From NCBI GenBank assembly GCA_029260035.1, contig JAJDEA010000222.1:15249-79248 (forward strand): a stretch of 64,000 nt of DNA, written 5' to 3'. The notes beneath the pieces are model-generated. The model worked only from the letters and a program-made list of their open reading frames with translations, did not search any database and was not told where the DNA came from. Positions 1-64,000 of the stretch are shown here, one piece after another (positions within the stretch are counted from its first letter, which is position 1; each line of letters opens with the position of its first letter). This DNA is from Phycisphaerae bacterium (lineage in GTDB: Bacteria; Planctomycetota; Phycisphaerae; UBA1845). Made by a program: the position numbers and the translations under genes.

Positions 1-111
1 TCGCTTGCCCTCTGCAACTTGGGGGTAGAACCCTGGACCGAAGCCGAAGTACGCTCACTGGAAGGGCTTGCTCAGGCAATTGCCGAAAAAGCTGGCGCTG
101 AGCTTCATTAG
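1..111 (+). CDS. 3' end of an unidentified CDS entering from upstream of the window
   Basis: Frame 1 is open from position 1 to TAG at 109-111 (...EGLAQAIAEKAGAELH*). It is too short to assign a function. Confidence 0.25.
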   Translation, partial: SLALCNLGVEPWTEAEVRSLEGLAQAIAEKAGAELH

Positions 112-411
112 TCCGGGCTGCCCAGAACCGGGTAGATACTATGGCACGTTTAGCTAGGGCTGCGAGAAAACAATCGAGTGGTATCGGACCCACCATCCCC
201 TAGGAAGTATGAAACCTGCTTGATCCATAATAACGAGCTTTTGAGCCACCCACGCGATGAAATTCCACTTGGCCCGCCGTTTGCTAGCAAAAAATCGTGT
301 GCTCGATTGCGTTCGCGGCCCATTGAAATGATTCTCGACCCTCCCATGACTACGATTACATATCATCGTCCTGCAAGACGATGAAAAGCTCGATTCAAAG
401 GCTGATCGACC

Positions 412-2508
412 ATGATTTCCAGCAGCCAGACAAAAGCCAGCACTGCGCGAGGGCGAAAGAGCACAGCGCTACCGGTCTTGCCGCTGCAAAAAAAGCGGAA
501 CTACAAGCGATGGCGTGCGATCTCTTTGTCCCTCGTCTATCTTGTTTTTGCGATTCACATCATTCACTGGAAGATCACCGGCAAGACGTTGGCACCGCTC
601 GAACTCAACGAGGTCATGTACACATTGGAGCTTGGGATCATTACGGCAGGCTTCCTTTTCATGGGCTTGCTGGTCGCAGGCACGGCGATTTTCGGCAGGT
701 TCTTTTGTTCCTGGGCTTGTCACATTATGGTGTTGCAGGACTTCTGTGCATACCTCCTTCGCAAAATCGGGATTCACGCAAAGCCTATTCGGTCCAGAGT
801 CTTGCTCTGGGTTCCCCCATTGACGGCTCTGTATATGTTTGTTTGGCCTCAAGTGCTTAGAATGTGGCACAGTCAAGCCTTTCCGACTTTCCATCTCGCA
901 AGCGACGCCGACGGCTGGGCGTCTTTCGCGACAACAAATTTTTGGCGTAACCTGCCCGGCCCCTGGGTGATCGCGGCTACGTTTGCTATTTGCGGATTCG
1001 CTATCGTTTATCTGATGGGCTCTCGCACGTTCTGCACTTTTGTTTGTCCCTATGGAGCGGTGTTCGCGCTGGCGGATCGTTTCGCACCTGGGCGCATCAA
1101 AGTGAACGATGCGTGCCAACAATGCGCCCGCTGCACTGCGGTATGCACCAGCGGTGTTCGTGTGCATGAAGAAGTGAAACTTCACGGCATGGTTGTAAAC
1201 TCAGCCTGCATGAAGGACCTGGACTGCGTGAGCGTCTGTCCGCAAAACGCGCTACAATACGGACTGGCAAAACCCGCAGTCTTCAGCGCAAGCACTCGCG
1301 CTAGTGGCAGCCGTTTGCTATCCCATTTTTCGATCGCTGAAGAAATCCTGCTGTCAGCGGTGTTCCTGGTCGTGCTATTTTCTTTCCGAGGCCTTTACGG
1401 TCAAATCCCTTTTCTTCTGTCGCTCGCACTCGGAGCCATACTTGGCTACTTGGCAGTCTTAACGGCAAGGCTCGTGACACGCCCTGCCGTATCTTTGTCA
1501 AAACATCACCTAAAGCAAACCGGCCGATTGACCGGACTCGGTGTTGGGTTCGCCCTATTTTCGTGCCTGTTGACGATATTGGTAACTCACAGCGCATTTG
1601 TAAGGCTTCACGAGTATTCCGGACTGCGCAGCTGGCAGGTTTGGCGGCAAACGGAATCAGAAGATGAACGACATGGGCTCGCCGAAACGATTACCCAGCG
1701 CCTTGATGTTGCGAACCGCTGGAGTCTTATTCACAATCCACGCGTCACGCGTGCGCTCTTGCAATGCTCACTCGACCTAAAGCGATTTGACGACGCAGGT
1801 ATCTATGCTCACCAGTTTCTTCAGAGATTTCCAAGCGATTCGCAAGCTCAGTTGCATCTTGGCCAGGCACTCGTCGGCTTAGGGAAAAAGAAAGAGGCAG
1901 AGCAATATTTTCGAGCACTGATCGAAAATGGCCCCGGTTCGCCCTCAGGTCAAAGTGGAAACTTAGCGACAGCACACTACACGCTGGCTTCGCTACTTGT
2001 TGAGCGGGGTGAGTTCCGAAACTCAATAACATCTTTTGAAAAAGCCATCAAGTTGTCACCGGAACAAGGAACCTGGCTTGCGGCGCTTGGCAGCGCATAC
2101 GCCGAAATCGGTGAACTGGACAAAGCCGTGGCATGCCTGCAAACGGCGATCGAATTCGACGACACCCTCTCTCGCGCTCAATACAACCTCGGGACGATTC
2201 TTGCCATACAGGGCAAACTCGAACCCGCTATCGAAAGCTACAAAGATGCACTGCGCAATGAACCGAATGATCCGGAAGTGCTCAACAACCTTGGCTTGGC
2301 GTTATTGCGGGCAGGTGATCTCAATCAATCCCAATACTACCTTGAACGAGCCTTGGCGCTAGCCCCGGAAAACGCCGATACCCATTTCAACCTTGGTAGA
2401 CTGTTCACAATGCTGAGCGACTTGGCCCGAGCAAACCGCCATTTCACGGAAGCAGTTCGCATCAATCCTCGCTACGAACGGTTATTGATTTCGGGGCAAG
2501 GCCATTAG
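412..2508 (+). CDS. NapH/MauN-like 4Fe-4S polyferredoxin membrane protein fused to a C-terminal TPR array
   Basis: 698-aa ORF with an ATG start. The multi-TM N-terminal half carries Cys clusters (CSWAC, CTFVCPYG) and ferredoxin motifs CQQCARCTAVC (CxxCxxCxxxC) and CMKDLDCVSVCP. The C-terminal ~300 aa are TPR repeats (AHYTLASLLVERGEF, AQYNLGTILAIQGKL, LNNLGLALLRAGDL, HFNLGRLF). Confidence 0.85.
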   Translation: MISSSQTKASTARGRKSTALPVLPLQKKRNYKRWRAISLSLVYLVFAIHIIHWKITGKTLAPLELNEVMYTLELGIITAGFLFMGLLVAGTAIFGRFFCSWACHIMVLQDFCAYLLRKIGIHAKPIRSRVLLWVPPLTALYMFVWPQVLRMWHSQAFPTFHLASDADGWASFATTNFWRNLPGPWVIAATFAICGFAIVYLMGSRTFCTFVCPYGAVFALADRFAPGRIKVNDACQQCARCTAVCTSGVRVHEEVKLHGMVVNSACMKDLDCVSVCPQNALQYGLAKPAVFSASTRASGSRLLSHFSIAEEILLSAVFLVVLFSFRGLYGQIPFLLSLALGAILGYLAVLTARLVTRPAVSLSKHHLKQTGRLTGLGVGFALFSCLLTILVTHSAFVRLHEYSGLRSWQVWRQTESEDERHGLAETITQRLDVANRWSLIHNPRVTRALLQCSLDLKRFDDAGIYAHQFLQRFPSDSQAQLHLGQALVGLGKKKEAEQYFRALIENGPGSPSGQSGNLATAHYTLASLLVERGEFRNSITSFEKAIKLSPEQGTWLAALGSAYAEIGELDKAVACLQTAIEFDDTLSRAQYNLGTILAIQGKLEPAIESYKDALRNEPNDPEVLNNLGLALLRAGDLNQSQYYLERALALAPENADTHFNLGRLFTMLSDLARANRHFTEAVRINPRYERLLISGQGH

Positions 2509-2703
2509 CAGCACATACGTCAAACAGCATTTTCGACAGCGGGTGTGCCATTGTCTTGAGCAGTGCATGACATTGACGATGGTCGTCGCGGGCACTGTTC
2601 AACATGTAGGGGTACACAGCACGGCGTTACTCGTCACCTGGAAACCGAAACGTGACACTACGCGAGCACAGCAATCAATCGAAAGCACTATCTTGGCGAA
2701 AAC

Positions 2704-2793
2704 TCATATCGCCGGAATCTGCTGTATAAGAAAAATGGCACTGAACAGATAGCCTGCGAGAATTGCAATAATAACCACTCCCCATTCGCCCAT
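2704..2793 (-). CDS. candidate 29-aa hydrophobic micro-protein (MGEWGVVIIAILAGYLFSAIFLIQQIPAI)
   Basis: ATG at 2793 is preceded by AAGGAGG (complement of 2800-2806) with a 6-nt spacer, and TGA lies at 2706-2704. It predicts a single TM helix. It is below the ORF-track length cut-off. Confidence 0.3.
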   Translation of the reverse strand: MGEWGVVIIAILAGYLFSAIFLIQQIPAI

Positions 2794-2972
2794 ACCGAGC
2801 CTCCTTACCAGTTGACAACAAACCAAGGGTCTATTCTAAGTCCGATTCAGGAATTGAGTAGTTCCTTCAACGATGTTTGAGAATAAGTCGGGCGAGATTA
2901 TTCGAGAGGCTGCATCAGGAATGCGGTACCTACAAGATCGATCATGTTTGCCTGAAGGCCGCGACCCAAAGA

Positions 2973-3008
2973 GGTATCGAACCTGCAACCTTCGGCTTCG
3001 GAGGGCAA
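2973..3008 (-). repeat. degenerate copy of the 3' half of tRNA-Arg(CCG) (att-like remnant, copy 3)
   Basis: ggtatcgaacctgcaaccttcggcttcgga matches the T-arm-to-anticodon part of the tRNA at 14633-14706 with one inserted base. The acceptor part is decayed. It shares the extra extension gagggcaa with the copy at 5286-5328. Confidence 0.6.
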
Positions 3009-3148
3009 TCAATCCTCGACACTCAGCCAGGTAGTCATTTAGTTTCGGGCGCCCATTACGAACCCGAAAGTAAGCCCCTATTTACCCCGCCCCATGAACG
3101 CTTGACCACTATATCGGAGGAAACGAGTCTTACCGTGGTTCCTAAAGG

Positions 3149-5047
3149 CTATTTGCCCCCTGTCTGCTTGCTTCTTTTTTCAATTCGCCAGTGGCTGTTG
3201 GCGATTCCGCAATGTTTCCTCAACAAATAGAGATACTTGTCGTCCATCGAAATACCCAAGATGCCACCAGGACGCCAATAACGATGCTCTAACGGGACAA
3301 TTCCACCAGTCCCGAAATTTTGGACGAGCGACCCGGTGTTCTTCTCTCTTTTCTCCAATCTCCAGTCTGGATTACCAAGTCCTCGAAGACGTTGCTGTCC
3401 TGCAATAAAAAGATAATTCGCATCAGTCAGAACCTGCTCTGCGCTATCAGACCATGGGCCTGGATTGACAACGATTATTCCTAAATCACCAAAATTCTGC
3501 TCTAGTTCGCCGCTTGAAGAATCTCGTTTTTCAATGCGCCATTCCCCACTATCTAGACAATTGTCGTCTCCCACAATGTAAACGCTGTCCTTGTCGGCTG
3601 CCACAGCATATGGTTGTTCGTACCCTGATGTCGGGTTATGTTCAACCACGCCAGATCGCCCGAACTCCTCGAACAGAGATCCAGTCAAGGTGCTTCGTTT
3701 TTCGATATGCCATTCGAAATCTGTTTCAGATTCACTGCCAGGGCCAAGCGAATTCTTGCCAATGACGAACAGGCATTCTCCGAATACATCCATATCCCAT
3801 TCGAAACTCGGCTTTGGGTTGCGCACCACGCCATTCTCTCCGAATTCAGGAATCAAAGCTCCCGTATTCTTGTTCCTCTTTTCTATGCGCGTAGACCCGG
3901 ACGTGGTCCAGGTTCTTTCGCTTCCGAGCACAAAGATATGGCCGTCAACCACGTTCAAATCCCTGATACTACGAAGCCAAGTCTGCCCCGAGGCTTTGTC
4001 AGGTGATGTCACTACACCATGAACACCGAATTCCTGAACAAGGTTGCCCGATTTCTTGTCTCGTTTTTCGATTTGCCAAAAGTTTTCTCTTTTTTCGTAA
4101 TACGGGCCGACCCCCCTCAAGCAGGAGGCTATGTAAATATGATGATCGTCCAGCGCTATGACACGATTCCGCCTGGTCTCCCCGCCCGCGTCGGTAAGGA
4201 CGATACCTTTGCGGCCAAAAGTTTCTACCAAGGCCCCAGTGTCTTTGTGCCGCTTCTCCAAACACCAAGCCATATCTCCGTACTTCAAGTCTGGAGTTTC
4301 AAGACCTGAATCGATTATCAATCCTCCGCCAATGACAAAGATGTAGTCGCCATCTATGGCCATGTCTTTGGCCCGATAGTCCAAAATACCAAAGTTTGAG
4401 GCAATGCTGTAGAGCGGCGCTATCGCTTCGCTAGGCGGCCTCTCCCCCGGCTTTGGATGTCGTATCGCAATCGTCCTGATCAAAGGGTAGAGGACTTTCT
4501 TGTCCAATGTAGGAACACCTTCGCCAAGAGCTACAGTCGAATCGACCTTGAGATCTAAATTTGCCACAAACGTTGCATGGAATGAGTCGCTTCTATACTT
4601 GCCGGGAGACAGGGGGTTGTAGCAGGAGCAACGAACTGCAATGGGAATTGCGTCGTTGACCCATTTCGCTGCTGGCGCGAATGATAAGGACACTTCGGAA
4701 AAACCGATTCTCGGAGTGCTAGATCCCCTATCCATGGGGCTTCCTAGGTACCCGAATCCTGTTGATGTGTTCTGACCAGCCCAGACAACAACTTCGAGCG
4801 ACACGATCTTCTTCTGCTGTTCACCGGCTAGCGCAATGACCCTGTCCGCCAACTTCTCCGCCTTGAGACCCTTCAAGAGAATTGCGTCGGCACTATCGAG
4901 GTATATCAATTGGATTTCCAAGCTCGCGCTAGCTACGCCTCTTCCTCGTTCTGCTTCGATGAACTCTAACTTAACATCCTCTTTGGCTTGGACACAGAGT
5001 GAGTGAGCGAAGGCTATCGAAATAATTAGGCAGGTTACTTTCTGCAT
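3149..5047 (-). CDS. secreted beta-propeller-type repeat protein (delta-60-like repeats)
   Basis: Signal peptide MQKVTCLIISIAFAHSLCVQA. The ATG at 5047 lies one codon inside the GTG at 5050. The C-terminal two thirds contain seven ~50-aa repeats of the form W-x-[IL]-EKR-x-K-x-[TS]G-x-L-x-x-x-FG-x-x-G-[IV]-V (e.g. WRIEKRDSSSGELEQNFGDLGIIV, WRLEKREKNTGSLVQNFGTGGIV). Confidence 0.8.
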   Translation of the reverse strand: MQKVTCLIISIAFAHSLCVQAKEDVKLEFIEAERGRGVASASLEIQLIYLDSADAILLKGLKAEKLADRVIALAGEQQKKIVSLEVVVWAGQNTSTGFGYLGSPMDRGSSTPRIGFSEVSLSFAPAAKWVNDAIPIAVRCSCYNPLSPGKYRSDSFHATFVANLDLKVDSTVALGEGVPTLDKKVLYPLIRTIAIRHPKPGERPPSEAIAPLYSIASNFGILDYRAKDMAIDGDYIFVIGGGLIIDSGLETPDLKYGDMAWCLEKRHKDTGALVETFGRKGIVLTDAGGETRRNRVIALDDHHIYIASCLRGVGPYYEKRENFWQIEKRDKKSGNLVQEFGVHGVVTSPDKASGQTWLRSIRDLNVVDGHIFVLGSERTWTTSGSTRIEKRNKNTGALIPEFGENGVVRNPKPSFEWDMDVFGECLFVIGKNSLGPGSESETDFEWHIEKRSTLTGSLFEEFGRSGVVEHNPTSGYEQPYAVAADKDSVYIVGDDNCLDSGEWRIEKRDSSSGELEQNFGDLGIIVVNPGPWSDSAEQVLTDANYLFIAGQQRLRGLGNPDWRLEKREKNTGSLVQNFGTGGIVPLEHRYWRPGGILGISMDDKYLYLLRKHCGIANSHWRIEKRSKQTGGK

Positions 5048-5285
5048 CACGGGTCTATTCTTGTCGTTGCCTCGGTAGGAATCCGGCCGTCCGCTCGACG
5101 ATCCTCACAGATCGTTTATGCACAGTCCAATTATCCCATCAGGGCTGGTGATTACAAGCAATGGCCAGATAAAGACCATGCATAGGCATAGGAAAAACAC
5201 CTCAAGATCTTCGGTGCTTCCTTTCAGAACAAATGGCGAAACCGCAATGACATCGTCATGAGGCTTGATTTTGAGAAATGTTGTC

Positions 5286-5328
5286 AACGTCCCCGGCAGG
5301 GTTCGAACCTGAAACCTTCGGCTTCGGA
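5286..5328 (-). repeat. copy of the 3' half of tRNA-Arg(CCG) (att-like remnant, copy 2)
   Basis: aacgtccccggcagggttcgaacctgaaaccttcggcttcgga is identical to 14631-14673 except for one mismatch. It spans the 3' flank, acceptor 3' strand, T-arm, variable loop and anticodon 3' stem. Confidence 0.8.
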
Positions 5329-5562
5329 GGGCAACTCTTCAGCAAACCAAATCGTGGATTCAAAGCAACCGGCGGTGACTCGCTTGATAACCACCGAGAG
5401 GCGAGCAGCCGAAAGCAGTCACCTGATCCTTGCTAACGAGGTAGCCAGAAGTCCGCGTACCTTGCTCTATACGCTTGCGGTTTCGCCCATACCTCCCCAA
5501 TCGCGATAGTGCAGTCGTATTCCGCTGACTTACGCGAACCGATCTTTCGTTTGCCGATGAAC

Positions 5563-6168
5563 TTAGGACCCCGCAGGTGAGACTTGAACAGGCACTGGCG
5601 CTGTCCTGAGTGACTTGGCCTTACTATAAACCCGAAACGATATGATTAATGATGCAATGAGGGCAGCCATGAGCACGATGAACAAGATCAACCGAAGGTA
5701 GTTACGCTTGCGTACCTGCCGTTGAGACACAGCTGTCGGGTCCGGCAATTCCATCTGCGCTGTTTCGCTCGAATTGAATTCTCTTCCACACTCCGGGCAT
5801 TGAGGATTGACTTGTCCACGCAAATCGTATCCACATTTAATACACCAGAATCCACAGCGTTCAAGGACAATTGCGCGATCCAGCATGATGATGAGCGGAA
5901 ACCAAACGGCCATCGCCAGCGGGATCGGCACCCAATCGCCCGCCAAGCCGGACCGCGTCAGATAAAGAGAACCAAAGACCGTAGCTACCATCAAAGGAAC
6001 TAGCGCGAAGTAACGCCTGTTCTTGTCGTTACTCAACAGCGATCTGCAATGAGAGCAGGAGAACGCCTTTCTGCTGAGCATGAACCTGACACAGTTGATC
6101 CGGTGACGGCAGACTGGACATTCGCTAACCATCGAGATGCCTCTCTGGCTGAGCCGCAGTCGTGTCAT
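5563..6168 (-). CDS. zinc-ribbon membrane protein (paralog of the adjacent upstream gene)
   Basis: Two CxxC...CxxC ribbons (CPVCRHRI...CSHCRS; CIKCGYDLRGQVNPQCPECG) flank two TM helices, with a C-terminal TM helix. An alternative start at ATG 6132 has GAGAGG 7 nt upstream. The gene overlaps the upstream gene end (6125). Confidence 0.65.
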   Translation of the reverse strand: MTRLRLSQRGISMVSECPVCRHRINCVRFMLSRKAFSCSHCRSLLSNDKNRRYFALVPLMVATVFGSLYLTRSGLAGDWVPIPLAMAVWFPLIIMLDRAIVLERCGFWCIKCGYDLRGQVNPQCPECGREFNSSETAQMELPDPTAVSQRQVRKRNYLRLILFIVLMAALIASLIISFRVYSKAKSLRTAPVPVQVSPAGS

Positions 6169-6763
6169 CTTCGACTGTCTTGATCCGATCCTTGACCTGT
6201 CTCACAAACCGTTCCACATGAGCTGGCGTTGGAAAGACATTGGCTACGCCACCGATGCTCAAGTTCTTTTGCTTGTCTTTGAAGAATACTAAAGCGATCT
6301 GCGGCTTGCCATCGGCAATTTTCTTGAACGATGCTCCACCGATCTTGTTCCACGGATTCAGTTCTTCGTCAAATCCCGGCAGGCGTACGATCAGCCCATC
6401 GCTTGTCACAGCAACTTCGAAACCTCTCCGATAACGTGTCACGAGAAACCACACGCCAAACCCAACGAAGAAGAACCAGGCTATCGCCGCCACGGCTCCG
6501 ACTTTGTCCCATCCTGACGCTGATGCGAAGTTCAGAGCATTGGGAAGGTTCTTGAGGACCACCCAGCCTCCGCTGAAGATAGCAATCCACACAAAGAGCA
6601 ACTGTTTCGGATTGGTCACTCGATACAACTCGCACCGCTCATCGAACCGCAATCCACATTCAGGGCAAGCATGATTAGAGGGTAATCCTCGAAGCAAGTA
6701 GGCGCACCTCGCGCATTTCTTGAAGACGGGTTCGGCGAGAGCCTGTGTAATCTTGTCGTTCAT
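6125..6763 (-). CDS. zinc-ribbon membrane protein (CxxC-x-Y-L-L-R-G-x6-CPECG)
   Basis: The ribbon CARCAYLLRGLPSNHACPECG is followed by two TM helices and a soluble C-terminal domain. The longest ORF starts at TTG 6901; ATG options are 6835 and 6763 (MNDKITQ...). The start is uncertain. Confidence 0.6.
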   Translation of the reverse strand: MNDKITQALAEPVFKKCARCAYLLRGLPSNHACPECGLRFDERCELYRVTNPKQLLFVWIAIFSGGWVVLKNLPNALNFASASGWDKVGAVAAIAWFFFVGFGVWFLVTRYRRGFEVAVTSDGLIVRLPGFDEELNPWNKIGGASFKKIADGKPQIALVFFKDKQKNLSIGGVANVFPTPAHVERFVRQVKDRIKTVEDDTTAAQPERHLDG

Positions 6764-7119
6764 GCGACGATCCAAAAACCAAAGAAGGGCAGCGTGACAA
6801 ACCACAAAGAATCTGCAAGTTTCGTGCCATGACATTGACGTTATTCGTAAGAAATTGTCCGCGAAGGCGATCCGCCTGATGGTCGGTTTGGGCCACCTCA
6901 AATACGCCTTTGACGAACTCGGATGAGCGTTGGTAGATCGCTGGGGCGAGAATTCCTACCGGCGGTACTTCTGTGGCTGCACATTCATACAACACGAGTG
7001 CCCGATCCATCCAACCAGAATGCCGAATTGGCGGCACCGATCGAGGCCCGTTGGGATCACTACAGATAGAGACCTGCCAGGCGCCCGCCCGAGAATCAGT
7101 TCATGGTCGCGAGCGACAC

Positions 7120-8196
7120 TCACTGCGTGCATACCATGGTTCCGGTTGCGGCCGCAGGTGGCCGCGTCAGCCATGTCCGTGATGCGCTGGCCCTGATCAC
7201 AAGCCACCAAAAAAAGAAAATCGTCGTGAAGATGCGTAAGGCGACGGGAAACCAGGAAGACAATACGTCTCGACAATCAACAAGCACTCCATCGCCAGGG
7301 AACAGGGCGAAGCCGAATAGTGCTGGCAAGCGGTACCAGTAATAGCAACTGATAGCCGCAGCCGCGAACACACGGTTTAATCGCATGTGGTGTCGATCAG
7401 GAATGAGCCTTTCAATCAGTAGATACGCAGTTAGCGTTACCATCATTGCGCTCAAAGGCCATGCGTACGCTTCTATAAGATGCTTGTATCCTTCGTTTGC
7501 AACATAATCCTGCACATGAAACCAGCCCCAGATATACCCGACAAAACCACCAACCATCAACGTGCCGCCGAGCCGACGCAATCTGATTTGATCTTGCACA
7601 AGCGGAGAAACACTCGGCTGTGAGTCAGGGCATGGCGTTACGCATGCCACGCAACGATGACAATGGGCATTGGTAAAGGAAGCCACCGGTTCAGAGCCGT
7701 AAAGTTTCTCAACTGGGTAAATAGGGCACAGCCCTGAGCACCAGGCACTCTTCCATTCGAAACGAGTGCAGACGATGACGGCGAGCAATATTATTGTCGC
7801 GAGTGTGATGGCCGTAGCGGGCCCATTGAGATCAAGAATGACGTGGCGTAACGGTACGATCAGCAAGAGCAAAGCGACGCCCATCAGCTCAAGTCGTGCC
7901 TGCCAAGTTACGGAAAGTTCACGACGTGTGAACCAGCCCATATGCCGTGTGAGCAGTGCAGTAGACCCGAGCGGACACACATTACGCCAGAAGCCGGTCG
8001 CGATTGCGAACAACGCTGGGGCAACAGGAATCAAAACGTTCCAAAAGGCATGGATACCAATCGTCGGAGCGAAAACCAGGGCGAGGAATATACCCAGCCC
8101 GACTAGCCAGACAGTCAGTTGCAGGGTTCTCCAAATGACCCATGAACGACTCGTGAGTAGCGGGGTGCCTTCAAGGATCGACTCGGAGTTTCCCAT
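7120..8196 (-). CDS. NapH-like 4Fe-4S-binding polytopic membrane protein
   Basis: 358 aa with an ATG start and ~8 TM helices. Cys motifs are CPLGS, CSGLCPIYP and the ferredoxin signature CHRCVACVTPCP (CxxCxxCxxxCP). Confidence 0.8.
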   Translation of the reverse strand: MGNSESILEGTPLLTSRSWVIWRTLQLTVWLVGLGIFLALVFAPTIGIHAFWNVLIPVAPALFAIATGFWRNVCPLGSTALLTRHMGWFTRRELSVTWQARLELMGVALLLLIVPLRHVILDLNGPATAITLATIILLAVIVCTRFEWKSAWCSGLCPIYPVEKLYGSEPVASFTNAHCHRCVACVTPCPDSQPSVSPLVQDQIRLRRLGGTLMVGGFVGYIWGWFHVQDYVANEGYKHLIEAYAWPLSAMMVTLTAYLLIERLIPDRHHMRLNRVFAAAAISCYYWYRLPALFGFALFPGDGVLVDCRDVLSSWFPVALRIFTTIFFFWWLVIRASASRTWLTRPPAAATGTMVCTQ

Positions 8197-8390
8197 TTAG
8201 TCACGCATCCCGAAACCAGAATACTAGAAACGGGTCGAACGTCAAAGACTTCGGCGGTCGGGAGTGGTCAAGATGGTATTCATTGCACTGGAGCCGTAGA
8301 GCCGCGCGTCATGCCCCAGATAGACCACGTCTGCCGCGCCGCAAGCAAACTCACGCGTGACCAACATGGGAGCAGATCTGGGTTGCGTCG

Positions 8391-11099
8391 TTATTGCTGG
8401 TCATTGGGAAGACGCCGGTCGAGCAGCGTCTGGAAGTTCAACACGACGTGCAGTTTCGTGAAATCTCCCTCATCCTCGCCGCGCAGGAACATGTGTCCCT
8501 TTCCATCAGGGGACGGTTGCCAGTTTCGGTACCGCAGTCCTTCAACCGATGAAACGTTCAGTATCTTTTCAGCCGACGCGACGGACAACTCCGGCTCGAC
8601 CGAGATGGCAACCGACCAAATTTGGCCGTCGTTGTCGATTCCAAGTAGCGCTGCGCCGTCCGCCGACCAATGCCGTCTTACGAGAGGCTTGGAGGTTACG
8701 ATCCGTCGTCGCACACCAATCAGGCCTTTCTTGAAATCGATGCGTTGCAGGTAAGTTTGGGTTTCGCCCGACACGTCGGAACTAAAGGCGAGTATCTGTT
8801 CGTTGGGAGATAGGGCTACGACGCTTTCTCTTGCGTCCGAGTCCAAGATCGGTCGTAAGGTTCCATCATCCAGCGACAGCAGCAAGATGTCCCCTTTCTG
8901 CGTTCCAGTTTCTCTGCGGTTCAAGAGCAACGCGGAATGACCACCCACCCATGCGCCGATCCGCATACTCTCTGTTGCAGAGTCGACTTCGATGAGCGTC
9001 TCTGGCTCAGTCGACCCGTCAATTGGAGCGACTTGAATGGACGGCGGCTCCCCGACCATATACGCGATGCGCAACCCATCCGGCGACCAGACTGGGGCAA
9101 ACGCAGGTAGATCGGCACGGGTCAGCGGTTGTTCAATACCCGTGTCGAGATCGAGTACCCAGATTCGTGGCGTTCCGCCGTCAAATCGAAAAACAGCAGA
9201 GGCGATACGCTGCCCGTTCGGTGCGAAGGAAGGGAATTTGTAGTCTCGCCTCTTGGTGTTCACGACTGTCGGTGCCGTTTCGACATCCGAGACGAGGACG
9301 ATGTCCATGGTCTCGTCTTTAGGTCCGACGCTGCCGCCGTGGACAAGGGTTCCGTTAGAAGTGAATATGAAATTCCTGACGCCCGCGAGCAGCGAGGTGA
9401 CTTCGCCGGTCGTTTCGAGTTGCTCGGGGTCGAATCGCGATCCGAGTAGCGATCCGTCGCGAGCAAACAGCAAGTGATTCGACGGTGTCAGGCCCCCCAT
9501 CTGCACATCGGAGATGACGTCCTTCCGACGCTTCGGGTCGAAGGAACGTAGTTGCAGATGGCGGGCAATCGTACGCGTAGAGAAATCGATCGTGTTTGTC
9601 AGGATCATATCGGACAACGGAGTCGGTCGCGCGAAAAACATCCAAGCAGCTTCGGCGGGTTCGCTATCGATCTTGCTGATCGATCCATCATTGACATTGA
9701 GACGGGAGAGTGTCTTGTCATGGTGCAAGATCAGCAGGTGGTTCTCATTCAACCAGCAGCCCATCCACATGGCCTCACGTTCCAGGCGAGCGATCTCTAC
9801 TGGCGGGCTGCCGTCGCGCCGTACTCGGAACAGGATCTTATTTTTCTCATAAGCGATCCAGCGACCACTCGGGCTGAATACGGGTTGATGGCCGCCCTCT
9901 GTGCCGCGAATCGTATCCGCGTGCGGTTCGTTCAATTTGCGGAGTTGGAGCGGCAGATTGCCATCGCCCGTGTCTTCGCCGATCAACCCGCGGCAGTAGG
10001 CGATGGCAAGTCCGTCCGGCGAGACATCGTACTTGTCAAACTCGTACCCCTCTTGGGCCGAGATTGACAAGTGCATCGGCTCGGGCTGCGGCGCATCTTC
10101 TCGCCACGGTTGCCATATGCCGACAACCGCCACGAGAATGGCGACGACGGCGGTCGCCCATGGCAAGAGCGATCGAAAACCTGATGTCGCACCTTCTTGT
10201 GCCAGCGCAACCGAGGCGATACCGAGCGACGTGCTCGACGGATCAACCAAAGCGTTCTCAAGTTCTATTCTAGCGTCGGCGATGTCGTGTAGACGACGCT
10301 TGCGATCTTTTGTCAAACAGCGGCGAAGCAGGAGCTGGATCGTCGGTGGAGTGGTTGGCGGCAACAAAGACCACTCTGGGTCTTTGTGCATGATCGCTCC
10401 CATGGAGTCAGTAGCCGTTTCGCCACGGAAGAGCGTCTCGCCCGTCAGACACTCAAACAGAATGATCCCAAACGACCAGATATCGGTTCGCTTATCGAGT
10501 TTGCGACCCCGAGCCTGCTCCGGGCTCATGTAGGCAGCAGTACCAAGCACGACCCCAGGGCGCGTGTAGTTGGCTGTGATCGTTGGCGAGTTGGCATCCG
10601 CATGGCCGGATGGCTCGTCGGTCATCGCTTTCGCCAAACCAAAGTCTAGAACCTTAACCGTACCATCCTGTCGCACCATCACATTGGCTGGCTTCAGGTC
10701 TCGATGGATAACACCCTGTCCGTGAGCCGCCTCCAAGGCCTCAGCGATCTGCTTTCCAATGTCGAGCGCATCTTCGACCGCAACTGGACCGTTTTTCAGA
10801 TGGTCGCCGAGCGTTTCACCCTCGACATACTCCATCACAAGAAACCGAGTTCCATCTGAGTCGTCGAACCCATGAATCGCGGCGATATTGGGGTGATTGA
10901 GGGAAGCCAGGAGTTTTGCTTCTCGTTCGAAGCGTGCTACCCGCTCGTTGTCCCGCACCATCGATTCTGGAAGCACCTTAATCGCGACCTTCCGATCCAG
11001 TTTAGAATCGTTGGCAAGATAGACCTCGCCCATGCCTCCCGCCCCGAGGGGCGAGAGAATTTCGTAGGGACCGAGTTTCGTTCCTGCTTCCAAAGCCAT
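8391..11099 (-). CDS. Ser/Thr protein kinase with TM helix and C-terminal TolB/PD40-like beta-propeller
   Basis: Hanks kinase motifs are present: LGAGGMGEVYLA, VAIKVL, HRDLKPANVMV, DFGLAK, MSPEQ. A TM helix (AVVAILVAVVGIW) is followed by PD40-like repeats (FSPSGRWIAY, FAPNGQRIAS, WSPDGLRIAY, LSPNEQILAF, PSPDGKG). Confidence 0.9.
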   Translation of the reverse strand: MALEAGTKLGPYEILSPLGAGGMGEVYLANDSKLDRKVAIKVLPESMVRDNERVARFEREAKLLASLNHPNIAAIHGFDDSDGTRFLVMEYVEGETLGDHLKNGPVAVEDALDIGKQIAEALEAAHGQGVIHRDLKPANVMVRQDGTVKVLDFGLAKAMTDEPSGHADANSPTITANYTRPGVVLGTAAYMSPEQARGRKLDKRTDIWSFGIILFECLTGETLFRGETATDSMGAIMHKDPEWSLLPPTTPPTIQLLLRRCLTKDRKRRLHDIADARIELENALVDPSSTSLGIASVALAQEGATSGFRSLLPWATAVVAILVAVVGIWQPWREDAPQPEPMHLSISAQEGYEFDKYDVSPDGLAIAYCRGLIGEDTGDGNLPLQLRKLNEPHADTIRGTEGGHQPVFSPSGRWIAYEKNKILFRVRRDGSPPVEIARLEREAMWMGCWLNENHLLILHHDKTLSRLNVNDGSISKIDSEPAEAAWMFFARPTPLSDMILTNTIDFSTRTIARHLQLRSFDPKRRKDVISDVQMGGLTPSNHLLFARDGSLLGSRFDPEQLETTGEVTSLLAGVRNFIFTSNGTLVHGGSVGPKDETMDIVLVSDVETAPTVVNTKRRDYKFPSFAPNGQRIASAVFRFDGGTPRIWVLDLDTGIEQPLTRADLPAFAPVWSPDGLRIAYMVGEPPSIQVAPIDGSTEPETLIEVDSATESMRIGAWVGGHSALLLNRRETGTQKGDILLLSLDDGTLRPILDSDARESVVALSPNEQILAFSSDVSGETQTYLQRIDFKKGLIGVRRRIVTSKPLVRRHWSADGAALLGIDNDGQIWSVAISVEPELSVASAEKILNVSSVEGLRYRNWQPSPDGKGHMFLRGEDEGDFTKLHVVLNFQTLLDRRLPNDQQ

Positions 11100-11398
11100 G
11101 ATCTCTTCTCATTTTCAAGTTCTTTGGCGAACGATGCGATTATCGCGGCAATGAGACTGATAGCAAACAAAGGCGCAAAAAGGGCCAAGCGAGGACCGAC
11201 GACAAATCGGGGCACGCCGAGCGATGGCGTCAACCGGCGGCAACACCACAGGTCTTCTCTTGCAACAACTGGCTGCCAAGCCATAATCGCTGACAACAAT
11301 GACGGAGAGGCAACTTCAGTAAACGGTAAAGCAGGAACGGCGAAGAAGCTTCGTGGGTCGGTGGGAACATCTGATAGAACGCATATAGGAGAATCTGC

Positions 11399-12100
11399 AT
11401 GGCTGAGAGTGGTTCGAACGAAAGCGGCAGGAGCCATGCTGGCATCATTCGGATCGGAGGCTTCGCGATTCTATTTGGTCTCGCGATACACATCTACGTC
11501 AATTCGTTTGTGAAGCAGTTTCCGCCCGATAATCCATCACTGGTTGAGCTACAACAATACCTTTCGGACGAGGCAGAATCATGGGCGATTGTACATGGAT
11601 TGAGATATGTCGCGTTCGTCTGCATTGCATTGTTTGGCGCTGGTCTCTTTGCAAGAACAAGTCGCCCACACGCTACGCATCCGAACGGGTGGGGAGTCGT
11701 AGGCCTACTCGGCTGTGCCATGATGCTGGCAAACGCACTGATCACGAACGGAATCGAAATCTTAGCATTCGTTGATTTCAATCGTCTTGGCGAAGATCCA
11801 AAGCTTTTCTGGCTGTTGTTTCAAATCACGCGGGTACTGTTCACGGCTGAGATTGTGACGTGGACCATCTTGATCCTGGGCTTCAGCATAGCAGGATGGA
11901 GTTCATCAATGCTCCCGAAATGGCTTGCAGGCTTTGGACTGTTGAGTGCCACGTCGGGTGTGCTAACAGGCGTATTTATCGTATCGATCCTCAATGAGGG
12001 GTGGGCGGTAATACTGATAGAAGTGGCGAGTCTGACTGGTTTGGCTTGGTTCTTGTGTGCCGGAGTGTACATGATATTGAAAGGGGGCCGATCCAGTTAA
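11399..12100 (+). CDS. polytopic membrane protein of unknown function
   Basis: 233-aa ORF with an ATG start and about 6 predicted TM helices. I recognise no motif. Confidence 0.55.
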   Translation: MAESGSNESGRSHAGIIRIGGFAILFGLAIHIYVNSFVKQFPPDNPSLVELQQYLSDEAESWAIVHGLRYVAFVCIALFGAGLFARTSRPHATHPNGWGVVGLLGCAMMLANALITNGIEILAFVDFNRLGEDPKLFWLLFQITRVLFTAEIVTWTILILGFSIAGWSSSMLPKWLAGFGLLSATSGVLTGVFIVSILNEGWAVILIEVASLTGLAWFLCAGVYMILKGGRSS

Positions 12101-12230
12101 TTAGCTCTGCCGTATGAGCATCGCAAACATGGGGCCAGAGAGCAAGGATTCTGGAGCTAACCTGCACAGCACCGCTTCCGTTGCGGCGGAATCGCTCTTG
12201 ACGATTCCAGAAAGCGGTTTTTGAACGAAA

Positions 12231-12277
12231 GGAAGTAACGTCCCCGGCAGGGTTCGAACTTGCAATCTTCGGCTCGG
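12231..12277 (-). repeat. copy of the 3' half of tRNA-Arg(CCG) plus ~10 nt of 3' flank (att-like remnant, copy 1)
   Basis: ggaagtaacgtccccggcagggttcgaacttgcaatcttcggct matches 14621-14668 (ggaagtgagtaacgtccccggcagggttcgaacctgcaaccttcggct) with 2 substitutions and a 3-nt gap. It ends 2 nt from the stop of the hydrolase gene. Confidence 0.8.
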
Positions 12278-12278
12278 C

Positions 12279-13199
12279 CTATCTCAATCCCTCTTGAAGC
12301 CACTTCACAGCGTCTTCCACATAGTCAACCGGAAGACTATGTCCGCTTTCGTAGAATATGAGGCTCTTCATCGAACCGGATATCACATCATAGAGTCGCT
12401 GTGCTGACGCTGCATCGCAATACTTGTCGCTGCGCCCCATCAGCATGAGAAAAGGACGACCATGTAACTCCGACGCAAAGGTGGACGGTTTGATTCCGGG
12501 ACCAGCCCCAATTTGAACCAGGTGTGCCGCTGGCGTCACACAAGCGACCGATGACTTGACACGCGAATCCAACGCAGTCAAAGCAAAAGTCTGGATACCA
12601 CCGAGGCTGTATCCGACAACGCCGATACGACCGCTATCAATTTCGGGTCGAGTTTCGAGGTAGTCGATAGCCCTCTTCCACTCGACGACCGATTGAACCA
12701 CGAGGTCCCGGAACCGATTCACATGCTTCTGCTGCACCATGGTCCAGGCTGACTCGAACCTATTCTCAAATGTGCGTTCACCGTGATACGGAGCATCGGG
12801 CGAGAGCACGGCGAAGCCGTTTTTCAGTAGGGCGTTCGTCATGTTGCCACCACTGCCGTAGTTATCATCCTCCCACCAACCATCCTTATCTCCCGTGATT
12901 CCGTGGAGCAGCAGCACGCATGGATAGGGTGGCGATCCTGTCTTGGGAATGCCAAGGTAGGTGGTAACCCAACTGTCATTAACACGTAAGACTAACTTCT
13001 CGCGGACACAATCAGGAAGTTCCCGCTTCTCAACCACTTTCGCTTCCAGCGGAATGTCGCGGTCATACTCGTAGAACGACGCAAGAAGCTTGTACGCCTC
13101 CGTTCCGAGTGCTGGCTTCGCCCCTTCAGTCGTATCTTGAGCTGCCGCCCAGGTCTGCACGCCAAGAACTAACGCGGCTGCAAAGATCATTATTCGCAT
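12279..13199 (-). CDS. secreted alpha/beta hydrolase (dienelactone hydrolase / acetyl-esterase-like)
   Basis: Signal peptide MRIMIFAAALVLGVQTWAAAQ starts at ATG 13199. The 52-codon upstream extension of the longest ORF runs into a pseudogene fragment. Motifs are LLLHGITG, the nucleophile elbow GYSLGG, and ESGHSLP near the C-terminus. Confidence 0.8.
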   Translation of the reverse strand: MRIMIFAAALVLGVQTWAAAQDTTEGAKPALGTEAYKLLASFYEYDRDIPLEAKVVEKRELPDCVREKLVLRVNDSWVTTYLGIPKTGSPPYPCVLLLHGITGDKDGWWEDDNYGSGGNMTNALLKNGFAVLSPDAPYHGERTFENRFESAWTMVQQKHVNRFRDLVVQSVVEWKRAIDYLETRPEIDSGRIGVVGYSLGGIQTFALTALDSRVKSSVACVTPAAHLVQIGAGPGIKPSTFASELHGRPFLMLMGRSDKYCDAASAQRLYDVISGSMKSLIFYESGHSLPVDYVEDAVKWLQEGLR

Positions 13200-13256
13200 C
13201 GTAATTCTCCGGTCTGCCTTCTGCTGAGATGGGCCCGATCTGCCAAGAAGATATAA

Positions 13257-13510
13257 GGGCCAAGCGAAGGCCCAGTGCATTCTCGCCAATAACGAACGGG
13301 CTTTCCTCGTCCATATCCCATTCGATGTTCGGCTTTGGATTGCGCTCAACGCCATTTTCTCCGAATTCCGGGATCAATGCCACCGTGTTCTTGTACCTCC
13401 TTGCCTATGCGAGTTGACCCGGACGTGGTCCACGTTCTTTCGCTTTCGAGCACAAAGACATGGTCGTCGAGCCACGTTTGGATCCCTCATACTACGAAGG
13501 CAGGTTTGAC
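13257..13510 (-). pseudogene. frameshifted ~250-bp fragment paralogous to the repeat-protein gene (matches 3741-3990)
   Basis: Nucleotide alignment by eye of 13257-13510 against 3741-3990 shows long identical blocks (e.g. gacccggacgtggtcca, ttctctccgaattc). The translation ALIPEFGENGVERNPKPNIEWDMD matches ALIPEFGENGVVRNPKPSFEWDMD of the 3149-5047 protein. The reading frame is broken near 13385. Confidence 0.65.
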
Positions 13511-13531
13511 CCGACTATTATGCAGGTGAGG

Positions 13532-14569
13532 TCATCCTCTTTGATCTTTCGGATAGCTAGCGAATACTCGTCTAGCCAGCTCCTGCATATCTACAACGAC
13601 GTCGGTCTCGTCCACAATCTCCTCGCCCAGAAGTGTCTCCAGTAAATCCTCTAAGGTGACTATTCCCGACATGCCTCCGTACTCGTCTACAACCAGCGCA
13701 ATATGTTGGCTGTTTTTTACGAGGACGCCCAAAGCGCTCCCAACCGTCGCCAACTCCGGAAAGACTGGCAGGGGCTTGACCAACTCTTTGAGTCGCTTTT
13801 GGTCTTCGTTGGCGAAATGGACGGCGTAGATGGCGAAACGTGGGATATAACCGGTAACATTCTCAGGATCACCCGAATACACTGGAATCCGCGCGTAGCG
13901 AATAGGGGCGTGTTCCGCGAGTACCCCTCGAACAGTCAAGTCCTCCGAGAGCGAGAATACTACCGCGCGAGGAGTGAGTACGCGGCTCAAGGGGACGCTG
14001 GACAAGGCGATCAGGTTCGAAGCGATCTCGGATTCGCTTCTGCTGATCACACCGCTTGTCTGCCCAAGCCGTATAGTGGCCAACAGCTCCGCGCGACTGA
14101 GACGCTCTTCATGTCGCTCGTAGCCAATGACCCGTTTGACCCACTCCAGCAGGATGATTAGCGGAAAGCACAACAGGATCATCAAACGAATGACCATCGC
14201 CGACGGGAGCGCTAGCGACTTAGCGTGAACCGCACCTAACGTTTTGGGAATGATTTCGCTCACGACCAGAACCAGGAACGTCATGACGGCGCTGGCCATG
14301 CCGACCGCACCACTGCCAAACACGTTGGCAGCCTGAGCCCCGACGCCGACCGCTCCCACAGTGTGCGCTACTGTATTCAACGTGAGGATTGCTGCCAGCG
14401 GGCGGTCAATGCTGTCTTTCATCTCTCGCAGGAGCGCTGCCCCTCGTTTGCCGCGCTCTTGTAGCAACTCCACGTAGCTACGGGGTAGGCTCAGCAAACA
14501 CGCCTCCAGAAGGGAGCAGACAAACGAAACAGCAACGGCCAGCAAGCCGTAAATAACCAAGAGCGTCAT
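13532..14569 (-). CDS. CNNM/DUF21-CBS family membrane protein (hemolysin/CorC-like divalent-cation transport family)
   Basis: N-terminal DUF21 TM domain (MTLLVIYGLLAV..., EIIPKTLG) and a CBS pair (ALVVDEYGGMSGIVTLEDLLETLLGEEIVDE). The start is set at ATG 14569 because the longest ORF (to 14659) overlaps the tRNA. Confidence 0.85.
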   Translation of the reverse strand: MTLLVIYGLLAVAVSFVCSLLEACLLSLPRSYVELLQERGKRGAALLREMKDSIDRPLAAILTLNTVAHTVGAVGVGAQAANVFGSGAVGMASAVMTFLVLVVSEIIPKTLGAVHAKSLALPSAMVIRLMILLCFPLIILLEWVKRVIGYERHEERLSRAELLATIRLGQTSGVISRSESEIASNLIALSSVPLSRVLTPRAVVFSLSEDLTVRGVLAEHAPIRYARIPVYSGDPENVTGYIPRFAIYAVHFANEDQKRLKELVKPLPVFPELATVGSALGVLVKNSQHIALVVDEYGGMSGIVTLEDLLETLLGEEIVDETDVVVDMQELARRVFASYPKDQRG

Positions 14570-14632
14570 CGGTGGAATCCTCTGATCTCGGCGTGCCAGT
14601 GCGCCTCTTTGGATCGCGAGGGAAGTGAGTAA

Positions 14633-14706
14633 CGTCCCCGGCAGGGTTCGAACCTGCAACCTTCGGCTTCGGAAGCCGACGCGCTATCCAGTTGTGCCAC
14701 GGGGAC
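14633..14706 (-). tRNA. tRNA-Arg (anticodon CCG), 74 nt, no encoded CCA
   Basis: Manual cloverleaf: acceptor GTCCCCG/CGGGGAC (7 bp), anticodon stem TCGGC/GCCGA with loop TTCCGAA (CCG at positions 34-36), T stem GCAGG/CCTGC with loop TTCGAAC, a 5-nt variable loop and discriminator G. The D stem has one A-C mismatch. Confidence 0.9.
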
Positions 14707-15014
14707 TTCGACTTGAATTAGCCATCATTGCGATGAGGTCCGATTTTAGGCTCCTTATCGTGACCATACCTGATTCGCAAATACGTTTGGTTGTTCCGAA
14801 TAACAACCGAGTCTAGCCCGATAGAAAGGCCTGTCAACAGATACTCACGCTCGCAAGGTAGCGTGAAATTCCCTCGAACAATCAAGCGTAATCGCACGAT
14901 TTTCCGCCCGCCCCGTCCGATACCTGCAGACCGTCTTGCCGCAGAGAATCCTATTCGCAACCAATATTGTAGGCTTGGGGGAAAGGTTTCCACTGACTAG
15001 GCGTAAGTGGATCC

Positions 15015-16640
15015 ATGTCCTTGGAGGAAGTGCAACGGATGGTAAAGGAAAACAGAAACACGATACTCATTGTTGAAGATGAGGCGGATCTGAGGTTTGT
15101 CATATTGGCACACCTTCGTGCCGCTGGCTTTAACACGCTCGAGGCATCGAATGGCCAAGAAGGCATTGAAATGGCCATCGAACACCAGCCCGACCTCGTC
15201 ATCATGGATGTTGGGTTGCCGATTCTCGATGGCGTTGCAGCAACAAAGCTGCTCAAAGGAAATCCTGAGACGTCACGCATACCCGTACTCATGCTTACCG
15301 GCCGTTCCGGCGCGGAAGATGTCGTTCGGGGTCTTGAAGCAGGCGCGCAAGAGTACCTAGCCAAACCCTTCGACCTGACCGAGCTGCTGGCGCGTGTACA
15401 ATCCGTGCATAAGCTGGCATGTGCGCATCGCGACCTGGACCATCTCAATGCACAGCTGGAAGTTGAAGTCGATAGCAAGACACAACGAATACAGTGCCTG
15501 TACGAAGTCATGCGAGACCTGAACCAAGCCTCATCACACGATAGGGTGTTAGACTTGGTCATCGACTGCGCGGAGCGACTGACTGGCGCATCCCGGCTTT
15601 CCCTCCTACTCCGTGAACCGATGAGCGACAGGCTATCATGTTCACGTGCGATCGGGATTGATCCGGCTGTTGTCCAGAGTATCAGTATTTCCGACGGCGA
15701 AGGCATAGCCGGGGAGGTCCTCCGAAGAGGTGCAACGTTCTCGGCGAGCGTTTCGGGGACCGGCGCAATGGATGCACGCGGGTACGACAGCAAGAATTTC
15801 GTCAGCACGCCTCTCGTATCCTCTGCATCTGGAGGCGAAGACGGAATCATTGGCGTGCTCAACGTAACCGGTCGATCGGACGAAAAGCCGTACACCGAAG
15901 AGGAGATCGATTGCCTGCAATCGCTTGCAAGCGCCGCGGCCATTGCGCTGGAAAACTTCGATCGTCGAGATCAACTGGAGCAATCCGTTCGGGTGCTTTT
16001 GCAGACAGTCGGCCATTTAGCTGAATATCGTGACGAAGAAACGACACAACATCTCAGCAGAGTTTCTCGCATGGCAGGGCTTCTCGCGACGGAAGCACAG
16101 ACGGAAGGGCCTTACGCGTCAGTTATCACTAACGATTTCATAGATCAACTGGTTCAGGCGGCCCCCTTGCACGATATTGGCAAAGTGGGTGTGCCCGATG
16201 AGATTCTCACAAAACCAGGCAAACTTACTGACGCTGAATTTGAGATAATGAAGACACATACGGAGATTGGCAGGCGAGTTCTCTCCCAGGCTCTCGACCC
16301 AGCCCATCCCGCACCCATACTTGAGATGTGCGTCGATATCGCAAGCAGTCATCACGAGAGATTCAACGGCAAGGGTTATCCAAATGGCCTTTCGGGTGAT
16401 ATCATACCGCTCTCGGCGAGAATGATCGCGCTTGTGGACGCATATGATGCCATTACCAGCGAGCGTCGATATTCACCCGCCAAGCCTCACGACGTGGCGG
16501 TTGAAATCATACGCGATGAAGCCGGTGCCCATTTTGACCCCGCGCTTGTCGATGCATTTATGCGTTGCCATCAGCAATTCGCCTTCCTTCGGGAAAGACT
16601 GACCGGCGCCGAATCCACACAAATCGCGTTGGCAGTTTAG
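15015..16640 (+). CDS. response regulator with REC-GAF-HD-GYP architecture (putative c-di-GMP phosphodiesterase)
   Basis: REC domain (ILIVEDEADL, DLVIMDVGLP, KPF). The central GAF-like region is followed by HD-GYP motifs LHDIGKVGVP and SHHERFNGKGYPNGL. Confidence 0.9.
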   Translation: MSLEEVQRMVKENRNTILIVEDEADLRFVILAHLRAAGFNTLEASNGQEGIEMAIEHQPDLVIMDVGLPILDGVAATKLLKGNPETSRIPVLMLTGRSGAEDVVRGLEAGAQEYLAKPFDLTELLARVQSVHKLACAHRDLDHLNAQLEVEVDSKTQRIQCLYEVMRDLNQASSHDRVLDLVIDCAERLTGASRLSLLLREPMSDRLSCSRAIGIDPAVVQSISISDGEGIAGEVLRRGATFSASVSGTGAMDARGYDSKNFVSTPLVSSASGGEDGIIGVLNVTGRSDEKPYTEEEIDCLQSLASAAAIALENFDRRDQLEQSVRVLLQTVGHLAEYRDEETTQHLSRVSRMAGLLATEAQTEGPYASVITNDFIDQLVQAAPLHDIGKVGVPDEILTKPGKLTDAEFEIMKTHTEIGRRVLSQALDPAHPAPILEMCVDIASSHHERFNGKGYPNGLSGDIIPLSARMIALVDAYDAITSERRYSPAKPHDVAVEIIRDEAGAHFDPALVDAFMRCHQQFAFLRERLTGAESTQIALAV

Positions 16641-16661
16641 TGAGCTGAATGGCGCAAGAAG

Positions 16662-16691
16662 AGAGCCTGAAGCTGCAAAGCCCCAGGCTCT
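16662..16691. terminator. hairpin between convergent genes (possible bidirectional terminator)
   Basis: AGAGCCTG (16662-16669) pairs with CAGGCTCT (16684-16691): an 8-bp perfect stem with a 14-nt loop. It lies between the stops at 16640 (+) and 16737 (-). The U-tract is poor on both strands. Confidence 0.3.
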
Positions 16692-16736
16692 CAATAATTC
16701 ACTAAATGACAGCATGTAGTCGCTGTAAAACGCGGA

Positions 16737-17645
16737 CTACGAGCCAATCGTATACGAATAGGCGAAACCTGCTCCAAAGTTCGGCGTGTCGCCGGTGTGG
16801 TCCAGCCCAATTTGCGTCGAAAGGCCGAGCTTGTGTCCGTCGGCAATATTCCACTCCGAACCCAGCTCAACCATATTCATGCTCGAACGACCATCGTATT
16901 GGCTGCTGCGAATCATGTAATCCGCAACCCAACGAACGGCACCGTCACGACAGAGAGGGCCATCCATACCAATTACAAAACCCCACTGAAAACTGCGCGG
17001 ATCAAGACTCTTGCTTCCGAATCCCACGGAAGCATTTGGAGCAAACAGCTTACCGAGGCTGGTACTTCTGGCCATTCGTGGATTGTCAGCGTTGTTTGTG
17101 TTAACCGTTGCGCCAAAGATGTTGACGTGCGAGCGAACGCCGCTGTCGTATTCGTTGGAGAAAACCGCACGGAGTTCAGCATCGATGCCTCTGGAGCCGT
17201 CTCCCGTCGGGATGCGTACCGTACTACTCAGCGCAATAGCTGGATGATAGCCTTCCTGTTCGTGGACACGCCAAAGCATCCCAACATAGGTGTCATAATT
17301 GCCATCCTGGAACGACTCTCTGTCGCCGCCGTCCCCAATCCACGCTGGAACGCGAAGGGAAACTTCGACATTGTCACAAGCACCCCAAACGATTTCCGGC
17401 GTAAGAATGTAATCATCATCCGAGTCGCCGACATTGGCGGGCGACGTTGAGGTGACCCAATTAAATCCTATGCGAAGATCGACAGTCCCGGTCTCGATGG
17501 GTGTCGCGTCCTCCATGAACCACATGGACGACATCAAGTCTTCATTGCCAGGTTCGATGGTCTTTGAAGTGGTAACGTCTGATTCCTGGCCAAAGGCTGC
17601 GGCACATACCGACAGCACGCAAACAACTGAAAACGCGCGTTTCAT
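16737..17645 (-). CDS. outer-membrane beta-barrel protein (MetA-pathway/transporter-like family)
   Basis: Signal peptide MKRAFSVVCVLSVCAAAFGQ, with GGAG 7 nt upstream of ATG 17645 (alternative ATG at 17660). The sequence shows alternating beta-strand-like segments and ends in an aromatic-rich terminal strand (GFAYSYTIGS). The family assignment is from overall resemblance only. Confidence 0.65.
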   Translation of the reverse strand: MKRAFSVVCVLSVCAAAFGQESDVTTSKTIEPGNEDLMSSMWFMEDATPIETGTVDLRIGFNWVTSTSPANVGDSDDDYILTPEIVWGACDNVEVSLRVPAWIGDGGDRESFQDGNYDTYVGMLWRVHEQEGYHPAIALSSTVRIPTGDGSRGIDAELRAVFSNEYDSGVRSHVNIFGATVNTNNADNPRMARSTSLGKLFAPNASVGFGSKSLDPRSFQWGFVIGMDGPLCRDGAVRWVADYMIRSSQYDGRSSMNMVELGSEWNIADGHKLGLSTQIGLDHTGDTPNFGAGFAYSYTIGS

Positions 17646-18101
17646 AGCGAATTTCTCCATAATCTTGTTAAACCGTTCACTCGGCCTGCCTTCAATTCAC
17701 CGCGCCATACGGGAAGGGCCGATACGATAGTCTGCCATAGTGTACCCATGGTCGAGGTTGCGCCAAGCGGGAAATCGCCCCATACAGGGCCCCGCATATC
17801 TTTGCGACCTATCCCCAAACATCCACCATTTAGTACCCGTAATCGGCTTTTTTGCCGTAAACTGCTTAGCGTAAATAAGTTAGGGGTTTCGAGAGTCCTT
17901 GAAAGAGCCAAAGCAGGCAAAAAATGCGCGGTTTCGCCCACCAAGTAGCGCAAAAATCACGCTTTCGTGCAGTCCTTCCAGAAACAGAGGCTTGAAAACT
18001 GGAATTGACGCCGAGCCACAGATGGTCACGTGCAGCGGCGAATTGCTAACATACACAAGAAAAAACGTGTAATCGGTCGCTACAGGCAATTCGAGATGAC
18101 T

Positions 18102-19385
18102 CTAGCCGGTACGAACGAACGAGTTTCCGGGGACGTTGATCCTGTGAATTGTTTCGCTTGCCTTCCCGGAATTCTTGTCCTCCACAAGCACTTTGAGAAT
18201 ATATTCGCCTTCCTGCTGAAACGGTGGCAGGTTTACGCGCTGTGCTATGAAGAAATCGGTTCGTCGCCTTCTACATATGTCAACGATGTCCGGCACCTCA
18301 TGATGCCAAAGTGACTCGCCGGCTGCGGTCAACAGCTCCAGCCTTGTCGAGACGAGGGTGCGAAACCTGCCGTCCTCGGTGCGTTCTGCGCGAAGATTGC
18401 GAACTTCACTATAAACAATTGTTTGCAGGCCTCGCCCAACAACAATTTCGCTTGTATCCAGTTCGTCGTACACGCCGAAGGTGGCCACCTTCTTGCAGAG
18501 TGCGATTTGGGTGACGATTGGGTCGGCACGATCGGCCAAAACTTTCCGCAACTCATCTGTACGGCGAATGGCGTCTTCGCCGGGGAGCAGTGGATTGCTC
18601 GCAGCACCGCGTACCGCTTCTGCGACACGCACAAAACTCTCCAAAATCTCACTTCCATCCTGCGAAAGGCTCTTTCCTGATTCGGTCACGGGCACATGTC
18701 GCCCCAGCGCAAGCAGCGAAAGTCGCAAAGCCCATTCGGAGGCAAAACTCTTCTGCGCTTCTGCCTGTCTCTCGATTTCCTCCAGGAATCGCTCTGCTAT
18801 ATCACCGGTTTCAACGGGGTCAACAATCATCGAACCGTTCATTGCGTTGGTTTCTTCCGTTCGTGTCGCCGCAACCATCGCATGGCTATTCGATCGAATG
18901 GAAACCTTCTCGATCCGCGGTAGTGCGGGTCCAGCATGCACGATGGGCTTTGCAGTCAAGGTCACCTGAGAGTTGGCGAACGCGGTGCGTGAACCGACTT
19001 GAGGACTCAAGTCGTTGGTGGTCGGCGCATGAGCTTGCCGAGTGACATATGCCGGTCTCCGATTAAAATTGCTCCTGTCAGCACCTTCTTGCCATGAAGG
19101 CCTAGGCTCGGGAATATGAGTCGAATTGGTTTCGGTTGAAGCTAAATCATAGTCCTTCGTGCGCTCGAGAAACTCCGCGACAACCGCCAACGCGGATTGG
19201 TCCGGCGCAGGGGTAGTTGCAGGCTCTTCGGGAACCTCTTGCGATTGTTCCGCCTGAACCACAGGGGGATTGGGCATCTGCATAGGCGCCGGATTACGAA
19301 ATGTGGAACAACCAGAAATCATCGCGAGACAGAACGCGACAACGAATTGGCATTTGAGTACCGAGTTTTTTCTAAATCGCATCAT
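18102..19385 (-). CDS. lipoprotein of unknown function
   Basis: MMRFRKNSVLKCQFVVAFCLAMISGC carries a lipobox (ISGC). The start is set at ATG 19385; the longer ORF extension to 19550 overlaps the holA 3' end. Confidence 0.7.
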   Translation of the reverse strand: MMRFRKNSVLKCQFVVAFCLAMISGCSTFRNPAPMQMPNPPVVQAEQSQEVPEEPATTPAPDQSALAVVAEFLERTKDYDLASTETNSTHIPEPRPSWQEGADRSNFNRRPAYVTRQAHAPTTNDLSPQVGSRTAFANSQVTLTAKPIVHAGPALPRIEKVSIRSNSHAMVAATRTEETNAMNGSMIVDPVETGDIAERFLEEIERQAEAQKSFASEWALRLSLLALGRHVPVTESGKSLSQDGSEILESFVRVAEAVRGAASNPLLPGEDAIRRTDELRKVLADRADPIVTQIALCKKVATFGVYDELDTSEIVVGRGLQTIVYSEVRNLRAERTEDGRFRTLVSTRLELLTAAGESLWHHEVPDIVDICRRRRTDFFIAQRVNLPPFQQEGEYILKVLVEDKNSGKASETIHRINVPGNSFVRTG

Positions 19386-19410
19386 GCGCAGAACTTTCCA
19401 GCATCCTTGC

Positions 19411-20370
19411 CTAGGCGCAGCAGCGCCGGCTGTGCTTGATAATGAATTTCTCGACCGACGTATCGGCTGTGGACAATCCCGTTTTAATGGCCTGGTCAGC
19501 CATGAGCAGGTCACGAAGCTGTTGCTCAAGCTCTCTTGCGGAAAAACCATCCAGCCTTTTTTGCAAGACCGACGGATCGGTGTAGAGTCGCCTTGCTAAC
19601 ACAGCGACGTTCGTTCCGCCTTCGTAGTCCCGCCTTGCCTGAAGCAACCGCCGAACCCCCCAGGCCAATCCTGCGATCGCACGGGCGGGCGCTGCCCGGT
19701 CGGTCGCATACACTTGCTCCCAATTCCGCAAAGCTGTTTCCGTTGAACCGGATGCCAATGCATCCGTCACCGCAAATATTTTTTCTTCTCGAATGCACCC
19801 CGTCAGTGCGCTGACATCTTCCAATGTTATTTCGCTGCGGTCTCCGGCATAAATCGCCAACTTGGACAATTCCGCGTCCAGAAGCCCCGGAGAATCCCCG
19901 ATTTGGTCACGCAATCTCTGCGATACAGAAGGTGCCAATTTCTTGCCATAAATATTCGCCGATCGACTCGCAATCCACGAACCGATCGCATGCCTCTTGA
20001 TCGGTTCGCACGCCAACACCTGTCCACGCTTTGCGATGATCTTGTAAAGCTTGGTATTCTTGGCGAGCGAATTACAAACGAAGATCAGACAGCCTGATTG
20101 AGCCGGGTCGTCGCAGTACCGCTCAAGACTCTTCCGATTAGCCGTAATGAACGCATCCGCATTATCCAACACAACAACTTGCAGGTCACCCAAAAGCGAC
20201 AATGTACGAACTTCATCCAGTACTTCTGCCAAACCGGCATTCGTACCGTCGAGACGAGCAGGCGAGATGTCGCCGACTTTCCCGGTAATTGCGTCGAGAA
20301 GCTGCTGCAATGCATCATGCACCAGGAATCGATCGGCACCGGCAATCGCAATGACAGGATGAATCTGCAT
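19411..20370 (-). CDS. holA: DNA polymerase III subunit delta
   Basis: Length and N-terminal pattern (MQIHPVIAIAGADRFLVHDALQQLL...) plus overall delta-subunit-like helical domains. The longest ORF starts at TTG 20412, directly abutting the upstream stop; the ATG at 20370 is preferred. Confidence 0.7.
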   Translation of the reverse strand: MQIHPVIAIAGADRFLVHDALQQLLDAITGKVGDISPARLDGTNAGLAEVLDEVRTLSLLGDLQVVVLDNADAFITANRKSLERYCDDPAQSGCLIFVCNSLAKNTKLYKIIAKRGQVLACEPIKRHAIGSWIASRSANIYGKKLAPSVSQRLRDQIGDSPGLLDAELSKLAIYAGDRSEITLEDVSALTGCIREEKIFAVTDALASGSTETALRNWEQVYATDRAAPARAIAGLAWGVRRLLQARRDYEGGTNVAVLARRLYTDPSVLQKRLDGFSARELEQQLRDLLMADQAIKTGLSTADTSVEKFIIKHSRRCCA

Positions 20371-20412
20371 CGGGTTGATACCGTTCCCCCAAGAGGAAAA
20401 ACGATTCGTCAA

Positions 20413-21684
20413 CTACGGACGATACGTTCTGGACACTTTTTCCATGAGCGCAAGCCTCTTCTGCGCCTCGTCAATAACATTCGTCGCGCTCGGATCGATC
20501 TTCGTGGCTCGTAGGTAGCTGTCTCTCGCCAGGATTTCGTCGCCCTGGTAAACAGCAATGTCGCCGAGATTCATCCAAACTTCCGCGTCTTTCGGATTAT
20601 ACCGAAGAATCGTGCGCAGTCTTTCCGCAGCAGCAGAGTAATTGTTCTTTTGACGTAATACTTTGGCCGAACCTTGCAGCCCCGATCGGAGTTTCGGGTC
20701 CTGGCCAATGGCAATATCGTAAGCACTCAAGGACCGATCGAAATCACCCAGCAAATATAGCAAATCTCCCAACTCGGAGAATGCGGGCGTAAGCTGAGAG
20801 TCCAGACGTACCGCCTGCCTGATCTTGGAGACGGCGTCCTTGTATCGCCCTTGGGCACGAAGCGCCAGTCCTTCGGAAAAAAGGTTGCTCGCTCGCGTTT
20901 CTTCGAATGTCTTTCGCTGCGAAATGGCTCGATCCGCGGTGTCGTCTGAACCACCCCATCCAGGCGTTGCCGTCAAATCAGCCAGTTGGGCCGTACGTTC
21001 AGCTTGGAGTAATATATCTGTGACACCTGGTACACTATCCGCCCGATGACCGCCCTGATCCACCACGGTCACCTGAACAGCGATACGTCCGGCAAGAGAA
21101 TTCGGAAAACGCCAATCGTACTTTCCTGTGTTGGCCAGCGGGTCTTTTGTAACTGCTCTCCATTGACCATTTGGGACGATTCTGTAGGTAAGTCGAACCG
21201 GACGGGCTGCGAAATTCGAGTCGATCGCGGTCCAGCGGATTTGCAGCACACGTTGCCCTAACGACGTGGCTTGTCGAAGCGCATGAAGTTGGACAACGGG
21301 TTGTGTGTAGTCGACGAACGCCGTTTTGTGAGGTTGAACGCCTCGGCTCGGCGGAGCGCTTGAAGCGCCCGCTGCGTTGGTAGCGATGAAGAAGAAGCCG
21401 TGAAGGCCCTCTTTGTCGGCGTGGAAGGTAAACGGTGACTGGCGATCGCTGTCATACCCATATTGCTGCCAACTGATACCGCCGTCGAGCGTATTCCAAA
21501 GTTCAACCGATTGTAGAGGCAAGGCGTCTTCGTTGATTTTATATTCAATGTCGAAAACGCGAGTTGTTATGGGATTTGGATTTGGCTCTGCACCCTGTAC
21601 GCCACTCTCAAGCAAGACGTTCAGAGCGAGAAGGGCGACGAAGCATCCATGCCGGGAAACGTAAGCTCGCATCGATAAGTCCAT
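20413..21684 (-). CDS. secreted protein with Ig-like N-terminal part and C-terminal TPR repeats
   Basis: N-terminal signal-like segment (CFVALLALNVLLESGVQGAEP). C-terminal TPR repeats are present (AFSELGDLLYLLGDFDRSLSAYDIAIGQDP, VWMNLGDIAVYQGDEILARDSYLRATKIDP). Confidence 0.75.
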   Translation of the reverse strand: MDLSMRAYVSRHGCFVALLALNVLLESGVQGAEPNPNPITTRVFDIEYKINEDALPLQSVELWNTLDGGISWQQYGYDSDRQSPFTFHADKEGLHGFFFIATNAAGASSAPPSRGVQPHKTAFVDYTQPVVQLHALRQATSLGQRVLQIRWTAIDSNFAARPVRLTYRIVPNGQWRAVTKDPLANTGKYDWRFPNSLAGRIAVQVTVVDQGGHRADSVPGVTDILLQAERTAQLADLTATPGWGGSDDTADRAISQRKTFEETRASNLFSEGLALRAQGRYKDAVSKIRQAVRLDSQLTPAFSELGDLLYLLGDFDRSLSAYDIAIGQDPKLRSGLQGSAKVLRQKNNYSAAAERLRTILRYNPKDAEVWMNLGDIAVYQGDEILARDSYLRATKIDPSATNVIDEAQKRLALMEKVSRTYRP

Positions 21685-22170
21685 CCCTGAAAATTGCGAG
21701 AATCGAACCAGCGCACATCCATGTGCGCCTCAGTAATGTATGGTGCCCCTATCGGATTGGAACCAATCGCCGCATCATGTTTTACTGGCACCCCAGAGCA
21801 ACACTGAAAAACCATCCAATCAAGCTGGCTCCGTCTGTCTTAAACCTACAATCAATGCTGAGATACCCTACCCTTAATTCCCAATGCTGAAATTGGGGGG
21901 TTTACAACTCGTTCGACCGTTGACTCAGCTTCCCTTTTTACCACGCGTCGAGCCAAATAGCTTTTCAATTTAATTTTCTTATTTACACCTTATTTTCACA
22001 TTGTTCGGGATCAAGTCACAAGATTCGCGTATCCGGGAAAAATCCTTGAAGAAGGCCGAATTTCGCCAATTTTTGCTTTGCTACCGGGTATTGCGTCTGA
22101 TAGACTCCCGCTCGCGGTGCGATCTAGGGAACGATCGCGATCCAGTTGCGCATCCTTGGAGAGTTTGAAA

Positions 22171-22350
22171 ATGGATGAATACGAACGACTGAAGGAAATC
22201 ATCGAAATGGCGGCGGATGATATACGGAAGGCCAGCGGCGGCAACAAGGCTGCGGGCACCCGCGTTCGCAAGGCAATGCAGGATGTGAAAGAGGCCGCCC
22301 AGGCGGTGCGAAAACGCATTCTTGAGGTTCGGGTCGATTCACAATCGTAG
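22171..22350 (+). CDS. Hc1-like (chlamydial histone H1-like) small DNA-binding protein, N-terminal domain only
   Basis: 59 aa: MDEYERLKEIIEMAADDIRKASGGNKAAGTRVRKAMQDVKEAAQAVRKRILEVR. The core GNKAAGTRVRK resembles the GNKAAAQRVR core of chlamydial Hc1. GGAGAG lies 8 nt upstream of the ATG, and an AT-rich promoter-like region lies upstream. Confidence 0.7.
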   Translation: MDEYERLKEIIEMAADDIRKASGGNKAAGTRVRKAMQDVKEAAQAVRKRILEVRVDSQS

Positions 22351-22631
22351 TGCCCGGACCTGGTTCGAATGGCTTGAGCACGCTCCGCTTAACGTGCGGC
22401 GGTCGAATATCGGTTTCGTCTGAGCAGCTAGTGCATTTGCGGCGCTACACTTGACCAGGCGCGCGAGCCTTGGCTTGTTGCGCGCATCGCAGAAAGACAA
22501 ACCAGGTTCGGTTTAGGCTTTGTAATAGTCGCAATCACCATAGATTGTTATCGAATACTTGCGCCCGTAAGGCGTGCGGTGCTGTCGGCGCGATGCAAGT
22601 GGCGCTAACATTTTGCATCGCAAGTTATGCG

Positions 22632-23123
22632 ATGGAGTTCAGGCTCATGCCGCCGCCGCTATTGATAGACCTCGAACCAATTGATTTGGACGCTGTCGTT
22701 GCGACCAAGGAGCAAATCTACGCCGCCCTGCCCCAACGGCACGAGTTCGGGTTGTTGGATGGCGTGTGCCACCTCGATGCCAACGCAAAGCAGATCGTCA
22801 CGTTTCGCGATTGCCGAAGTGATGACTGGTGGGTTCGTGGGCATGTCCCCGGCAGGCCTCTCTTGCCCGGCGTGTTGATGTTGGAAATGGCGGCGCAGAC
22901 ATCGGCGTACCTCGCAAAGCAATATGGCCAATATGATTCTTTTATCGCGTTCGGCGGGATCGACGAGTGCAAGTTCCGCGACACTATTTTACCCGACACA
23001 CGTCTTTACATTTTATGCGTGGGTGAAAAACTTCGTTCGCGAAGAATCGTCTCTCGCACACAAGGCTTCGCCGACGGCAGGCTGATCTTCGAAGCCAAGA
23101 TCACAGGCTTGACCATGTCGTAA
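22632..23123 (+). CDS. hot-dog fold 3-hydroxyacyl-ACP dehydratase (FabZ/FabA-like)
   Basis: Active-site region WWVRGHVPGRPLLPGVLMLEMAAQ (H-x-P-x-x-P-x-x-PGV-x-x-x-E). The start is uncertain (ATG 22632 or 22647; the longest ORF starts at 22470). Confidence 0.75.
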   Translation: MEFRLMPPPLLIDLEPIDLDAVVATKEQIYAALPQRHEFGLLDGVCHLDANAKQIVTFRDCRSDDWWVRGHVPGRPLLPGVLMLEMAAQTSAYLAKQYGQYDSFIAFGGIDECKFRDTILPDTRLYILCVGEKLRSRRIVSRTQGFADGRLIFEAKITGLTMS

Positions 23124-23404
23124 GCCCTTCTCTACATAGATGCCCCGTAGCCTCTTTTTCTACATCAAATCCCGCCAACCGGTTGCTTCGAGAAGACCGC
23201 TTCATACCCAATCGACTGGCAAACTCATGTTTAATGCAACAATCGAATAGTGGTGGCACCTGCTTGACTTTGCCCCCCTGCATCCTAGCATAGAATGCAC
23301 AATGATGTTGGTACAGCTTAACCAAACGGAAGCTAGCGAAAGCATGTTTCGTCCCGTGCATTGTAGGGTTTACGGCTTCATGTACTCGTTCGCAAGTATG
23401 ACTT

Positions 23405-24046
23405 ATGTTCACTGGAATCGTTGAAACAACTGGCCAAATTCTTTCCTCGCAAAATGTCGAGGGAGGCAAGCGTTTGCGTATCAAAGCTGGCGCTTTAGCA
23501 GAAGGCGTGACGCTTGGTGCAAGCGTTTGCGTGAACGGTGTTTGCCTGACCGCAACAGCCAATTCGAGAGAAGAAATCACATTCGATGTAATTCACGAAA
23601 CGCTCACAAAGACTACGCTGGGGGCAAAGCAGGTCGGCGATCGCGTGAATCTTGAACGGTCGCTGAGTGTGGGCGATCGGATCGACGGCCATTTCGTTCA
23701 AGGCCATATTGATGGCACTGCAGTTATTAAGAAGGTTCAGTCCACCGCCCGAGACTTCGTCCTATGGCTTCGCCCGCAAGACACAATTGCGAAGTATATG
23801 ATCCCAAAAGGCTCGGTCGCGGTTGACGGTGTATCACTAACAATAGCTGAAATGCGCGACAGTGCGTTTTCCGTCGCACTTATTCCGACGACGCTTGAAC
23901 ATACAACGCTGTCGTTGCTTCGCGAGGGCGATTTGGTCAATATCGAATCGGACATGCTCGCGCGTACGATTGTGCATTACCTCGAAGGTATCGAGAAGAA
24001 CGGCGGATTGAGCTTGCAGACCTTGCGTCAGGCGGGTTTCGCATGA
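23405..24046 (+). CDS. ribE: riboflavin synthase (alpha chain)
   Basis: MFTGIVETTGQI N-terminus. Duplicated lumazine-binding barrels are present (GASVCVNGVCLT / GSVAVDGVSLT). Confidence 0.9.
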   Translation: MFTGIVETTGQILSSQNVEGGKRLRIKAGALAEGVTLGASVCVNGVCLTATANSREEITFDVIHETLTKTTLGAKQVGDRVNLERSLSVGDRIDGHFVQGHIDGTAVIKKVQSTARDFVLWLRPQDTIAKYMIPKGSVAVDGVSLTIAEMRDSAFSVALIPTTLEHTTLSLLREGDLVNIESDMLARTIVHYLEGIEKNGGLSLQTLRQAGFA

Positions 24047-25125
24047 ACTCGGAGCGTGGCAACATCTCAACTGATGACATTCGCACCGAGCGCAAGCCCT
24101 TGATCGGCGTAACAATGGGTGACCCCTCCGGCATTGGCGCGGAGGTCATCGTCAAAGCATTGCTCGATAGTGACATTCGAACACTGGCGAGATTTATTGT
24201 TTACGGTATTGATGACTCATTACTGGCATCGGCAGATGCTGCGGGCATTCGGCCATACTGGTTTCGTGTTCCGCAGGATACTGTAAGCCGGGTGGATAGC
24301 GGCGTCGTGGTCGTTGATTTTGACCAATACGCTCGTGGTGATTGGCTGAGCGGTCGGCCGACGAAACGTGGCGGAGAGGCCTCGCTCGGTTTCGTCGATC
24401 GGGCAATCGAGGATGTCCGCTCAAATCGCCTTGACGCTGTGGTGACAGGACCTATTCACAAAGTTTCCTGGAAACTTGCGCGTTCTCGCTTTGCGGGACA
24501 CACGGAGCTGTTCGCAGATGCGTTTCGCGTAAAGCGGTACAACATGGCGTTCGTCGGGGGCGGACTTCGCATAGCGCTGGCCAGTTCTCACATTCCTCTT
24601 CTCGATCTGCGAAACCGCCTAACGATCGGGTTTGTGTTTCAGCCTATCGACTTGCTGGATCAAGCGATGCGGAATTGGTTCGGGCTGGAAAAACCTCGTA
24701 TCGCTGTTGCAGGACTCAACCCGCACGCGGGCGAAGAGGGTCGTTTCGGCGACGAAGAAGAGCGCGTAATCGCCCCGGCGATTCTCATGGCACAAAATGC
24801 GGGGATCGACGCAAGAGGGCCTTTCCCCGCAGACACACTTTTCACGCCCAAGATGCGAAACCGTTTTGACGGAATCGTCGCACTCTACCACGATCAAGGC
24901 TTGATCCCCATAAAGATGCTCGCATTCGACACTGCCGTAAATGTGACGCTTGGTCTTCCGACGATCCGAACGAGCGTCGATCATGGAACGGCATTTGACA
25001 TTGCGGGAACCGACTCGGCCGACCCTGGCAGCATGAAAGAAGCAATTCGGCTCGCGTGCCATTTGGCGTCGCGATCCAATGCTACGAAATGGCAGACACA
25101 GGCGGTCGATGCACTTCGCGATTGA
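24043..25125 (+). CDS. pdxA: 4-hydroxythreonine-4-phosphate dehydrogenase
   Basis: Motifs GDPSGIGAEV, GHTELFA, NPHAGE, HDQGLIP and TSVDHGTAFDIAG. The start overlaps the ribE stop (ATGA), consistent with an operon. Confidence 0.9.
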   Translation: MNSERGNISTDDIRTERKPLIGVTMGDPSGIGAEVIVKALLDSDIRTLARFIVYGIDDSLLASADAAGIRPYWFRVPQDTVSRVDSGVVVVDFDQYARGDWLSGRPTKRGGEASLGFVDRAIEDVRSNRLDAVVTGPIHKVSWKLARSRFAGHTELFADAFRVKRYNMAFVGGGLRIALASSHIPLLDLRNRLTIGFVFQPIDLLDQAMRNWFGLEKPRIAVAGLNPHAGEEGRFGDEEERVIAPAILMAQNAGIDARGPFPADTLFTPKMRNRFDGIVALYHDQGLIPIKMLAFDTAVNVTLGLPTIRTSVDHGTAFDIAGTDSADPGSMKEAIRLACHLASRSNATKWQTQAVDALRD

Positions 25126-25166
25126 GCCAAGCTATTACTTGAGTGCAACACCAAGCTGGCGTTACA

Positions 25167-26126
25167 TTATGTCGGCTTGCTCACGCTTCTGATCTGACCG
25201 ACCAACTCTTCGCACGCATGACGAATGGTCTGTCGCCAATCAGCGGGCGCGGTGCCGGCATATTTCTTGTCGTTGTACGCGTAGATAACGCTTCTCGACG
25301 CCGTAACAAGAGCGCCCGTGCCATCGGGCTTAAAGCACTTTGCTACTTCTTCCTGCGTTCTGCCCTGCGCACCGAAGCCCGGCACGAGGAATATGCAATT
25401 TGGCATAAGCTCGCGAATGATCATTGTCGATTCGACGTCGCGAGGCGAGACGACAGCACCAATCGAGCTGTATCCTGATTCGCCAATCAAGCCTGGTGCG
25501 CTAGCCCATTCTTGAACAAGTTTGCCAACATGTTGACATAGTGTTCCGCCCGAATTGAGCTGCATACCCTGCACTTCTGCGGCGGAAGGATTGCTCGTTT
25601 GCACAAGGACGAATAGCCCTTTGCCCTGCTCGCTTGCAACTTCTACAAACGGCGAAACTCCATCAAACCCGAAGTACGGGTTGATCGTAATCGCTTCCGG
25701 TGCAGCCCAGCTTTGACATCTTCCGCCGAGCTGAGCCATCGCGTATTGCATTGATGTATGGCCTATGTCAGCGCGTTTGACGTCGCCGATGACAATTAAC
25801 CCCTTGTCCTGCGCGGCTTGGACAAGCTGGTGGTAGGCGCGAATACCGTCCGCATAGAAAGGTTCAAAAAACGCGATGTTGATTTTGATAGCTGGGACGA
25901 ACGCGGCAATCGCATCAATCACTTCGCTTCCAAAAGAGAGAATCGCATCGGCGCATGATTTTGTGTCGCCAAGGGGATCGACGTTGCGTGCAATCGCATC
26001 GGAAAGTCCGTGCTTTTTCAATAGCTCTGATGGAAGCCTATCGATGAGCGGGTCCAATCCCACGCAAGCTGCAACGCCCTTTTGCTGTATCGAGGTAACG
26101 ATGTTGTCGCCGAAGTGGTTACTCAA
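25167..26126 (-). CDS. pyrF: orotidine 5'-phosphate decarboxylase, type 2
   Basis: Motifs CVGLDP, KINIAFFE and IGDVKRADIGHT. The apparent start is TTG at 26126. Confidence 0.85.
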   Translation of the reverse strand: MSNHFGDNIVTSIQQKGVAACVGLDPLIDRLPSELLKKHGLSDAIARNVDPLGDTKSCADAILSFGSEVIDAIAAFVPAIKINIAFFEPFYADGIRAYHQLVQAAQDKGLIVIGDVKRADIGHTSMQYAMAQLGGRCQSWAAPEAITINPYFGFDGVSPFVEVASEQGKGLFVLVQTSNPSAAEVQGMQLNSGGTLCQHVGKLVQEWASAPGLIGESGYSSIGAVVSPRDVESTMIIRELMPNCIFLVPGFGAQGRTQEEVAKCFKPDGTGALVTASRSVIYAYNDKKYAGTAPADWRQTIRHACEELVGQIRSVSKPT

Positions 26127-26372
26127 TGATGATTCCTTTTCATTCGTAGAATCTGTCGAAGAAACGTCAGCCTCGAATGGCTTTTTGGGCGAGGTAACGC
26201 AAAAGGTCTTTAGGTACTATAATGATGTCGATGACACCCTGCAACGTGCAACGCGCCGTCATTTGTCGAATAGTTTCCGATCGACTTGCGCCAGTAGGTT
26301 GATGTTTTCGCGAGTCGCAAAGTTCACGAGACGACTACGCGATTGCGGAGCCTACTTGAGTCCTGGTTTGCA

Positions 26373-27515
26373 ATGAACGAAGAAAAAGACAACAAGGATA
26401 AACCCTCCAAGCCTGGGAAGGTTCGCGCCCCGTTCCGACGGAATCGATCCAAGCCCAGCCGAGATAAGAATTGGACGCAGAAAGCGCGCGACGACGAAGG
26501 AGAAACGCTAAACACATTTGACTCGGAGAGCGTTCGTGCCAAGGGTTCGCTTTCCCGCAATCGTACGATCAAGGTCCATCAGACTGGCGATGAAGAAGAT
26601 TCTGCTCTGCGCGCTGGCGTAGTCGTTGCCATGCGTGGCTTGTACGCAGAGGTGGACGACGGGGAACGGGTTTGGCTTTGCACGATTCGGAAAGTGCTGC
26701 GGTCCAGGCAGATCGACGAAAGACACGCCGTTACGATCGGCGATCGAGTAGGCTTTACGTTGGAAACTTCCGGGAGCGGCGAGGCTGAAGAGGGAGTTAT
26801 TGAACAAGTAAAGGAACGACATGGACAATTACGACGGAAGGCTGGTCGGCGGATCCAGACGATAGCCGCGAATGTCGATCAAGCTATCATCGTAAGCTCA
26901 GCCGCCCAGCCAAGCCCAAAACCTCAATTGATCGACCGCTATATTGTTGCGGCTCTTGCGGGAGACGTAGTTCCGATCATTTGCTTTAACAAGATCGACC
27001 TGGATGAAGGTCACTCAATTGATTCTTTGCTTCAACGGTATACGAGTTTGGGGTATCAGGCGATAGGCGCGAGTACCGTAACCGGCGTCGGAATCGATCA
27101 GCTAAGGCAATTCCTGAAGGATAAGAGCAGTGTTGTCGCAGGACAGAGTGGTGTCGGGAAGAGTTCTCTGCTCAACGCAATTCAACCGGGCTTGAAGCTC
27201 AAAACGGGTAGCGTGGCAATTCAAACGGAAAAGGGTCGGCATACGACCACAACGGCGAGCCTGATTCGGTTGGATCAAGGGGGCTATGTCGTCGATACGC
27301 CGGGCATTCGATCGTTCGACATCTCAATGATTCCGAAGTGCGAAATAGAATCCTATTTTGAAGAGTTTGTGAAACATATAGAAGACTGCAAATTTCCTGA
27401 CTGCACGCACACCCATGAAACGAAGTGTGCCGTGAAGTCGGCGGTAGAAAATGGTGAAATCGATGTAGAGCGTTACGAGAGCTATGTGTATCTGTTTGAA
27501 GACCCTGACCGTTGA
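26373..27515 (+). CDS. rsgA: ribosome small-subunit-dependent GTPase A
   Basis: Circularly permuted GTPase motifs (NKIDL, GQSGVGKSSLLNAI, GRHTTT, DTPGIRSF) and a C-terminal zinc knuckle (CKFPDCTHTHETKCAV). The basic N-terminal extension gives a start at ATG 26373 or TTG 26343. Confidence 0.85.
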   Translation: MNEEKDNKDKPSKPGKVRAPFRRNRSKPSRDKNWTQKARDDEGETLNTFDSESVRAKGSLSRNRTIKVHQTGDEEDSALRAGVVVAMRGLYAEVDDGERVWLCTIRKVLRSRQIDERHAVTIGDRVGFTLETSGSGEAEEGVIEQVKERHGQLRRKAGRRIQTIAANVDQAIIVSSAAQPSPKPQLIDRYIVAALAGDVVPIICFNKIDLDEGHSIDSLLQRYTSLGYQAIGASTVTGVGIDQLRQFLKDKSSVVAGQSGVGKSSLLNAIQPGLKLKTGSVAIQTEKGRHTTTTASLIRLDQGGYVVDTPGIRSFDISMIPKCEIESYFEEFVKHIEDCKFPDCTHTHETKCAVKSAVENGEIDVERYESYVYLFEDPDR

Positions 27516-27781
27516 AACAAGCTCTACTCTTAATTGGCGTGGGTGTCCTGCTCCGGGCGCCTTTGAAAACTAGGGTTTCCCGATGAATAGAGTATTGACG
27601 GGTTGTTGAGGACGTCTACGCAAACGTTTTTGCTGCTCCGTCATCTTGGGCAGTGGCACGATCGGACGCTGTCGGCTATCCTTAGAGTAGGCTCTGTTTT
27701 CTTGTAGTGGTCGAAATTCGGTTTCTTGAGAGAAGCTGTCCCGCAACAGCGTTTGCACAATAGATGAGAATGTTCTAAGCC

Positions 27782-30481
27782 ATGGCTATACACCCTCTCT
27801 CCGACATTGATACGACCGAGACGCAGGAATGGATTGATTCGCTTAAATCCGTTACCGAATCTATGGGCCGAGAACGTGCGAGGTATTTGCTTCAGCGTTT
27901 GATCGATTGGGGGAAGCAGCACGATGTCATCGCCCCGTTTACCGCGAACACGCCCTACGTCAATACGATTCCGGTGCATCGCCAACATCCTTATCCCGGC
28001 GACCGCGCAATCGAGCGCCGTCTTAAGAGCCTGATGCGGTGGAATGCCATGGCCATGGTCGTGCGGGCGAATCGAAAATCGGCAGGCATTGGCGGCCATA
28101 TTTCAACATTTGCATCTGCGGCGACTCTCCTGCAGGTTGGGTTCAATCATTTTTTCCGAGCGAACTCCAAGGACCAGATTGGCGACCAGATTTTCTTTCA
28201 GGGACACGTCGCTCCGGGCATCTACTCAAGGGCTTACCTGGAGCGTCGCCTTAGCACTCAACAGCTTCGTAACTTTCGCCGAGAACTAGCCAAAGACGGC
28301 GGACTTTCTTCCTATCCGCACCCCTGGCTGATGCCGGATTTTTGGGAATTTCCAACAGTGTCGATGGGGCTCGCGTCGCTAACCGCCATCTACCAGGCAC
28401 GGTTTAACCGATATCTTCATGACCGGGGACTGCAGGATACGTCAAACAGCCATGTTTGGGCGTTTCTCGGCGACGGCGAAACGGACGAACCTGAATCGCT
28501 GGGTGCCATAACGCTGGCGTCTCGGGAACGCCTTGACAATCTGATCTTCGTTGTCAATTGCAATCTGCAGAGGTTGGATGGGCCTGTTCGGGGCAACGGA
28601 AATATTACGCAAGAATTGGAGGCGGCGTTTCGAGGTGCGGGCTGGAATGTGATTAAGGTAATCTGGGGCGAAGATTGGGATCCCCTTCTAGCTGCGGACA
28701 CCGAAGGAGTACTCGTCGATCGGATGGGCGAAACCATCGACGGCGAATGGCAGAAATACACAGTCGAATCCGGCGCGTATTCGCGCGAAAAATTCTTCGG
28801 CACGGATCCAAGACTTGCAAAGCTCGTGGATCATTTGAGCGACGAGAAAATTCGTAAGCTTCGCCTTGGTGGCCACGATCCAGCGAAGGTTTATTCCGCA
28901 TTCAAGACTGCTGTTGCCCATGAAGGCCAGCCGACAGTCGTTCTCGCGAGAACCATCAAGGGTTATGGCTTGGGCGAAGCGGGAGAAGGACGCAACGTTA
29001 CGCACCAGCAGAAAAAGCTGAACCTTGAAGAGCTGCGGCATTTTCGAGATCGCTTTGATATACCAATCCCAGACAACGAACTTGAAGATGCACCTTTTTA
29101 TCGACCAGCTGAAGATACGGAAGAGTACAAGTATCTTGTCGAGCGCCGGCAGGCTTTGGGAGGGTTTGTGCCACGCCGTCGGGTCCGTGCCGCGCCGCTT
29201 CATTTACCTTCCGATGATCTGTTTCGCGAAATGTTCGAGGGTTCCGGCGATCGGGAGATGGCTACGACGATGGCAATCGTTCGGCTGATCTCAAAGCTCA
29301 TGGACGACGAGAAAACCGGTAAGCTCATCGTTCCAATCGTACCCGACGAAGCCCGAACGTTTGGCATGGATGCACTTTTTCGTAAGTACGGCATTTATTC
29401 TCATCTCGGCCAAAAGTATGAGCCGGTCGACTCGCACTTGCTGCTCTATTATCGCGAAAGCAAGGACGGACAGATTCTCGAGGAAGGCATCACCGAGGCT
29501 GGCGCGATGGCTTCTTTCACCGCGGCGGGCACCGCTAGCGTTACGTTCGGCATCAACACGATTCCCTTCTACCTTTTCTATTCGATGTTCGGGTTCCAGC
29601 GGATTGGCGACTCGGCTTGGGCATGTGGTGATTCGCGCTGCCGAGGTTTCATGATCGGCTGCACGGCTGGCCGAACAACGCTCGCGGGCGAGGGCTTGCA
29701 ACATCAGGATGGCCATAGCCATCTTCTTGCAAGCACAATCCCAAACATCTTAAGTTATGACCCTGCATTCGCGTACGAAATTGCGATCATCATTCGTGAG
29801 GGAATTCGGCGGATGTATGTTGAACGTGAGCCGGTCTTCTATTACGTCACAGTTGGCAACGAGGTCTATCAACACCCGGAGATGCCAGCGGGCTGCGAAG
29901 ACGGCGTGCTCAAGGGGCTATATAAAATTCGGGAATCAAAGGAGCCGGGCGACAAGCCTCGTATCCATCTGTTCGGCAGTGGCTCGATCCTTCGGGAAGC
30001 AATCAAAGCGCAGGAAATTCTTGCTGAGAAATTCAACGTCGCTGCAGATGTTTGGAGCGTCACAAGCTACAACCTGCTTCGGCGCGACGCGATGTCGTGC
30101 GACCGTTGGAATCTTCTCCATCCTGGTAAGAAGCAGCAAAAGACGCCTTATGTCGTTGAGGTATTGAAGGATGAGCCTTGGCCGATTGTTGCGACAAGTG
30201 ACTACATGAAGGCTGTTCCAGATCAGATTTTGCGATGGGTTCCAGATGGCTTGGTTTCCTTGGGGACGGATGGCTTTGGGCGAAGCGAAGCCCGGGCTGA
30301 GCTTCGAGATTATTTTGAAATTGATGCGCGATACGTCGTGCTTGGCGCTCTTGGAGAACTTGTACGAAAGGGTCAGTTCGATCCCAAGAAACTCCCTTCT
30401 GCGATGAAAGAACTGAACATTGATGCGAACAAGCTTGACCCCGTTGAGCCACCCGCACCAACGACGTTGCCACCCAATTGA
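27782..30481 (+). CDS. aceE: pyruvate dehydrogenase E1 component (homodimeric type)
   Basis: 899 aa with a typical AceE N-terminus (ETQEWIDSL), the ThDP-binding region GDGETDEPES...NCNLQRLDG, and a transketolase-like C-terminal half. Confidence 0.95.
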   Translation: MAIHPLSDIDTTETQEWIDSLKSVTESMGRERARYLLQRLIDWGKQHDVIAPFTANTPYVNTIPVHRQHPYPGDRAIERRLKSLMRWNAMAMVVRANRKSAGIGGHISTFASAATLLQVGFNHFFRANSKDQIGDQIFFQGHVAPGIYSRAYLERRLSTQQLRNFRRELAKDGGLSSYPHPWLMPDFWEFPTVSMGLASLTAIYQARFNRYLHDRGLQDTSNSHVWAFLGDGETDEPESLGAITLASRERLDNLIFVVNCNLQRLDGPVRGNGNITQELEAAFRGAGWNVIKVIWGEDWDPLLAADTEGVLVDRMGETIDGEWQKYTVESGAYSREKFFGTDPRLAKLVDHLSDEKIRKLRLGGHDPAKVYSAFKTAVAHEGQPTVVLARTIKGYGLGEAGEGRNVTHQQKKLNLEELRHFRDRFDIPIPDNELEDAPFYRPAEDTEEYKYLVERRQALGGFVPRRRVRAAPLHLPSDDLFREMFEGSGDREMATTMAIVRLISKLMDDEKTGKLIVPIVPDEARTFGMDALFRKYGIYSHLGQKYEPVDSHLLLYYRESKDGQILEEGITEAGAMASFTAAGTASVTFGINTIPFYLFYSMFGFQRIGDSAWACGDSRCRGFMIGCTAGRTTLAGEGLQHQDGHSHLLASTIPNILSYDPAFAYEIAIIIREGIRRMYVEREPVFYYVTVGNEVYQHPEMPAGCEDGVLKGLYKIRESKEPGDKPRIHLFGSGSILREAIKAQEILAEKFNVAADVWSVTSYNLLRRDAMSCDRWNLLHPGKKQQKTPYVVEVLKDEPWPIVATSDYMKAVPDQILRWVPDGLVSLGTDGFGRSEARAELRDYFEIDARYVVLGALGELVRKGQFDPKKLPSAMKELNIDANKLDPVEPPAPTTLPPN

Positions 30482-30524
30482 GGTTGTAATCGGGCGCCTC
30501 CGCTCTTGAGCAGTGCGTGAACGA

Positions 30525-31076
30525 ATGAAACTGTATACCAAAGCAGGTGACGACGGCAAGACAGGCCTTTACGGAGGCGCGCGAGTCCCAAAATGCGACG
30601 TGCGCGTTCAGGCATACGGAGAAGTCGATGCTTTGTGTGCATATGTTGGGGTCGTTGTCGCGTGTTGTGATGATGCGAATCTAAAGCACCTCCTGTGCCA
30701 GGTTCAATCGGATCTGTTTACGATCGGGGGCGAGTTGGCAACACCCGACGACAAGGCGTCTCCCGTCAATATCGATCCGAATCGCGTTTCGTGGGTCGAG
30801 CAACGAATTGACGAAGCGTCAGCACAGGTCGAGCCGCTCAAGCAGTTCGTGTTGCCCGGCGGTTCAGAAACGGCTGCCCATCTCCATATTGCCCGTGTCA
30901 ATTGCCGACGCGCGGAGAGAGCGGTTGTATGCCTCGCCCAAACACAATCGGTACGCGATGTGATCCTGCATTATCTGAATCGACTGAGCGACTTGCTCTT
31001 TGCATTAGCTCGTGCTGATAACTATCGGCAAGGGATTCACGATATCCCTTGGGAGCCTGCCAAGAGCGAAAGCTGA
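30525..31076 (+). CDS. ATP:cob(I)alamin adenosyltransferase, PduO type
   Basis: N-terminus MKLYTKAGDDGKTGLYGG is diagnostic for the PduO/MMAB family. The size (~183 aa) fits. Confidence 0.85.
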   Translation: MKLYTKAGDDGKTGLYGGARVPKCDVRVQAYGEVDALCAYVGVVVACCDDANLKHLLCQVQSDLFTIGGELATPDDKASPVNIDPNRVSWVEQRIDEASAQVEPLKQFVLPGGSETAAHLHIARVNCRRAERAVVCLAQTQSVRDVILHYLNRLSDLLFALARADNYRQGIHDIPWEPAKSES

Positions 31077-31226
31077 GAAACGAAATTACGTTATGCCGTA
31101 ACCATGAACAGAAGAAGAGCCGTCTCACATGCTGCGACGTGCGAATTGTAGGTTCTTACAAGAATTGCCCAAAAAAACGCCATGCACAATGAACGAAAGT
31201 GCCATGGCTGCGTAGTATGAAGCCGG

Positions 31227-34200
31227 ATGGTTGGCCTACCCAAAACGCATACCGACGAGAGGAGCACCCTTCACCCCCTTCACGTTGTAATGATCGGGCT
31301 GATCGGCGCCGTGGTCGCGGGCGGCTGCTTGCTTCTTAGCACCCCCGAATCGATGTCCGCCGTGGATGGTGCGATTGAATGGCATGTCGATTCTCCTTTG
31401 CGTGCGGTGGTCTCACTGCTCTGCTGTAACTATCAACTGCCTACGCCCAATGCTGGCGACATCAAGGGTTATGTCCTTGGAATTGGCGCGGGATTAGCGC
31501 TCTTAGCCTTGGCGGTGGCTGTTCTTGCCCGATCCACATCCGAATCCGAAGACAGCAGATGGGATCATGCCAACGGCGAGCTTGGCGACGCTGCTCCCGC
31601 ATCGACTCGATCCAATTGGCGTCATATGTCGCCGATTTCAGCCGCTCAACTCTTCGTCGGGTTCTATTTACTGTGGTCGCTCGCCAGCAGTCGATGGTCC
31701 GCCGCCCCAGAGCTTGCCTTCGGTGCGAGCATGTTGCTTGCGATTCATTTTTTCTGGTCGCTTGGTATCGGCTGGAGTCTCAACCATTACGCGACGCGCA
31801 TATCGACTTGCCTAGTCGTGGTGGTCTTGTCAATCTCGTCTATCGTCGCCCTTTGGTATTTCTATGGCAGGAACCCGAGTCTTCGTGCGAAGTTTCCATT
31901 TGGGAACCCCAACTTCCTGTCGTCATGCCTCATTCCTGGCATTTTGCTGGCAATCGGCATGCTCATCAAAACCGGAACGGGATTCCTGCGTCAAATCGAC
32001 CCGAGAAAAATTGCCTTCTTTGTTTGCTGCATCCTAGCGCTAACCGTGATGGGCTGGGCTTTTGCGAAAGCTGATTCACGCGGCGCCTTAGCAGGACTTG
32101 TCGCTGGCTTGTTGGCACTCAACTTCTTTTCTCTTCGCGGAAAACAAAAATGGCTCCCCGTAGGCTTAGCGACAATCGCGATTGTCGTTGGTGCGTTATT
32201 TTACACGCAACAGCGCTCGACTCCGTCTCTTGAAGGTCGAAGTGCCACACTTCGTTTTCGTGAATACGCGTGGAAATATGCATGGCAAATGTTTGCCGAG
32301 AAGCCATTGACCGGACATGGCCAAGGCGGCTTTACGCTAGTCGGCGATTCATACGCTGTCGATGATGTATTGCATGATCCCGATGTATTCGAAGCGCGAA
32401 TTGCTCACGCCCACAACGAATGGCTGGAAACGGCAGCAGACCTTGGCGCGGTGGGAGTAATCCTGCTCCTTGCTGTCATCTTTATGACATTTCGCGCAGG
32501 GTTGCTTGTATTGCGCGACCCCGATCAATCGAAAGACCGCTGGGTTGTGATCGGATTGCTGAGTGCGTTGGTTGCGCTAATCGTCGAAGAGAGTTTTAAC
32601 GTCGGGCTGCGCGTGTCCGGCGTTCCCACGCTTTTCTATACGATTCTCGGTTTGACCTGGGCTATCTGCCGAAAGGAACAGCGCGATCTGATCTTGACTG
32701 TTTCCAACAAGTCAGGCTGGAGGCTTGGGGCAGCAGCAATTGGGGGCACGCTTGGGTTACTCGCAATGGTCGTATCCCAACAGGATTTCGACGCCGCCCG
32801 CGCTTCCTATGAAGCACGCCTATCAATGGATGCCGGCAATTATGAAGAGGCCATTCGGCACGCGGAATCCGGCGTCAGTCGCCTTAACCCGCAACGTGCT
32901 TTGACGGGTCTCGTGCAACTGAGCCAAGCGCATCTGCTAGTTGCCGACAAGCTATTGCGGCGGGCGGCGGATCGTGAATCCAGGGCTAGACAGAAGGATA
33001 TGGTGGATCAGCAATTGCTTGCTCTGTCTTGGCAGGATCGCGAGCAAGCGGAAAAAATTTATTGCGTGCAGGCCAGTCAAGCAATCAAAGACCTGATTAC
33101 GCGCGCGCCAGGATTCCTAAATCATGGCCGAATTGAATTCGATCTTAATCTTTTGTTGGCCGAAATTGCAGCGGCACACAACGATCAGGCAAAGTACGAG
33201 CTGGACATTGCCAACGCGGCAACAGCAATCAATCGCGAATTGCAGCGTCAGCCTTTTAATCCGATGATTGCACTCGATTATCTTCGAGTCGCAGCGGCTG
33301 ACATCGATCCGTCAGAGGGATTAATAATCCTCGCCAGGCCTTTGCGTTATTATCGAATTTCGGCAAACCATGTTGGTCTTCTCACGCAGTTGGCGGGCGG
33401 GCAGAAAAACCGGTTTGATCTCGATGCTATGGAATTCGCCGCGCGGGAACTATGCGTCAAACCAACCACTATAGATGAAGCTGGTCGCCCGGTTCAGCAT
33501 TGGTGCTCGGAAAAACTTCGACTGATTGCAGCCGTTCGATTTTCCCAAGGAGCTTACGATGACGCCAGGAAGTTACTCGTGCTGGCAGCTACATGGTACG
33601 AAAACAACCTACCCAAGCCGACGATCGGCATGGCAAGTTGCTATGCGGAGCTGGCGGATAGTCAGTTTTATCTGGACCCAAATACTGCCGATCAGGCCAT
33701 TGAGCTATTGAAGAATGCAATCGCGTCGTTGCCTACGTCGTGGAAGGGTCGCGGTTTTGAAAATGCGTTGGATCAACGGCTTGTCACATATCTTCTCGCG
33801 GACGCCAAAGAATCGGCAGCCCGTGATGTACTCAGAAATATGGCATCGAAAACTGTTTCTGAAGAAATCATTAGTGAGGAATTGGGGCGTCGATACCGCA
33901 AACTTTGCGAATCGCTCTTGAGCCGGCGGGAAGCACACATTCTCCGCAAGTCGGCGGATGAAATTCTGACGAAACTTGTTCGATGGATCAACCGAGCCGC
34001 TGAACTAATTCCTGATGACTACGCAACGCATTTCATAGCTGCAGACCTTGCATTCCACAATGATGCCTTCGAAGTGGCATCTTCACATCTTCAGAAATCG
34101 TTAGCCTTGGGCCTGCCATCTGACGCTGCGGTTCGATTTCTCGATCTTGCACTGGAAAAACAACCGGAATGCGAAGTTCTTCGTGAGATTCGTGCCAAAC

Positions 34201-34280
34201 TGCCCGCAACAAAGGTAGCCCCGCCCGAGATGGCTCCACCCATTGACCTGCCTGCCCGATCTGATAATCCGGCCCAATAA
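31227..34280 (+). CDS. O-antigen ligase (Wzy_C)-like polytopic membrane protein with long helical-repeat C-terminal domain
   Basis: About 12 TM helices with the Wzy_C-type loop signature (ARIAHAHNEWLETAADLGAVGVILL). The C-terminal ~500 aa are alpha-helical and TPR-like. Confidence 0.75.
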   Translation: MVGLPKTHTDERSTLHPLHVVMIGLIGAVVAGGCLLLSTPESMSAVDGAIEWHVDSPLRAVVSLLCCNYQLPTPNAGDIKGYVLGIGAGLALLALAVAVLARSTSESEDSRWDHANGELGDAAPASTRSNWRHMSPISAAQLFVGFYLLWSLASSRWSAAPELAFGASMLLAIHFFWSLGIGWSLNHYATRISTCLVVVVLSISSIVALWYFYGRNPSLRAKFPFGNPNFLSSCLIPGILLAIGMLIKTGTGFLRQIDPRKIAFFVCCILALTVMGWAFAKADSRGALAGLVAGLLALNFFSLRGKQKWLPVGLATIAIVVGALFYTQQRSTPSLEGRSATLRFREYAWKYAWQMFAEKPLTGHGQGGFTLVGDSYAVDDVLHDPDVFEARIAHAHNEWLETAADLGAVGVILLLAVIFMTFRAGLLVLRDPDQSKDRWVVIGLLSALVALIVEESFNVGLRVSGVPTLFYTILGLTWAICRKEQRDLILTVSNKSGWRLGAAAIGGTLGLLAMVVSQQDFDAARASYEARLSMDAGNYEEAIRHAESGVSRLNPQRALTGLVQLSQAHLLVADKLLRRAADRESRARQKDMVDQQLLALSWQDREQAEKIYCVQASQAIKDLITRAPGFLNHGRIEFDLNLLLAEIAAAHNDQAKYELDIANAATAINRELQRQPFNPMIALDYLRVAAADIDPSEGLIILARPLRYYRISANHVGLLTQLAGGQKNRFDLDAMEFAARELCVKPTTIDEAGRPVQHWCSEKLRLIAAVRFSQGAYDDARKLLVLAATWYENNLPKPTIGMASCYAELADSQFYLDPNTADQAIELLKNAIASLPTSWKGRGFENALDQRLVTYLLADAKESAARDVLRNMASKTVSEEIISEELGRRYRKLCESLLSRREAHILRKSADEILTKLVRWINRAAELIPDDYATHFIAADLAFHNDAFEVASSHLQKSLALGLPSDAAVRFLDLALEKQPECEVLREIRAKLPATKVAPPEMAPPIDLPARSDNPAQ

Positions 34281-34503
34281 GCACCTCTTTAGCAACGAAC
34301 GGTCAAAGAAAGCGGCGAATCGCACTATCACACTAGCGGAAATACATCCAAGCGCTTTAGTAGATTAGATCTTGCTCTAATCGATTTGGCGTAATTGTTT
34401 GTCTGTAACCGTCAGGATCATAGCAGGTCCGCTCCGCACCGGTTATCATAATGCATTCGGGAACGGAAAAACTCTTCTTATTACCTCAGATTGCGATTAG
34501 TTC

Positions 34504-35463
34504 ATGCGTGCAAAGGGACTTTTTCAGGCTATTGCAGTACTCACGGTCGTCACGATGTCGCTCGCTGCAATGAGTGCAATCGGCCGGGCTAAACCCAAAG
34601 CGACGCCAGTCGATTGGGGGATCTATCAAATTCTCTGGTCGCGCGAATATGGAAAACATCTGGATGCAGAATTGGCGCGTTTCGCGTCGAAGCCTGATTA
34701 CGTCATGTTCTATCGTGACCTTGGCAGGCCTTTTCCAAAATTTCCGATCGACATTATTGCCAAACGTGGAGCCACGACAATCGTGTCGCTGGAGTTATGG
34801 TCGTGGCACGGCGGGCGCAGCGGTTCTTATCTGCCCAAAATCAACGATGGGTCGTACGACAAGTTTCTTCGAGAGTGGGCAATTGCCGCCAAGGCTGATG
34901 GACGACGTGTCCTGCTTCGCTTTGGGTTCGAGTTTAATGGCGACTGGTTCACCTGGTCACTGAAACCAAAGGACTACGTCAAGGCATGGCGTCGCGCGCA
35001 TGGCATTTTCAGAGAGATTGGAGCGAATAATGTCGAATGGGTTTGGGCGCCCAACGTCGTAAGTTGTCCCAATACGCCGGAGAATAATATGCACCTTTAT
35101 TACCCGGGGGATGAATACGTCGATTGGGTTGGCGTAGATGGCTACAACTTTGGCGACCATCATGACAAGTGGCACCAATGGCAGTCGTTCGACGATGTTT
35201 TTGCCAAGACACTCCGTGAATTCGAAGTACATTATCCAGGGAAACCCGTTATGTTGGCTGAATTCGGCTGCGCATCGGGAAACACCAAGCAACGAGCATC
35301 GTGGATCAGAGACGCCCACAAGGCACTCGAAGCGTATCCGCAGGTCAAAGCGGCTATCTGGTTCAATTTAGACAAGCGTCGAGAAAACGAGCCGAACTGG
35401 TATTTAACTTCAACGGATCAATCGCTCCAGGCATTCAACGAGACGTTCGCATTCAAGCCTTAA
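34504..35463 (+). CDS. glycoside hydrolase family 26-like (beta-mannanase-type)
   Basis: Signal peptide followed by GH26-like blocks LRFGFEFNGDWFTW, WVWAPN, YYPGDEYVDWVGVDGYN and MLAEFG (putative acid/base and nucleophile Glu). Confidence 0.7.
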   Translation: MRAKGLFQAIAVLTVVTMSLAAMSAIGRAKPKATPVDWGIYQILWSREYGKHLDAELARFASKPDYVMFYRDLGRPFPKFPIDIIAKRGATTIVSLELWSWHGGRSGSYLPKINDGSYDKFLREWAIAAKADGRRVLLRFGFEFNGDWFTWSLKPKDYVKAWRRAHGIFREIGANNVEWVWAPNVVSCPNTPENNMHLYYPGDEYVDWVGVDGYNFGDHHDKWHQWQSFDDVFAKTLREFEVHYPGKPVMLAEFGCASGNTKQRASWIRDAHKALEAYPQVKAAIWFNLDKRRENEPNWYLTSTDQSLQAFNETFAFKP

Positions 35464-35724
35464 AACCCAACGTCAAATGGATTCGTGCAAGGCTCGGTGT
35501 TCTTATCGTTTCAATGAGCACTTTCTCCCCGCCGGAAAGTCGCGATTTGTCCGCCAGCAAGGACGGAAATGCGCTGACTTGCGAACTGAATGGTTTGCCA
35601 ATACGCTCCCGCTCATGAACTTTGCGATTGGTGCGTAAGCAAGGCATTTGTGTAGGAAGCGGAAAACGAATCGGTACTGCAGGGGTAAAAATGAATTGCC
35701 CGGCGTGCCCTGAACGAAACTCTT

Positions 35725-36969
35725 ATGAACTCAACCGTCCATGACAGTCTGCCTTGCGGCATCGAATATGCAGCCCTCCCATTGCCCAAGAGGCACGTCG
35801 TATCCTTCTGCTTACGCGTCTTCGCGGGAGCCGTCGATGACCCCGAAGAAAAACTAGGTCTTGCGAAACTCGTCGGAGAGACGATCGACAAAGGCACCGA
35901 GCGCCATACGGGTCGCGAGCTTTCCGATGCCTACGATGCAATCGGTGCATCGATCGATATCGGTGTTGGTCGCGAAACGACAACGATCTCGTGCACGGTA
36001 TTGCCTGATCATTTTGAGAGAGCGGTCGAGCTGACAGCGGAAATGCTCCGAACGCCAACATTTCCCCAGGAGATGTTTTCGGTCAACGTTGATCTCGCCC
36101 AGCAGGAACTCATCGCACTTCAAGATGATCCACAAAGCCTGGCCGACAAAATAATCACACGGCAGTCTTATGGTTCCGTCCTTGGTCGATATCCGCTGGG
36201 AGAGGAGGCCACCCTCGCCCGAATTAAGCAGGATGATTTGTCGGAATTTTGGCACAACTATTATTGTGGCGGGCGGACTATATTTTCAGTAGCTGGCGCG
36301 GTCGAGGTATCGTGCGCCACGGATACGATCGAGAAGCACTTTGCAGGATTCGGGCAAGCGGAAAAGCAAGGCCGATCGCCTCACCCTTTCGATTTCAACG
36401 CAAGCGCCACGCATCAAACGAAAGACCTGGAGCAACAGCAGATCAGCCTATGTTGGCCTGGCGCAGAAGTAACCCATTCGGATTTTCCTGCGCAGCGCGT
36501 AATGCTCGGTATTCTGTCAGGCGGTATGAGTGGGCGACTTTTCACCGAAGTTCGAGAGAAACAAGGGCTTGTTTATTGGGTTGGCGCGTGGAACGATACC
36601 CCCAGAGGCGGTAGCTTGATTTTCCTTGGCGCATCCACAACACCCCAGCGATGTGACAAGACCTATGCTACACTTTTGCGAGAAGTGGATCGACTTGCTG
36701 ATGACGTCACACAGATGGAGCTTGATCGCGCGATTACAGGAATCCTCGCTGCGCGCGAAACAAGGGGGGACGCTACTCGCTCGCAATGTATGGAGTTAAT
36801 TAACGATCTGTTCTTTTTCGGTAGACCCATACCTGCAGAGGAAAAGGACGAAAAGATCAAAGCGGTTGGGATCGGCGACATTCGCAGCTTCTTTGCAAAA
36901 TACCCTCGTGATCGGATCAGTGTCGTAACGCTGGGGCCTAGAGCGTTAGGTCAAAGTGACGAATCCTAG
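35725..36969 (+). CDS. M16 (pitrilysin) family peptidase subunit lacking the HxxEH zinc motif
   Basis: 414 aa with the M16 fold pattern, but there is no HxxEH at the expected N-terminal position. It is paired with the catalytic subunit immediately downstream. Confidence 0.8.
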   Translation: MNSTVHDSLPCGIEYAALPLPKRHVVSFCLRVFAGAVDDPEEKLGLAKLVGETIDKGTERHTGRELSDAYDAIGASIDIGVGRETTTISCTVLPDHFERAVELTAEMLRTPTFPQEMFSVNVDLAQQELIALQDDPQSLADKIITRQSYGSVLGRYPLGEEATLARIKQDDLSEFWHNYYCGGRTIFSVAGAVEVSCATDTIEKHFAGFGQAEKQGRSPHPFDFNASATHQTKDLEQQQISLCWPGAEVTHSDFPAQRVMLGILSGGMSGRLFTEVREKQGLVYWVGAWNDTPRGGSLIFLGASTTPQRCDKTYATLLREVDRLADDVTQMELDRAITGILAARETRGDATRSQCMELINDLFFFGRPIPAEEKDEKIKAVGIGDIRSFFAKYPRDRISVVTLGPRALGQSDES

Positions 36970-36988
36970 ACAGGCGGAACCCTAAGAG

Positions 36989-38230
36989 ATGAATAACCCC
37001 TATACGATGCACAAGCTGGATAATGGCTTGCAAATCGTTATCGAAAAAATGCCGGATGTTCGTAGTGCTGCAGCAGGCTTTCTTGTTCGTACCGGAGCGC
37101 GCGATGAAGTCGCTCCGCAAGCCGGCGTTTCTCATTTTCTAGAACACATGATGTTCAAGGGTACGGCAAAGCGAGGCTGGCGCGATATTACAATTGCATT
37201 GGATGACCTGGGCAGCCAATATAACGCTTTCACAAGTGAAGACCGAACAGTTTATTACGGCTGGGTGCGAAAGGCGGACCTCGAAAAGCAGATCGAAATA
37301 CTCGCCGATATGTTACGCTCGACCTTGCCGGGCGAAGAATTCGACATGGAGAAGAATGTCGTTCTGGAAGAAATCGCAATGGCTAAGGATAGCTTGGAGC
37401 ACATCGCGTTCGACTTCGTTCAGGAAAAAGTCTTCGCAGGCCATCCGCTCGCTTGGCCGGTTTTGGGTTACGAAAAAACTGTCCAGGACTTATCCCGCGA
37501 CACGATGTGGGATTATTTCAAAAAGCGATACACACCGGACAATATAGTCCTGGTAGTATCAGGCCAGGTTGACCCAGCCGCCATTATTGATCTTGCAGAA
37601 AAATACTGTGGAAGCTGGAAGCCGGGGAACGAAGAGACACGCCGCACGCCACCCGAAATCAAAGGTGGCATCGATTCGTGTTGCATTGATCGCTTCAACC
37701 AACAAATATTAATCCTAACGCTACCCGCCGTGTGTTCAACCGACCGTCTCGTCGAATCGGCTTCCGCCGTCGCCACGATTCTCGGCGGCGATAATTCGCG
37801 GTTCTTTTGGAATATCGTACAGGCTGGCGTGAGCACTCGGGCTGGCGCCTATCTCATGGATTATTCCGACTATGGTGCGATGCTGTTATACGGAGCCTGC
37901 CAGCCGGAGAACGCGGAAAAGCTTTTGGACGCAATTCGCAGAGAATCGAAACGTATCTGCGAAGATGGTGTACAAGAAGAGGAAGTCGACCGGGTGAAGA
38001 ACCGTCGCAGAACGTCGTTGGCACTGGAAAGCGAAACGCCTTATCATCGATTGACCCATTTGATGGACGATATCGAATATCGAGGCGGCCCTCGTACCGT
38101 CGAACAAATGTTGGCTGATGTTGACGCGGTTAGCGTACAGACCGTGCGAGAATACCTTGAACGCTATCCATTGGACGCAGCGGGTCACTTGGCGAGCGTT
38201 GGCCCCCGAGCTTGGCCGACGGAAAGTTGA
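36989..38230 (+). CDS. M16 (pitrilysin) family zinc peptidase, catalytic subunit
   Basis: Zinc-binding motif HFLEHMMFKG (HxxEH) with downstream Glu (LEEIAM). 413 aa. Confidence 0.85.
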   Translation: MNNPYTMHKLDNGLQIVIEKMPDVRSAAAGFLVRTGARDEVAPQAGVSHFLEHMMFKGTAKRGWRDITIALDDLGSQYNAFTSEDRTVYYGWVRKADLEKQIEILADMLRSTLPGEEFDMEKNVVLEEIAMAKDSLEHIAFDFVQEKVFAGHPLAWPVLGYEKTVQDLSRDTMWDYFKKRYTPDNIVLVVSGQVDPAAIIDLAEKYCGSWKPGNEETRRTPPEIKGGIDSCCIDRFNQQILILTLPAVCSTDRLVESASAVATILGGDNSRFFWNIVQAGVSTRAGAYLMDYSDYGAMLLYGACQPENAEKLLDAIRRESKRICEDGVQEEEVDRVKNRRRTSLALESETPYHRLTHLMDDIEYRGGPRTVEQMLADVDAVSVQTVREYLERYPLDAAGHLASVGPRAWPTES

Positions 38231-38277
38231 TCTCTTAAGATAAAAGGGGGCGCAGGGAGCACACGCAACAACAGAAC

Positions 38278-39108
38278 ATGGACTCAACTCAGACGCTTGA
38301 TATCAAGGTAGTTTATAGTGCAACGAAAGGCGCCAGCCCCAGAAAACCGGTGTCTGTTTCGCCTGCTGGAGGTTCGCCGCGCTGGCTCGGGGCGCTTGGT
38401 TTGTCCGCCATGGTTGTGGCAGCAAGTCTGTGTTTCGCCGCCTGGTGGCGCGTTGATACGGAAATTCGTCTCATATGGATGTTCAAAACGCCAGTTCAAG
38501 GCCTCAATCCGGACTCCGCATCCAAGCTGTTTGAAGATTCTCTGACAGCGGGAAATGCACATCAAGCAAGACCCGAAAATCCTCAAGCAAACCCCTCAAG
38601 CGAACCAAGAATTGTCGGCGTCACGGCACGCAATGTGATTGTTGGAACCGGAGTAGTTTGGCTGGCTGTCGTGACGATCGCCTGCTGCGCACTTACATTT
38701 GCTGCGGGAACAGTAGCTGGCAGGAATCTTTCCGGACTCACTCGAGGCGGCTTAGCGTGTGCCGCCATGGCGTGCCTTGCTGGTATGTGCTGGATAGGCT
38801 TTGGCATTTGGCAGGACCACAAATGGGGCTATGAGCCGAGGACTATGCGCATTGGCATGTCGTCACTGGTAGTGTTGTTTGCCGTATTCGGAGCTGCGGT
38901 GGGCAACCCTACACAAAAAAAATGGCGCACCGCATCGCTGGCTCTCATCGCTTCCGCAGTGGCCAGCATCCTGGCACTCTATCTTGGCAAGGAAACCGGC
39001 GCAATCAAGCCTGAATATGCAACACTCACGGTTCTGGTTACGGTGTTCGTAGCCCAATCGTTTTATGGCTGGATCCTCTGGCCAATCGCATCCCGCGTTC
39101 GATCTTAA
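38278..39108 (+). CDS. polytopic membrane protein of unknown function
   Basis: 276-aa ORF with an ATG start and ~6 TM helices. No recognisable motif. Confidence 0.55.
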   Translation: MDSTQTLDIKVVYSATKGASPRKPVSVSPAGGSPRWLGALGLSAMVVAASLCFAAWWRVDTEIRLIWMFKTPVQGLNPDSASKLFEDSLTAGNAHQARPENPQANPSSEPRIVGVTARNVIVGTGVVWLAVVTIACCALTFAAGTVAGRNLSGLTRGGLACAAMACLAGMCWIGFGIWQDHKWGYEPRTMRIGMSSLVVLFAVFGAAVGNPTQKKWRTASLALIASAVASILALYLGKETGAIKPEYATLTVLVTVFVAQSFYGWILWPIASRVRS

Positions 39109-39136
39109 AGCGTCAGCCTCTGGAGAGAAGTCGTCC

Positions 39137-39685
39137 ATGGCGTACATACCCTATAAAACAAGGGAAGAAGCGTCCGACGCACTTCGCGCGATGTACGATC
39201 GCTACGCAGACCGGAACGGCCAAGTAGATAACATTCTCCGCATTCACGGCCAAAATCCACCCAGCATGGAAGCTCACTTCGACCTCTATCGAGTTCTGAT
39301 GCGCGGCCGGTCTGAACTTACCAAAACTCAACGTGAAATGATCGCCGTCGTCGTATCCCGCATCAACGAATGTCATTACTGACTGCAACATCACGGAGCG
39401 GGGCTCCTTAAACTTACCAAAGATCAGGAGTTGGTTGAATCACTCAAGTGCGGAGAACAAACCCCATCGGTTTCAGAAGCTGATCGTGCGATGCTCGATT
39501 ATGCCGCAAAGCTGACGCTTGAGCCGGCTTCAATAAACAAAGAAGATGTCGAGTCGCTGGCACGTGCAGGATTTACGGATTCAGCCATCCTCGACATATG
39601 CCAGGTCACAGCCTATTTCGCCTTTGTCAATCGACTCGCCGACGGTTTGGGCGTAGAACTTGAAGAAGACGGCCTAACAGGCTAA
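39137..39685 (+). CDS. AhpD/carboxymuconolactone-decarboxylase (CMD) family peroxidase-related protein, probable selenoprotein (in-frame TGA 39380-39382 read as Sec)
   Basis: The ORF-track pieces 39065-39382 and 39431-39685 are in the same frame, separated only by TGA. The read-through sequence is ...VVSRINECHY-U-LQHHGAGL..., which is the family redox motif CxxCxxxH with the second Cys replaced by TGA. The hairpin GGAGC-GGG-GCTCC starts 12 nt after the TGA. ATG 39137 has GGAGAG upstream. Confidence 0.65.
39395..39407 (+). promoter_or_regulatory. candidate bacterial SECIS-like hairpin
   Basis: GGAGC (39395-39399) pairs with GCTCC (39403-39407), with a GGG loop. The G-rich apical loop lies ~18 nt downstream of UGA. 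The stem is short. Confidence 0.35.
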
Positions 39686-39737
39686 GGCAGGCCCTGTTTT
39701 TCGGGGCGATCAAACTTCACCTCTTGGGTTAATCACT

Positions 39738-41837
39738 TTAGCGCGGAAATGCACCGACAACTCCGCCGTCTACCGGCAAGGTCGCACCGGTAGTTGGTGT
39801 AGCGTTGCTGGCGAAGAAAACCACCGCGTTGCCGACGTGGTGACCTTGCACTTTTGCCTTTAACAGGTTTCTACTTTGGTAATACTCCGGCAAGGCCTCC
39901 ACCGACAAGTCCCTGCTTTGCGCTCGATCAGGGCCAACGTCTTGCCACAAGCCGGATGGAATCGACTTGTCGCCAAAAATGGCATCAGCGTTAATCATGT
40001 TGACACGAATACCGAAAGGTGCCAGCTCCATCGCGGCTACCTTACCAAGCTGATGCCCCGCTGCCTTGGATGCACTATATGCAGCAAAATCCTTACCCGG
40101 CGCGAAGACGTTCTTGCTAGCATTGACAATAACATGCCCGCCAAGCCCCTGCCGTTTCATAATGCGCGTTCCTTCACGCATGAAGAGCAAGTATCCGGTA
40201 GTATTGATCTCCATTACACGGCGGAATTCGGTCACATCCATCATGTCGATTGAAGAAACGTGGGCAATCCCCGCATTACAAACTGCAACATCAACGCCGC
40301 CGAACGCACGGACGATATCCTGAAACCCTCGCTTGACGCTGGATTCATCTGTCACATCCATGACAACGCCCATTGCGAGGTTTGCTCCGGCTTTCTTGTT
40401 CACAATTTCAACGGTATGGCTGATCCGCGTTTCGTCCAAATCCGTTACGGCTACATGAGCACCCGCCTGAGCACAGACACACGCCACAGCTGCGCCAATT
40501 GCACCAGCTCCCCCGCTGATTGCTACGACCTGTCCTGCCAATGGCAAGGCATCAATTGACTTGATCTTCTTTCGTTGTAGCGCGCGACATTCCATGTCAA
40601 CTAGATGATCCATGGGCAAAGAGCGATACTCGCCGATCAGCATAGCATCCGCTTTGACTCGAAGACTTTGCTCAACGACATCCGCAGTAATCCCGGCGTC
40701 TTTCCTGCTGTTGCCCCAGCAAAACACACCCGCCCCAGGCAGTATCACCACTCTTGGCATTGCGGAGTCATTCGGGTCGGCTTCTGTCGATCGAAGCAAT
40801 TGCGCCTTGTGATGCTCGCAATAATCGCGAATTCCTTGCTCAAGCTGGCAGCGCAAGGCATCGTTGTCGTCCCAATTGGGGGCATCAATATAGAGCCAAT
40901 TCGGCCCCGTGCGAATAACATGATCGCCGGTCAACGCGCCGGACGAAGCAATCTCTTGAGCTTCCCGGCTATTTACTATTGCCATTATTTCGGCACTATG
41001 TCGCCAATCGAATATTTTGCGTAGGTGGGGCTGATCTTCGTCGCTTGATTTTTCTGCGAGTAGTCCACGAAGAATCGGTGCAACGCGATCTGCAAGTTCT
41101 TCAGGAGAATCATCAAACTTGGCGGTTGCAACAATTGAACGACCGTTTTTGCGCTTCCGAATAAAATCCTCACAGGCAGTAACAAGCGAGACATGATTCT
41201 CGTAGGACGTCTTCGCGTCCTCGCCGAACGTCACAAGGCCGTGATGAAGCAGCACAATGCCTTCTATGATCGGGTTTGACTCGTAGGCGTCGCTAACAAT
41301 TCTAGCCAGCTCGAAGCCGGGCTTTACATACGGCAAAATGGCTACGCGATCTCCCAACGCTTCGGCAATCAATTGCTCGCCGTTTGGTCGATTCGTAAGG
41401 GTCAGCACTGCGTCTGCATGGGAATGATCTATGAATCGCGAGGGAAGAAAGGCATGCAACAGTGTTTCGATTGATGGCGTCGGGCCTGCTGAATCGCACA
41501 AGCTTTTGCGAAACTCGTTCACCATCGCGTCATCGACGACGGATTCCAATTGTCGCATTTGACGCAAAGGCGCCAATTCCAGAGCAGGGAGATCATCCAT
41601 CCCGAGCGAAGCCAGGTCCGCCCCGCTCGCTTTGACGTAAACAACTTCTATAAACTCACGATACAGGGAGCGAAGAGTGCCTTTGATCGAGACGTTACCC
41701 CCCCCATGGAGAACCAAGGTTGGTTCTTGCCCGATCAATCGGGCCGTGTAAAGACGATCGGCCATACCCTGCCCATAAGCGTCACCTATATGGCATTTTA
41801 ATTCTTCCAAGCCTTTTTCCGACCAGAGGGATTTCAT
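39738..41837 (-). CDS. bifunctional class II aldolase (rhamnulose-1-phosphate aldolase-like) / short-chain dehydrogenase
   Basis: 699 aa. The N-terminal half is a class II aldolase/adducin-like domain. The C-terminal half is an SDR with the Rossmann motif ISGGAGAIG and catalytic YSASKAA (YxxxK). Confidence 0.9.
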   Translation of the reverse strand: MKSLWSEKGLEELKCHIGDAYGQGMADRLYTARLIGQEPTLVLHGGGNVSIKGTLRSLYREFIEVVYVKASGADLASLGMDDLPALELAPLRQMRQLESVVDDAMVNEFRKSLCDSAGPTPSIETLLHAFLPSRFIDHSHADAVLTLTNRPNGEQLIAEALGDRVAILPYVKPGFELARIVSDAYESNPIIEGIVLLHHGLVTFGEDAKTSYENHVSLVTACEDFIRKRKNGRSIVATAKFDDSPEELADRVAPILRGLLAEKSSDEDQPHLRKIFDWRHSAEIMAIVNSREAQEIASSGALTGDHVIRTGPNWLYIDAPNWDDNDALRCQLEQGIRDYCEHHKAQLLRSTEADPNDSAMPRVVILPGAGVFCWGNSRKDAGITADVVEQSLRVKADAMLIGEYRSLPMDHLVDMECRALQRKKIKSIDALPLAGQVVAISGGAGAIGAAVACVCAQAGAHVAVTDLDETRISHTVEIVNKKAGANLAMGVVMDVTDESSVKRGFQDIVRAFGGVDVAVCNAGIAHVSSIDMMDVTEFRRVMEINTTGYLLFMREGTRIMKRQGLGGHVIVNASKNVFAPGKDFAAYSASKAAGHQLGKVAAMELAPFGIRVNMINADAIFGDKSIPSGLWQDVGPDRAQSRDLSVEALPEYYQSRNLLKAKVQGHHVGNAVVFFASNATPTTGATLPVDGGVVGAFPR

Positions 41838-42130
41838 GGCTGTTCTGGCAAAACAAGTTTGAAGGGACGAACCTCTACGTTTGAAAAGACTCCGCCCAAG
41901 ACGTAAGGGTCGCGATTGACGATTTCACGGGCCTCTGTCAGATCAGCTGCATCGAAAACAATGACAGCCCCGACGGATCGTTCGTCGTTGTCATCGCGGA
42001 TTGGTCCGGCCAGTTCGATTCGACCCGTTTCGTTAAGATTCGAGACGTGTTGAACGTGAGCGCTGCGATGTTCATTGCGGTGCTGAGCGCCGTCCGCACC
42101 ATCCCAGCCGATCATCACAAATGTAGGCAT
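41834..42130 (-). CDS. YciI family protein
   Basis: 98 aa from ATG 42130 (MPTFVMIGWDG...HRSAHVQHV...DPYVLGGVF) with the typical YciI pattern. Its stop overlaps the downstream start by 4 nt. Confidence 0.75.
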   Translation of the reverse strand: MPTFVMIGWDGADGAQHRNEHRSAHVQHVSNLNETGRIELAGPIRDDNDERSVGAVIVFDAADLTEAREIVNRDPYVLGGVFSNVEVRPFKLVLPEQP

Positions 42131-42188
42131 GCGTTGGGTGTCTCTCGAAATATTCCAGATACAACCTGAACGGAAGAACAAGAACTAT

Positions 42189-42971
42189 TTAACCTTTAAG
42201 CTCTTGAAACAGTTCCCAGGCCTCTGCATCTGACTTGCCTTCGTGAACGATGCTTCGAACCGTGCGAATCATGGAAACCGGCCATTTGGATTGGAAAATG
42301 TTCCGCCCCATATCAACGCCGACTGCTCCAGCGGAAATGGCACGATACGCCAACTCAATCGCAGCCCGTTCTTCGATTTTCTTGCCGCCGGCAATCACCA
42401 CAGGCACCGGACAGCTATTCACGACCTTCTCGAATTCTTCGCAATAGTAGGTTTTGACGACCTGGGCACCCAACTCAGCGGCAATACGACAAGCGAGCGA
42501 CAGGTATCGCGCATCGCGCGCCATTTCGCGTCCTACCGCAGTGACTGCCAAAATGGGGACACCATACTTCTGACCTCGATCGCAAAGTTTCGCCAGGTTT
42601 GTAAGTGATGTTCTTTCGCTCGCAGACCCAACAAAGATTGAAATCGCAAGACACGATGCGTTGAGACGCAGCGCATCCTCCATGGAAACCGTGAGGTCCT
42701 CGTTCGACAGGTCGTCTCGTAGAATACTCGTCCCGCCGGATACGCGTAGAACGATCGGCACGCGTCGTTGAGGATCAACGACATTTCGGAGTACGCCTCG
42801 AGTCAACATCAGCGAATCCGCATATTCGGCAAGTAACTCGATCGCTTCGCCAGGCCTTTCGAGTCCGGTCGTCGGCCCCTGAAAATAACCGTGATCTACC
42901 GCAAGCATCAGGCATCGACCCGTCTCAGGACGAATCAGGCCCGCCAGCCTGTTACGCATTCCCCAATCCAT
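42189..42971 (-). CDS. class I aldolase (DhnA/LsrF/FbaB family)
   Basis: 260 aa with LMLAVDHGYFQGPTTGLE, a probable Schiff-base Lys in QVVKTYY, and GVDMGRNIFQ. Confidence 0.8.
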   Translation of the reverse strand: MDWGMRNRLAGLIRPETGRCLMLAVDHGYFQGPTTGLERPGEAIELLAEYADSLMLTRGVLRNVVDPQRRVPIVLRVSGGTSILRDDLSNEDLTVSMEDALRLNASCLAISIFVGSASERTSLTNLAKLCDRGQKYGVPILAVTAVGREMARDARYLSLACRIAAELGAQVVKTYYCEEFEKVVNSCPVPVVIAGGKKIEERAAIELAYRAISAGAVGVDMGRNIFQSKWPVSMIRTVRSIVHEGKSDAEAWELFQELKG

Positions 42972-43031
42972 GGCGGATGAGTGTTTGGTGTCTTGATTTG
43001 TAATAGGACTAACTCCAACAGCTTAGCAACA

Positions 43032-43595
43032 TCAATAAAAATCAGAATGACTGATGTCGTCGCGAATAAATTTCTGGTCCATAGCTAACTGATCCAATTC
43101 TGCGATGAAAGCTTTGCGTTTGAACTCAGGCGGCAGAAGAACCGTAAACTTGTGACGATAAGTGAATAGCCCTTGGGTTCCGGGCAACGGCGACTTGTGC
43201 GTGTGATGCTCTACGATGTCCAGGCTATGACGCGTAAAAAACAGCGTGATGGAAGCAACCAGGCCTGCGAAATCCGGCGAGGATATTCGCAATGTCAACG
43301 GTAGCGTATCACGATCCGTCACGGCTTGCTTATCATTGATACGCGAGAAAAGAGAGATAAGCTGGAGCGTCTCGCCGAGCTTCGACGATTCCTGTTCGAT
43401 CATGTTCAGCTGTTTGGAGGACCCGGAAACATACAGGATAACGATCGCTTCGGTACTAAGGGTATGGGAGATTCCTTCTTCGATGGTCCCTCCGCGATCG
43501 CTCACGAACGCGGATGCCTCCTGCAGAATGCCCGTTCGGTCCTTTCCGATCAAATGAAGTACACCAAATTGACGCCCAGTCGAAGACATATCCAT
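43032..43595 (-). CDS. tandem ACT-domain regulatory protein (GcvR-like)
   Basis: Two ACT-like modules are present (LHLIGKDRTGILQEASAFVSDRGGTIEE; LTLRISSPDFAGLVASITLFFTRHSLDIVE). Confidence 0.7.
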   Translation of the reverse strand: MDMSSTGRQFGVLHLIGKDRTGILQEASAFVSDRGGTIEEGISHTLSTEAIVILYVSGSSKQLNMIEQESSKLGETLQLISLFSRINDKQAVTDRDTLPLTLRISSPDFAGLVASITLFFTRHSLDIVEHHTHKSPLPGTQGLFTYRHKFTVLLPPEFKRKAFIAELDQLAMDQKFIRDDISHSDFY

Positions 43596-44079
43596 CCAGT
43601 CGCTCCAAGAAAATAGAACGCTTATCTATTGCGTAGCACAACGGCGATTCGACGCACCGACAAAAATCACGATTCGAGCAAGCCAACCCGAAGAAAGCTT
43701 GTACCTGCCATCGCAAACTACAAACGTCTGAAAAGCTCGATCGTAGATCGCCTGCATTAGAGCGTCAATGGTCGTTGATACATGGAGAGCCGGATCGAGC
43801 AAAACCGGTTTGCAATTGAAAAAAAATGAGCCGATATGAGTGGATTCCTGGATTCGGCAAGACGGGCAACATTTCTGAGACGAATTCGACGTCCTATAAC
43901 ATTCACCTTTGCGCTATCCCGGATGACCAATGGATTATGTGATGAATGGGGCAGCGATTACGAGAATTGAGGCACTCACATCCGCACCCACTACCAATAT
44001 CGCACTCTGATAGCCCGGTGAGTCATGACAAATCACGCAGTCCTGATTCGGAGATCACCTTTACTTCAGTCAGCGAGGC

Positions 44080-46485
44080 CTATTTCTTGAGCGGAAAAAG
44101 TGTCTCAAACATGTCATCCGTTCGATTATTCCAACTGGACCAACCCGTCCCATCGTTCGCCTCACCACCCAGAGTTTCGTAGCCCTTGTCTTGCAGGAGC
44201 CTGTCGAGCTTTCGATTCGTGTCGGCCAGGTCCCAGGCTTCGTGCGGATTTCGCAAGTCATACTTGCCCCAATCAAAGTAGATTTGCAAAGGCTGTTTCT
44301 CCGCAGACTTGAGAGAGGAGTCAAGCTGTGCACGCATCGAGTCAAAAATGAAAGATGATTGAGACCCAACCTTGGCCACGACGTCCGGCTCGCCAAACGC
44401 GCAAAGCAAAGCGGCAGAAGCAGAGAAACCCGCGCCGATGCTTGCCCTCGTATCAGGGGACGCGTGCGTTCGGAAATTCTCATCGATAAAGGGAATCAAC
44501 TCATTCGCAAAAAGCTGTGGATACTTGCCTTTCGTTGCGCTCGGCCTTAGCTCGATAAACACAACAATCACCGGAGCCACAGACTGCCCGATCAAGTTGT
44601 CGAGTGAGGTGACATACATGCCTTTTTCGCGTGCCGCCTTGCCGCCATGAACGAATGCGACGGGGTAGCGGGCATCGCTATCATCGTAACCTGCGGGCAG
44701 ATACACATGGACGGGATACTTCGATTCGAGATGTTCGCTTTCCATCTCGCGCTTTTCTACTCGGCCTCGCCTCGCCGGTTGGGGTTCGCCCAAATGACGG
44801 GCTGGCTTCCACGCGGGCATAGCGACCCACGACATTTCCATCCCATCGCCCCGAAAGGACATCTCCATTTCCTTCCCGTAAACAATCGTTTTCGTTTTTC
44901 TCTCGTTTCGCGGGTCCAGAATTTGATCGTAGTCCTTCAGAAAAACATAATTGGTTCTTGCGTCGGGCTCTAGTTTCATTGAGTAATAGAAAAGATCAGT
45001 TCCCGACACATGCGTCATCGACGTTTCCTGTCTAGCGCCAAAAATATCGCCCGCTACAGCGACATCGTCCGCCTCACCTCGATAAACGAAATGAATGCGA
45101 TCGCTCCCTTCGATGATGGGGAACTGCTTTTGTGAAGCTATGAATCGATCGACGACCGCCTTCTTGTCCGAAGCTTTTTCAACCGTCGCGAGGAATTGGC
45201 CGAACTTATAGCTTGACAAGTCTTCGGCTACTGCGACGGCGGGCGTACCCGAAACGCTTCCTGACTGAATATCTATGCGCGCGATTTCACCCATACTTCG
45301 AGTGAAAATGCTGCCTTTTGCAAAACTGGGCGGCGACCACGAAAGATCGCTGAATACTTCTGCGTGAGCCAATTCTTTGTATCCATCAGGGCTTGCCTTG
45401 GCGATGTGTACACCACCCTCTTTCGTTTGAATTACAAGGTGTTGATCTACCAGGATGAGGAAACCATCGCCAGGTTGCCGTGACCGCCAGACACTTTTTC
45501 CCGTCTCCGCGTCTACGCAGGTTAGAAATCGGCTGCTGTACGCATAAACGTAGCCGTCGTGGTATACGGGCACATTGTAGCTGTTCTTGATGGAACGGTC
45601 GGTCCACACCGTTTTCACGTCAACGGCGCTTTCCGTTGGCGTGACGGTCACAATTGTCGATTCGTCGTCTTTGTAGGCCAGGAACAGGCGGTTCTTACCT
45701 GCCGGCACTGGGGTTGCGCTGCCAACGCCGCGTGCTCCACCTCCGCCGTGCTCATGTTCCCAGAGAATCTCGCCGGTACGCGGGCTTAGACCAACTATCT
45801 TCTTATCTCCAACTGCCAAGACATAGGCACCAAGACGATCCATACGGTACGGGATTGGCGACTGATACTGAACGGAATCTTCACACGCCTGCCACACGCG
45901 CTCGCCCGTCGTCATATTGAATCCCGCGACCGATCCTTTTTCCGCCCCCATTTGCACGATAAGCATATTGTCCATAATGATGGGGGATGTCGTGAAGCCG
46001 TAATGAGGTTTCTTTGCTTCATGGTCGTCAACGAGTTCGGTCGACCAGGTTTCCTTTCCCGATTTGGCATCAAGAGCAACCAGTCTCCCTCGCGGCGCAA
46101 GCGCGAAAACCTGCCCCGAACTACTCACCGCTGGCGTCGAGATCGGGCCGGTGTGGGAGCCGTCATGGCCTTTGTATGTTTCGCCCAGAACATAGCGCCA
46201 TTTCTCTGCACCCGTTTCTTCATCAAACGCAATCACGACATCCTCCTTACCATCGGAGAACATGGTTACAACAAGGCCGTTGGCCACAGCTACACCTGAA
46301 TAGCCGCTGCCTATCGTTTTCTTCCATTTGATTTTCAAACCAAACCCGTCAGAGTGGGCTAGCGCGGAGGAAGTTGGATAGATGCCATCTCCGTTAGGCC
46401 CGCGAAACGCTGGCCAATCGGATGGACTGGATGCGAACGTATTCGATGACAATAGACATGCTGTCGCAACCAGTAACATCCTCAT
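44080..46485 (-). CDS. secreted PQQ-like beta-propeller fused to a C-terminal esterase (enterochelin-esterase/esterase-D-like) domain
   Basis: Signal peptide MRMLLVATACLLSSNTFASS (ATG 46485; the longest ORF starts at GTG 46518). Repeated propeller motifs are VIAFDEETGAEKWRY, LVALDAKSGKETWS, GFNMTTGERVWQ, GLSPRTGEILWEH and LTCVDAETGKSVWR. The C-terminal esterase blocks are YPVAFVHGG and IGAGFSASAAL. Confidence 0.8.
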   Translation of the reverse strand: MRMLLVATACLLSSNTFASSPSDWPAFRGPNGDGIYPTSSALAHSDGFGLKIKWKKTIGSGYSGVAVANGLVVTMFSDGKEDVVIAFDEETGAEKWRYVLGETYKGHDGSHTGPISTPAVSSSGQVFALAPRGRLVALDAKSGKETWSTELVDDHEAKKPHYGFTTSPIIMDNMLIVQMGAEKGSVAGFNMTTGERVWQACEDSVQYQSPIPYRMDRLGAYVLAVGDKKIVGLSPRTGEILWEHEHGGGGARGVGSATPVPAGKNRLFLAYKDDESTIVTVTPTESAVDVKTVWTDRSIKNSYNVPVYHDGYVYAYSSRFLTCVDAETGKSVWRSRQPGDGFLILVDQHLVIQTKEGGVHIAKASPDGYKELAHAEVFSDLSWSPPSFAKGSIFTRSMGEIARIDIQSGSVSGTPAVAVAEDLSSYKFGQFLATVEKASDKKAVVDRFIASQKQFPIIEGSDRIHFVYRGEADDVAVAGDIFGARQETSMTHVSGTDLFYYSMKLEPDARTNYVFLKDYDQILDPRNERKTKTIVYGKEMEMSFRGDGMEMSWVAMPAWKPARHLGEPQPARRGRVEKREMESEHLESKYPVHVYLPAGYDDSDARYPVAFVHGGKAAREKGMYVTSLDNLIGQSVAPVIVVFIELRPSATKGKYPQLFANELIPFIDENFRTHASPDTRASIGAGFSASAALLCAFGEPDVVAKVGSQSSFIFDSMRAQLDSSLKSAEKQPLQIYFDWGKYDLRNPHEAWDLADTNRKLDRLLQDKGYETLGGEANDGTGWSSWNNRTDDMFETLFPLKK

Positions 46486-46742
46486 TTGAGCAATGATTGT
46501 TGGCCTAATCGTTGACACTTGCTGTTCTCCTCAAAGTAAGACATTGTTAATTGAAAACTGAGATGCGATTCCTCTCGGCCCGATTTGCCGGGATGCGTTG
46601 GCCGCATAGGCCAAAACGTACCCAAACACTCCGGGTTTTTCAATAGTCGTGTAAGTTTCGACAATTGCCAATACAATTCGCATCTCGGTTGGAGCTTCGG
46701 ACAATCCGGGCTAGGGTGGTTCTCGGAAAGGAAACGTTTGGA

Positions 46743-47423
46743 ATGAAACACCAGGACGAAACAGGCGGCAGTTCACCGGATAGCGGAGCGACTCTTCGAA
46801 CCAAGGTACGCCAAGTGTCAAAAAGAGGCGCGTACGATCGAGAGACGGTTTATCGTATCATCGACGAGTCGCTGGTTTGTCACGTTGGGTTTGTTGATGA
46901 TGGCCAGCCTTACGTTGTACCGACGCTTCATGTTCGCTTGGGCGATGTTCTTTATTTTCATGGCTCGCGGAAGAGCAGGATGCTTCGAATCATGGAAAAG
47001 GGGGCTCCTGTGTGTGCGACCATGACACTCCTGGATGGGCTGGTTTTGGCTCGGTCAGCGTTTCATCATTCCGTAAACTACAGATCCGTCATGGTTTTTG
47101 GCAAGGGTTCGCCGATCGAAGACGCTGCTGAAAAGCTGAGCATCCTGGATGCGTTGGTTGAACACGTCATCAAGGGTAGATCGGATGATGCACGCCCGCC
47201 AACAAAAAACGAGCTGGCCGGAACGCATGTCGTCGCGTTGCCGATCACGGAAGCATCAGCCAAATTGCGCGAAGGGCCACCAGTTGACGACGATGCCGAT
47301 TACGCATTGCCTGTTTGGGCGGGCGTTTTGCCAATGCGTATGAAGACGGGCGAACCAATTGCAGATCCAAAATTGGCTGAAAACATCGCCTTGCCCAACT
47401 ATTTGCGTGCATATTCGCGATGA
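46743..47423 (+). CDS. pyridoxamine 5'-phosphate oxidase-like FMN-binding family protein
   Basis: Split-barrel pattern (RGAYDRETVYRIIDESLVCHVGFVDDGQPYVVPTLHVRLGDVLYFHGS). The start is set at ATG 46743. Confidence 0.7.
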   Translation: MKHQDETGGSSPDSGATLRTKVRQVSKRGAYDRETVYRIIDESLVCHVGFVDDGQPYVVPTLHVRLGDVLYFHGSRKSRMLRIMEKGAPVCATMTLLDGLVLARSAFHHSVNYRSVMVFGKGSPIEDAAEKLSILDALVEHVIKGRSDDARPPTKNELAGTHVVALPITEASAKLREGPPVDDDADYALPVWAGVLPMRMKTGEPIADPKLAENIALPNYLRAYSR

Positions 47424-47528
47424 CGCAAATCTCGCCTACGGTTTGACCGACGGGTGCGGCCGTCGTTAAACTGCGATCAATACAATGAATAAAAAGAATC
47501 GCGCGTCTTAACCCCGGAGGAAACAGCC

Positions 47529-48053
47529 ATGTCCAATGTCAATGCTTTTAGTCTGAAAGGTTGGATCGACGAACATCGCCATTTGCTCAAGCCGCCGGTA
47601 GGCAATCAGCAGGTCTACGAAGATACGGACTTCATTATCATGATCGTTGGCGGCCCCAATGTTCGGAAAGATTACCACATCAATCCGACTGAAGAGTTTT
47701 TCTATCAGCTCGAGGGTGACGTATCCGTCGGAATTATTGAAGATGGCGAGAAGCGAACGATTCCAATTCGAGAAGGGGAAATCCTCTTGCTTCCGCCTAT
47801 GATTCCCCATTCACCACAAAGACCGGCTAATACCGTAGGCATGGTCGTCGAGCGCCGCAGACCCAAAGGGCAAATGGACCACCTAAGGTATTACTGCGAG
47901 AAATGCGACGAAATTCTTTACGATCCACAGTTCTATCTCACGAACATCGTAAAGCAGCTCAAGCCTTTGATGGACACGTTTTGGAATGACGCATCCCTCC
48001 AAACATGTAAGAAGTGTGGCACTATCATGGAACCACCAGTCGCGGCGACATAG
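47529..48053 (+). CDS. nbaC: 3-hydroxyanthranilate 3,4-dioxygenase
   Basis: Cupin with the characteristic N-terminus (WIDEHRHLLKPPVGNQ...GGPNVRKDYHINPTEEFFYQLEGD), metal ligands (H...E...H) and a C-terminal rubredoxin-like CEKCDE...CKKCG. GGAGGA lies upstream of the ATG. Confidence 0.9.
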   Translation: MSNVNAFSLKGWIDEHRHLLKPPVGNQQVYEDTDFIIMIVGGPNVRKDYHINPTEEFFYQLEGDVSVGIIEDGEKRTIPIREGEILLLPPMIPHSPQRPANTVGMVVERRRPKGQMDHLRYYCEKCDEILYDPQFYLTNIVKQLKPLMDTFWNDASLQTCKKCGTIMEPPVAAT

Positions 48054-48122
48054 CTAGCGCGAACTTCACATTCTACATGTTTGATTGATTCAAAATTGGA
48101 CAATCGTTAAGGCTAACGGCTT

Positions 48123-49136
48123 GTGTTTAAGATAGACATCCACACGCACATTCTTCCTGAAAATTGGCCCGACCTGCGCGAGCGCTACGGGTACGGCGGG
48201 TTCATTCGCCTTGAACACCACAAGCCATGTTGCGCACGCATGTTCAAGGACGACGAATTTTTTCGTGAGATACAGGACAATTGCTGGTCGCCGACGCGTC
48301 GGATCGAAGAGTGCGACGGCGCCGGTGTTCACGTACAAGTGCTTTCGACGGTACCCGTCATGTTCAGCTATTGGGCGAAACCGGACGACGCCCACGATCT
48401 GGCGAAATTATTGAACGATCATATTGCCGAAGTCGTTCGTCAATACCCAAAACGGTTTGTCGGGCTTGCCACGATTCCCATGCAATCACCCAAGCTCGCG
48501 ATTCAGGAGATGGAACGCTGCGTCAACGAACTTGGACTCTCCGGCGTGCAAATCGGCACGCACGTCAATGGCTGTAATCTGGACGACGATAAGATATTCC
48601 CCATTCTCCAAGCTGCCGAACAGTTGGGCGCTGCGGTGTTCGTGCATCCGTGGGATATGCTAGCTAAAGATCGCATGTCAAAATATTGGCATAGTTGGCT
48701 TGTCGGTATGCCGGCTGAAACCGCCCTCGCGATCAGTTCGCTAATGTTTGCGGGCGTATTCGATAAACTACCCAAGCTGCGCATCTGTTTCGCTCATGGC
48801 GGCGGCTCATTTCCGGGCACGATTGGACGATTGCAGCATGGTTTCGACGTTAGGCCTGACTTGTGCGCAACTGACACGAAAACGTCCCCTCGCGATTGGA
48901 TGGGGCGTTTTTATGTGGATTCATTGGTCCATGATTCGGATGCTCTGGCTTATCTGGTGAAACTCGTGGGAAAGGAAAAAGTAGCGCTTGGATCGGATTA
49001 TCCGTTCCCATTGGGCGAGGCTGTACCCGGCAAGCTGATCGAATCGATGGAAAAGTTCTCAGCAGAAACGAAGCAAAGGCTGTTAGCCGGGTCGGCTATG
49101 GAGTTTCTCGATCTCGATCAAAATCGGTTTCTGTAG
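48123..49136 (+). CDS. 2-amino-3-carboxymuconate-6-semialdehyde decarboxylase (amidohydrolase_2 family)
   Basis: [16 protein letters not shown]-terminus with [15 protein letters not shown] and [13 protein letters not shown] start at 48123. Confidence 0.85.
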
Positions 49137-49169
49137 GATTCAATCTGCTACGTTCGGGCCGAGCTTTTT

Positions 49170-50486
49170 ATGACGACAAACCATACTAACTCTCCCGCTG
49201 ACTCTGACGTTTCTTTTCGCGAAGACGAGGCGTTTGCGATCAAGCTGGATGCGGATGATCCGTTGGCTCACTATCGCGCTCAGTTTCACATTCCGAAACA
49301 ATCAAACGGGGAAGACGTAATTTACTTTGCCGGGAACTCGCTGGGATTACAACCTCGAACCGTTCGGGATTTAATTGGCCAGGAATTGACTGATTGGGCT
49401 AAACTCGGCGTGGACGGGCATTTCGATAGCACCAGGCCTTGGTACTCATATCATGAGATTTTTCGCGATACGGGCGCGAGGCTGGTTGGCGCAAAGCCCG
49501 GCGAAGTCGTCATGATGAACAGCCTGACGATCAATCTGCACCTTATGATGACGACGTTTTTCCGCCCAACGAAAGAACGATTCAAGATCATGATGCAGTC
49601 GCCAGCATTTCCGTCGGACACATACGCCGTGAAGTCGCAGCTTGCCTTTCATGGATTGGACCCTGCAGAGGCGCTAATCATCCTGAAGCCTCGCGAAGAT
49701 GAGCACACGATTCGACTTGAAGATATTGAGCAAACGCTAGCCGAACAGGGCGATAAGATTGCACTTGTCCTTTTTGAAGGAGTCAATTATTTCACGGGTC
49801 AACTCTTCGAAATAGAAAAGATAACGAATCTGGTAAAGCAACATGGATGCGTCATGGGCTGGGATTTGGCGCACGCAGCTGGCAATGTGCCACTTAAATT
49901 GCACCAATGGGACGTCGATTTCGCTGTATGGTGCAATTACAAATATCTTAACGCCGGCCCTGGCGCCGTGGCGGGTTGTTTCGTTCACGAAAAAAATAGC
50001 AAGAACCTGGACCTGCATCGGCTGGCGGGTTGGTGGGGGAACGACCCCAACACACGTTTCCGAATGCACCTTCAGCCTGAATTCGTTCCGCGTCCGGGAG
50101 CAGAGGGCTGGCAGGTAAGCAATCCACCCATTCTCGCGTTAGCGCCAGTAAAAGCATCCATCGATATCTTTGATGAAGTGGGTATGTCGCCACTCCGGCA
50201 GAAATCAACTCAAATGACTGACTACCTGGCATATCTGATTGGCCTGCTTTCAGCCAATCGATTCGAGATCATCACGCCACAGCCAGCAAGTGTTCGAGGG
50301 TGCCAGCTTTCGATCCTGGCCCATGAACGGCCAAGAGAGCTGCACAACGCATTGAATTCAAAGGGTGTTGTATGCGATTTTCGTGAACCAAATGTCATCC
50401 GCGTGGCTCCAGTTCCACTATACAACACATACCACGACGCATGGCGCTTCGCACAGGTATTGGCAAGGCATGTAGAGGCGGGGTAG
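49170..50486 (+). CDS. kynU: kynureninase
   Basis: 438 aa, PLP fold type I, with the conserved blocks IYFAGNSLGLQP, WDLAHAAGN and the PLP-Lys region WCNYKYLNAGPG. Confidence 0.9.
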   Translation: MTTNHTNSPADSDVSFREDEAFAIKLDADDPLAHYRAQFHIPKQSNGEDVIYFAGNSLGLQPRTVRDLIGQELTDWAKLGVDGHFDSTRPWYSYHEIFRDTGARLVGAKPGEVVMMNSLTINLHLMMTTFFRPTKERFKIMMQSPAFPSDTYAVKSQLAFHGLDPAEALIILKPREDEHTIRLEDIEQTLAEQGDKIALVLFEGVNYFTGQLFEIEKITNLVKQHGCVMGWDLAHAAGNVPLKLHQWDVDFAVWCNYKYLNAGPGAVAGCFVHEKNSKNLDLHRLAGWWGNDPNTRFRMHLQPEFVPRPGAEGWQVSNPPILALAPVKASIDIFDEVGMSPLRQKSTQMTDYLAYLIGLLSANRFEIITPQPASVRGCQLSILAHERPRELHNALNSKGVVCDFREPNVIRVAPVPLYNTYHDAWRFAQVLARHVEAG

Positions 50487-50507
50487 GGTCGGTGACTCTC
50501 GGCGTAC

Positions 50508-52655
50508 CTATTCTCGCATCAGTCGATTGACAAACCGTGCAAGTCGCCTCGCGACGCGTTTGGCAACTGGTACGGCTCCACCTTGAAGCAAAACAGAGCC
50601 AGTCATGCCATGGCGAAGGTCGGAAGATTGGGCATCGGGCAGTTCGATAACGATCTCAAAATATGGCTCCGCCGCTTCGTGCGTGTTGGGATCCACTACG
50701 ATATGGCCGCCCGCCAATTGCGTGAGGGATGTCAAACGCACCGTGCGTGACCCGGCTGGGGAAACACTGACTACAATGCCCTCGTATATGTTTGTCGTAT
50801 TCGCTACTGTTCGGAACTTGGCGAAACCACCAATTGTTGGCTTGCTTTGGACATATTGATCTTCCGTAAGAAAAGCATGAACCTGCCAAGTGCCTGATGC
50901 AATCGTCGCAATGGGGTCACCCTCGTTAAGGTAAAGCCCTCGATCTTGCGGCTTCAAGCTGCTGATAATTCTACCTTCGCAAGGTGATTGCACAGCAAGG
51001 TTATCCAGTTTCAATTGGCTGTCTTTCAGGGCTTTTTCCCAGGAATTCGCCCGGTACGCTTCCTGTTGCGCCCTTTCCGGTTCGGTGCCGCGAAAGGCAT
51101 CTCGTCGAATCTGTGTCGCACGAAGATTGGCGCGTGCAAAAGCCACGTCTTGCTTAAGCGTGTCGTTACTGAGCGTCACCAAGGTTTGATCGATACTCGC
51201 ATCATCGCCGAATTGGGACGAAACACCTTCCACAAAGCCCGGCACTTTTGTACGAACGATTGTTTCATTCTCAGTCGTCAACCTTCCGCTGGCGTGAACG
51301 CGCGATGGCAAAGGCACAAATGTCAACAAGCAAGGCACGATAAGGAGGGCAACTACTCCTAACGCGATCGCTCTTTTTCGCACATGCGCGGTTTCCTCCG
51401 CGCGCCACAGGTAACCAATCGTTCTACGCAGCGTCGAAATCACCGTACTTCCGAAATAGAACACCGCCAATGACATACCCAGCAAGAACATTTTGGACGC
51501 CAGGATCGCCGAAATGGCGATCAGCAAAGAGATGCGATAAAGGAAAGCACAGATACCAAAGGAGAGTAGGAGCCAACGGAGTCTCCGGCTGGCGATTTCC
51601 GGCCCGGAGCGAATCCCGAGGAGCCATCGTTTCGCCTTAGCAGTTACATACTGGGCTGATTTTGCGCGAAGATTGGGAACCTCTGTCAAATCGCTAAGTA
51701 TATAGTAACCGTCGTAGCGCATGAGCGGGTTGATGTTGAATAGGACAGTGATGATGCTAGCCAGGAAGATGACGTTGTAGGCTATGCTGTTGACCAATGA
51801 TGGGCCTGTGAACGCCCAAACCAACACCGCCATAGCAGCAGTAAAACTCTCGAAATACATTCCGCCGAAACAGACGATCAAACGATCGAGCTTGCGCGAA
51901 AACCCCCACGAAGCGGTCGCATCCATATATGCGCACGGGGTAAACATGATTAGGTACGCGCCCATTTCGGGCACATGTCCGCCATATTTCTTGCACGCAT
52001 ACGCATGGCCGAACTCGTGGAAGACTTTGAGTGCGATAAGCGTAATCCACATGAGTGCCAGATTTTGACTGGCCATGATACCATGCAACGGTTCGGAGAG
52101 TTCGTGCCATCGCCTAAACGCAACGAAGCCTGCGACACACATCAACATTAGCCAACAGATGAAAGCTGGCCTAGTGAACAATGGCCTTGCGTACTGAATA
52201 GTGCGGTCCAAAAACGCGTTTGGATTCCAAAGTGGAATGCGTATGAAGAGAAACCCCAGGAACTTTTGCTTTCGGCTGGCGCGTTCTCGGGCGCGATAGC
52301 GCTTGTATAGAAGCTTGTGATCTGAAATTGGCAAATGAAGAAGACCAAGCTTGTGAAGGCCCATCACGAACCGATAAAACTTCTCTTCGTCGGTCTCGCG
52401 TAGGATCTTCTTGTCAACGAGGTTTTGAAAATTTTGGCTCAGCGGTTTGTGATCATTTATATTGATCAATACTTGGTAGTTCGCGGGATCGAGACGCTGA
52501 CTTTCAAACGTCACCGGATCGCGAACGATGTAGGATGGCTCACCTCGAAAAACATGACGGCTAACCTCCAGGTCTTCGCGCAGCTTGACCTGAACCGACC
52601 CAAGTTGGCTGGCGAGAGATGAAGCGGCGGGCGAATTGGCGGCACTTACGGCCAT
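50508..52655 (-). CDS. site-2-protease (peptidase M50) family membrane metalloprotease fused to a C-terminal HlyD/MFP-like periplasmic domain
   Basis: Both S2P signatures are present: HEFGHA (HExxH, in a TM helix) and NINPLMRYDGYY (NxxPxxxxDG). Several further TM helices are followed by a ~280-aa barrel/lipoyl-like adaptor domain (GRIISSLKPQDRGLYLNEGDPIATI, GIVVSVSPAG). The start overlaps the upstream gene by 10 nt. Confidence 0.85.
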   Translation of the reverse strand: MAVSAANSPAASSLASQLGSVQVKLREDLEVSRHVFRGEPSYIVRDPVTFESQRLDPANYQVLININDHKPLSQNFQNLVDKKILRETDEEKFYRFVMGLHKLGLLHLPISDHKLLYKRYRARERASRKQKFLGFLFIRIPLWNPNAFLDRTIQYARPLFTRPAFICWLMLMCVAGFVAFRRWHELSEPLHGIMASQNLALMWITLIALKVFHEFGHAYACKKYGGHVPEMGAYLIMFTPCAYMDATASWGFSRKLDRLIVCFGGMYFESFTAAMAVLVWAFTGPSLVNSIAYNVIFLASIITVLFNINPLMRYDGYYILSDLTEVPNLRAKSAQYVTAKAKRWLLGIRSGPEIASRRLRWLLLSFGICAFLYRISLLIAISAILASKMFLLGMSLAVFYFGSTVISTLRRTIGYLWRAEETAHVRKRAIALGVVALLIVPCLLTFVPLPSRVHASGRLTTENETIVRTKVPGFVEGVSSQFGDDASIDQTLVTLSNDTLKQDVAFARANLRATQIRRDAFRGTEPERAQQEAYRANSWEKALKDSQLKLDNLAVQSPCEGRIISSLKPQDRGLYLNEGDPIATIASGTWQVHAFLTEDQYVQSKPTIGGFAKFRTVANTTNIYEGIVVSVSPAGSRTVRLTSLTQLAGGHIVVDPNTHEAAEPYFEIVIELPDAQSSDLRHGMTGSVLLQGGAVPVAKRVARRLARFVNRLMRE

Positions 52656-54589
52656 AGGTGCAACCTGATATAGTCAATTGCCCGGTGTAAGGTGATCCAC
52701 CAGACTCGGCGAGATCCCAATTCGAGTTTCGCTACACCCTCCATACCCGGTCGAAGCCAATCTTGCTCAGCGACGACATCCGCTTCCGCGATATAGACGT
52801 TGATTCCGTTGCGAATTTGAGCCTCGCCGAGAACGCGCGACATACTAAATGGCGTACTTAGCTCCGGTTTAGCAAATGCGGCGAAGCGGCCCGTAAGCTT
52901 CTCGTGCAAGTCCGCAGAACTATGTTCTGGAACCTGCACCTCTAGCGTCCAATGGTCAAGCGGTGCGACGGCAAAGAGCGTCTCGCCTCGCGCAACAACG
53001 CCGCCAATCCGCTGGCGAAGGTCGCCCGTGACGACAACACCGGCAATCGGCGAACGCACCGTAGCCTGCGCGATGCGCCGAGTGACTATATCGAGTTTCG
53101 CCTGAGTAAGAACTTGCTTGGCTCTGGCAAGTTGAACATCGATCGGTAAGTTCGAGGCTAATGCTCGATCCGTTTCTCGCTCCAATACCGCCAGCTCGGC
53201 TTGAAGTTCCACCTGTTGCTGATCCAGTTCTTTGTGATTCAACAGGCACAAAACCTGGCCCGCTTGAACGACTTCGCCTTCGACAATCGAAGCGGACTCA
53301 ACAAGGCCATCGAAAGGCATCGTAAGTTGCCGCAACTGGTGCGGCGTGACGACACATGGAACAGTCAATTCATAATTCATCGACCCGAAGAAGAAGCTTG
53401 CGGTCATAAGAAGCGCAACCGCAACCATGACTTTCAATCCCACGCGATCCGGATGTCTAACCAATGTCGCAAATCGCTTGATTCCGTCCGTAGCATGAGT
53501 GAGAAAGCTTCGACTGGCGCGCCGTGTTAGTTCCAGTGCAGGCGCGTAAGGCTCTACTTTGCTCTTGATATCGTCGAGTTGTCCTGGTTTGAATGGATCA
53601 CTCGCCGGGCGACGAAGGCTTAGAACAGCTATCGTGTGACCGTCTACCGCAAGCGGCATCGACGCGACCGCATCACCATGCGACGCAGAGTGCCATTGTT
53701 TGTGCAGGCGATAGCCGGATAACTTCTCGTCTGTCGCCCAATCGGTTCCCCGCTGATAGGTAATGAGAGCGCTCGCATCGAGGCATTCTTCCATAGCACC
53801 TCGAATCGCGGACACGCCCGGACTCTGCGATTTCACATTGTCAAACCCAGAGATAGAAATTATCCGAATTCTCTTACCCTGAACCAGCCCGAGGGCGACT
53901 TGCTCGCATTGGGCCTTTGTACAAAGATCGTTCGTCAGAGCAAACGCTAATTCTTCCACGGTCGTAAAGGACGCGGCGCGTGACAGTGTCCGGTGGTCGG
54001 TCTGACTGCCAGACGCACGACCTCCTGGTGAATTAGCGCTTGCCGTCGGTTGCGATCGTCCGAGGAACTCGGCACTAAACGACATGAGTCGCGCCAAACT
54101 TTCCAGTTGGTCAAGTTGACGACCCAGCTTGGCTTCATTCGTCGGAGCAATGACAAGCGCAACCGCACCGATTGCCGGGCCGGACGAATCGAAAACCGTA
54201 GCTGACAGGAACGCGACTTTCGTCGCTCCTGTCTTGGATTTGAGCAACTTCGCTCTGGATGTAGGCTCGGCCAGGGATTCCGTCAAGAACTGTTGTAAGC
54301 TGTTCTTCCAAAACTTCGGATCCGTCGGACCAGCGTGCCAATCGTCTTGAATGACCTCGGAAGCGTATCGCACATGCATCGCCGCGTACGGGCATACAAA
54401 GTGCTTGGCTATTACTTTCAGGCACGATTGAAGGAACTGAATGGGTGATACGCTCTTGCGCGCAAGAGAAACGATTTCGGCGTAAGAAGCTCCCTCACGC
54501 TGGGAGTCCGAAGCACTCGTCGAATTCTTGGATGACGATTTTTCCAACTTCGTTTGCACGGATCGTGTCACCTTCCAATCAAAGCCCAA
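52646..54589 (-). CDS. GAF-GAF-TM-HlyD/MFP fusion protein
   Basis: Two cytoplasmic GAF-like modules (~residues 50-175 and 200-350) are followed by one TM helix (VGLKVMVAVALLMTASFFFG). Then comes an MFP domain with a coiled-coil hairpin (QQQVELQAELAVLERETDRALA...LARAKQVLTQAKLDIV) and lipoyl/barrel segments (VRSPIAGVVVTGD). The apparent start is non-ATG (TTG 54589; alternatives GTG 54571 and 54559). Confidence 0.8.
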   Translation of the reverse strand: MGFDWKVTRSVQTKLEKSSSKNSTSASDSQREGASYAEIVSLARKSVSPIQFLQSCLKVIAKHFVCPYAAMHVRYASEVIQDDWHAGPTDPKFWKNSLQQFLTESLAEPTSRAKLLKSKTGATKVAFLSATVFDSSGPAIGAVALVIAPTNEAKLGRQLDQLESLARLMSFSAEFLGRSQPTASANSPGGRASGSQTDHRTLSRAASFTTVEELAFALTNDLCTKAQCEQVALGLVQGKRIRIISISGFDNVKSQSPGVSAIRGAMEECLDASALITYQRGTDWATDEKLSGYRLHKQWHSASHGDAVASMPLAVDGHTIAVLSLRRPASDPFKPGQLDDIKSKVEPYAPALELTRRASRSFLTHATDGIKRFATLVRHPDRVGLKVMVAVALLMTASFFFGSMNYELTVPCVVTPHQLRQLTMPFDGLVESASIVEGEVVQAGQVLCLLNHKELDQQQVELQAELAVLERETDRALASNLPIDVQLARAKQVLTQAKLDIVTRRIAQATVRSPIAGVVVTGDLRQRIGGVVARGETLFAVAPLDHWTLEVQVPEHSSADLHEKLTGRFAAFAKPELSTPFSMSRVLGEAQIRNGINVYIAEADVVAEQDWLRPGMEGVAKLELGSRRVWWITLHRAIDYIRLHLWP

Positions 54590-54597
54590 GTTCAGAG

Positions 54598-55029
54598 CTA
54601 TGACAAAATGCCGGATTCCTGTTCGGTCTGTACATTCTCTGGTAGACAGATCGGCTTGAAAAACGCGAAGCCGGCTTCAAATGCGTCTTCGCGAACAAGC
54701 CTGCATCGGACACACCGTGCAAAAGTCAAGGGTAATGCGAACGAGCTTTTGTCAAATTGCAAACGGAAAATATCACCAACTCCGACGGGAATCGGGAAAA
54801 GTCCGCTACAACCTCCTTGAGAAATGTCGCCCGTGACGCCTTGAACTTTGAACTTCAACATCTCGCTCGAATTACCGGCTTGCAGTACAACGCTGATCTT
54901 GATGGCTAATCGAAAGTGCGCGCGCTGTTGCCGAACTTCTTCCGCGGTGTTCTTACCAAGCTCTTGGAGAAGGTCAAAAGCCGAATCCGCATCAAGAGAT
55001 GTGTTAGGATTTTGAAAATCATCAAACAT
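54598..55029 (-). CDS. stand-alone PilZ domain protein (putative c-di-GMP receptor)
   Basis: Both PilZ signatures are intact: RAHFR (RxxxR) and DISQGG (D/NxSxxG), ~30 residues apart. 143 aa. It lies 5 nt and 8 nt from the flanking MFP genes. Confidence 0.8.
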   Translation of the reverse strand: MFDDFQNPNTSLDADSAFDLLQELGKNTAEEVRQQRAHFRLAIKISVVLQAGNSSEMLKFKVQGVTGDISQGGCSGLFPIPVGVGDIFRLQFDKSSFALPLTFARCVRCRLVREDAFEAGFAFFKPICLPENVQTEQESGILS

Positions 55030-55034
55030 TTCGT

Positions 55035-56036
55035 TTACTCACGATACCCTTTTGACTCATCTTTAGAATCTGTTGGACTACTCTTATGCTGCTGATTGGT
55101 TTGCTGTGCTTCAATGACACGAGACGACAAGTGGTCTCTCTCGCTTACACCTTGCTGAAAATCTACATATACCTTTAGACCGGCTATCCAACGGTCATCC
55201 CTATTGGGTATGGCTAGCTTCACGTTGAACGTTTGACTCGCCCCATCTGCAACCCGGTTAACCAACACAACTTCACCGGCACGGGTTTTCCAGCCTGAGC
55301 TGACTGGATTCACGCTGAGTATGTTTCCTGCGTGGATTTGAGTAGCAAGTGTCAATGGGCAGGCAAATGACACCACAAGCGGGTCGAGCTGAGCCACACG
55401 AACGACGCCTTCTCCTTGTTCGACGGGCTCGCCTTCTTCTTTGAAGACTTCAGCCACATAACCTGAAAAGGGGGCAGAGACAAGGTATTCCGCGAGCGCA
55501 TGCTGCTCACGTTGATAGATCCAGGAATCTACCGTATGGCGAAAATTGGCGAGGTCATATTCGATCTTGTTGATATCGCGTGCAGCAAGGGCGTCACTCA
55601 ATTCCTTGGACGAAGCAGAATCTCCGCCGTAAAGTTTCTCAAGCCGATCCCAATCACGCCTGGCCCGTTCCCATTTCGTCTTGGCCAGTTCAATAGCGAG
55701 CGTTGATTCTGCTACCGTTTTTGCTTTCTCAGTTTGGGCGCGCTGCACACGATCATCAAGAACGAATAGGATCTGCCCCTTTTCTATGCTGTCGCCTTCT
55801 TCGACGGCGATGTGGCTGATAAGCGTGGGTCTCGCCGCACCCAGCATCGCTTCACGAACAGGCATCGTAAGCCCGAAAACTCTGACCGCGGAATTCGACG
55901 CAGGCGTGGCGGTAACCGCTTGCTGAGCAGATGATGTTGATTCTCCGATTACAACGAAAGAGAGAATCAACACGACATACTGCCAGGCAATAGGTATCTT
56001 ACAGGTTGCTTTCTTGACGCGGGTTCCGTTCCGCAT
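55035..56036 (-). CDS. HlyD/RND-type membrane fusion (periplasmic adaptor) protein
   Basis: N-terminal TM/signal anchor, a lipoyl-like motif (ISHIAVEEGDSIEKGQILFVLD...VSAPFSGYVAEVFKEEGEPVEQGEGVVRV), a coiled-coil hairpin and a beta-barrel domain. Confidence 0.8.
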   Translation of the reverse strand: MRNGTRVKKATCKIPIAWQYVVLILSFVVIGESTSSAQQAVTATPASNSAVRVFGLTMPVREAMLGAARPTLISHIAVEEGDSIEKGQILFVLDDRVQRAQTEKAKTVAESTLAIELAKTKWERARRDWDRLEKLYGGDSASSKELSDALAARDINKIEYDLANFRHTVDSWIYQREQHALAEYLVSAPFSGYVAEVFKEEGEPVEQGEGVVRVAQLDPLVVSFACPLTLATQIHAGNILSVNPVSSGWKTRAGEVVLVNRVADGASQTFNVKLAIPNRDDRWIAGLKVYVDFQQGVSERDHLSSRVIEAQQTNQQHKSSPTDSKDESKGYRE

Positions 56037-56082
56037 GAGTCATCCGCTTGACAAATACTGCGCAAGAGTTCCGATAAATGAA

Positions 56083-56099
56083 GGCGCATTTTGCGCGCC
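56083..56099 (-). terminator. weak hairpin in the 127-nt gap between the large secreted-protein gene and the MFP gene (possible attenuator/partial terminator)
   Basis: On the minus strand the sequence reads GGCGC-GCAAAAT-GCGCC followed by TTCATTTAT. The stem is only 5 bp. Confidence 0.25.
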
Positions 56100-56163
56100 C
56101 TCCTCTCGATCTTGTCGGCAGTTCATACAGGCGAATTGAAAGCATCTCGTGCCGCCGTTTTGG

Positions 56164-58698
56164 TTAACGATCCTTGCTTCCTCGGCCACCTTCATGCGTC
56201 CGATCTTGTTTTTCGCTACGAGCGCCAAGGCCACGAATTGCGCTCCAAAGCCCTGCAAAAAACCCGCTGGATGCGCCTGCGCTTGCAACCATCGTATCGT
56301 CAGTCGATTCGCCATCGGTTTCATCCCAACGATCGACTTCGAACTCGTTATGGGTCTCAACCTCTGATTCGTTATCCCGATTGAATCCGCGATCGGCGTA
56401 TTCAACTTTTCCGGACGAAGTCTCTGACGTATCGGACTCGTTTCCGTTTGATTCATCCGCCGAGTCGGAAGCAGCAAAGGCCGCCTCGAGATTGTCACTG
56501 TGAACGCCGCTCGCAATTTCATGAAAGACGTCCGGCACCTCAAGACCCGCATCGCCATTGGCCAAGAAGCTAACATCATTACTATCTTCCTGGTCCATGT
56601 CCGATGAATAAGCGATTTCCTGCTGCGTATCGTATTCCGTCTCAACCGTATCTGCTAACGGAGTAGCGGACGACGTTTCGGCTACGTCCGCAAGAAAATC
56701 AGATTCAGCTCGCGCCACGTCGACTGTATCCGAAACTTCCTCCAACGGATTCATGACACCAAGCTCTTCGGAACCATCCCAAACAACTTCATCACCTTTG
56801 TCGGAATGCCCCGCCCCACTGCCGCCACCAGACTCATTGCTTTGCGACCCTGCTGTACTTCCCGTCGTTGCCACAGGTACATCGACGACCGGCGAAGAAG
56901 GAGTGGTGTCGGTTGACCCATGCTGAGCCGATCCGCCATCACCTTCAACTGACTCGACGACAGCAACGGGTGTTTGAACGACCGGCGTCACATCTGCGAC
57001 GCTTTCCGTCGGCTCTGGCGGCGCTATCACATCGGACGCCGATTCATCGGCTCCCGATCCACCAGACTCACTCACAGTCACATCGTCAACATCCTTCGCA
57101 ACAGCGGAGGCATCTTCACTCTCGACGTCGTCAGGCGTAGGTGTTGCTACGGGAGCAGGTGCACTTGGCGCCGGAGTGGATGCAGGCGCAGTCGGCGCGC
57201 TCGCAGCCACATTGACCGTAACCGTCTCGGTCGCGGTGTTACCATTGCCGTCATCGACGGTGTAGGTGAAGGAATCGCTGCCGTTGAAGTTGGCATTTGG
57301 CGTATACGAGAACGTGCCATCGCCGTTGTCAGCAACCGTGCCGTTACTAGCTTGAGTAAAGCTGGCAACGGACAGGGTATCGCCATCTGGGTCGCTGTCA
57401 TTGGTCAACACATTGCCCGTCGTAACCGCCGTGTCTTCGGTAGTTGAGAATGTATCGGCCGCAGCTGTTGGTCCATCATTTACCGCAGCCACATTGACCG
57501 TAACCGTCTCGGTCGCGGTGTTACCGTTGCCGTCATCGACGGTGTAGGTGAAGGAATCGCTACCGTTGAAGTTGGCATTTGGCGCATAAGAGAACGTGCC
57601 ATCGCCGTTGTCAGCAACCGTACCGTTACTTGCCTGCGTAAAGCTGGCAACGGACAGGGTATCGCCATCCGGATCGCTGTCATTGGTCAACACATTTCCC
57701 GTCGTAACCGGCGTGTCCTCGGTAGTTGAGAAAGTGTCGGCAACGGCTGTCGGAGCTGAGTTGGACGCAACGTCATTAACAACAACATTGACCAAATCTG
57801 TATGCTCACCACCATTGCCATCGTCCGCCGTTACCGAGAACGTCAGAGTGGTAGGCCCCGTTACGTCCGGTGCCGTGAACGTAGGCTGGGCGTCGGTGTC
57901 ACTGCTTAGCGTTACCGATGGGCCTTGAACCTGCGTCCAGGCATAAGTTAGCGAATCACTGTTGGCGTCGGCGCTCAGAGACGCATCCAGTGTCACGTTA
58001 CTGCCTTCATCCACCGTTTGGTCAACACCCGCATTGGCGACCGGTGCGACATTCACACTGCCTCCGGAACCACCTCCGGATCCGCCAGAGCTACCCGAGC
58101 CTCCGCCAGAACCACCAGAACTTCCGCTTGAACCTCCACCCGAGCCGCCGGAGCTACCTCCAAAGCCACCGCCTGAACCGCCACCCGATCCGCCAGAACT
58201 ACCCGAGCCTCCGCCAGAACCACCAGAACTTCCGCCTGAACCGCCACCCGATCCGCCAGAACTACCCGAGCCTCCGCCAGAACCACCAGAACTTCCGCCT
58301 GAACCGCCGCCGGAGCTACCTCCAAAGCCACCGCCTGAGCCGCCACCTGATCCACCAGAGCTACCTGAGCTTCCGCCTGATCCACCGCTCGAGCCGCCGA
58401 AGAGCGAGTCATCTCCACTGCCACCGAATAGCTGGTCGTTCGAATCACCACCTGACATTAAGTCGTCATCGCTAAGTCCGTCAGCGCCGTCAGTTCCAGT
58501 AGAGGAGTCGTTTCCTTCGGTGGCTCCGTCTAGCGGATCGCCCGTATCCGCATCCACCCAGGTTGCGGAAAGGAGAATGCGAGGCTCGAGCGCTTCAATA
58601 TCCAACGAAGCAGAATCTGGAGTCTTATTAGACTGGTTTCCCTTCTTCTTACCTGATCCGCTGCGACGTTTTGTTTGCTTGCTCTTTTTCCTGGCCAT
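56164..58698 (-). CDS. large secreted protein: basic N-terminus with LEPRILLSA motif, ~115-aa Gly/Ser linker, PKD/Ig-like domain, two cadherin-like tandem ~94-aa repeats, acidic tail and C-terminal hydrophobic/basic segment
   Basis: 844 aa. The N-terminus is MARKKSKQTKRRSGSGKKKG...IEALEPRILLSATW. It is followed by a (G/S)n tract, then VNVAPVANAGVDQTVDEGSNVTLDASLS...LTYAWTQVQGPSVTLS (PKD-like). Next come 2x ADTFSTTEDT.VTTGNVLTNDSDPDGDTLSV...GSDSFTYTVDDGNGNTATETVTVNV. A D/E/S/T-rich region ends in GFFAGLWSAIRGLGARSEKQDRTHEGGRGSKDR. Confidence 0.85.
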   Translation of the reverse strand: MARKKSKQTKRRSGSGKKKGNQSNKTPDSASLDIEALEPRILLSATWVDADTGDPLDGATEGNDSSTGTDGADGLSDDDLMSGGDSNDQLFGGSGDDSLFGGSSGGSGGSSGSSGGSGGGSGGGFGGSSGGGSGGSSGGSGGGSGSSGGSGGGSGGSSGGSGGGSGSSGGSGGGSGGGFGGSSGGSGGGSSGSSGGSGGGSGSSGGSGGGSGGSVNVAPVANAGVDQTVDEGSNVTLDASLSADANSDSLTYAWTQVQGPSVTLSSDTDAQPTFTAPDVTGPTTLTFSVTADDGNGGEHTDLVNVVVNDVASNSAPTAVADTFSTTEDTPVTTGNVLTNDSDPDGDTLSVASFTQASNGTVADNGDGTFSYAPNANFNGSDSFTYTVDDGNGNTATETVTVNVAAVNDGPTAAADTFSTTEDTAVTTGNVLTNDSDPDGDTLSVASFTQASNGTVADNGDGTFSYTPNANFNGSDSFTYTVDDGNGNTATETVTVNVAASAPTAPASTPAPSAPAPVATPTPDDVESEDASAVAKDVDDVTVSESGGSGADESASDVIAPPEPTESVADVTPVVQTPVAVVESVEGDGGSAQHGSTDTTPSSPVVDVPVATTGSTAGSQSNESGGGSGAGHSDKGDEVVWDGSEELGVMNPLEEVSDTVDVARAESDFLADVAETSSATPLADTVETEYDTQQEIAYSSDMDQEDSNDVSFLANGDAGLEVPDVFHEIASGVHSDNLEAAFAASDSADESNGNESDTSETSSGKVEYADRGFNRDNESEVETHNEFEVDRWDETDGESTDDTMVASAGASSGFFAGLWSAIRGLGARSEKQDRTHEGGRGSKDR
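57203..57766. repeat. near-identical 282-bp tandem duplication (2 copies) encoding the cadherin-like modules
   Basis: gcagccacattgaccgtaaccgtctcggtcgcggtgttacc... starts at 57203 and again at 57485. About 250 bp of each copy differ by only a handful of substitutions. Confidence 0.85.
58058..58400. repeat. imperfect tandem repeat with ~63-bp period encoding the Gly/Ser linker
   Basis: gcctgaaccgccacccgatccgccagaactacccgagcctccgccagaaccaccagaacttcc recurs at 58171, 58234 and 58297. The flanking units are degenerate. Confidence 0.8.
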
Positions 58699-58730
58699 AA
58701 CGATTCCCTTTCCGTTTATTCAACTGGAAC

Positions 58731-59234
58731 TTATGCTGCCGACAGAATGGTTTCGACGGTGAGGTTGTCCCAGCGTTCGATTCTGTGAAGAAACCTTTCG
58801 AGTGGGACTCGATGCGTTCCTCGGCTTAGCAACACAAGCTTTTGTGCCCAATTCCTTAGTGCTTCTCTGTTTGCTTTCTTATCATCCAAGAGACGCCGAA
58901 TCTCCCGCCACCAGGGCGTTTCCGGCTCTTTGAAGTTGATCTGATAACCATGATCGAGCGCAAGCGTAACATATGCACCAGTTGTAGCGCATGGGCTGTT
59001 GTCGCTATCTACGACAATGGGACTTGCATTGTTTTGGATTGCCCGCTTGATACGCTCATAGTTCCAGCGTCGTGCCGATGGCAGTAGTTTAGCGGACCAA
59101 TCGTATCGAGCCGGGTTGTCTCCGGCTTGGGTATAAAAGAATTCGTCGAACTCGATGTGAATCCCGCCATCGATCACAAGTTGTCGGCTGGCGAAGGATT
59201 TTCCGCAACTCGGAAGCCCCCGCATGAGAATCAT
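58731..59234 (-). CDS. P-loop NTPase/kinase (AAA_33-like)
   Basis: Walker A GLPSCGKSF sits right after the start MILMRG (ATG 59234; the longest ORF extends to 59441), with VVDSDN as a Walker-B-like motif. 167 aa. It lies 32 nt upstream of the large secreted-protein gene on the same strand. Confidence 0.65.
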   Translation of the reverse strand: MILMRGLPSCGKSFASRQLVIDGGIHIEFDEFFYTQAGDNPARYDWSAKLLPSARRWNYERIKRAIQNNASPIVVDSDNSPCATTGAYVTLALDHGYQINFKEPETPWWREIRRLLDDKKANREALRNWAQKLVLLSRGTHRVPLERFLHRIERWDNLTVETILSAA

Positions 59235-59888
59235 TCTCTTTTGAGTTTTTTGCTCGAATCGTGGGCGAGATGGGCAGGTACAAATACGCGCAGTTACGGG
59301 TTCGACTTCCGCCGAGGTTGATGCAGGCCTCGCGGCATTTCCGTAGCCTATTGCGTTGCCGCCTTCGACAGGATTGGCTTTTTCTATGTCACTTGTTCCC
59401 CGAAACATACCAACATTCCCAATACGACCGCCAATAGGCAAGGACGGAGTTTTTTGGAACTACCGTCTTTGAGGGAAAAACCCTCGGTAATTGAAAGGTA
59501 CGAAACATCCAAGCGGCGGGCAAAACCGCGAACAAGACGAGATTTGAAAACCCAATCCTCTCGGACGTAAGGAGCCCAACTCGTGCTACCTATGTTCACA
59601 TACTGTTTACAATACAGGTCGAAACACATCGGTCAGCACAAGTTATCGGTCAGTAGATTTCGTGAAGGAATTTGACGCGCGATCACTTTTGTACCTTGCG
59701 CAAGGCCGTTCCGAACCATCTTCGTTTGATCGCCTTTACGCACAGTCCGAGAAATGTTTCAATGTTCGGATTGAGGGTCCATCTCTTCAGGTAAGATGGG
59801 ATGCGCACTCGCCGACGATCGATCATTGCGTCCCCAAGCGGGAAAGACGATTCGCGCGAAATGAGAAGAGTGCAAAGCAAACAGAAAG

Positions 59889-61073
59889 ATGGTGATGATG
59901 ACGGACCGAAAATTCGGCAGTGAGTCTCCAAGCCGACCAGTTGTCGCCCGGCCACGCCGCTGGGTAGCAGGCTGGGGGACCATGATCGGTGTCTGGTCGC
60001 TTGTTTTCCTCCTGGCGTGGACGTTGGTTCGACAGACGAGATCAGCGCCGCTGCGCGATCCGCAAATCGAGGCCCGTCCGGTAATCCCTCGAGGCGACCT
60101 TTCGGCTGGCGAGCAGGCGACCGTCCAGCTCTTTGCTCAGACGTCACCCTCTGTCGTATACATTACCAACATCGAATACAGCAGAGTCTCGCTCTTCAGT
60201 TTGGATGTGTTCAAGATTCCGAAAGGTACGGGGTCCGGGTTTATTTACGACCGCCAAGGCTACATTGTGACAAATTTTCACGTCGTGGCTGGTTCGAGCG
60301 CGATTGAGGTGACGCTTGCCGATCACTCCCGGTGGGAGGCTCACGTCGTTGGATATGAAATGGACAAAGACCTGGCGGTTATCAAGATCGATGCGCCGTC
60401 CGAACAACTCAAGCCGATAATAGTCGGGTCTTCTAACGACTTGCAGGTCGGCCAAAAAGTCTTCGCAATCGGGAATCCGTTCGGCTGGGATCAGACGCTG
60501 ACAACGGGGATTGTTAGCGCCCTAGGGAGACAGATCGATTCGATCGTAGAAGGCCGTACGATTCGCGATGTGATTCAAACCGACGCGGCGATCAACCCTG
60601 GCAATTCTGGCGGGCCTTTGCTGGACAGTTCCGGCAGGCTCATAGGGGTCAATACGCAGATTGCAAGCCCTTCCGGCGCAAGTGCCGGGATTGGATTCGC
60701 TGTGCCGGTCGATACCGTCAATCGGATCGTTCCGCAAATCATCAAGTATGGTCATGTTATTAGGCCGGGCCTTGGGGTGCGCATTGCCCCCGACTGGGTC
60801 ACGAAAAGACTGGACCTGCCCGGCCCCTTGCTCGACACCGTCACGACAAACAGTGCCGCCGCCAAGGCAGGTTTACGAGGCACAATCGTTCAGGGGCGAA
60901 GGATTCGGCAACTGGGAGATGTCATCCTTCGCGTTGATGACCGGGAAATTAAACAAGAGGACGATCTCCTGGATGCGCTGGAGCGTCATGCCGTCGGTGA
61001 TGAAGCGACCGTTACCTACTTGCGCGAAGACAAAGTGACTACGACTCGAGTGATTTTACAACAAGTGCGATAA
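59889..61073 (+). CDS. HtrA/DegP-family serine protease with PDZ domain
   Basis: N-terminal TM anchor and catalytic triad blocks TNFHVV (His), DLAVIKI (Asp) and GNSGGPLLD (Ser). A C-terminal PDZ domain is present. Confidence 0.85.
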   Translation: MVMMTDRKFGSESPSRPVVARPRRWVAGWGTMIGVWSLVFLLAWTLVRQTRSAPLRDPQIEARPVIPRGDLSAGEQATVQLFAQTSPSVVYITNIEYSRVSLFSLDVFKIPKGTGSGFIYDRQGYIVTNFHVVAGSSAIEVTLADHSRWEAHVVGYEMDKDLAVIKIDAPSEQLKPIIVGSSNDLQVGQKVFAIGNPFGWDQTLTTGIVSALGRQIDSIVEGRTIRDVIQTDAAINPGNSGGPLLDSSGRLIGVNTQIASPSGASAGIGFAVPVDTVNRIVPQIIKYGHVIRPGLGVRIAPDWVTKRLDLPGPLLDTVTTNSAAAKAGLRGTIVQGRRIRQLGDVILRVDDREIKQEDDLLDALERHAVGDEATVTYLREDKVTTTRVILQQVR

Positions 61074-61103
61074 CCAACGTCAACCTATCCGCACAAGAAC
61101 AGC

Positions 61104-61130
61104 GCGAATGAACAATATTCGCTTGTTTTA
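61104..61130 (+). terminator. candidate rho-independent terminator after the HtrA gene
   Basis: GCGAAT (61104-61109) pairs with ATTCGC (61117-61122) across a 7-nt loop and is followed by TTGTTTTAT. It lies 30 nt after the stop codon. Confidence 0.4.
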
Positions 61131-61582
61131 TAGGACGTTGCTGCCCAAAGAGCTTTTTGAGGTTGCTAGAGCGGTTCTTGCCCTTAAAGCAATTCCCCTA
61201 TTTACAACATGTGAAATACCCAGACCACCTACATTTTGTTGTTCGTAACTCCTTCGTTTGCAACATGTTGTATTGCCTGTGACTTTTTTTGTGAATCGGG
61301 TTCATTTTGGTTCAAGCTCAAAATTCAGGCTTGTCGATATTAGGACTGATAACACTGCTGCACTCGGGGCAATAATCGAAGCCTGAGCTTATAGCAGCGT
61401 TGGCAAGCCTCATTGCTCCTCGGCGATTCACGGATGATAGCCTAGTTGGGGTCGTAGGCGATGGTTGTGTTTCGCCCGGAGGAGGCGACGCCATCGGTTT
61501 TCGGGCGCTCCGCAATTGGACGCGCAGATTCCGCCGGTTGGTGGCGACCGGCATAACGCATTCGCTCAAAGGACGTGGCACA

Positions 61583-61858
61583 ATGAGTGAAATAATCAAT
61601 ATTTCCAGTTATCTCCCGTCGATTTATCAGCCCCGTGAACTGCCGGATTCGAAATCGCCGATCGGCGATTCTGCTCCGTTGGTCCGAGACCGGGTTGAAA
61701 TATCCCCCCGTGGCAGGCTGCTTGCTGAAACCAGCGCATCATCAAGTTTCCGGACGGCCAAGACACAAGCTATACGTGCTGAAATCGAAGCTGGCACCTA
61801 CGAAACTCCCGAACGCATCGAGGGTACAGTGGCTCGTATTCTGGACGTTATCGGCTAG
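61583..61858 (+). CDS. flgM: anti-sigma-28 factor FlgM-like protein
   Basis: 91 aa from ATG 61583. The C-terminal segment TAKTQAIRAEIEAGTYETPERIEGTVARILDVI fits the FlgM C-terminal pattern (K-x-x-I-x-x-G-x-Y-x-x-x-x-x-x-I/V-A-x-x-L). The N-terminus is disordered-looking. Confidence 0.55.
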   Translation: MSEIINISSYLPSIYQPRELPDSKSPIGDSAPLVRDRVEISPRGRLLAETSASSSFRTAKTQAIRAEIEAGTYETPERIEGTVARILDVIG

Positions 61859-62273
61859 CGCATCGCGAAAGCGAATCCCGACATCTAATACGCGACACCT
61901 GGACCGCCTACGCTCCGCTGGAGCAGACTCTATGCCTACTGTAGCGTTCGGTAGCACGCGATTGCTCGAGCATGAGAGCAGCTTGACGCTACCCTTGGCT
62001 GACCGCCGTTATTACGCTGCGCCTTTGATGGTCGTTTGCTCCTCCATCAATACACGGCTGAATGAGCAATGCCTCGCCGTTCGTGCAAGATATCCAATCT
62101 TCGGACTCTGATTTTCCCTAAATGGTCACATAATGTGTGCCATCATGCCATGTTCTGCAAATCAACGCTCTAACTTCCGCGCCCCGGCGATTTGAATCGT
62201 AGACTCCGTGGGGCCCAACGCCGTTTTCGTCAGTTGGGGGAAGAGCTGTTTTCTCTTGCCAGAGGATCATGGC

Positions 62274-63041
62274 ATGATGTCCTATATCGACTTGCACGCT
62301 ACACTCAAGGATTGGCCTTATGACGCCGAGCAGATTTCGGTAAGAAAGATACTTGGCTCCGACGGCGTAATGCGCATTCAAATGCGCGTCGAACTCGGCG
62401 TGCTGCAAATGGAAATCCAGGGAAGGCCTGATGCGGCTGAGCCGTTCGATTGTCCGTCTCTGTTGGATTTCCATCGGAAGCGTCTGGATCGATTTGAAGA
62501 CCGTCACGGCTCGACACATGACTATCAAATGACCGCGATACAGTGCCAGGCACTGCGTGACGAAGCTTCATTGTATTACCGTCGATATGTGGCTAGTTTC
62601 GTTCTCGAGGAATTTGAAAACGTCGTCGAGGATACAACTCACACGCTTGCTATTTTTGACCTGTGCCGAGACCACGCTGGCGATCAGGAAGATCAGGCAT
62701 GCCTGGAATCATTTCGACCCTATGTAATCATGATGCGTGCCCGCGCTCTTGCCTACCAGGCTCTCAATGACGGGGAAGTAGTCAGCGCTTTGGCACATGT
62801 CAATCGTGGCGTCATGCAAATCCAATCTCTTTATGAAGAGATCGGCAATTTTGAAGCATGCGAAACGAGCGAAGAGATAAGAATGTTGCGATCATTGGCT
62901 GCGGACATCAATAAGGATATGCCTGACGACTCGCTACTTTCCAAACGCAAAGCTCTTCGTGAAGCCATCGAAAAAGAACATTTTGAAGAAGCTGCTCGCT
63001 TACGAGATTCGCTGGAGAGTCAGCACGGCGAACGCGCTTAG
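62274..63041 (+). CDS. UVR (UvrB/UvrC motif) domain-containing protein
   Basis: The C-terminus KRKALREAIEKEHFEEAARLRDSLES is a UVR motif. The remainder is alpha-helical with no recognised family. The start is set at ATG 62274. Confidence 0.65.
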   Translation: MMSYIDLHATLKDWPYDAEQISVRKILGSDGVMRIQMRVELGVLQMEIQGRPDAAEPFDCPSLLDFHRKRLDRFEDRHGSTHDYQMTAIQCQALRDEASLYYRRYVASFVLEEFENVVEDTTHTLAIFDLCRDHAGDQEDQACLESFRPYVIMMRARALAYQALNDGEVVSALAHVNRGVMQIQSLYEEIGNFEACETSEEIRMLRSLAADINKDMPDDSLLSKRKALREAIEKEHFEEAARLRDSLESQHGERA

Positions 63042-63181
63042 AGCATGCTCTGAACGGCCAAGCCGTGCGAGCAGGCGAGTACCGATACCGCCGTTTGCCA
63101 TAATCGTTGGTTCGATAGGCATTGCCAGCTTAGCGCGCTCAGGATATCTCCCGACGATCAAAATACTTGACGGCGTGTGCG

Positions 63182-64000
63182 CTATTTTTTCGTCCATTCA
63201 TCAAGCCAACCTATGACGGTATCGTGCCACAAAATACTATTGGCGGGTTTGAGGACCCAGTGGTTTTCGTCAGGAAAATACAGCATTTTGCTCGGAATCC
63301 CGCGCCGCTGCAGAGCTGTGAATGTAGCCATCCCCTGCGTGTCGACGACTCGATAATCCAATCCGCCGTGAATGACGAGCATCGGGGTTTTCCAATTTTT
63401 GACGAAGTTGATGGGGTTGTGCTTTTCGTAGCCTTCGGGATTGCTCCAAGGCGTTCCGATGTGGTCGCGTTCAGGAAACCATAGCTCTTCCGTATCGTAA
63501 TAAGCCATACGTTCGCACAGATTTCCATCGTGATTGACCAGGCAGCGGAATCGGTCAGGCCAATTCCCCGAAATCCAGTTTATCATATATCCGCCATACG
63601 ACGCCCCAAGTGCCGAGACGCGGTCACGATTCATCCAGGGATATCGCTTGAGAGCAGCAGCCAACCCCTTCTGCAAATCCTCCAGAGGTTTCCCGCCCCA
63701 ATCAGATTTAATTGAATCGCAGAATTCTTGTCCGTAGCCGCTCGAACCATGAAAATCGATCATCACCGCTGCATAGCCCGCGCCAGCGTAAGCTTGCGGG
63801 TTCCATCGGTAGTGAAACGTATTTCCAAACGAGCCTTGAGGCCCACCGTGAATGAGAAACGCAACGGGATATGTCTTTTTTGGGTCGAAGTGAATCGGCT
63901 TAACAACGTATCCGTAGACCTTTTCGTCATTCCAGCCTGCAAAAGTAAACTGCTCTATTTCGCCCATCTCTGCCGCAGCTAATCTCGCTTTGTTGATAGA
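63182..64000 (-). CDS. S9 family serine peptidase (prolyl oligopeptidase/acylaminoacyl-peptidase-like), C-terminal catalytic domain; 5' part lies beyond the window
   Basis: Catalytic blocks GASYGGYM (GxSxGG), GGLDYRV (Asp) and DENHWV (His). The reading frame stays open from 63967 to the window edge (SINKARLAAAEMGEIEQF...). Confidence 0.8.
   Translation of the reverse strand, partial: SINKARLAAAEMGEIEQFTFAGWNDEKVYGYVVKPIHFDPKKTYPVAFLIHGGPQGSFGNTFHYRWNPQAYAGAGYAAVMIDFHGSSGYGQEFCDSIKSDWGGKPLEDLQKGLAAALKRYPWMNRDRVSALGASYGGYMINWISGNWPDRFRCLVNHDGNLCERMAYYDTEELWFPERDHIGTPWSNPEGYEKHNPINFVKNWKTPMLVIHGGLDYRVVDTQGMATFTALQRRGIPSKMLYFPDENHWVLKPANSILWHDTVIGWLDEWTKK

Follow-up and report, generated by a model that had tools for sequence, protein, structure and literature searches.

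The window, the whole 64,000-nucleotide stretch of DNA that was analysed, carries on its minus strand an ATG-initiated open reading frame (56164..58698) for an 844-residue protein, which was identified by domain matches as a LEPR-XLL/RTX/tandem-95 repeat protein with a cassette-linked C-terminal tail. It is followed by four genes, and the conserved operon order is cargo, short membrane-fusion protein (MFP), PilZ protein, GAF-MFP and a three-part fusion of a RiPP-recognition-element-like (RRE-like) domain, an M50-type protease and a further MFP domain. A protein identical to the 844-residue one (P0001) is held in a public collection and lies on a 112,419-base NCBI contig. Every feature listed for this gene in the first-pass annotation was found at these positions; the strand, which had been left unstated, is minus. 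The gene product had also been labelled a cargo, a fair name, since synteny of the gene with an envelope cassette is seen in many genomes.

Layout of the 844-residue protein

The whole protein is acidic (net charge −110, pI 4.05) and begins with a Lys/Arg-rich stretch (residues 1–33, 58600..58698, minus strand; 8 Lys, 3 Arg, net charge +9), in which composition and hydropathy revealed no hydrophobic core. Within the first 78 residues, no 19-residue window exceeded a mean Kyte–Doolittle value of 0.74, as compared with 1.97 for the membrane anchor of the neighbouring short MFP; judged by hydropathy only, the basic N-terminus described before indeed has no classical hydrophobic signal peptide. 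The LEPR-XLL motif IEALEPRILLSATW follows directly (residues 34–47, 58558..58599, minus strand), as matched by the NCBIfam model NF012209 (LEPR-8K/LEPR-XLL) with 19.4 bits for the full protein and 25.5 bits for the isolated N-terminal 102 residues (cutoff 17). The motif stands at the extreme N-terminus, a position kept, like the basic character of the preceding stretch, in all complete orthologues. Each of the nine complete cargos (9/9) shows a basic N-terminus and LEPRILLS[AG]TW, which is also invariant in 3 N-terminal fragments, then RTX repeats and a differing middle part. As stated before, LEPRILLSA does recur at the N-termini of very large proteins: it belongs to the curated NCBIfam domain "LEPR-8K", and the motif is reported on a Vibrio protein of ~8000 residues that carries RTX and serralysin domains at its C-terminal end (PMC10868602). 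Having been catalogued earlier, the motif is no new find; the literature searched gave neither a role nor a route of export for the domain.

An acidic segment conserved with the orthologues (VDADTG..GATEGND..TGT; residues 48–100, 58399..58557, minus strand; alignment) closes in two nonapeptides, GGDSNDQLF and GGSGDDSLF (residues 83–100, nt 58399–58452). On the isolated N-terminus, Pfam HemolysinCabind (PF00353) scored 25.0 bits (cutoff 23), so that what had been called DG-rich, calcium-binding-like repeats are genuine RTX repeats; they are far more numerous in the orthologues than the two present here.

The middle of the protein starts with a Gly/Ser spacer (residues 101–214, 58057..58398, minus strand; G70 S42 F2, or 115 residues if F100 is included), in keeping with the tract of ~115 residues with two Phe reported before. 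Its DNA is an imperfect in-frame tandem array with periods of 21/63/108 and matches of 65–94%. In the alignment, a longer RTX block occupies this position in orthologues, and the orthologue of locus L039 has a similar (SGGG)n tract ahead of its first tandem-95 module. A K319L-like PKD domain follows (residues 216–320, 57739..58053, minus strand; PF22352 match at residues 223–307, E = 1.3e-16), again as noted at first reading, and then two adjacent modules of 93 residues (residues 321–507, 57178..57738, minus strand), of which self-comparison showed 84/93 residues to be identical (DNA period 282 bp, 94% identity). These modules had been called cadherin-like; duplicated Ig-like modules they are, and Cadherin_5 matches them too, but with 193.2 bits against tandem-95 NF012211 (cutoff 90) and 191.5 bits against Big_9 (cutoff 23.6) they are better named tandem-95/Big_9 repeats. 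Proteins named for a "retention module" were among the public protein matches and share only the tandem-95 repeats with the cargo. From locus to locus the passenger varies (cadherin ×8 with CBM60, RTX ×18 with PKD, Laminin_G) while both ends are conserved, and cassette-linked cargos range from 652 to >2600 residues.

The acidic tail was delimited by composition and tail alignment (residues 508–844, 56167..57177, minus strand) and is rich in D/E/S/T/V/A, with a net charge of −62. It had been taken for ~300 residues of D/E/S/T/V-rich, probably disordered sequence, a description that stands for the composition; the tail is, however, not a mere spacer, as it holds two conserved motifs. The alignment places the beginning of the conserved tail module at WDGSEELGVMNPLEE (residues 640–654, nt 56737–56781); its opening motif is WDGxEDLxVLDP, and it closes with an amphipathic helix, GFFAxLWxxxRGLG, and a basic C-terminus. 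The C-terminal signal of the window's protein (residues 811–844, 56167..56268, minus strand), located by motif scan and hydrophobic moment, consists of the helix SGFFAGLWSAIRGLGA and the polar/basic end RSEKQDRTHEGGRGSKDR. The helical hydrophobic moment is 1.32 vs. 0.59 in shuffled sequences; the hydrophobic segment of ~14 residues is amphipathic, contains Arg, reaches a best 15-residue hydropathy of 1.27 and, compared with a normal transmembrane S2P substrate, appears too short and polar.

When the collected locus sequence (~590 kb) was scanned, the C-terminal motif was found in 29 of 3283 ORFs, 28 of these 29 being cargo-position or tail-only genes, a specificity that is partly circular because the regular expression was built from the same loci. 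Out of 1.84 billion representative proteins, no more than 16 were matched by a profile of the tail, every match ending at most 19 residues from the C-terminus of the protein, and the full-length matches (P0245, P0246, P0251 and P0247, the last being the L040 cargo) all start with LEPRILLS[AG]TW. No Pfam or NCBIfam model matched the C-terminal signal, and four tails gave no NCBIfam match at E ≤ 10. Two loci contain tail-only ORFs of 252 and 87 residues that lack LEPR (L002, 1594–2352, present also on the independent contig L003; L039, 3028–3291), which points to the tail as the cassette-specific element; a further apparent case, P0249, is a scaffold-gap artefact. By these comparisons the tail is the most family-specific part of the 844-residue protein.

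Neighbouring genes and conservation of gene order

The first downstream gene (55035..56036, minus strand) encodes a short MFP of 333 residues, anchored in the membrane close to its N-terminus (residues 12–30, by hydropathy), which matched TIGR01730 with 109.7 bits (cutoff 94.9) as well as HlyD_D23 and is syntenic in 20 of 46 sources (45 loci and the window). Next lies a stand-alone PilZ protein of 143 residues (54598..55029, minus strand; PF07238, E = 4e-9, 37.2 bits, cutoff 22.5) with the putative c-di-GMP-binding motifs RxxxR (RAHFR) and DxSxxG (DISQGG). The patterns RxxxR and [D/N]xSxxG were recovered in 38/38 orthologous ORFs scanned, duplicate loci included, and the protein is a predicted PilZ c-di-GMP receptor. 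The long MFP of 647 residues (GAF-MFP; 52646..54589, minus strand) was assigned by domain matches and hydropathy and comprises a ~380-residue cytoplasmic N-terminal region, one transmembrane helix (383–401) and a periplasmic HlyD-type domain; its GAF similarity is weak (E = 0.006) and faint in orthologues also.

The three-part fusion of 715 residues (50508..52655, minus strand) was resolved with HMMs, AlphaFold2 (AF2) models and Foldseek into an RRE-like domain (~residues 25–105), an M50/S2P-type metalloprotease with HEFGH at 213–217 and NPLMRYDG at 309–316, and a C-terminal MFP domain with a coiled-coil hairpin (~450–715), the latter matching the MFPs MacA, MexA and AcrA in Foldseek. The protease matched the daptide HExxH protease model NF041824 (E = 2e-42, 145.7 bits) below its cutoff of 300, the YydH/EpeP family with 37.6 bits below a cutoff of 225, and Pfam Peptidase_M50 weakly with 21.6 bits below a cutoff of 27.2. 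Its zinc-binding motifs HExxH and NPxxxxDG are intact, and none of the residues H213, E214, H217, N309, P310, D315 and G316 varies among 36 homologues; on these M50/site-2 protease motifs, it is a predicted intramembrane metalloprotease. The AF2 model of the N-terminal domain (pLDDT 83) shows the order b-b-b-a-a-a over residues 30–102, and the top 9 Foldseek matches in the PDB were all RREs, several with bound leader peptide, at target-normalised TM-scores of up to 0.71 and a weak best E value of 4e-3; the modelled fold is RRE-like (PqqD-like).

Upstream of the cargo gene and on the same strand, at a distance of 32 nt from its start, lies an ORF whose product has an AAA_33 P-loop kinase-like domain (58731..59441, minus strand; PF13671, E = 3e-10). 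The other annotated loci do not keep this ORF at that position, and its membership of the cargo system is uncertain. The conserved cassette contains no ATPase, ABC transporter or TolC/outer-membrane channel at any annotated locus, which counts against the export model proposed below, as the cassette then supplies no evident energy source or outer-membrane exit; nor was a radical SAM or similar modifying enzyme present in the cassette at these loci.

Synteny was counted over those distinct cassettes that contain PilZ and are preceded by 600 nt or more of sequence. In 22 of these 26 cassettes the gene immediately upstream encodes a protein bearing the C-terminal motif; the four without an adjacent cargo are L008, L010, L027 and L044/45, and one cargo (P0246, L047) sits apart from any cassette. 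The gene order is the same in the Pfam-annotated neighbourhoods L002, L004, L039, L040 and L043 and is kept among relatives whose apparatus proteins are only 30–55% identical.

Proposed function and competing explanations

We propose, at a probability of roughly one half, that the 844-residue ORF encodes an exported, calcium-binding, adhesin-type fibre of a planctomycete, whose C-terminal tail targets it to a c-di-GMP-sensing, protease-containing envelope apparatus, and that the next four genes act on this protein as their dedicated substrate. Together, the C-terminal signal of the cargo and the four neighbours have the look of an export or processing system not described so far; the literature searched yielded no account of the cassette. 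Strong acidity, RTX repeats and the lack of a Sec-type core give the cargo a profile characteristic of proteins whose folding waits until they have left the cell. The conserved ends (the basic N-terminus with LEPR-XLL and RTX, and ~200 residues of acidic tail) flank a passenger that varies freely and consists here of the Gly/Ser spacer, a single PKD domain and the pair of tandem-95 Ig-like modules, and the tail would serve as an address label for the co-encoded apparatus. The cytoplasmic RRE-like domain of the fusion would bind a linear segment of the tail, and the M50 intramembrane metalloprotease would cut at or near the C-terminal helix. The three MFP domains (short MFP, GAF-MFP and M50-MFP) would form the periplasm-spanning part and pass or release the protein towards the outer membrane, a passage or release that may be made c-di-GMP-dependent by PilZ, perhaps together with the GAF region. 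An extended, flexible surface fibre is a plausible form of the cargo; we infer its surface location, the binding and cleavage of its tail, and which way translocation would run and what would power it. Translocation of large proteins is not known from M50/S2P proteases. A precedent is offered by the M50 protease EpeP, which is thought to cleave and export its own peptide (PMC10885120).

Individual traits of the proposed system recur elsewhere. Like the LEPR-XLL proteins of NF012209, the cargo carries LEPRxLL behind a basic start, is repeat-rich and adhesin-like and scores above the cutoff; its 844 residues fall far below the ~8000 suggested by the Vibrio example and by the name of the model ("very large" is how we understand "8K", and does not formally define the family), and the model does not include the family-specific C-terminal tail. 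PEP-CTERM/exosortase, GlyGly-CTERM/rhombosortase and MYXO-CTERM/myxosortase systems likewise combine a short C-terminal motif, a helix with a hydrophobic face, a terminal basic cluster, variable passengers and genomic coupling to a polytopic membrane protease. Their hydrophobic segment is, however, of ~20 residues, whereas that of the cargo (~14, amphipathic, 1.27) seems too weak for a transmembrane helix; the cargo has no N-terminal Sec signal and matches no NCBIfam CTERM model, and the cassette protease belongs to another family (M50/S2P) and is fused to RRE and MFP domains. In alginate secretion, Alg44 also couples PilZ c-di-GMP sensing to an MFP-type periplasmic export component, but there the cargo is a polysaccharide and PilZ is fused to the MFP, whereas here the cargo is a protein and PilZ is separate.

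Further parallels are the type I RTX adhesins (LapA, SiiE, MpIBP, FrhA), which have in common with the cargo acidic calcium-binding RTX repeats, tandem Ig-like extenders, the missing Sec signal and a conserved extreme C-terminus, and with its locus adjoining HlyD-family proteins, a c-di-GMP receptor and a protease. The cargo could be an ordinary type I substrate of an ABC/MFP/TolC system encoded elsewhere, and the cassette would merely regulate post-export steps such as c-di-GMP-dependent proteolytic release from the surface, following the logic of LapA/LapG/LapD. We regard this as unlikely, if worth serious weighing: the RTX repeats, high acidity, lack of a signal peptide and conserved C-terminus fit, as do the predicted c-di-GMP receptor and predicted protease of the cassette, the Vibrio LEPR-XLL protein has RTX and serralysin domains at its C-terminus (PMC10868602), and a type I system elsewhere in the genome is possible. 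Type I systems, however, have an ABC ATPase and TolC, both absent from the conserved neighbourhood at all annotated loci, where the cassette supplies MFPs only, and its three MFP domains would be superfluous for pure regulation. The layout of the cargo also differs, as it has the conserved C-terminal helix, but its RTX block is at the N-terminal end and does not adjoin the C-terminal signal. Moreover, the RRE domain is most likely cytoplasmic, because it lies ahead of the first predicted membrane helix, with a basic stretch following; there it would encounter the substrate at a stage preceding export. As to LapA itself, its system has the periplasmic cysteine protease LapG and the sensor LapD in place of the predicted M50 intramembrane metalloprotease and the PilZ protein (with GAF-like region) of the cassette. 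Assignment as a LapA/LapG/LapD-type retained adhesin was rejected, since domain searches of cargo and neighbours gave no retention module, LapG-family protease or LapD.

The segment bound by the RRE-like domain might be LEPR-XLL rather than the tail, with M50 removing the basic leader (e.g. after LLSA) during handover to the MFP conduit, comparable to RiPP/bacteriocin export. RREs classically bind N-terminal leaders as an added β-strand, and several of the PDB structures matched were leader complexes; LEPRILLS[AG]TW is invariant in complete cargos, strand-prone and placed behind a basic stretch that looks disposable. We nevertheless consider such a role of the N-terminus distinctly unlikely, given that LEPR-XLL is a general domain found outside the range of the cassette too, e.g. 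in Vibrio (PMC10868602), while the tail-only ORFs of cassette loci keep the C-terminal motif and dispense with LEPR; the part unique to cassette neighbours is the tail.

The same ORFs of 87 and 252 residues could instead be the primary precursors of a cationic amphipathic peptide (roughly the final 35 residues) that would be the functional product, cleaved and exported by a RiPP-like cassette, the large proteins merely carrying a follower module. RRE plus M50 (YydH/EpeP/daptide-like) is an architecture of peptide maturation, the RRE-like fold precedes the protease, whose best NCBIfam match is the daptide HExxH family, and the C-terminal helix combines a strongly amphipathic character with a basic end. 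This we hold to be very improbable: the large protein stands alone in most loci, P0249 drops out as an artefact, a precursor of 650–2600 residues would be uneconomical for a 35-residue peptide, and conservation extends jointly to the tail and the N-terminal LEPR-RTX end. RiPP M50 systems (YydH/EpeP epipeptide, daptide) act on short peptides as opposed to proteins of 650 to >2600 residues, and include modifying enzymes, of which the cassette has none (no radical SAM or similar), whereas its protease is MFP-fused and accompanied by two more MFPs and PilZ. Identity with the YydH/EpeP or daptide protease was rejected on the scores (37.6 vs. cutoff 225; 145.7 vs. 300) and the missing modifying enzymes. 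Finally, that a generic repeat protein lies by chance beside efflux-adaptor genes, with no functional link, is suggested by the generic annotations taken singly ("efflux RND transporter periplasmic adaptor subunit", "Ig-like domain-containing protein") but was already disfavoured and is scarcely credible in view of a gene order conserved at 30–55% identity of the apparatus proteins and a co-travelling, position-specific C-terminal motif.

Implications for Planctomycetota

We put forward, only tentatively, an undescribed sorting/secretion pathway of Planctomycetota, in which the C-terminal amphipathic-helix signal of large LEPR-XLL/RTX surface proteins would be read by the RRE-M50-MFP fusion, assisted by two further MFPs and gated by PilZ/c-di-GMP; this would be an envelope machine built on MFPs, with a protease instead of an ABC, RND or MFS pump as the inner-membrane core. 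The literature searched contained no account of the export of the many large LEPR-XLL repeat proteins of planctomycetes, and the locus provides a testable handle: a five-gene unit with a short C-terminal signal, a candidate receptor (RRE), a candidate enzyme (M50) and a candidate switch (PilZ). Should the model fail, the 844-residue protein would stay an ordinary member of known repeat-adhesin families. If it is true, MFP machines would gain a new inner-membrane partner, large proteins would come under RiPP-type leader recognition, and in Planctomycetota, whose attachment and biofilm lifestyles are known, the display of surface adhesins would be linked to c-di-GMP.

Anatomy of the 844-residue cargo protein

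The cargo ORF (56164-58698, minus strand; ATG start) encodes 844 residues, and a public entry, P0001, from an NCBI contig of 112 kb, is identical to it. All features which the first-pass annotation had listed for this ORF were found, and its interpretation was partly supported, the extended, flexible surface fibre being plausible. The K/R-rich N-terminus (residues 1-33) has a net charge of +9. Across residues 1-78 the best 19-residue hydropathy mean was 0.74, and the membrane anchor of the short membrane-fusion protein (MFP) encoded downstream reached 1.97; no stretch of this region comes near the hydrophobicity of a signal peptide, as had been stated, and a Sec or Tat signal peptide was rejected from hydropathy together with the absence of an RR motif. 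For the following IEALEPRILLSATW (residues 34-47), the N-terminal motif was present as described, and is already catalogued in NCBIfam as NF012209 ("LEPR-8K / LEPR-XLL domain-containing protein"; whole cargo 19.4 bits, isolated N-terminus 25.5 bits, cutoff 17), so that it is no new observation. The Pfam model PF07595 ("Planctomycete extracellular") was rejected for this motif, as it scored 11.3 bits (cutoff 25.5), and this in the orthologue of locus L002 only.

The acidic segment after the LEPR motif ends with two perfect RTX nonapeptides, GGDSNDQLF and GGSGDDSLF (residues 83-100), and Pfam HemolysinCabind scored 25.0 bits on the N-terminus alone (gathering score 23), which gives the DG-rich, calcium-binding-like repeats of the first-pass annotation their identity. 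The Gly/Ser spacer, estimated before at about 115 residues with two Phe, measured 114 residues (101-214; G70 S42 F2) and is encoded by imperfect tandem repeats, in frame and with periods of 21/63/108. Two PPEPP-rich plus-strand ORFs which overlap this tract (57962-58762, 266 aa, and 57918-58475, 185 aa) were discarded as genes, being by-products of the GGN/AGY codon repeat. The PKD-like domain proved to be of the K319L type (residues 223-307, E 1.3e-16). The duplication of the next module was evident from two 93-residue copies with 90% mutual identity (DNA period 282 bp, 94%); these had been called cadherin-like and are tandem-95 repeats (NF012211, 193 bits vs. 90), with Big_9 and Cadherin_5 as further matches. 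The C-terminal tail of 337 residues is acidic as noted (net charge -62; whole cargo pI 4.05, net charge -110), and carries two conserved motifs which had not been stressed. Since the cargo has the features of LEPR-XLL, tandem-95 and RTX-repeat proteins alike, it is, as a protein, a new member of known families. Literature on LEPR-XLL in PMC open-access papers and bioRxiv was confined to passing mentions, with a function nowhere stated.

Upstream of the cargo, at a distance of 32 nt and on the same strand, lies an AAA_33 P-loop kinase-like ORF (58731-59441, minus strand), the likely true start of which is the internal MILMRGLPSCGKS, and which was not seen at this position in the other cassette loci. 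Some 700 nt before the cargo start, conservation confined to the window (59395-59520, minus strand) and L002/L003 (L002 1475-1610) was seen for a stretch of about 50 nt (CGGTCGTWTTGGGAATGTTGGWATG...) and for a shorter block besides; the stretch spans the start of the tail-only ORF in L002 and falls into the 5' extension of the AAA_33 ORF in the window. Neither this stretch nor the region 58600-59900, screened at E≤1 for a riboswitch or other RNA, gave an Rfam match, and terminator and promoter scans upstream of the operon stayed at background level.

The four-gene cassette

The cargo is followed by four same-strand genes with gaps of 127, 5, 8 and -10 nt, coding for a short MFP (333 aa, 55035-56036), a PilZ protein (143 aa, 54598-55029), a long MFP (647 aa, 52646-54589) and an RRE-like/M50/MFP fusion (715 aa, 50508-52655; RRE, RiPP recognition element). 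A single-sequence scan of genome contigs with the M50 fusion yielded one locus, an alignment query on metagenomes being more productive; 45 further loci were collected by exact look-ups of fusion homologues and a metagenome scan seeded with the long MFP. The order (MFP)-PilZ-long MFP-M50/MFP recurs throughout these 45 loci, and in no annotated cassette neighbourhood was an ABC transporter or a TolC-like gene a conserved member, leaving the conserved cassette without an ATPase and without an outer-membrane channel. Wherever apparatus homologues carried a source name, this was Planctomycetes/Planctomycetota or Phycisphaerae/Phycisphaerales. Four cassettes are without adjacent cargo (L008, L010, L027, L044/45); conversely, the gene for P0246 (L047), a single cargo, lies away from a cassette.

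The short MFP matched TIGR01730 with 109.7 bits (cutoff 94.9). The long MFP consists of a cytoplasmic region of about 380 residues, one transmembrane helix and an HlyD-type domain; the similarity of its cytoplasmic region to GAF domains is weak (E 0.006) and faint in several orthologues. In the PilZ protein, RAHFR and DISQGG represent the RxxxR and [DN]xSxxG patterns, both of which were present in all 38 orthologous PilZ ORFs scanned (duplicate loci included), and the c-di-GMP-binding motifs are accordingly intact.

The middle of the fusion matched RiPP proteases of the M50 type (YydH/LiaK family; E 2e-42 for the daptide HExxH protease, with a score under the cutoff), and its C-terminal third is another MFP, for which both the sequence profile and the fold search gave MacA, MexA and AcrA as matches. 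H213-E214-x-x-H217 and N309-P310-x4-D315-G316, the zinc-site motifs of the M50/S2P family, were invariant among 36 fusion homologues, so that an active protease is to be expected from the sequence. In the AF2 model of the complete fusion (pLDDT 79), residues 30-102 form a β-β-β-α-α-α unit, from the secondary structure of which a PqqD-like RRE was predicted for the N-terminus; the model also has a membrane domain built of helices and an MFP that bears a coiled-coil hairpin. As the fold search with the full-length fusion returned MFP matches only, residues 1-135 were modelled alone (pLDDT 83) and searched against the PDB: the nine best matches were all RREs, followed by unrelated proteins. They included TbiB1 with bound leader peptide (5v1v, 5v1u), a lasso-peptide B1 protein with leader (6jx3), the RRE domain of the sactipeptide synthase CteB (5wgg, 5why) and the cyanobactin oxidase ThcOx (5lq4), with target-normalised TM-scores of up to 0.71 and modest E-values (best 4e-3). 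This RRE-like fold precedes the first membrane helix of the fusion protease.

Several loci differ in composition. L042 (9291-12157; CP070790.1, a 4.28-Mb genome) holds a degenerate cassette, in which the long MFP is reduced to its C-terminal 237 residues before an intact M50/MFP; a GH42 glycosidase gene lies upstream, and PilZ and cargo are missing. Distant long-MFP/M50-MFP pairs without PilZ were located in L036, beside genes for an FG-GAP repeat protein of >2866 aa and for a member of the SapC family (2-8599 and 8603-9415), and in L033, beside an FGE-sulfatase-like gene; the C-terminal motif of the cargos is absent from the upstream protein of both. Genes for HtrA/DegP-like trypsin-PDZ proteases lie a few kb from the cassette in at least four loci (window 59889-61073, plus strand; L002 12421-14766; L008 835-2076; L043 16841-18976) and may be recurrent neighbours, e.g. 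for envelope quality control, or a coincidence. A response-regulator-GAF-HD_5 (HD-GYP-type) protein of the window (15015-16640, plus strand), about 40 kb from the PilZ-containing cassette, is a candidate c-di-GMP phosphodiesterase.

Conserved ends and variable passengers of the cargos

A family of proteins in which both ends are conserved and the middle varies is tightly coupled in the genome to this four-gene envelope cassette. Among 26 distinct PilZ-containing cassettes with at least 600 nt of upstream sequence, 22 have a large same-strand gene directly upstream, the product of which ends in the consensus s-G-F-[FL]-A-x-[LVF]-W-x-x-[LVIFM]-R-[GSA]-x-[GA]-G, followed by about 10-25 polar residues and a basic terminus (e.g. 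RRR, RKR, KDR). A second tail motif, W-D-G-[ST]-E-[DE]-L-x-V-[LM]-[DN]-P, lies N-terminal to the first. When the C-terminal motif was applied as a regular expression to the last 70 residues of 3283 stop-to-stop ORFs from the window and the other loci, 29 matched, comprising 28 cargo-position genes or small tail-only ORFs and one spurious hit, a count which measures position specificity and is no independent test, the expression being derived from the same loci. The helical hydrophobic moment of the 14-residue motif core was 1.32 vs. 0.59 for shuffles, 0.5% of which reached 1.32. A profile built from three tails and run against 1.84 billion representative proteins (E≤0.001) retrieved 16 proteins in all, every match ending ≤19 residues from the C-terminus, and no Pfam or NCBIfam model matched the tail at E≤10.

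The full-length matches of this profile (P0245, P0246, P0251 and P0247, the latter being the L040 cargo) begin with a basic stretch and LEPRILLS[AG]TW. All nine complete cargos (window, L002, L009, L014, L015, L040, P0245, P0246, P0251) share the N-terminus M-(basic ~35)-[SP]F-x-[ILV]E-x-LEPRILLS[AG]TW-VDADTG-x4-GA-x-EGND with RTX repeats directly after it, and the N-terminal fragments P0241, P0242 and P0243 have an N-terminus of the same type. Between the ends, the passenger consists of tandem-95 and PKD in the window, eight cadherin domains and CBM60 in L018, eighteen RTX units and PKD in L020, and Laminin_G and PKD in L004 and L040. The Gly/Ser tract of the window cargo occupies the place of a longer RTX block in relatives, and in the L039 relative the first tandem-95 module is preceded by an (SGGG)n tract. 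A homology search with the whole cargo was dominated by tandem-95 repeat proteins of many phyla, the true relatives being P0053 and P0015 only; a word-indexed search with the N-terminal 102 residues gave three short fragments only. One close relative of the cargo repeats bears the source label Pirellulaceae.

L020 (1-13489) contains a tandem duplication, i.e. cargo-PilZ-long MFP-M50/MFP followed by a second cargo and a second long MFP-M50/MFP without PilZ; this second cargo (1300 aa, 18 RTX units) has the variants LFEARILMSAT and FYAAFWMFVQGIG. Tail-only ORFs with an FxxLWxx[RW]G motif and without LEPR N-terminus adjoin a full-length cargo in the cassette loci L002 (1594-2352, 252 aa; again on the independent contig L003) and L039 (3028-3291, 87 aa); they may represent additional substrates, or else what is left of tail duplications. 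P0249 was rejected as an independent tail-only substrate, since in L046 (2-1566) a scaffold gap, visible as a run of X in the translation, splits one cargo gene into two calls and P0249, as listed among public proteins, is the call after the gap; L002 and L039 alone were thereafter retained.

A possible sorting route and its alternatives

Type I substrates travel unfolded and then fold with calcium outside the cell. The very acidic, RTX-containing cargo, free of a Sec signal, fits such a passage in the unfolded state. We propose that the cargo tail would serve as an address label, a linear part of which may be bound in the cytoplasm by the RRE-like domain; cleavage by the M50 domain would fall within the amphipathic helix or close to it, a periplasmic conduit may be formed by the three MFP domains, and PilZ, perhaps with the GAF region, would couple the step to c-di-GMP. 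A precedent is the M50 protease EpeP, which is thought to both cleave and export its substrate (PMC10885120). Resemblance exists to MFP-based envelope machines and to systems in which a C-terminal signal has a membrane protease of its own; the cargo tail itself corresponded to none of the curated C-terminal sorting signals.

This proposal has weak points, on account of which rival explanations were retained: the missing ATPase and channel, the four cassettes without cargo, the remote P0246, the loss of P0249, and the protease and helix themselves. M50 proteases are not known to pass large proteins, and a standard S2P substrate would need a longer and less polar helix than the C-terminal one of the cargo. 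A canonical type I system encoded elsewhere could export the RTX-bearing cargo, with the cassette acting solely as a LapDG-like release switch; this is rather unlikely, the locus differing from canonical type I loci in having no ABC or TolC gene. Cargo and locus both differ from LapA/LapG/LapD. Somewhat more doubtful is the LEPR segment, constant as it is among complete cargos, as the recognised leader. The tail is favoured as the cassette-specific signal because LEPR-XLL is a general domain, found e.g. in Vibrio, because L002 and L039 carry tail-only ORFs without LEPR, and because the tail is unique to cassette neighbours. That the product is a RiPP-like secreted C-terminal peptide is improbable, the RRE-like fold and RiPP-type protease notwithstanding; the cargo does not resemble the precursors of RiPP systems.

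Searches of PMC open-access papers and bioRxiv turned up no C-terminal amphipathic signal combined with an RRE-M50-MFP fusion, GAF-MFP, PilZ and MFP, and neither NCBIfam nor Pfam has a curated model specific to tail signal plus cassette. The greatest value of the locus lies outside the emphasis of the first-pass annotation, in the tail signal together with the cassette, which may, at a probability of about one in three, represent a distinct, undescribed sorting or secretion pathway.
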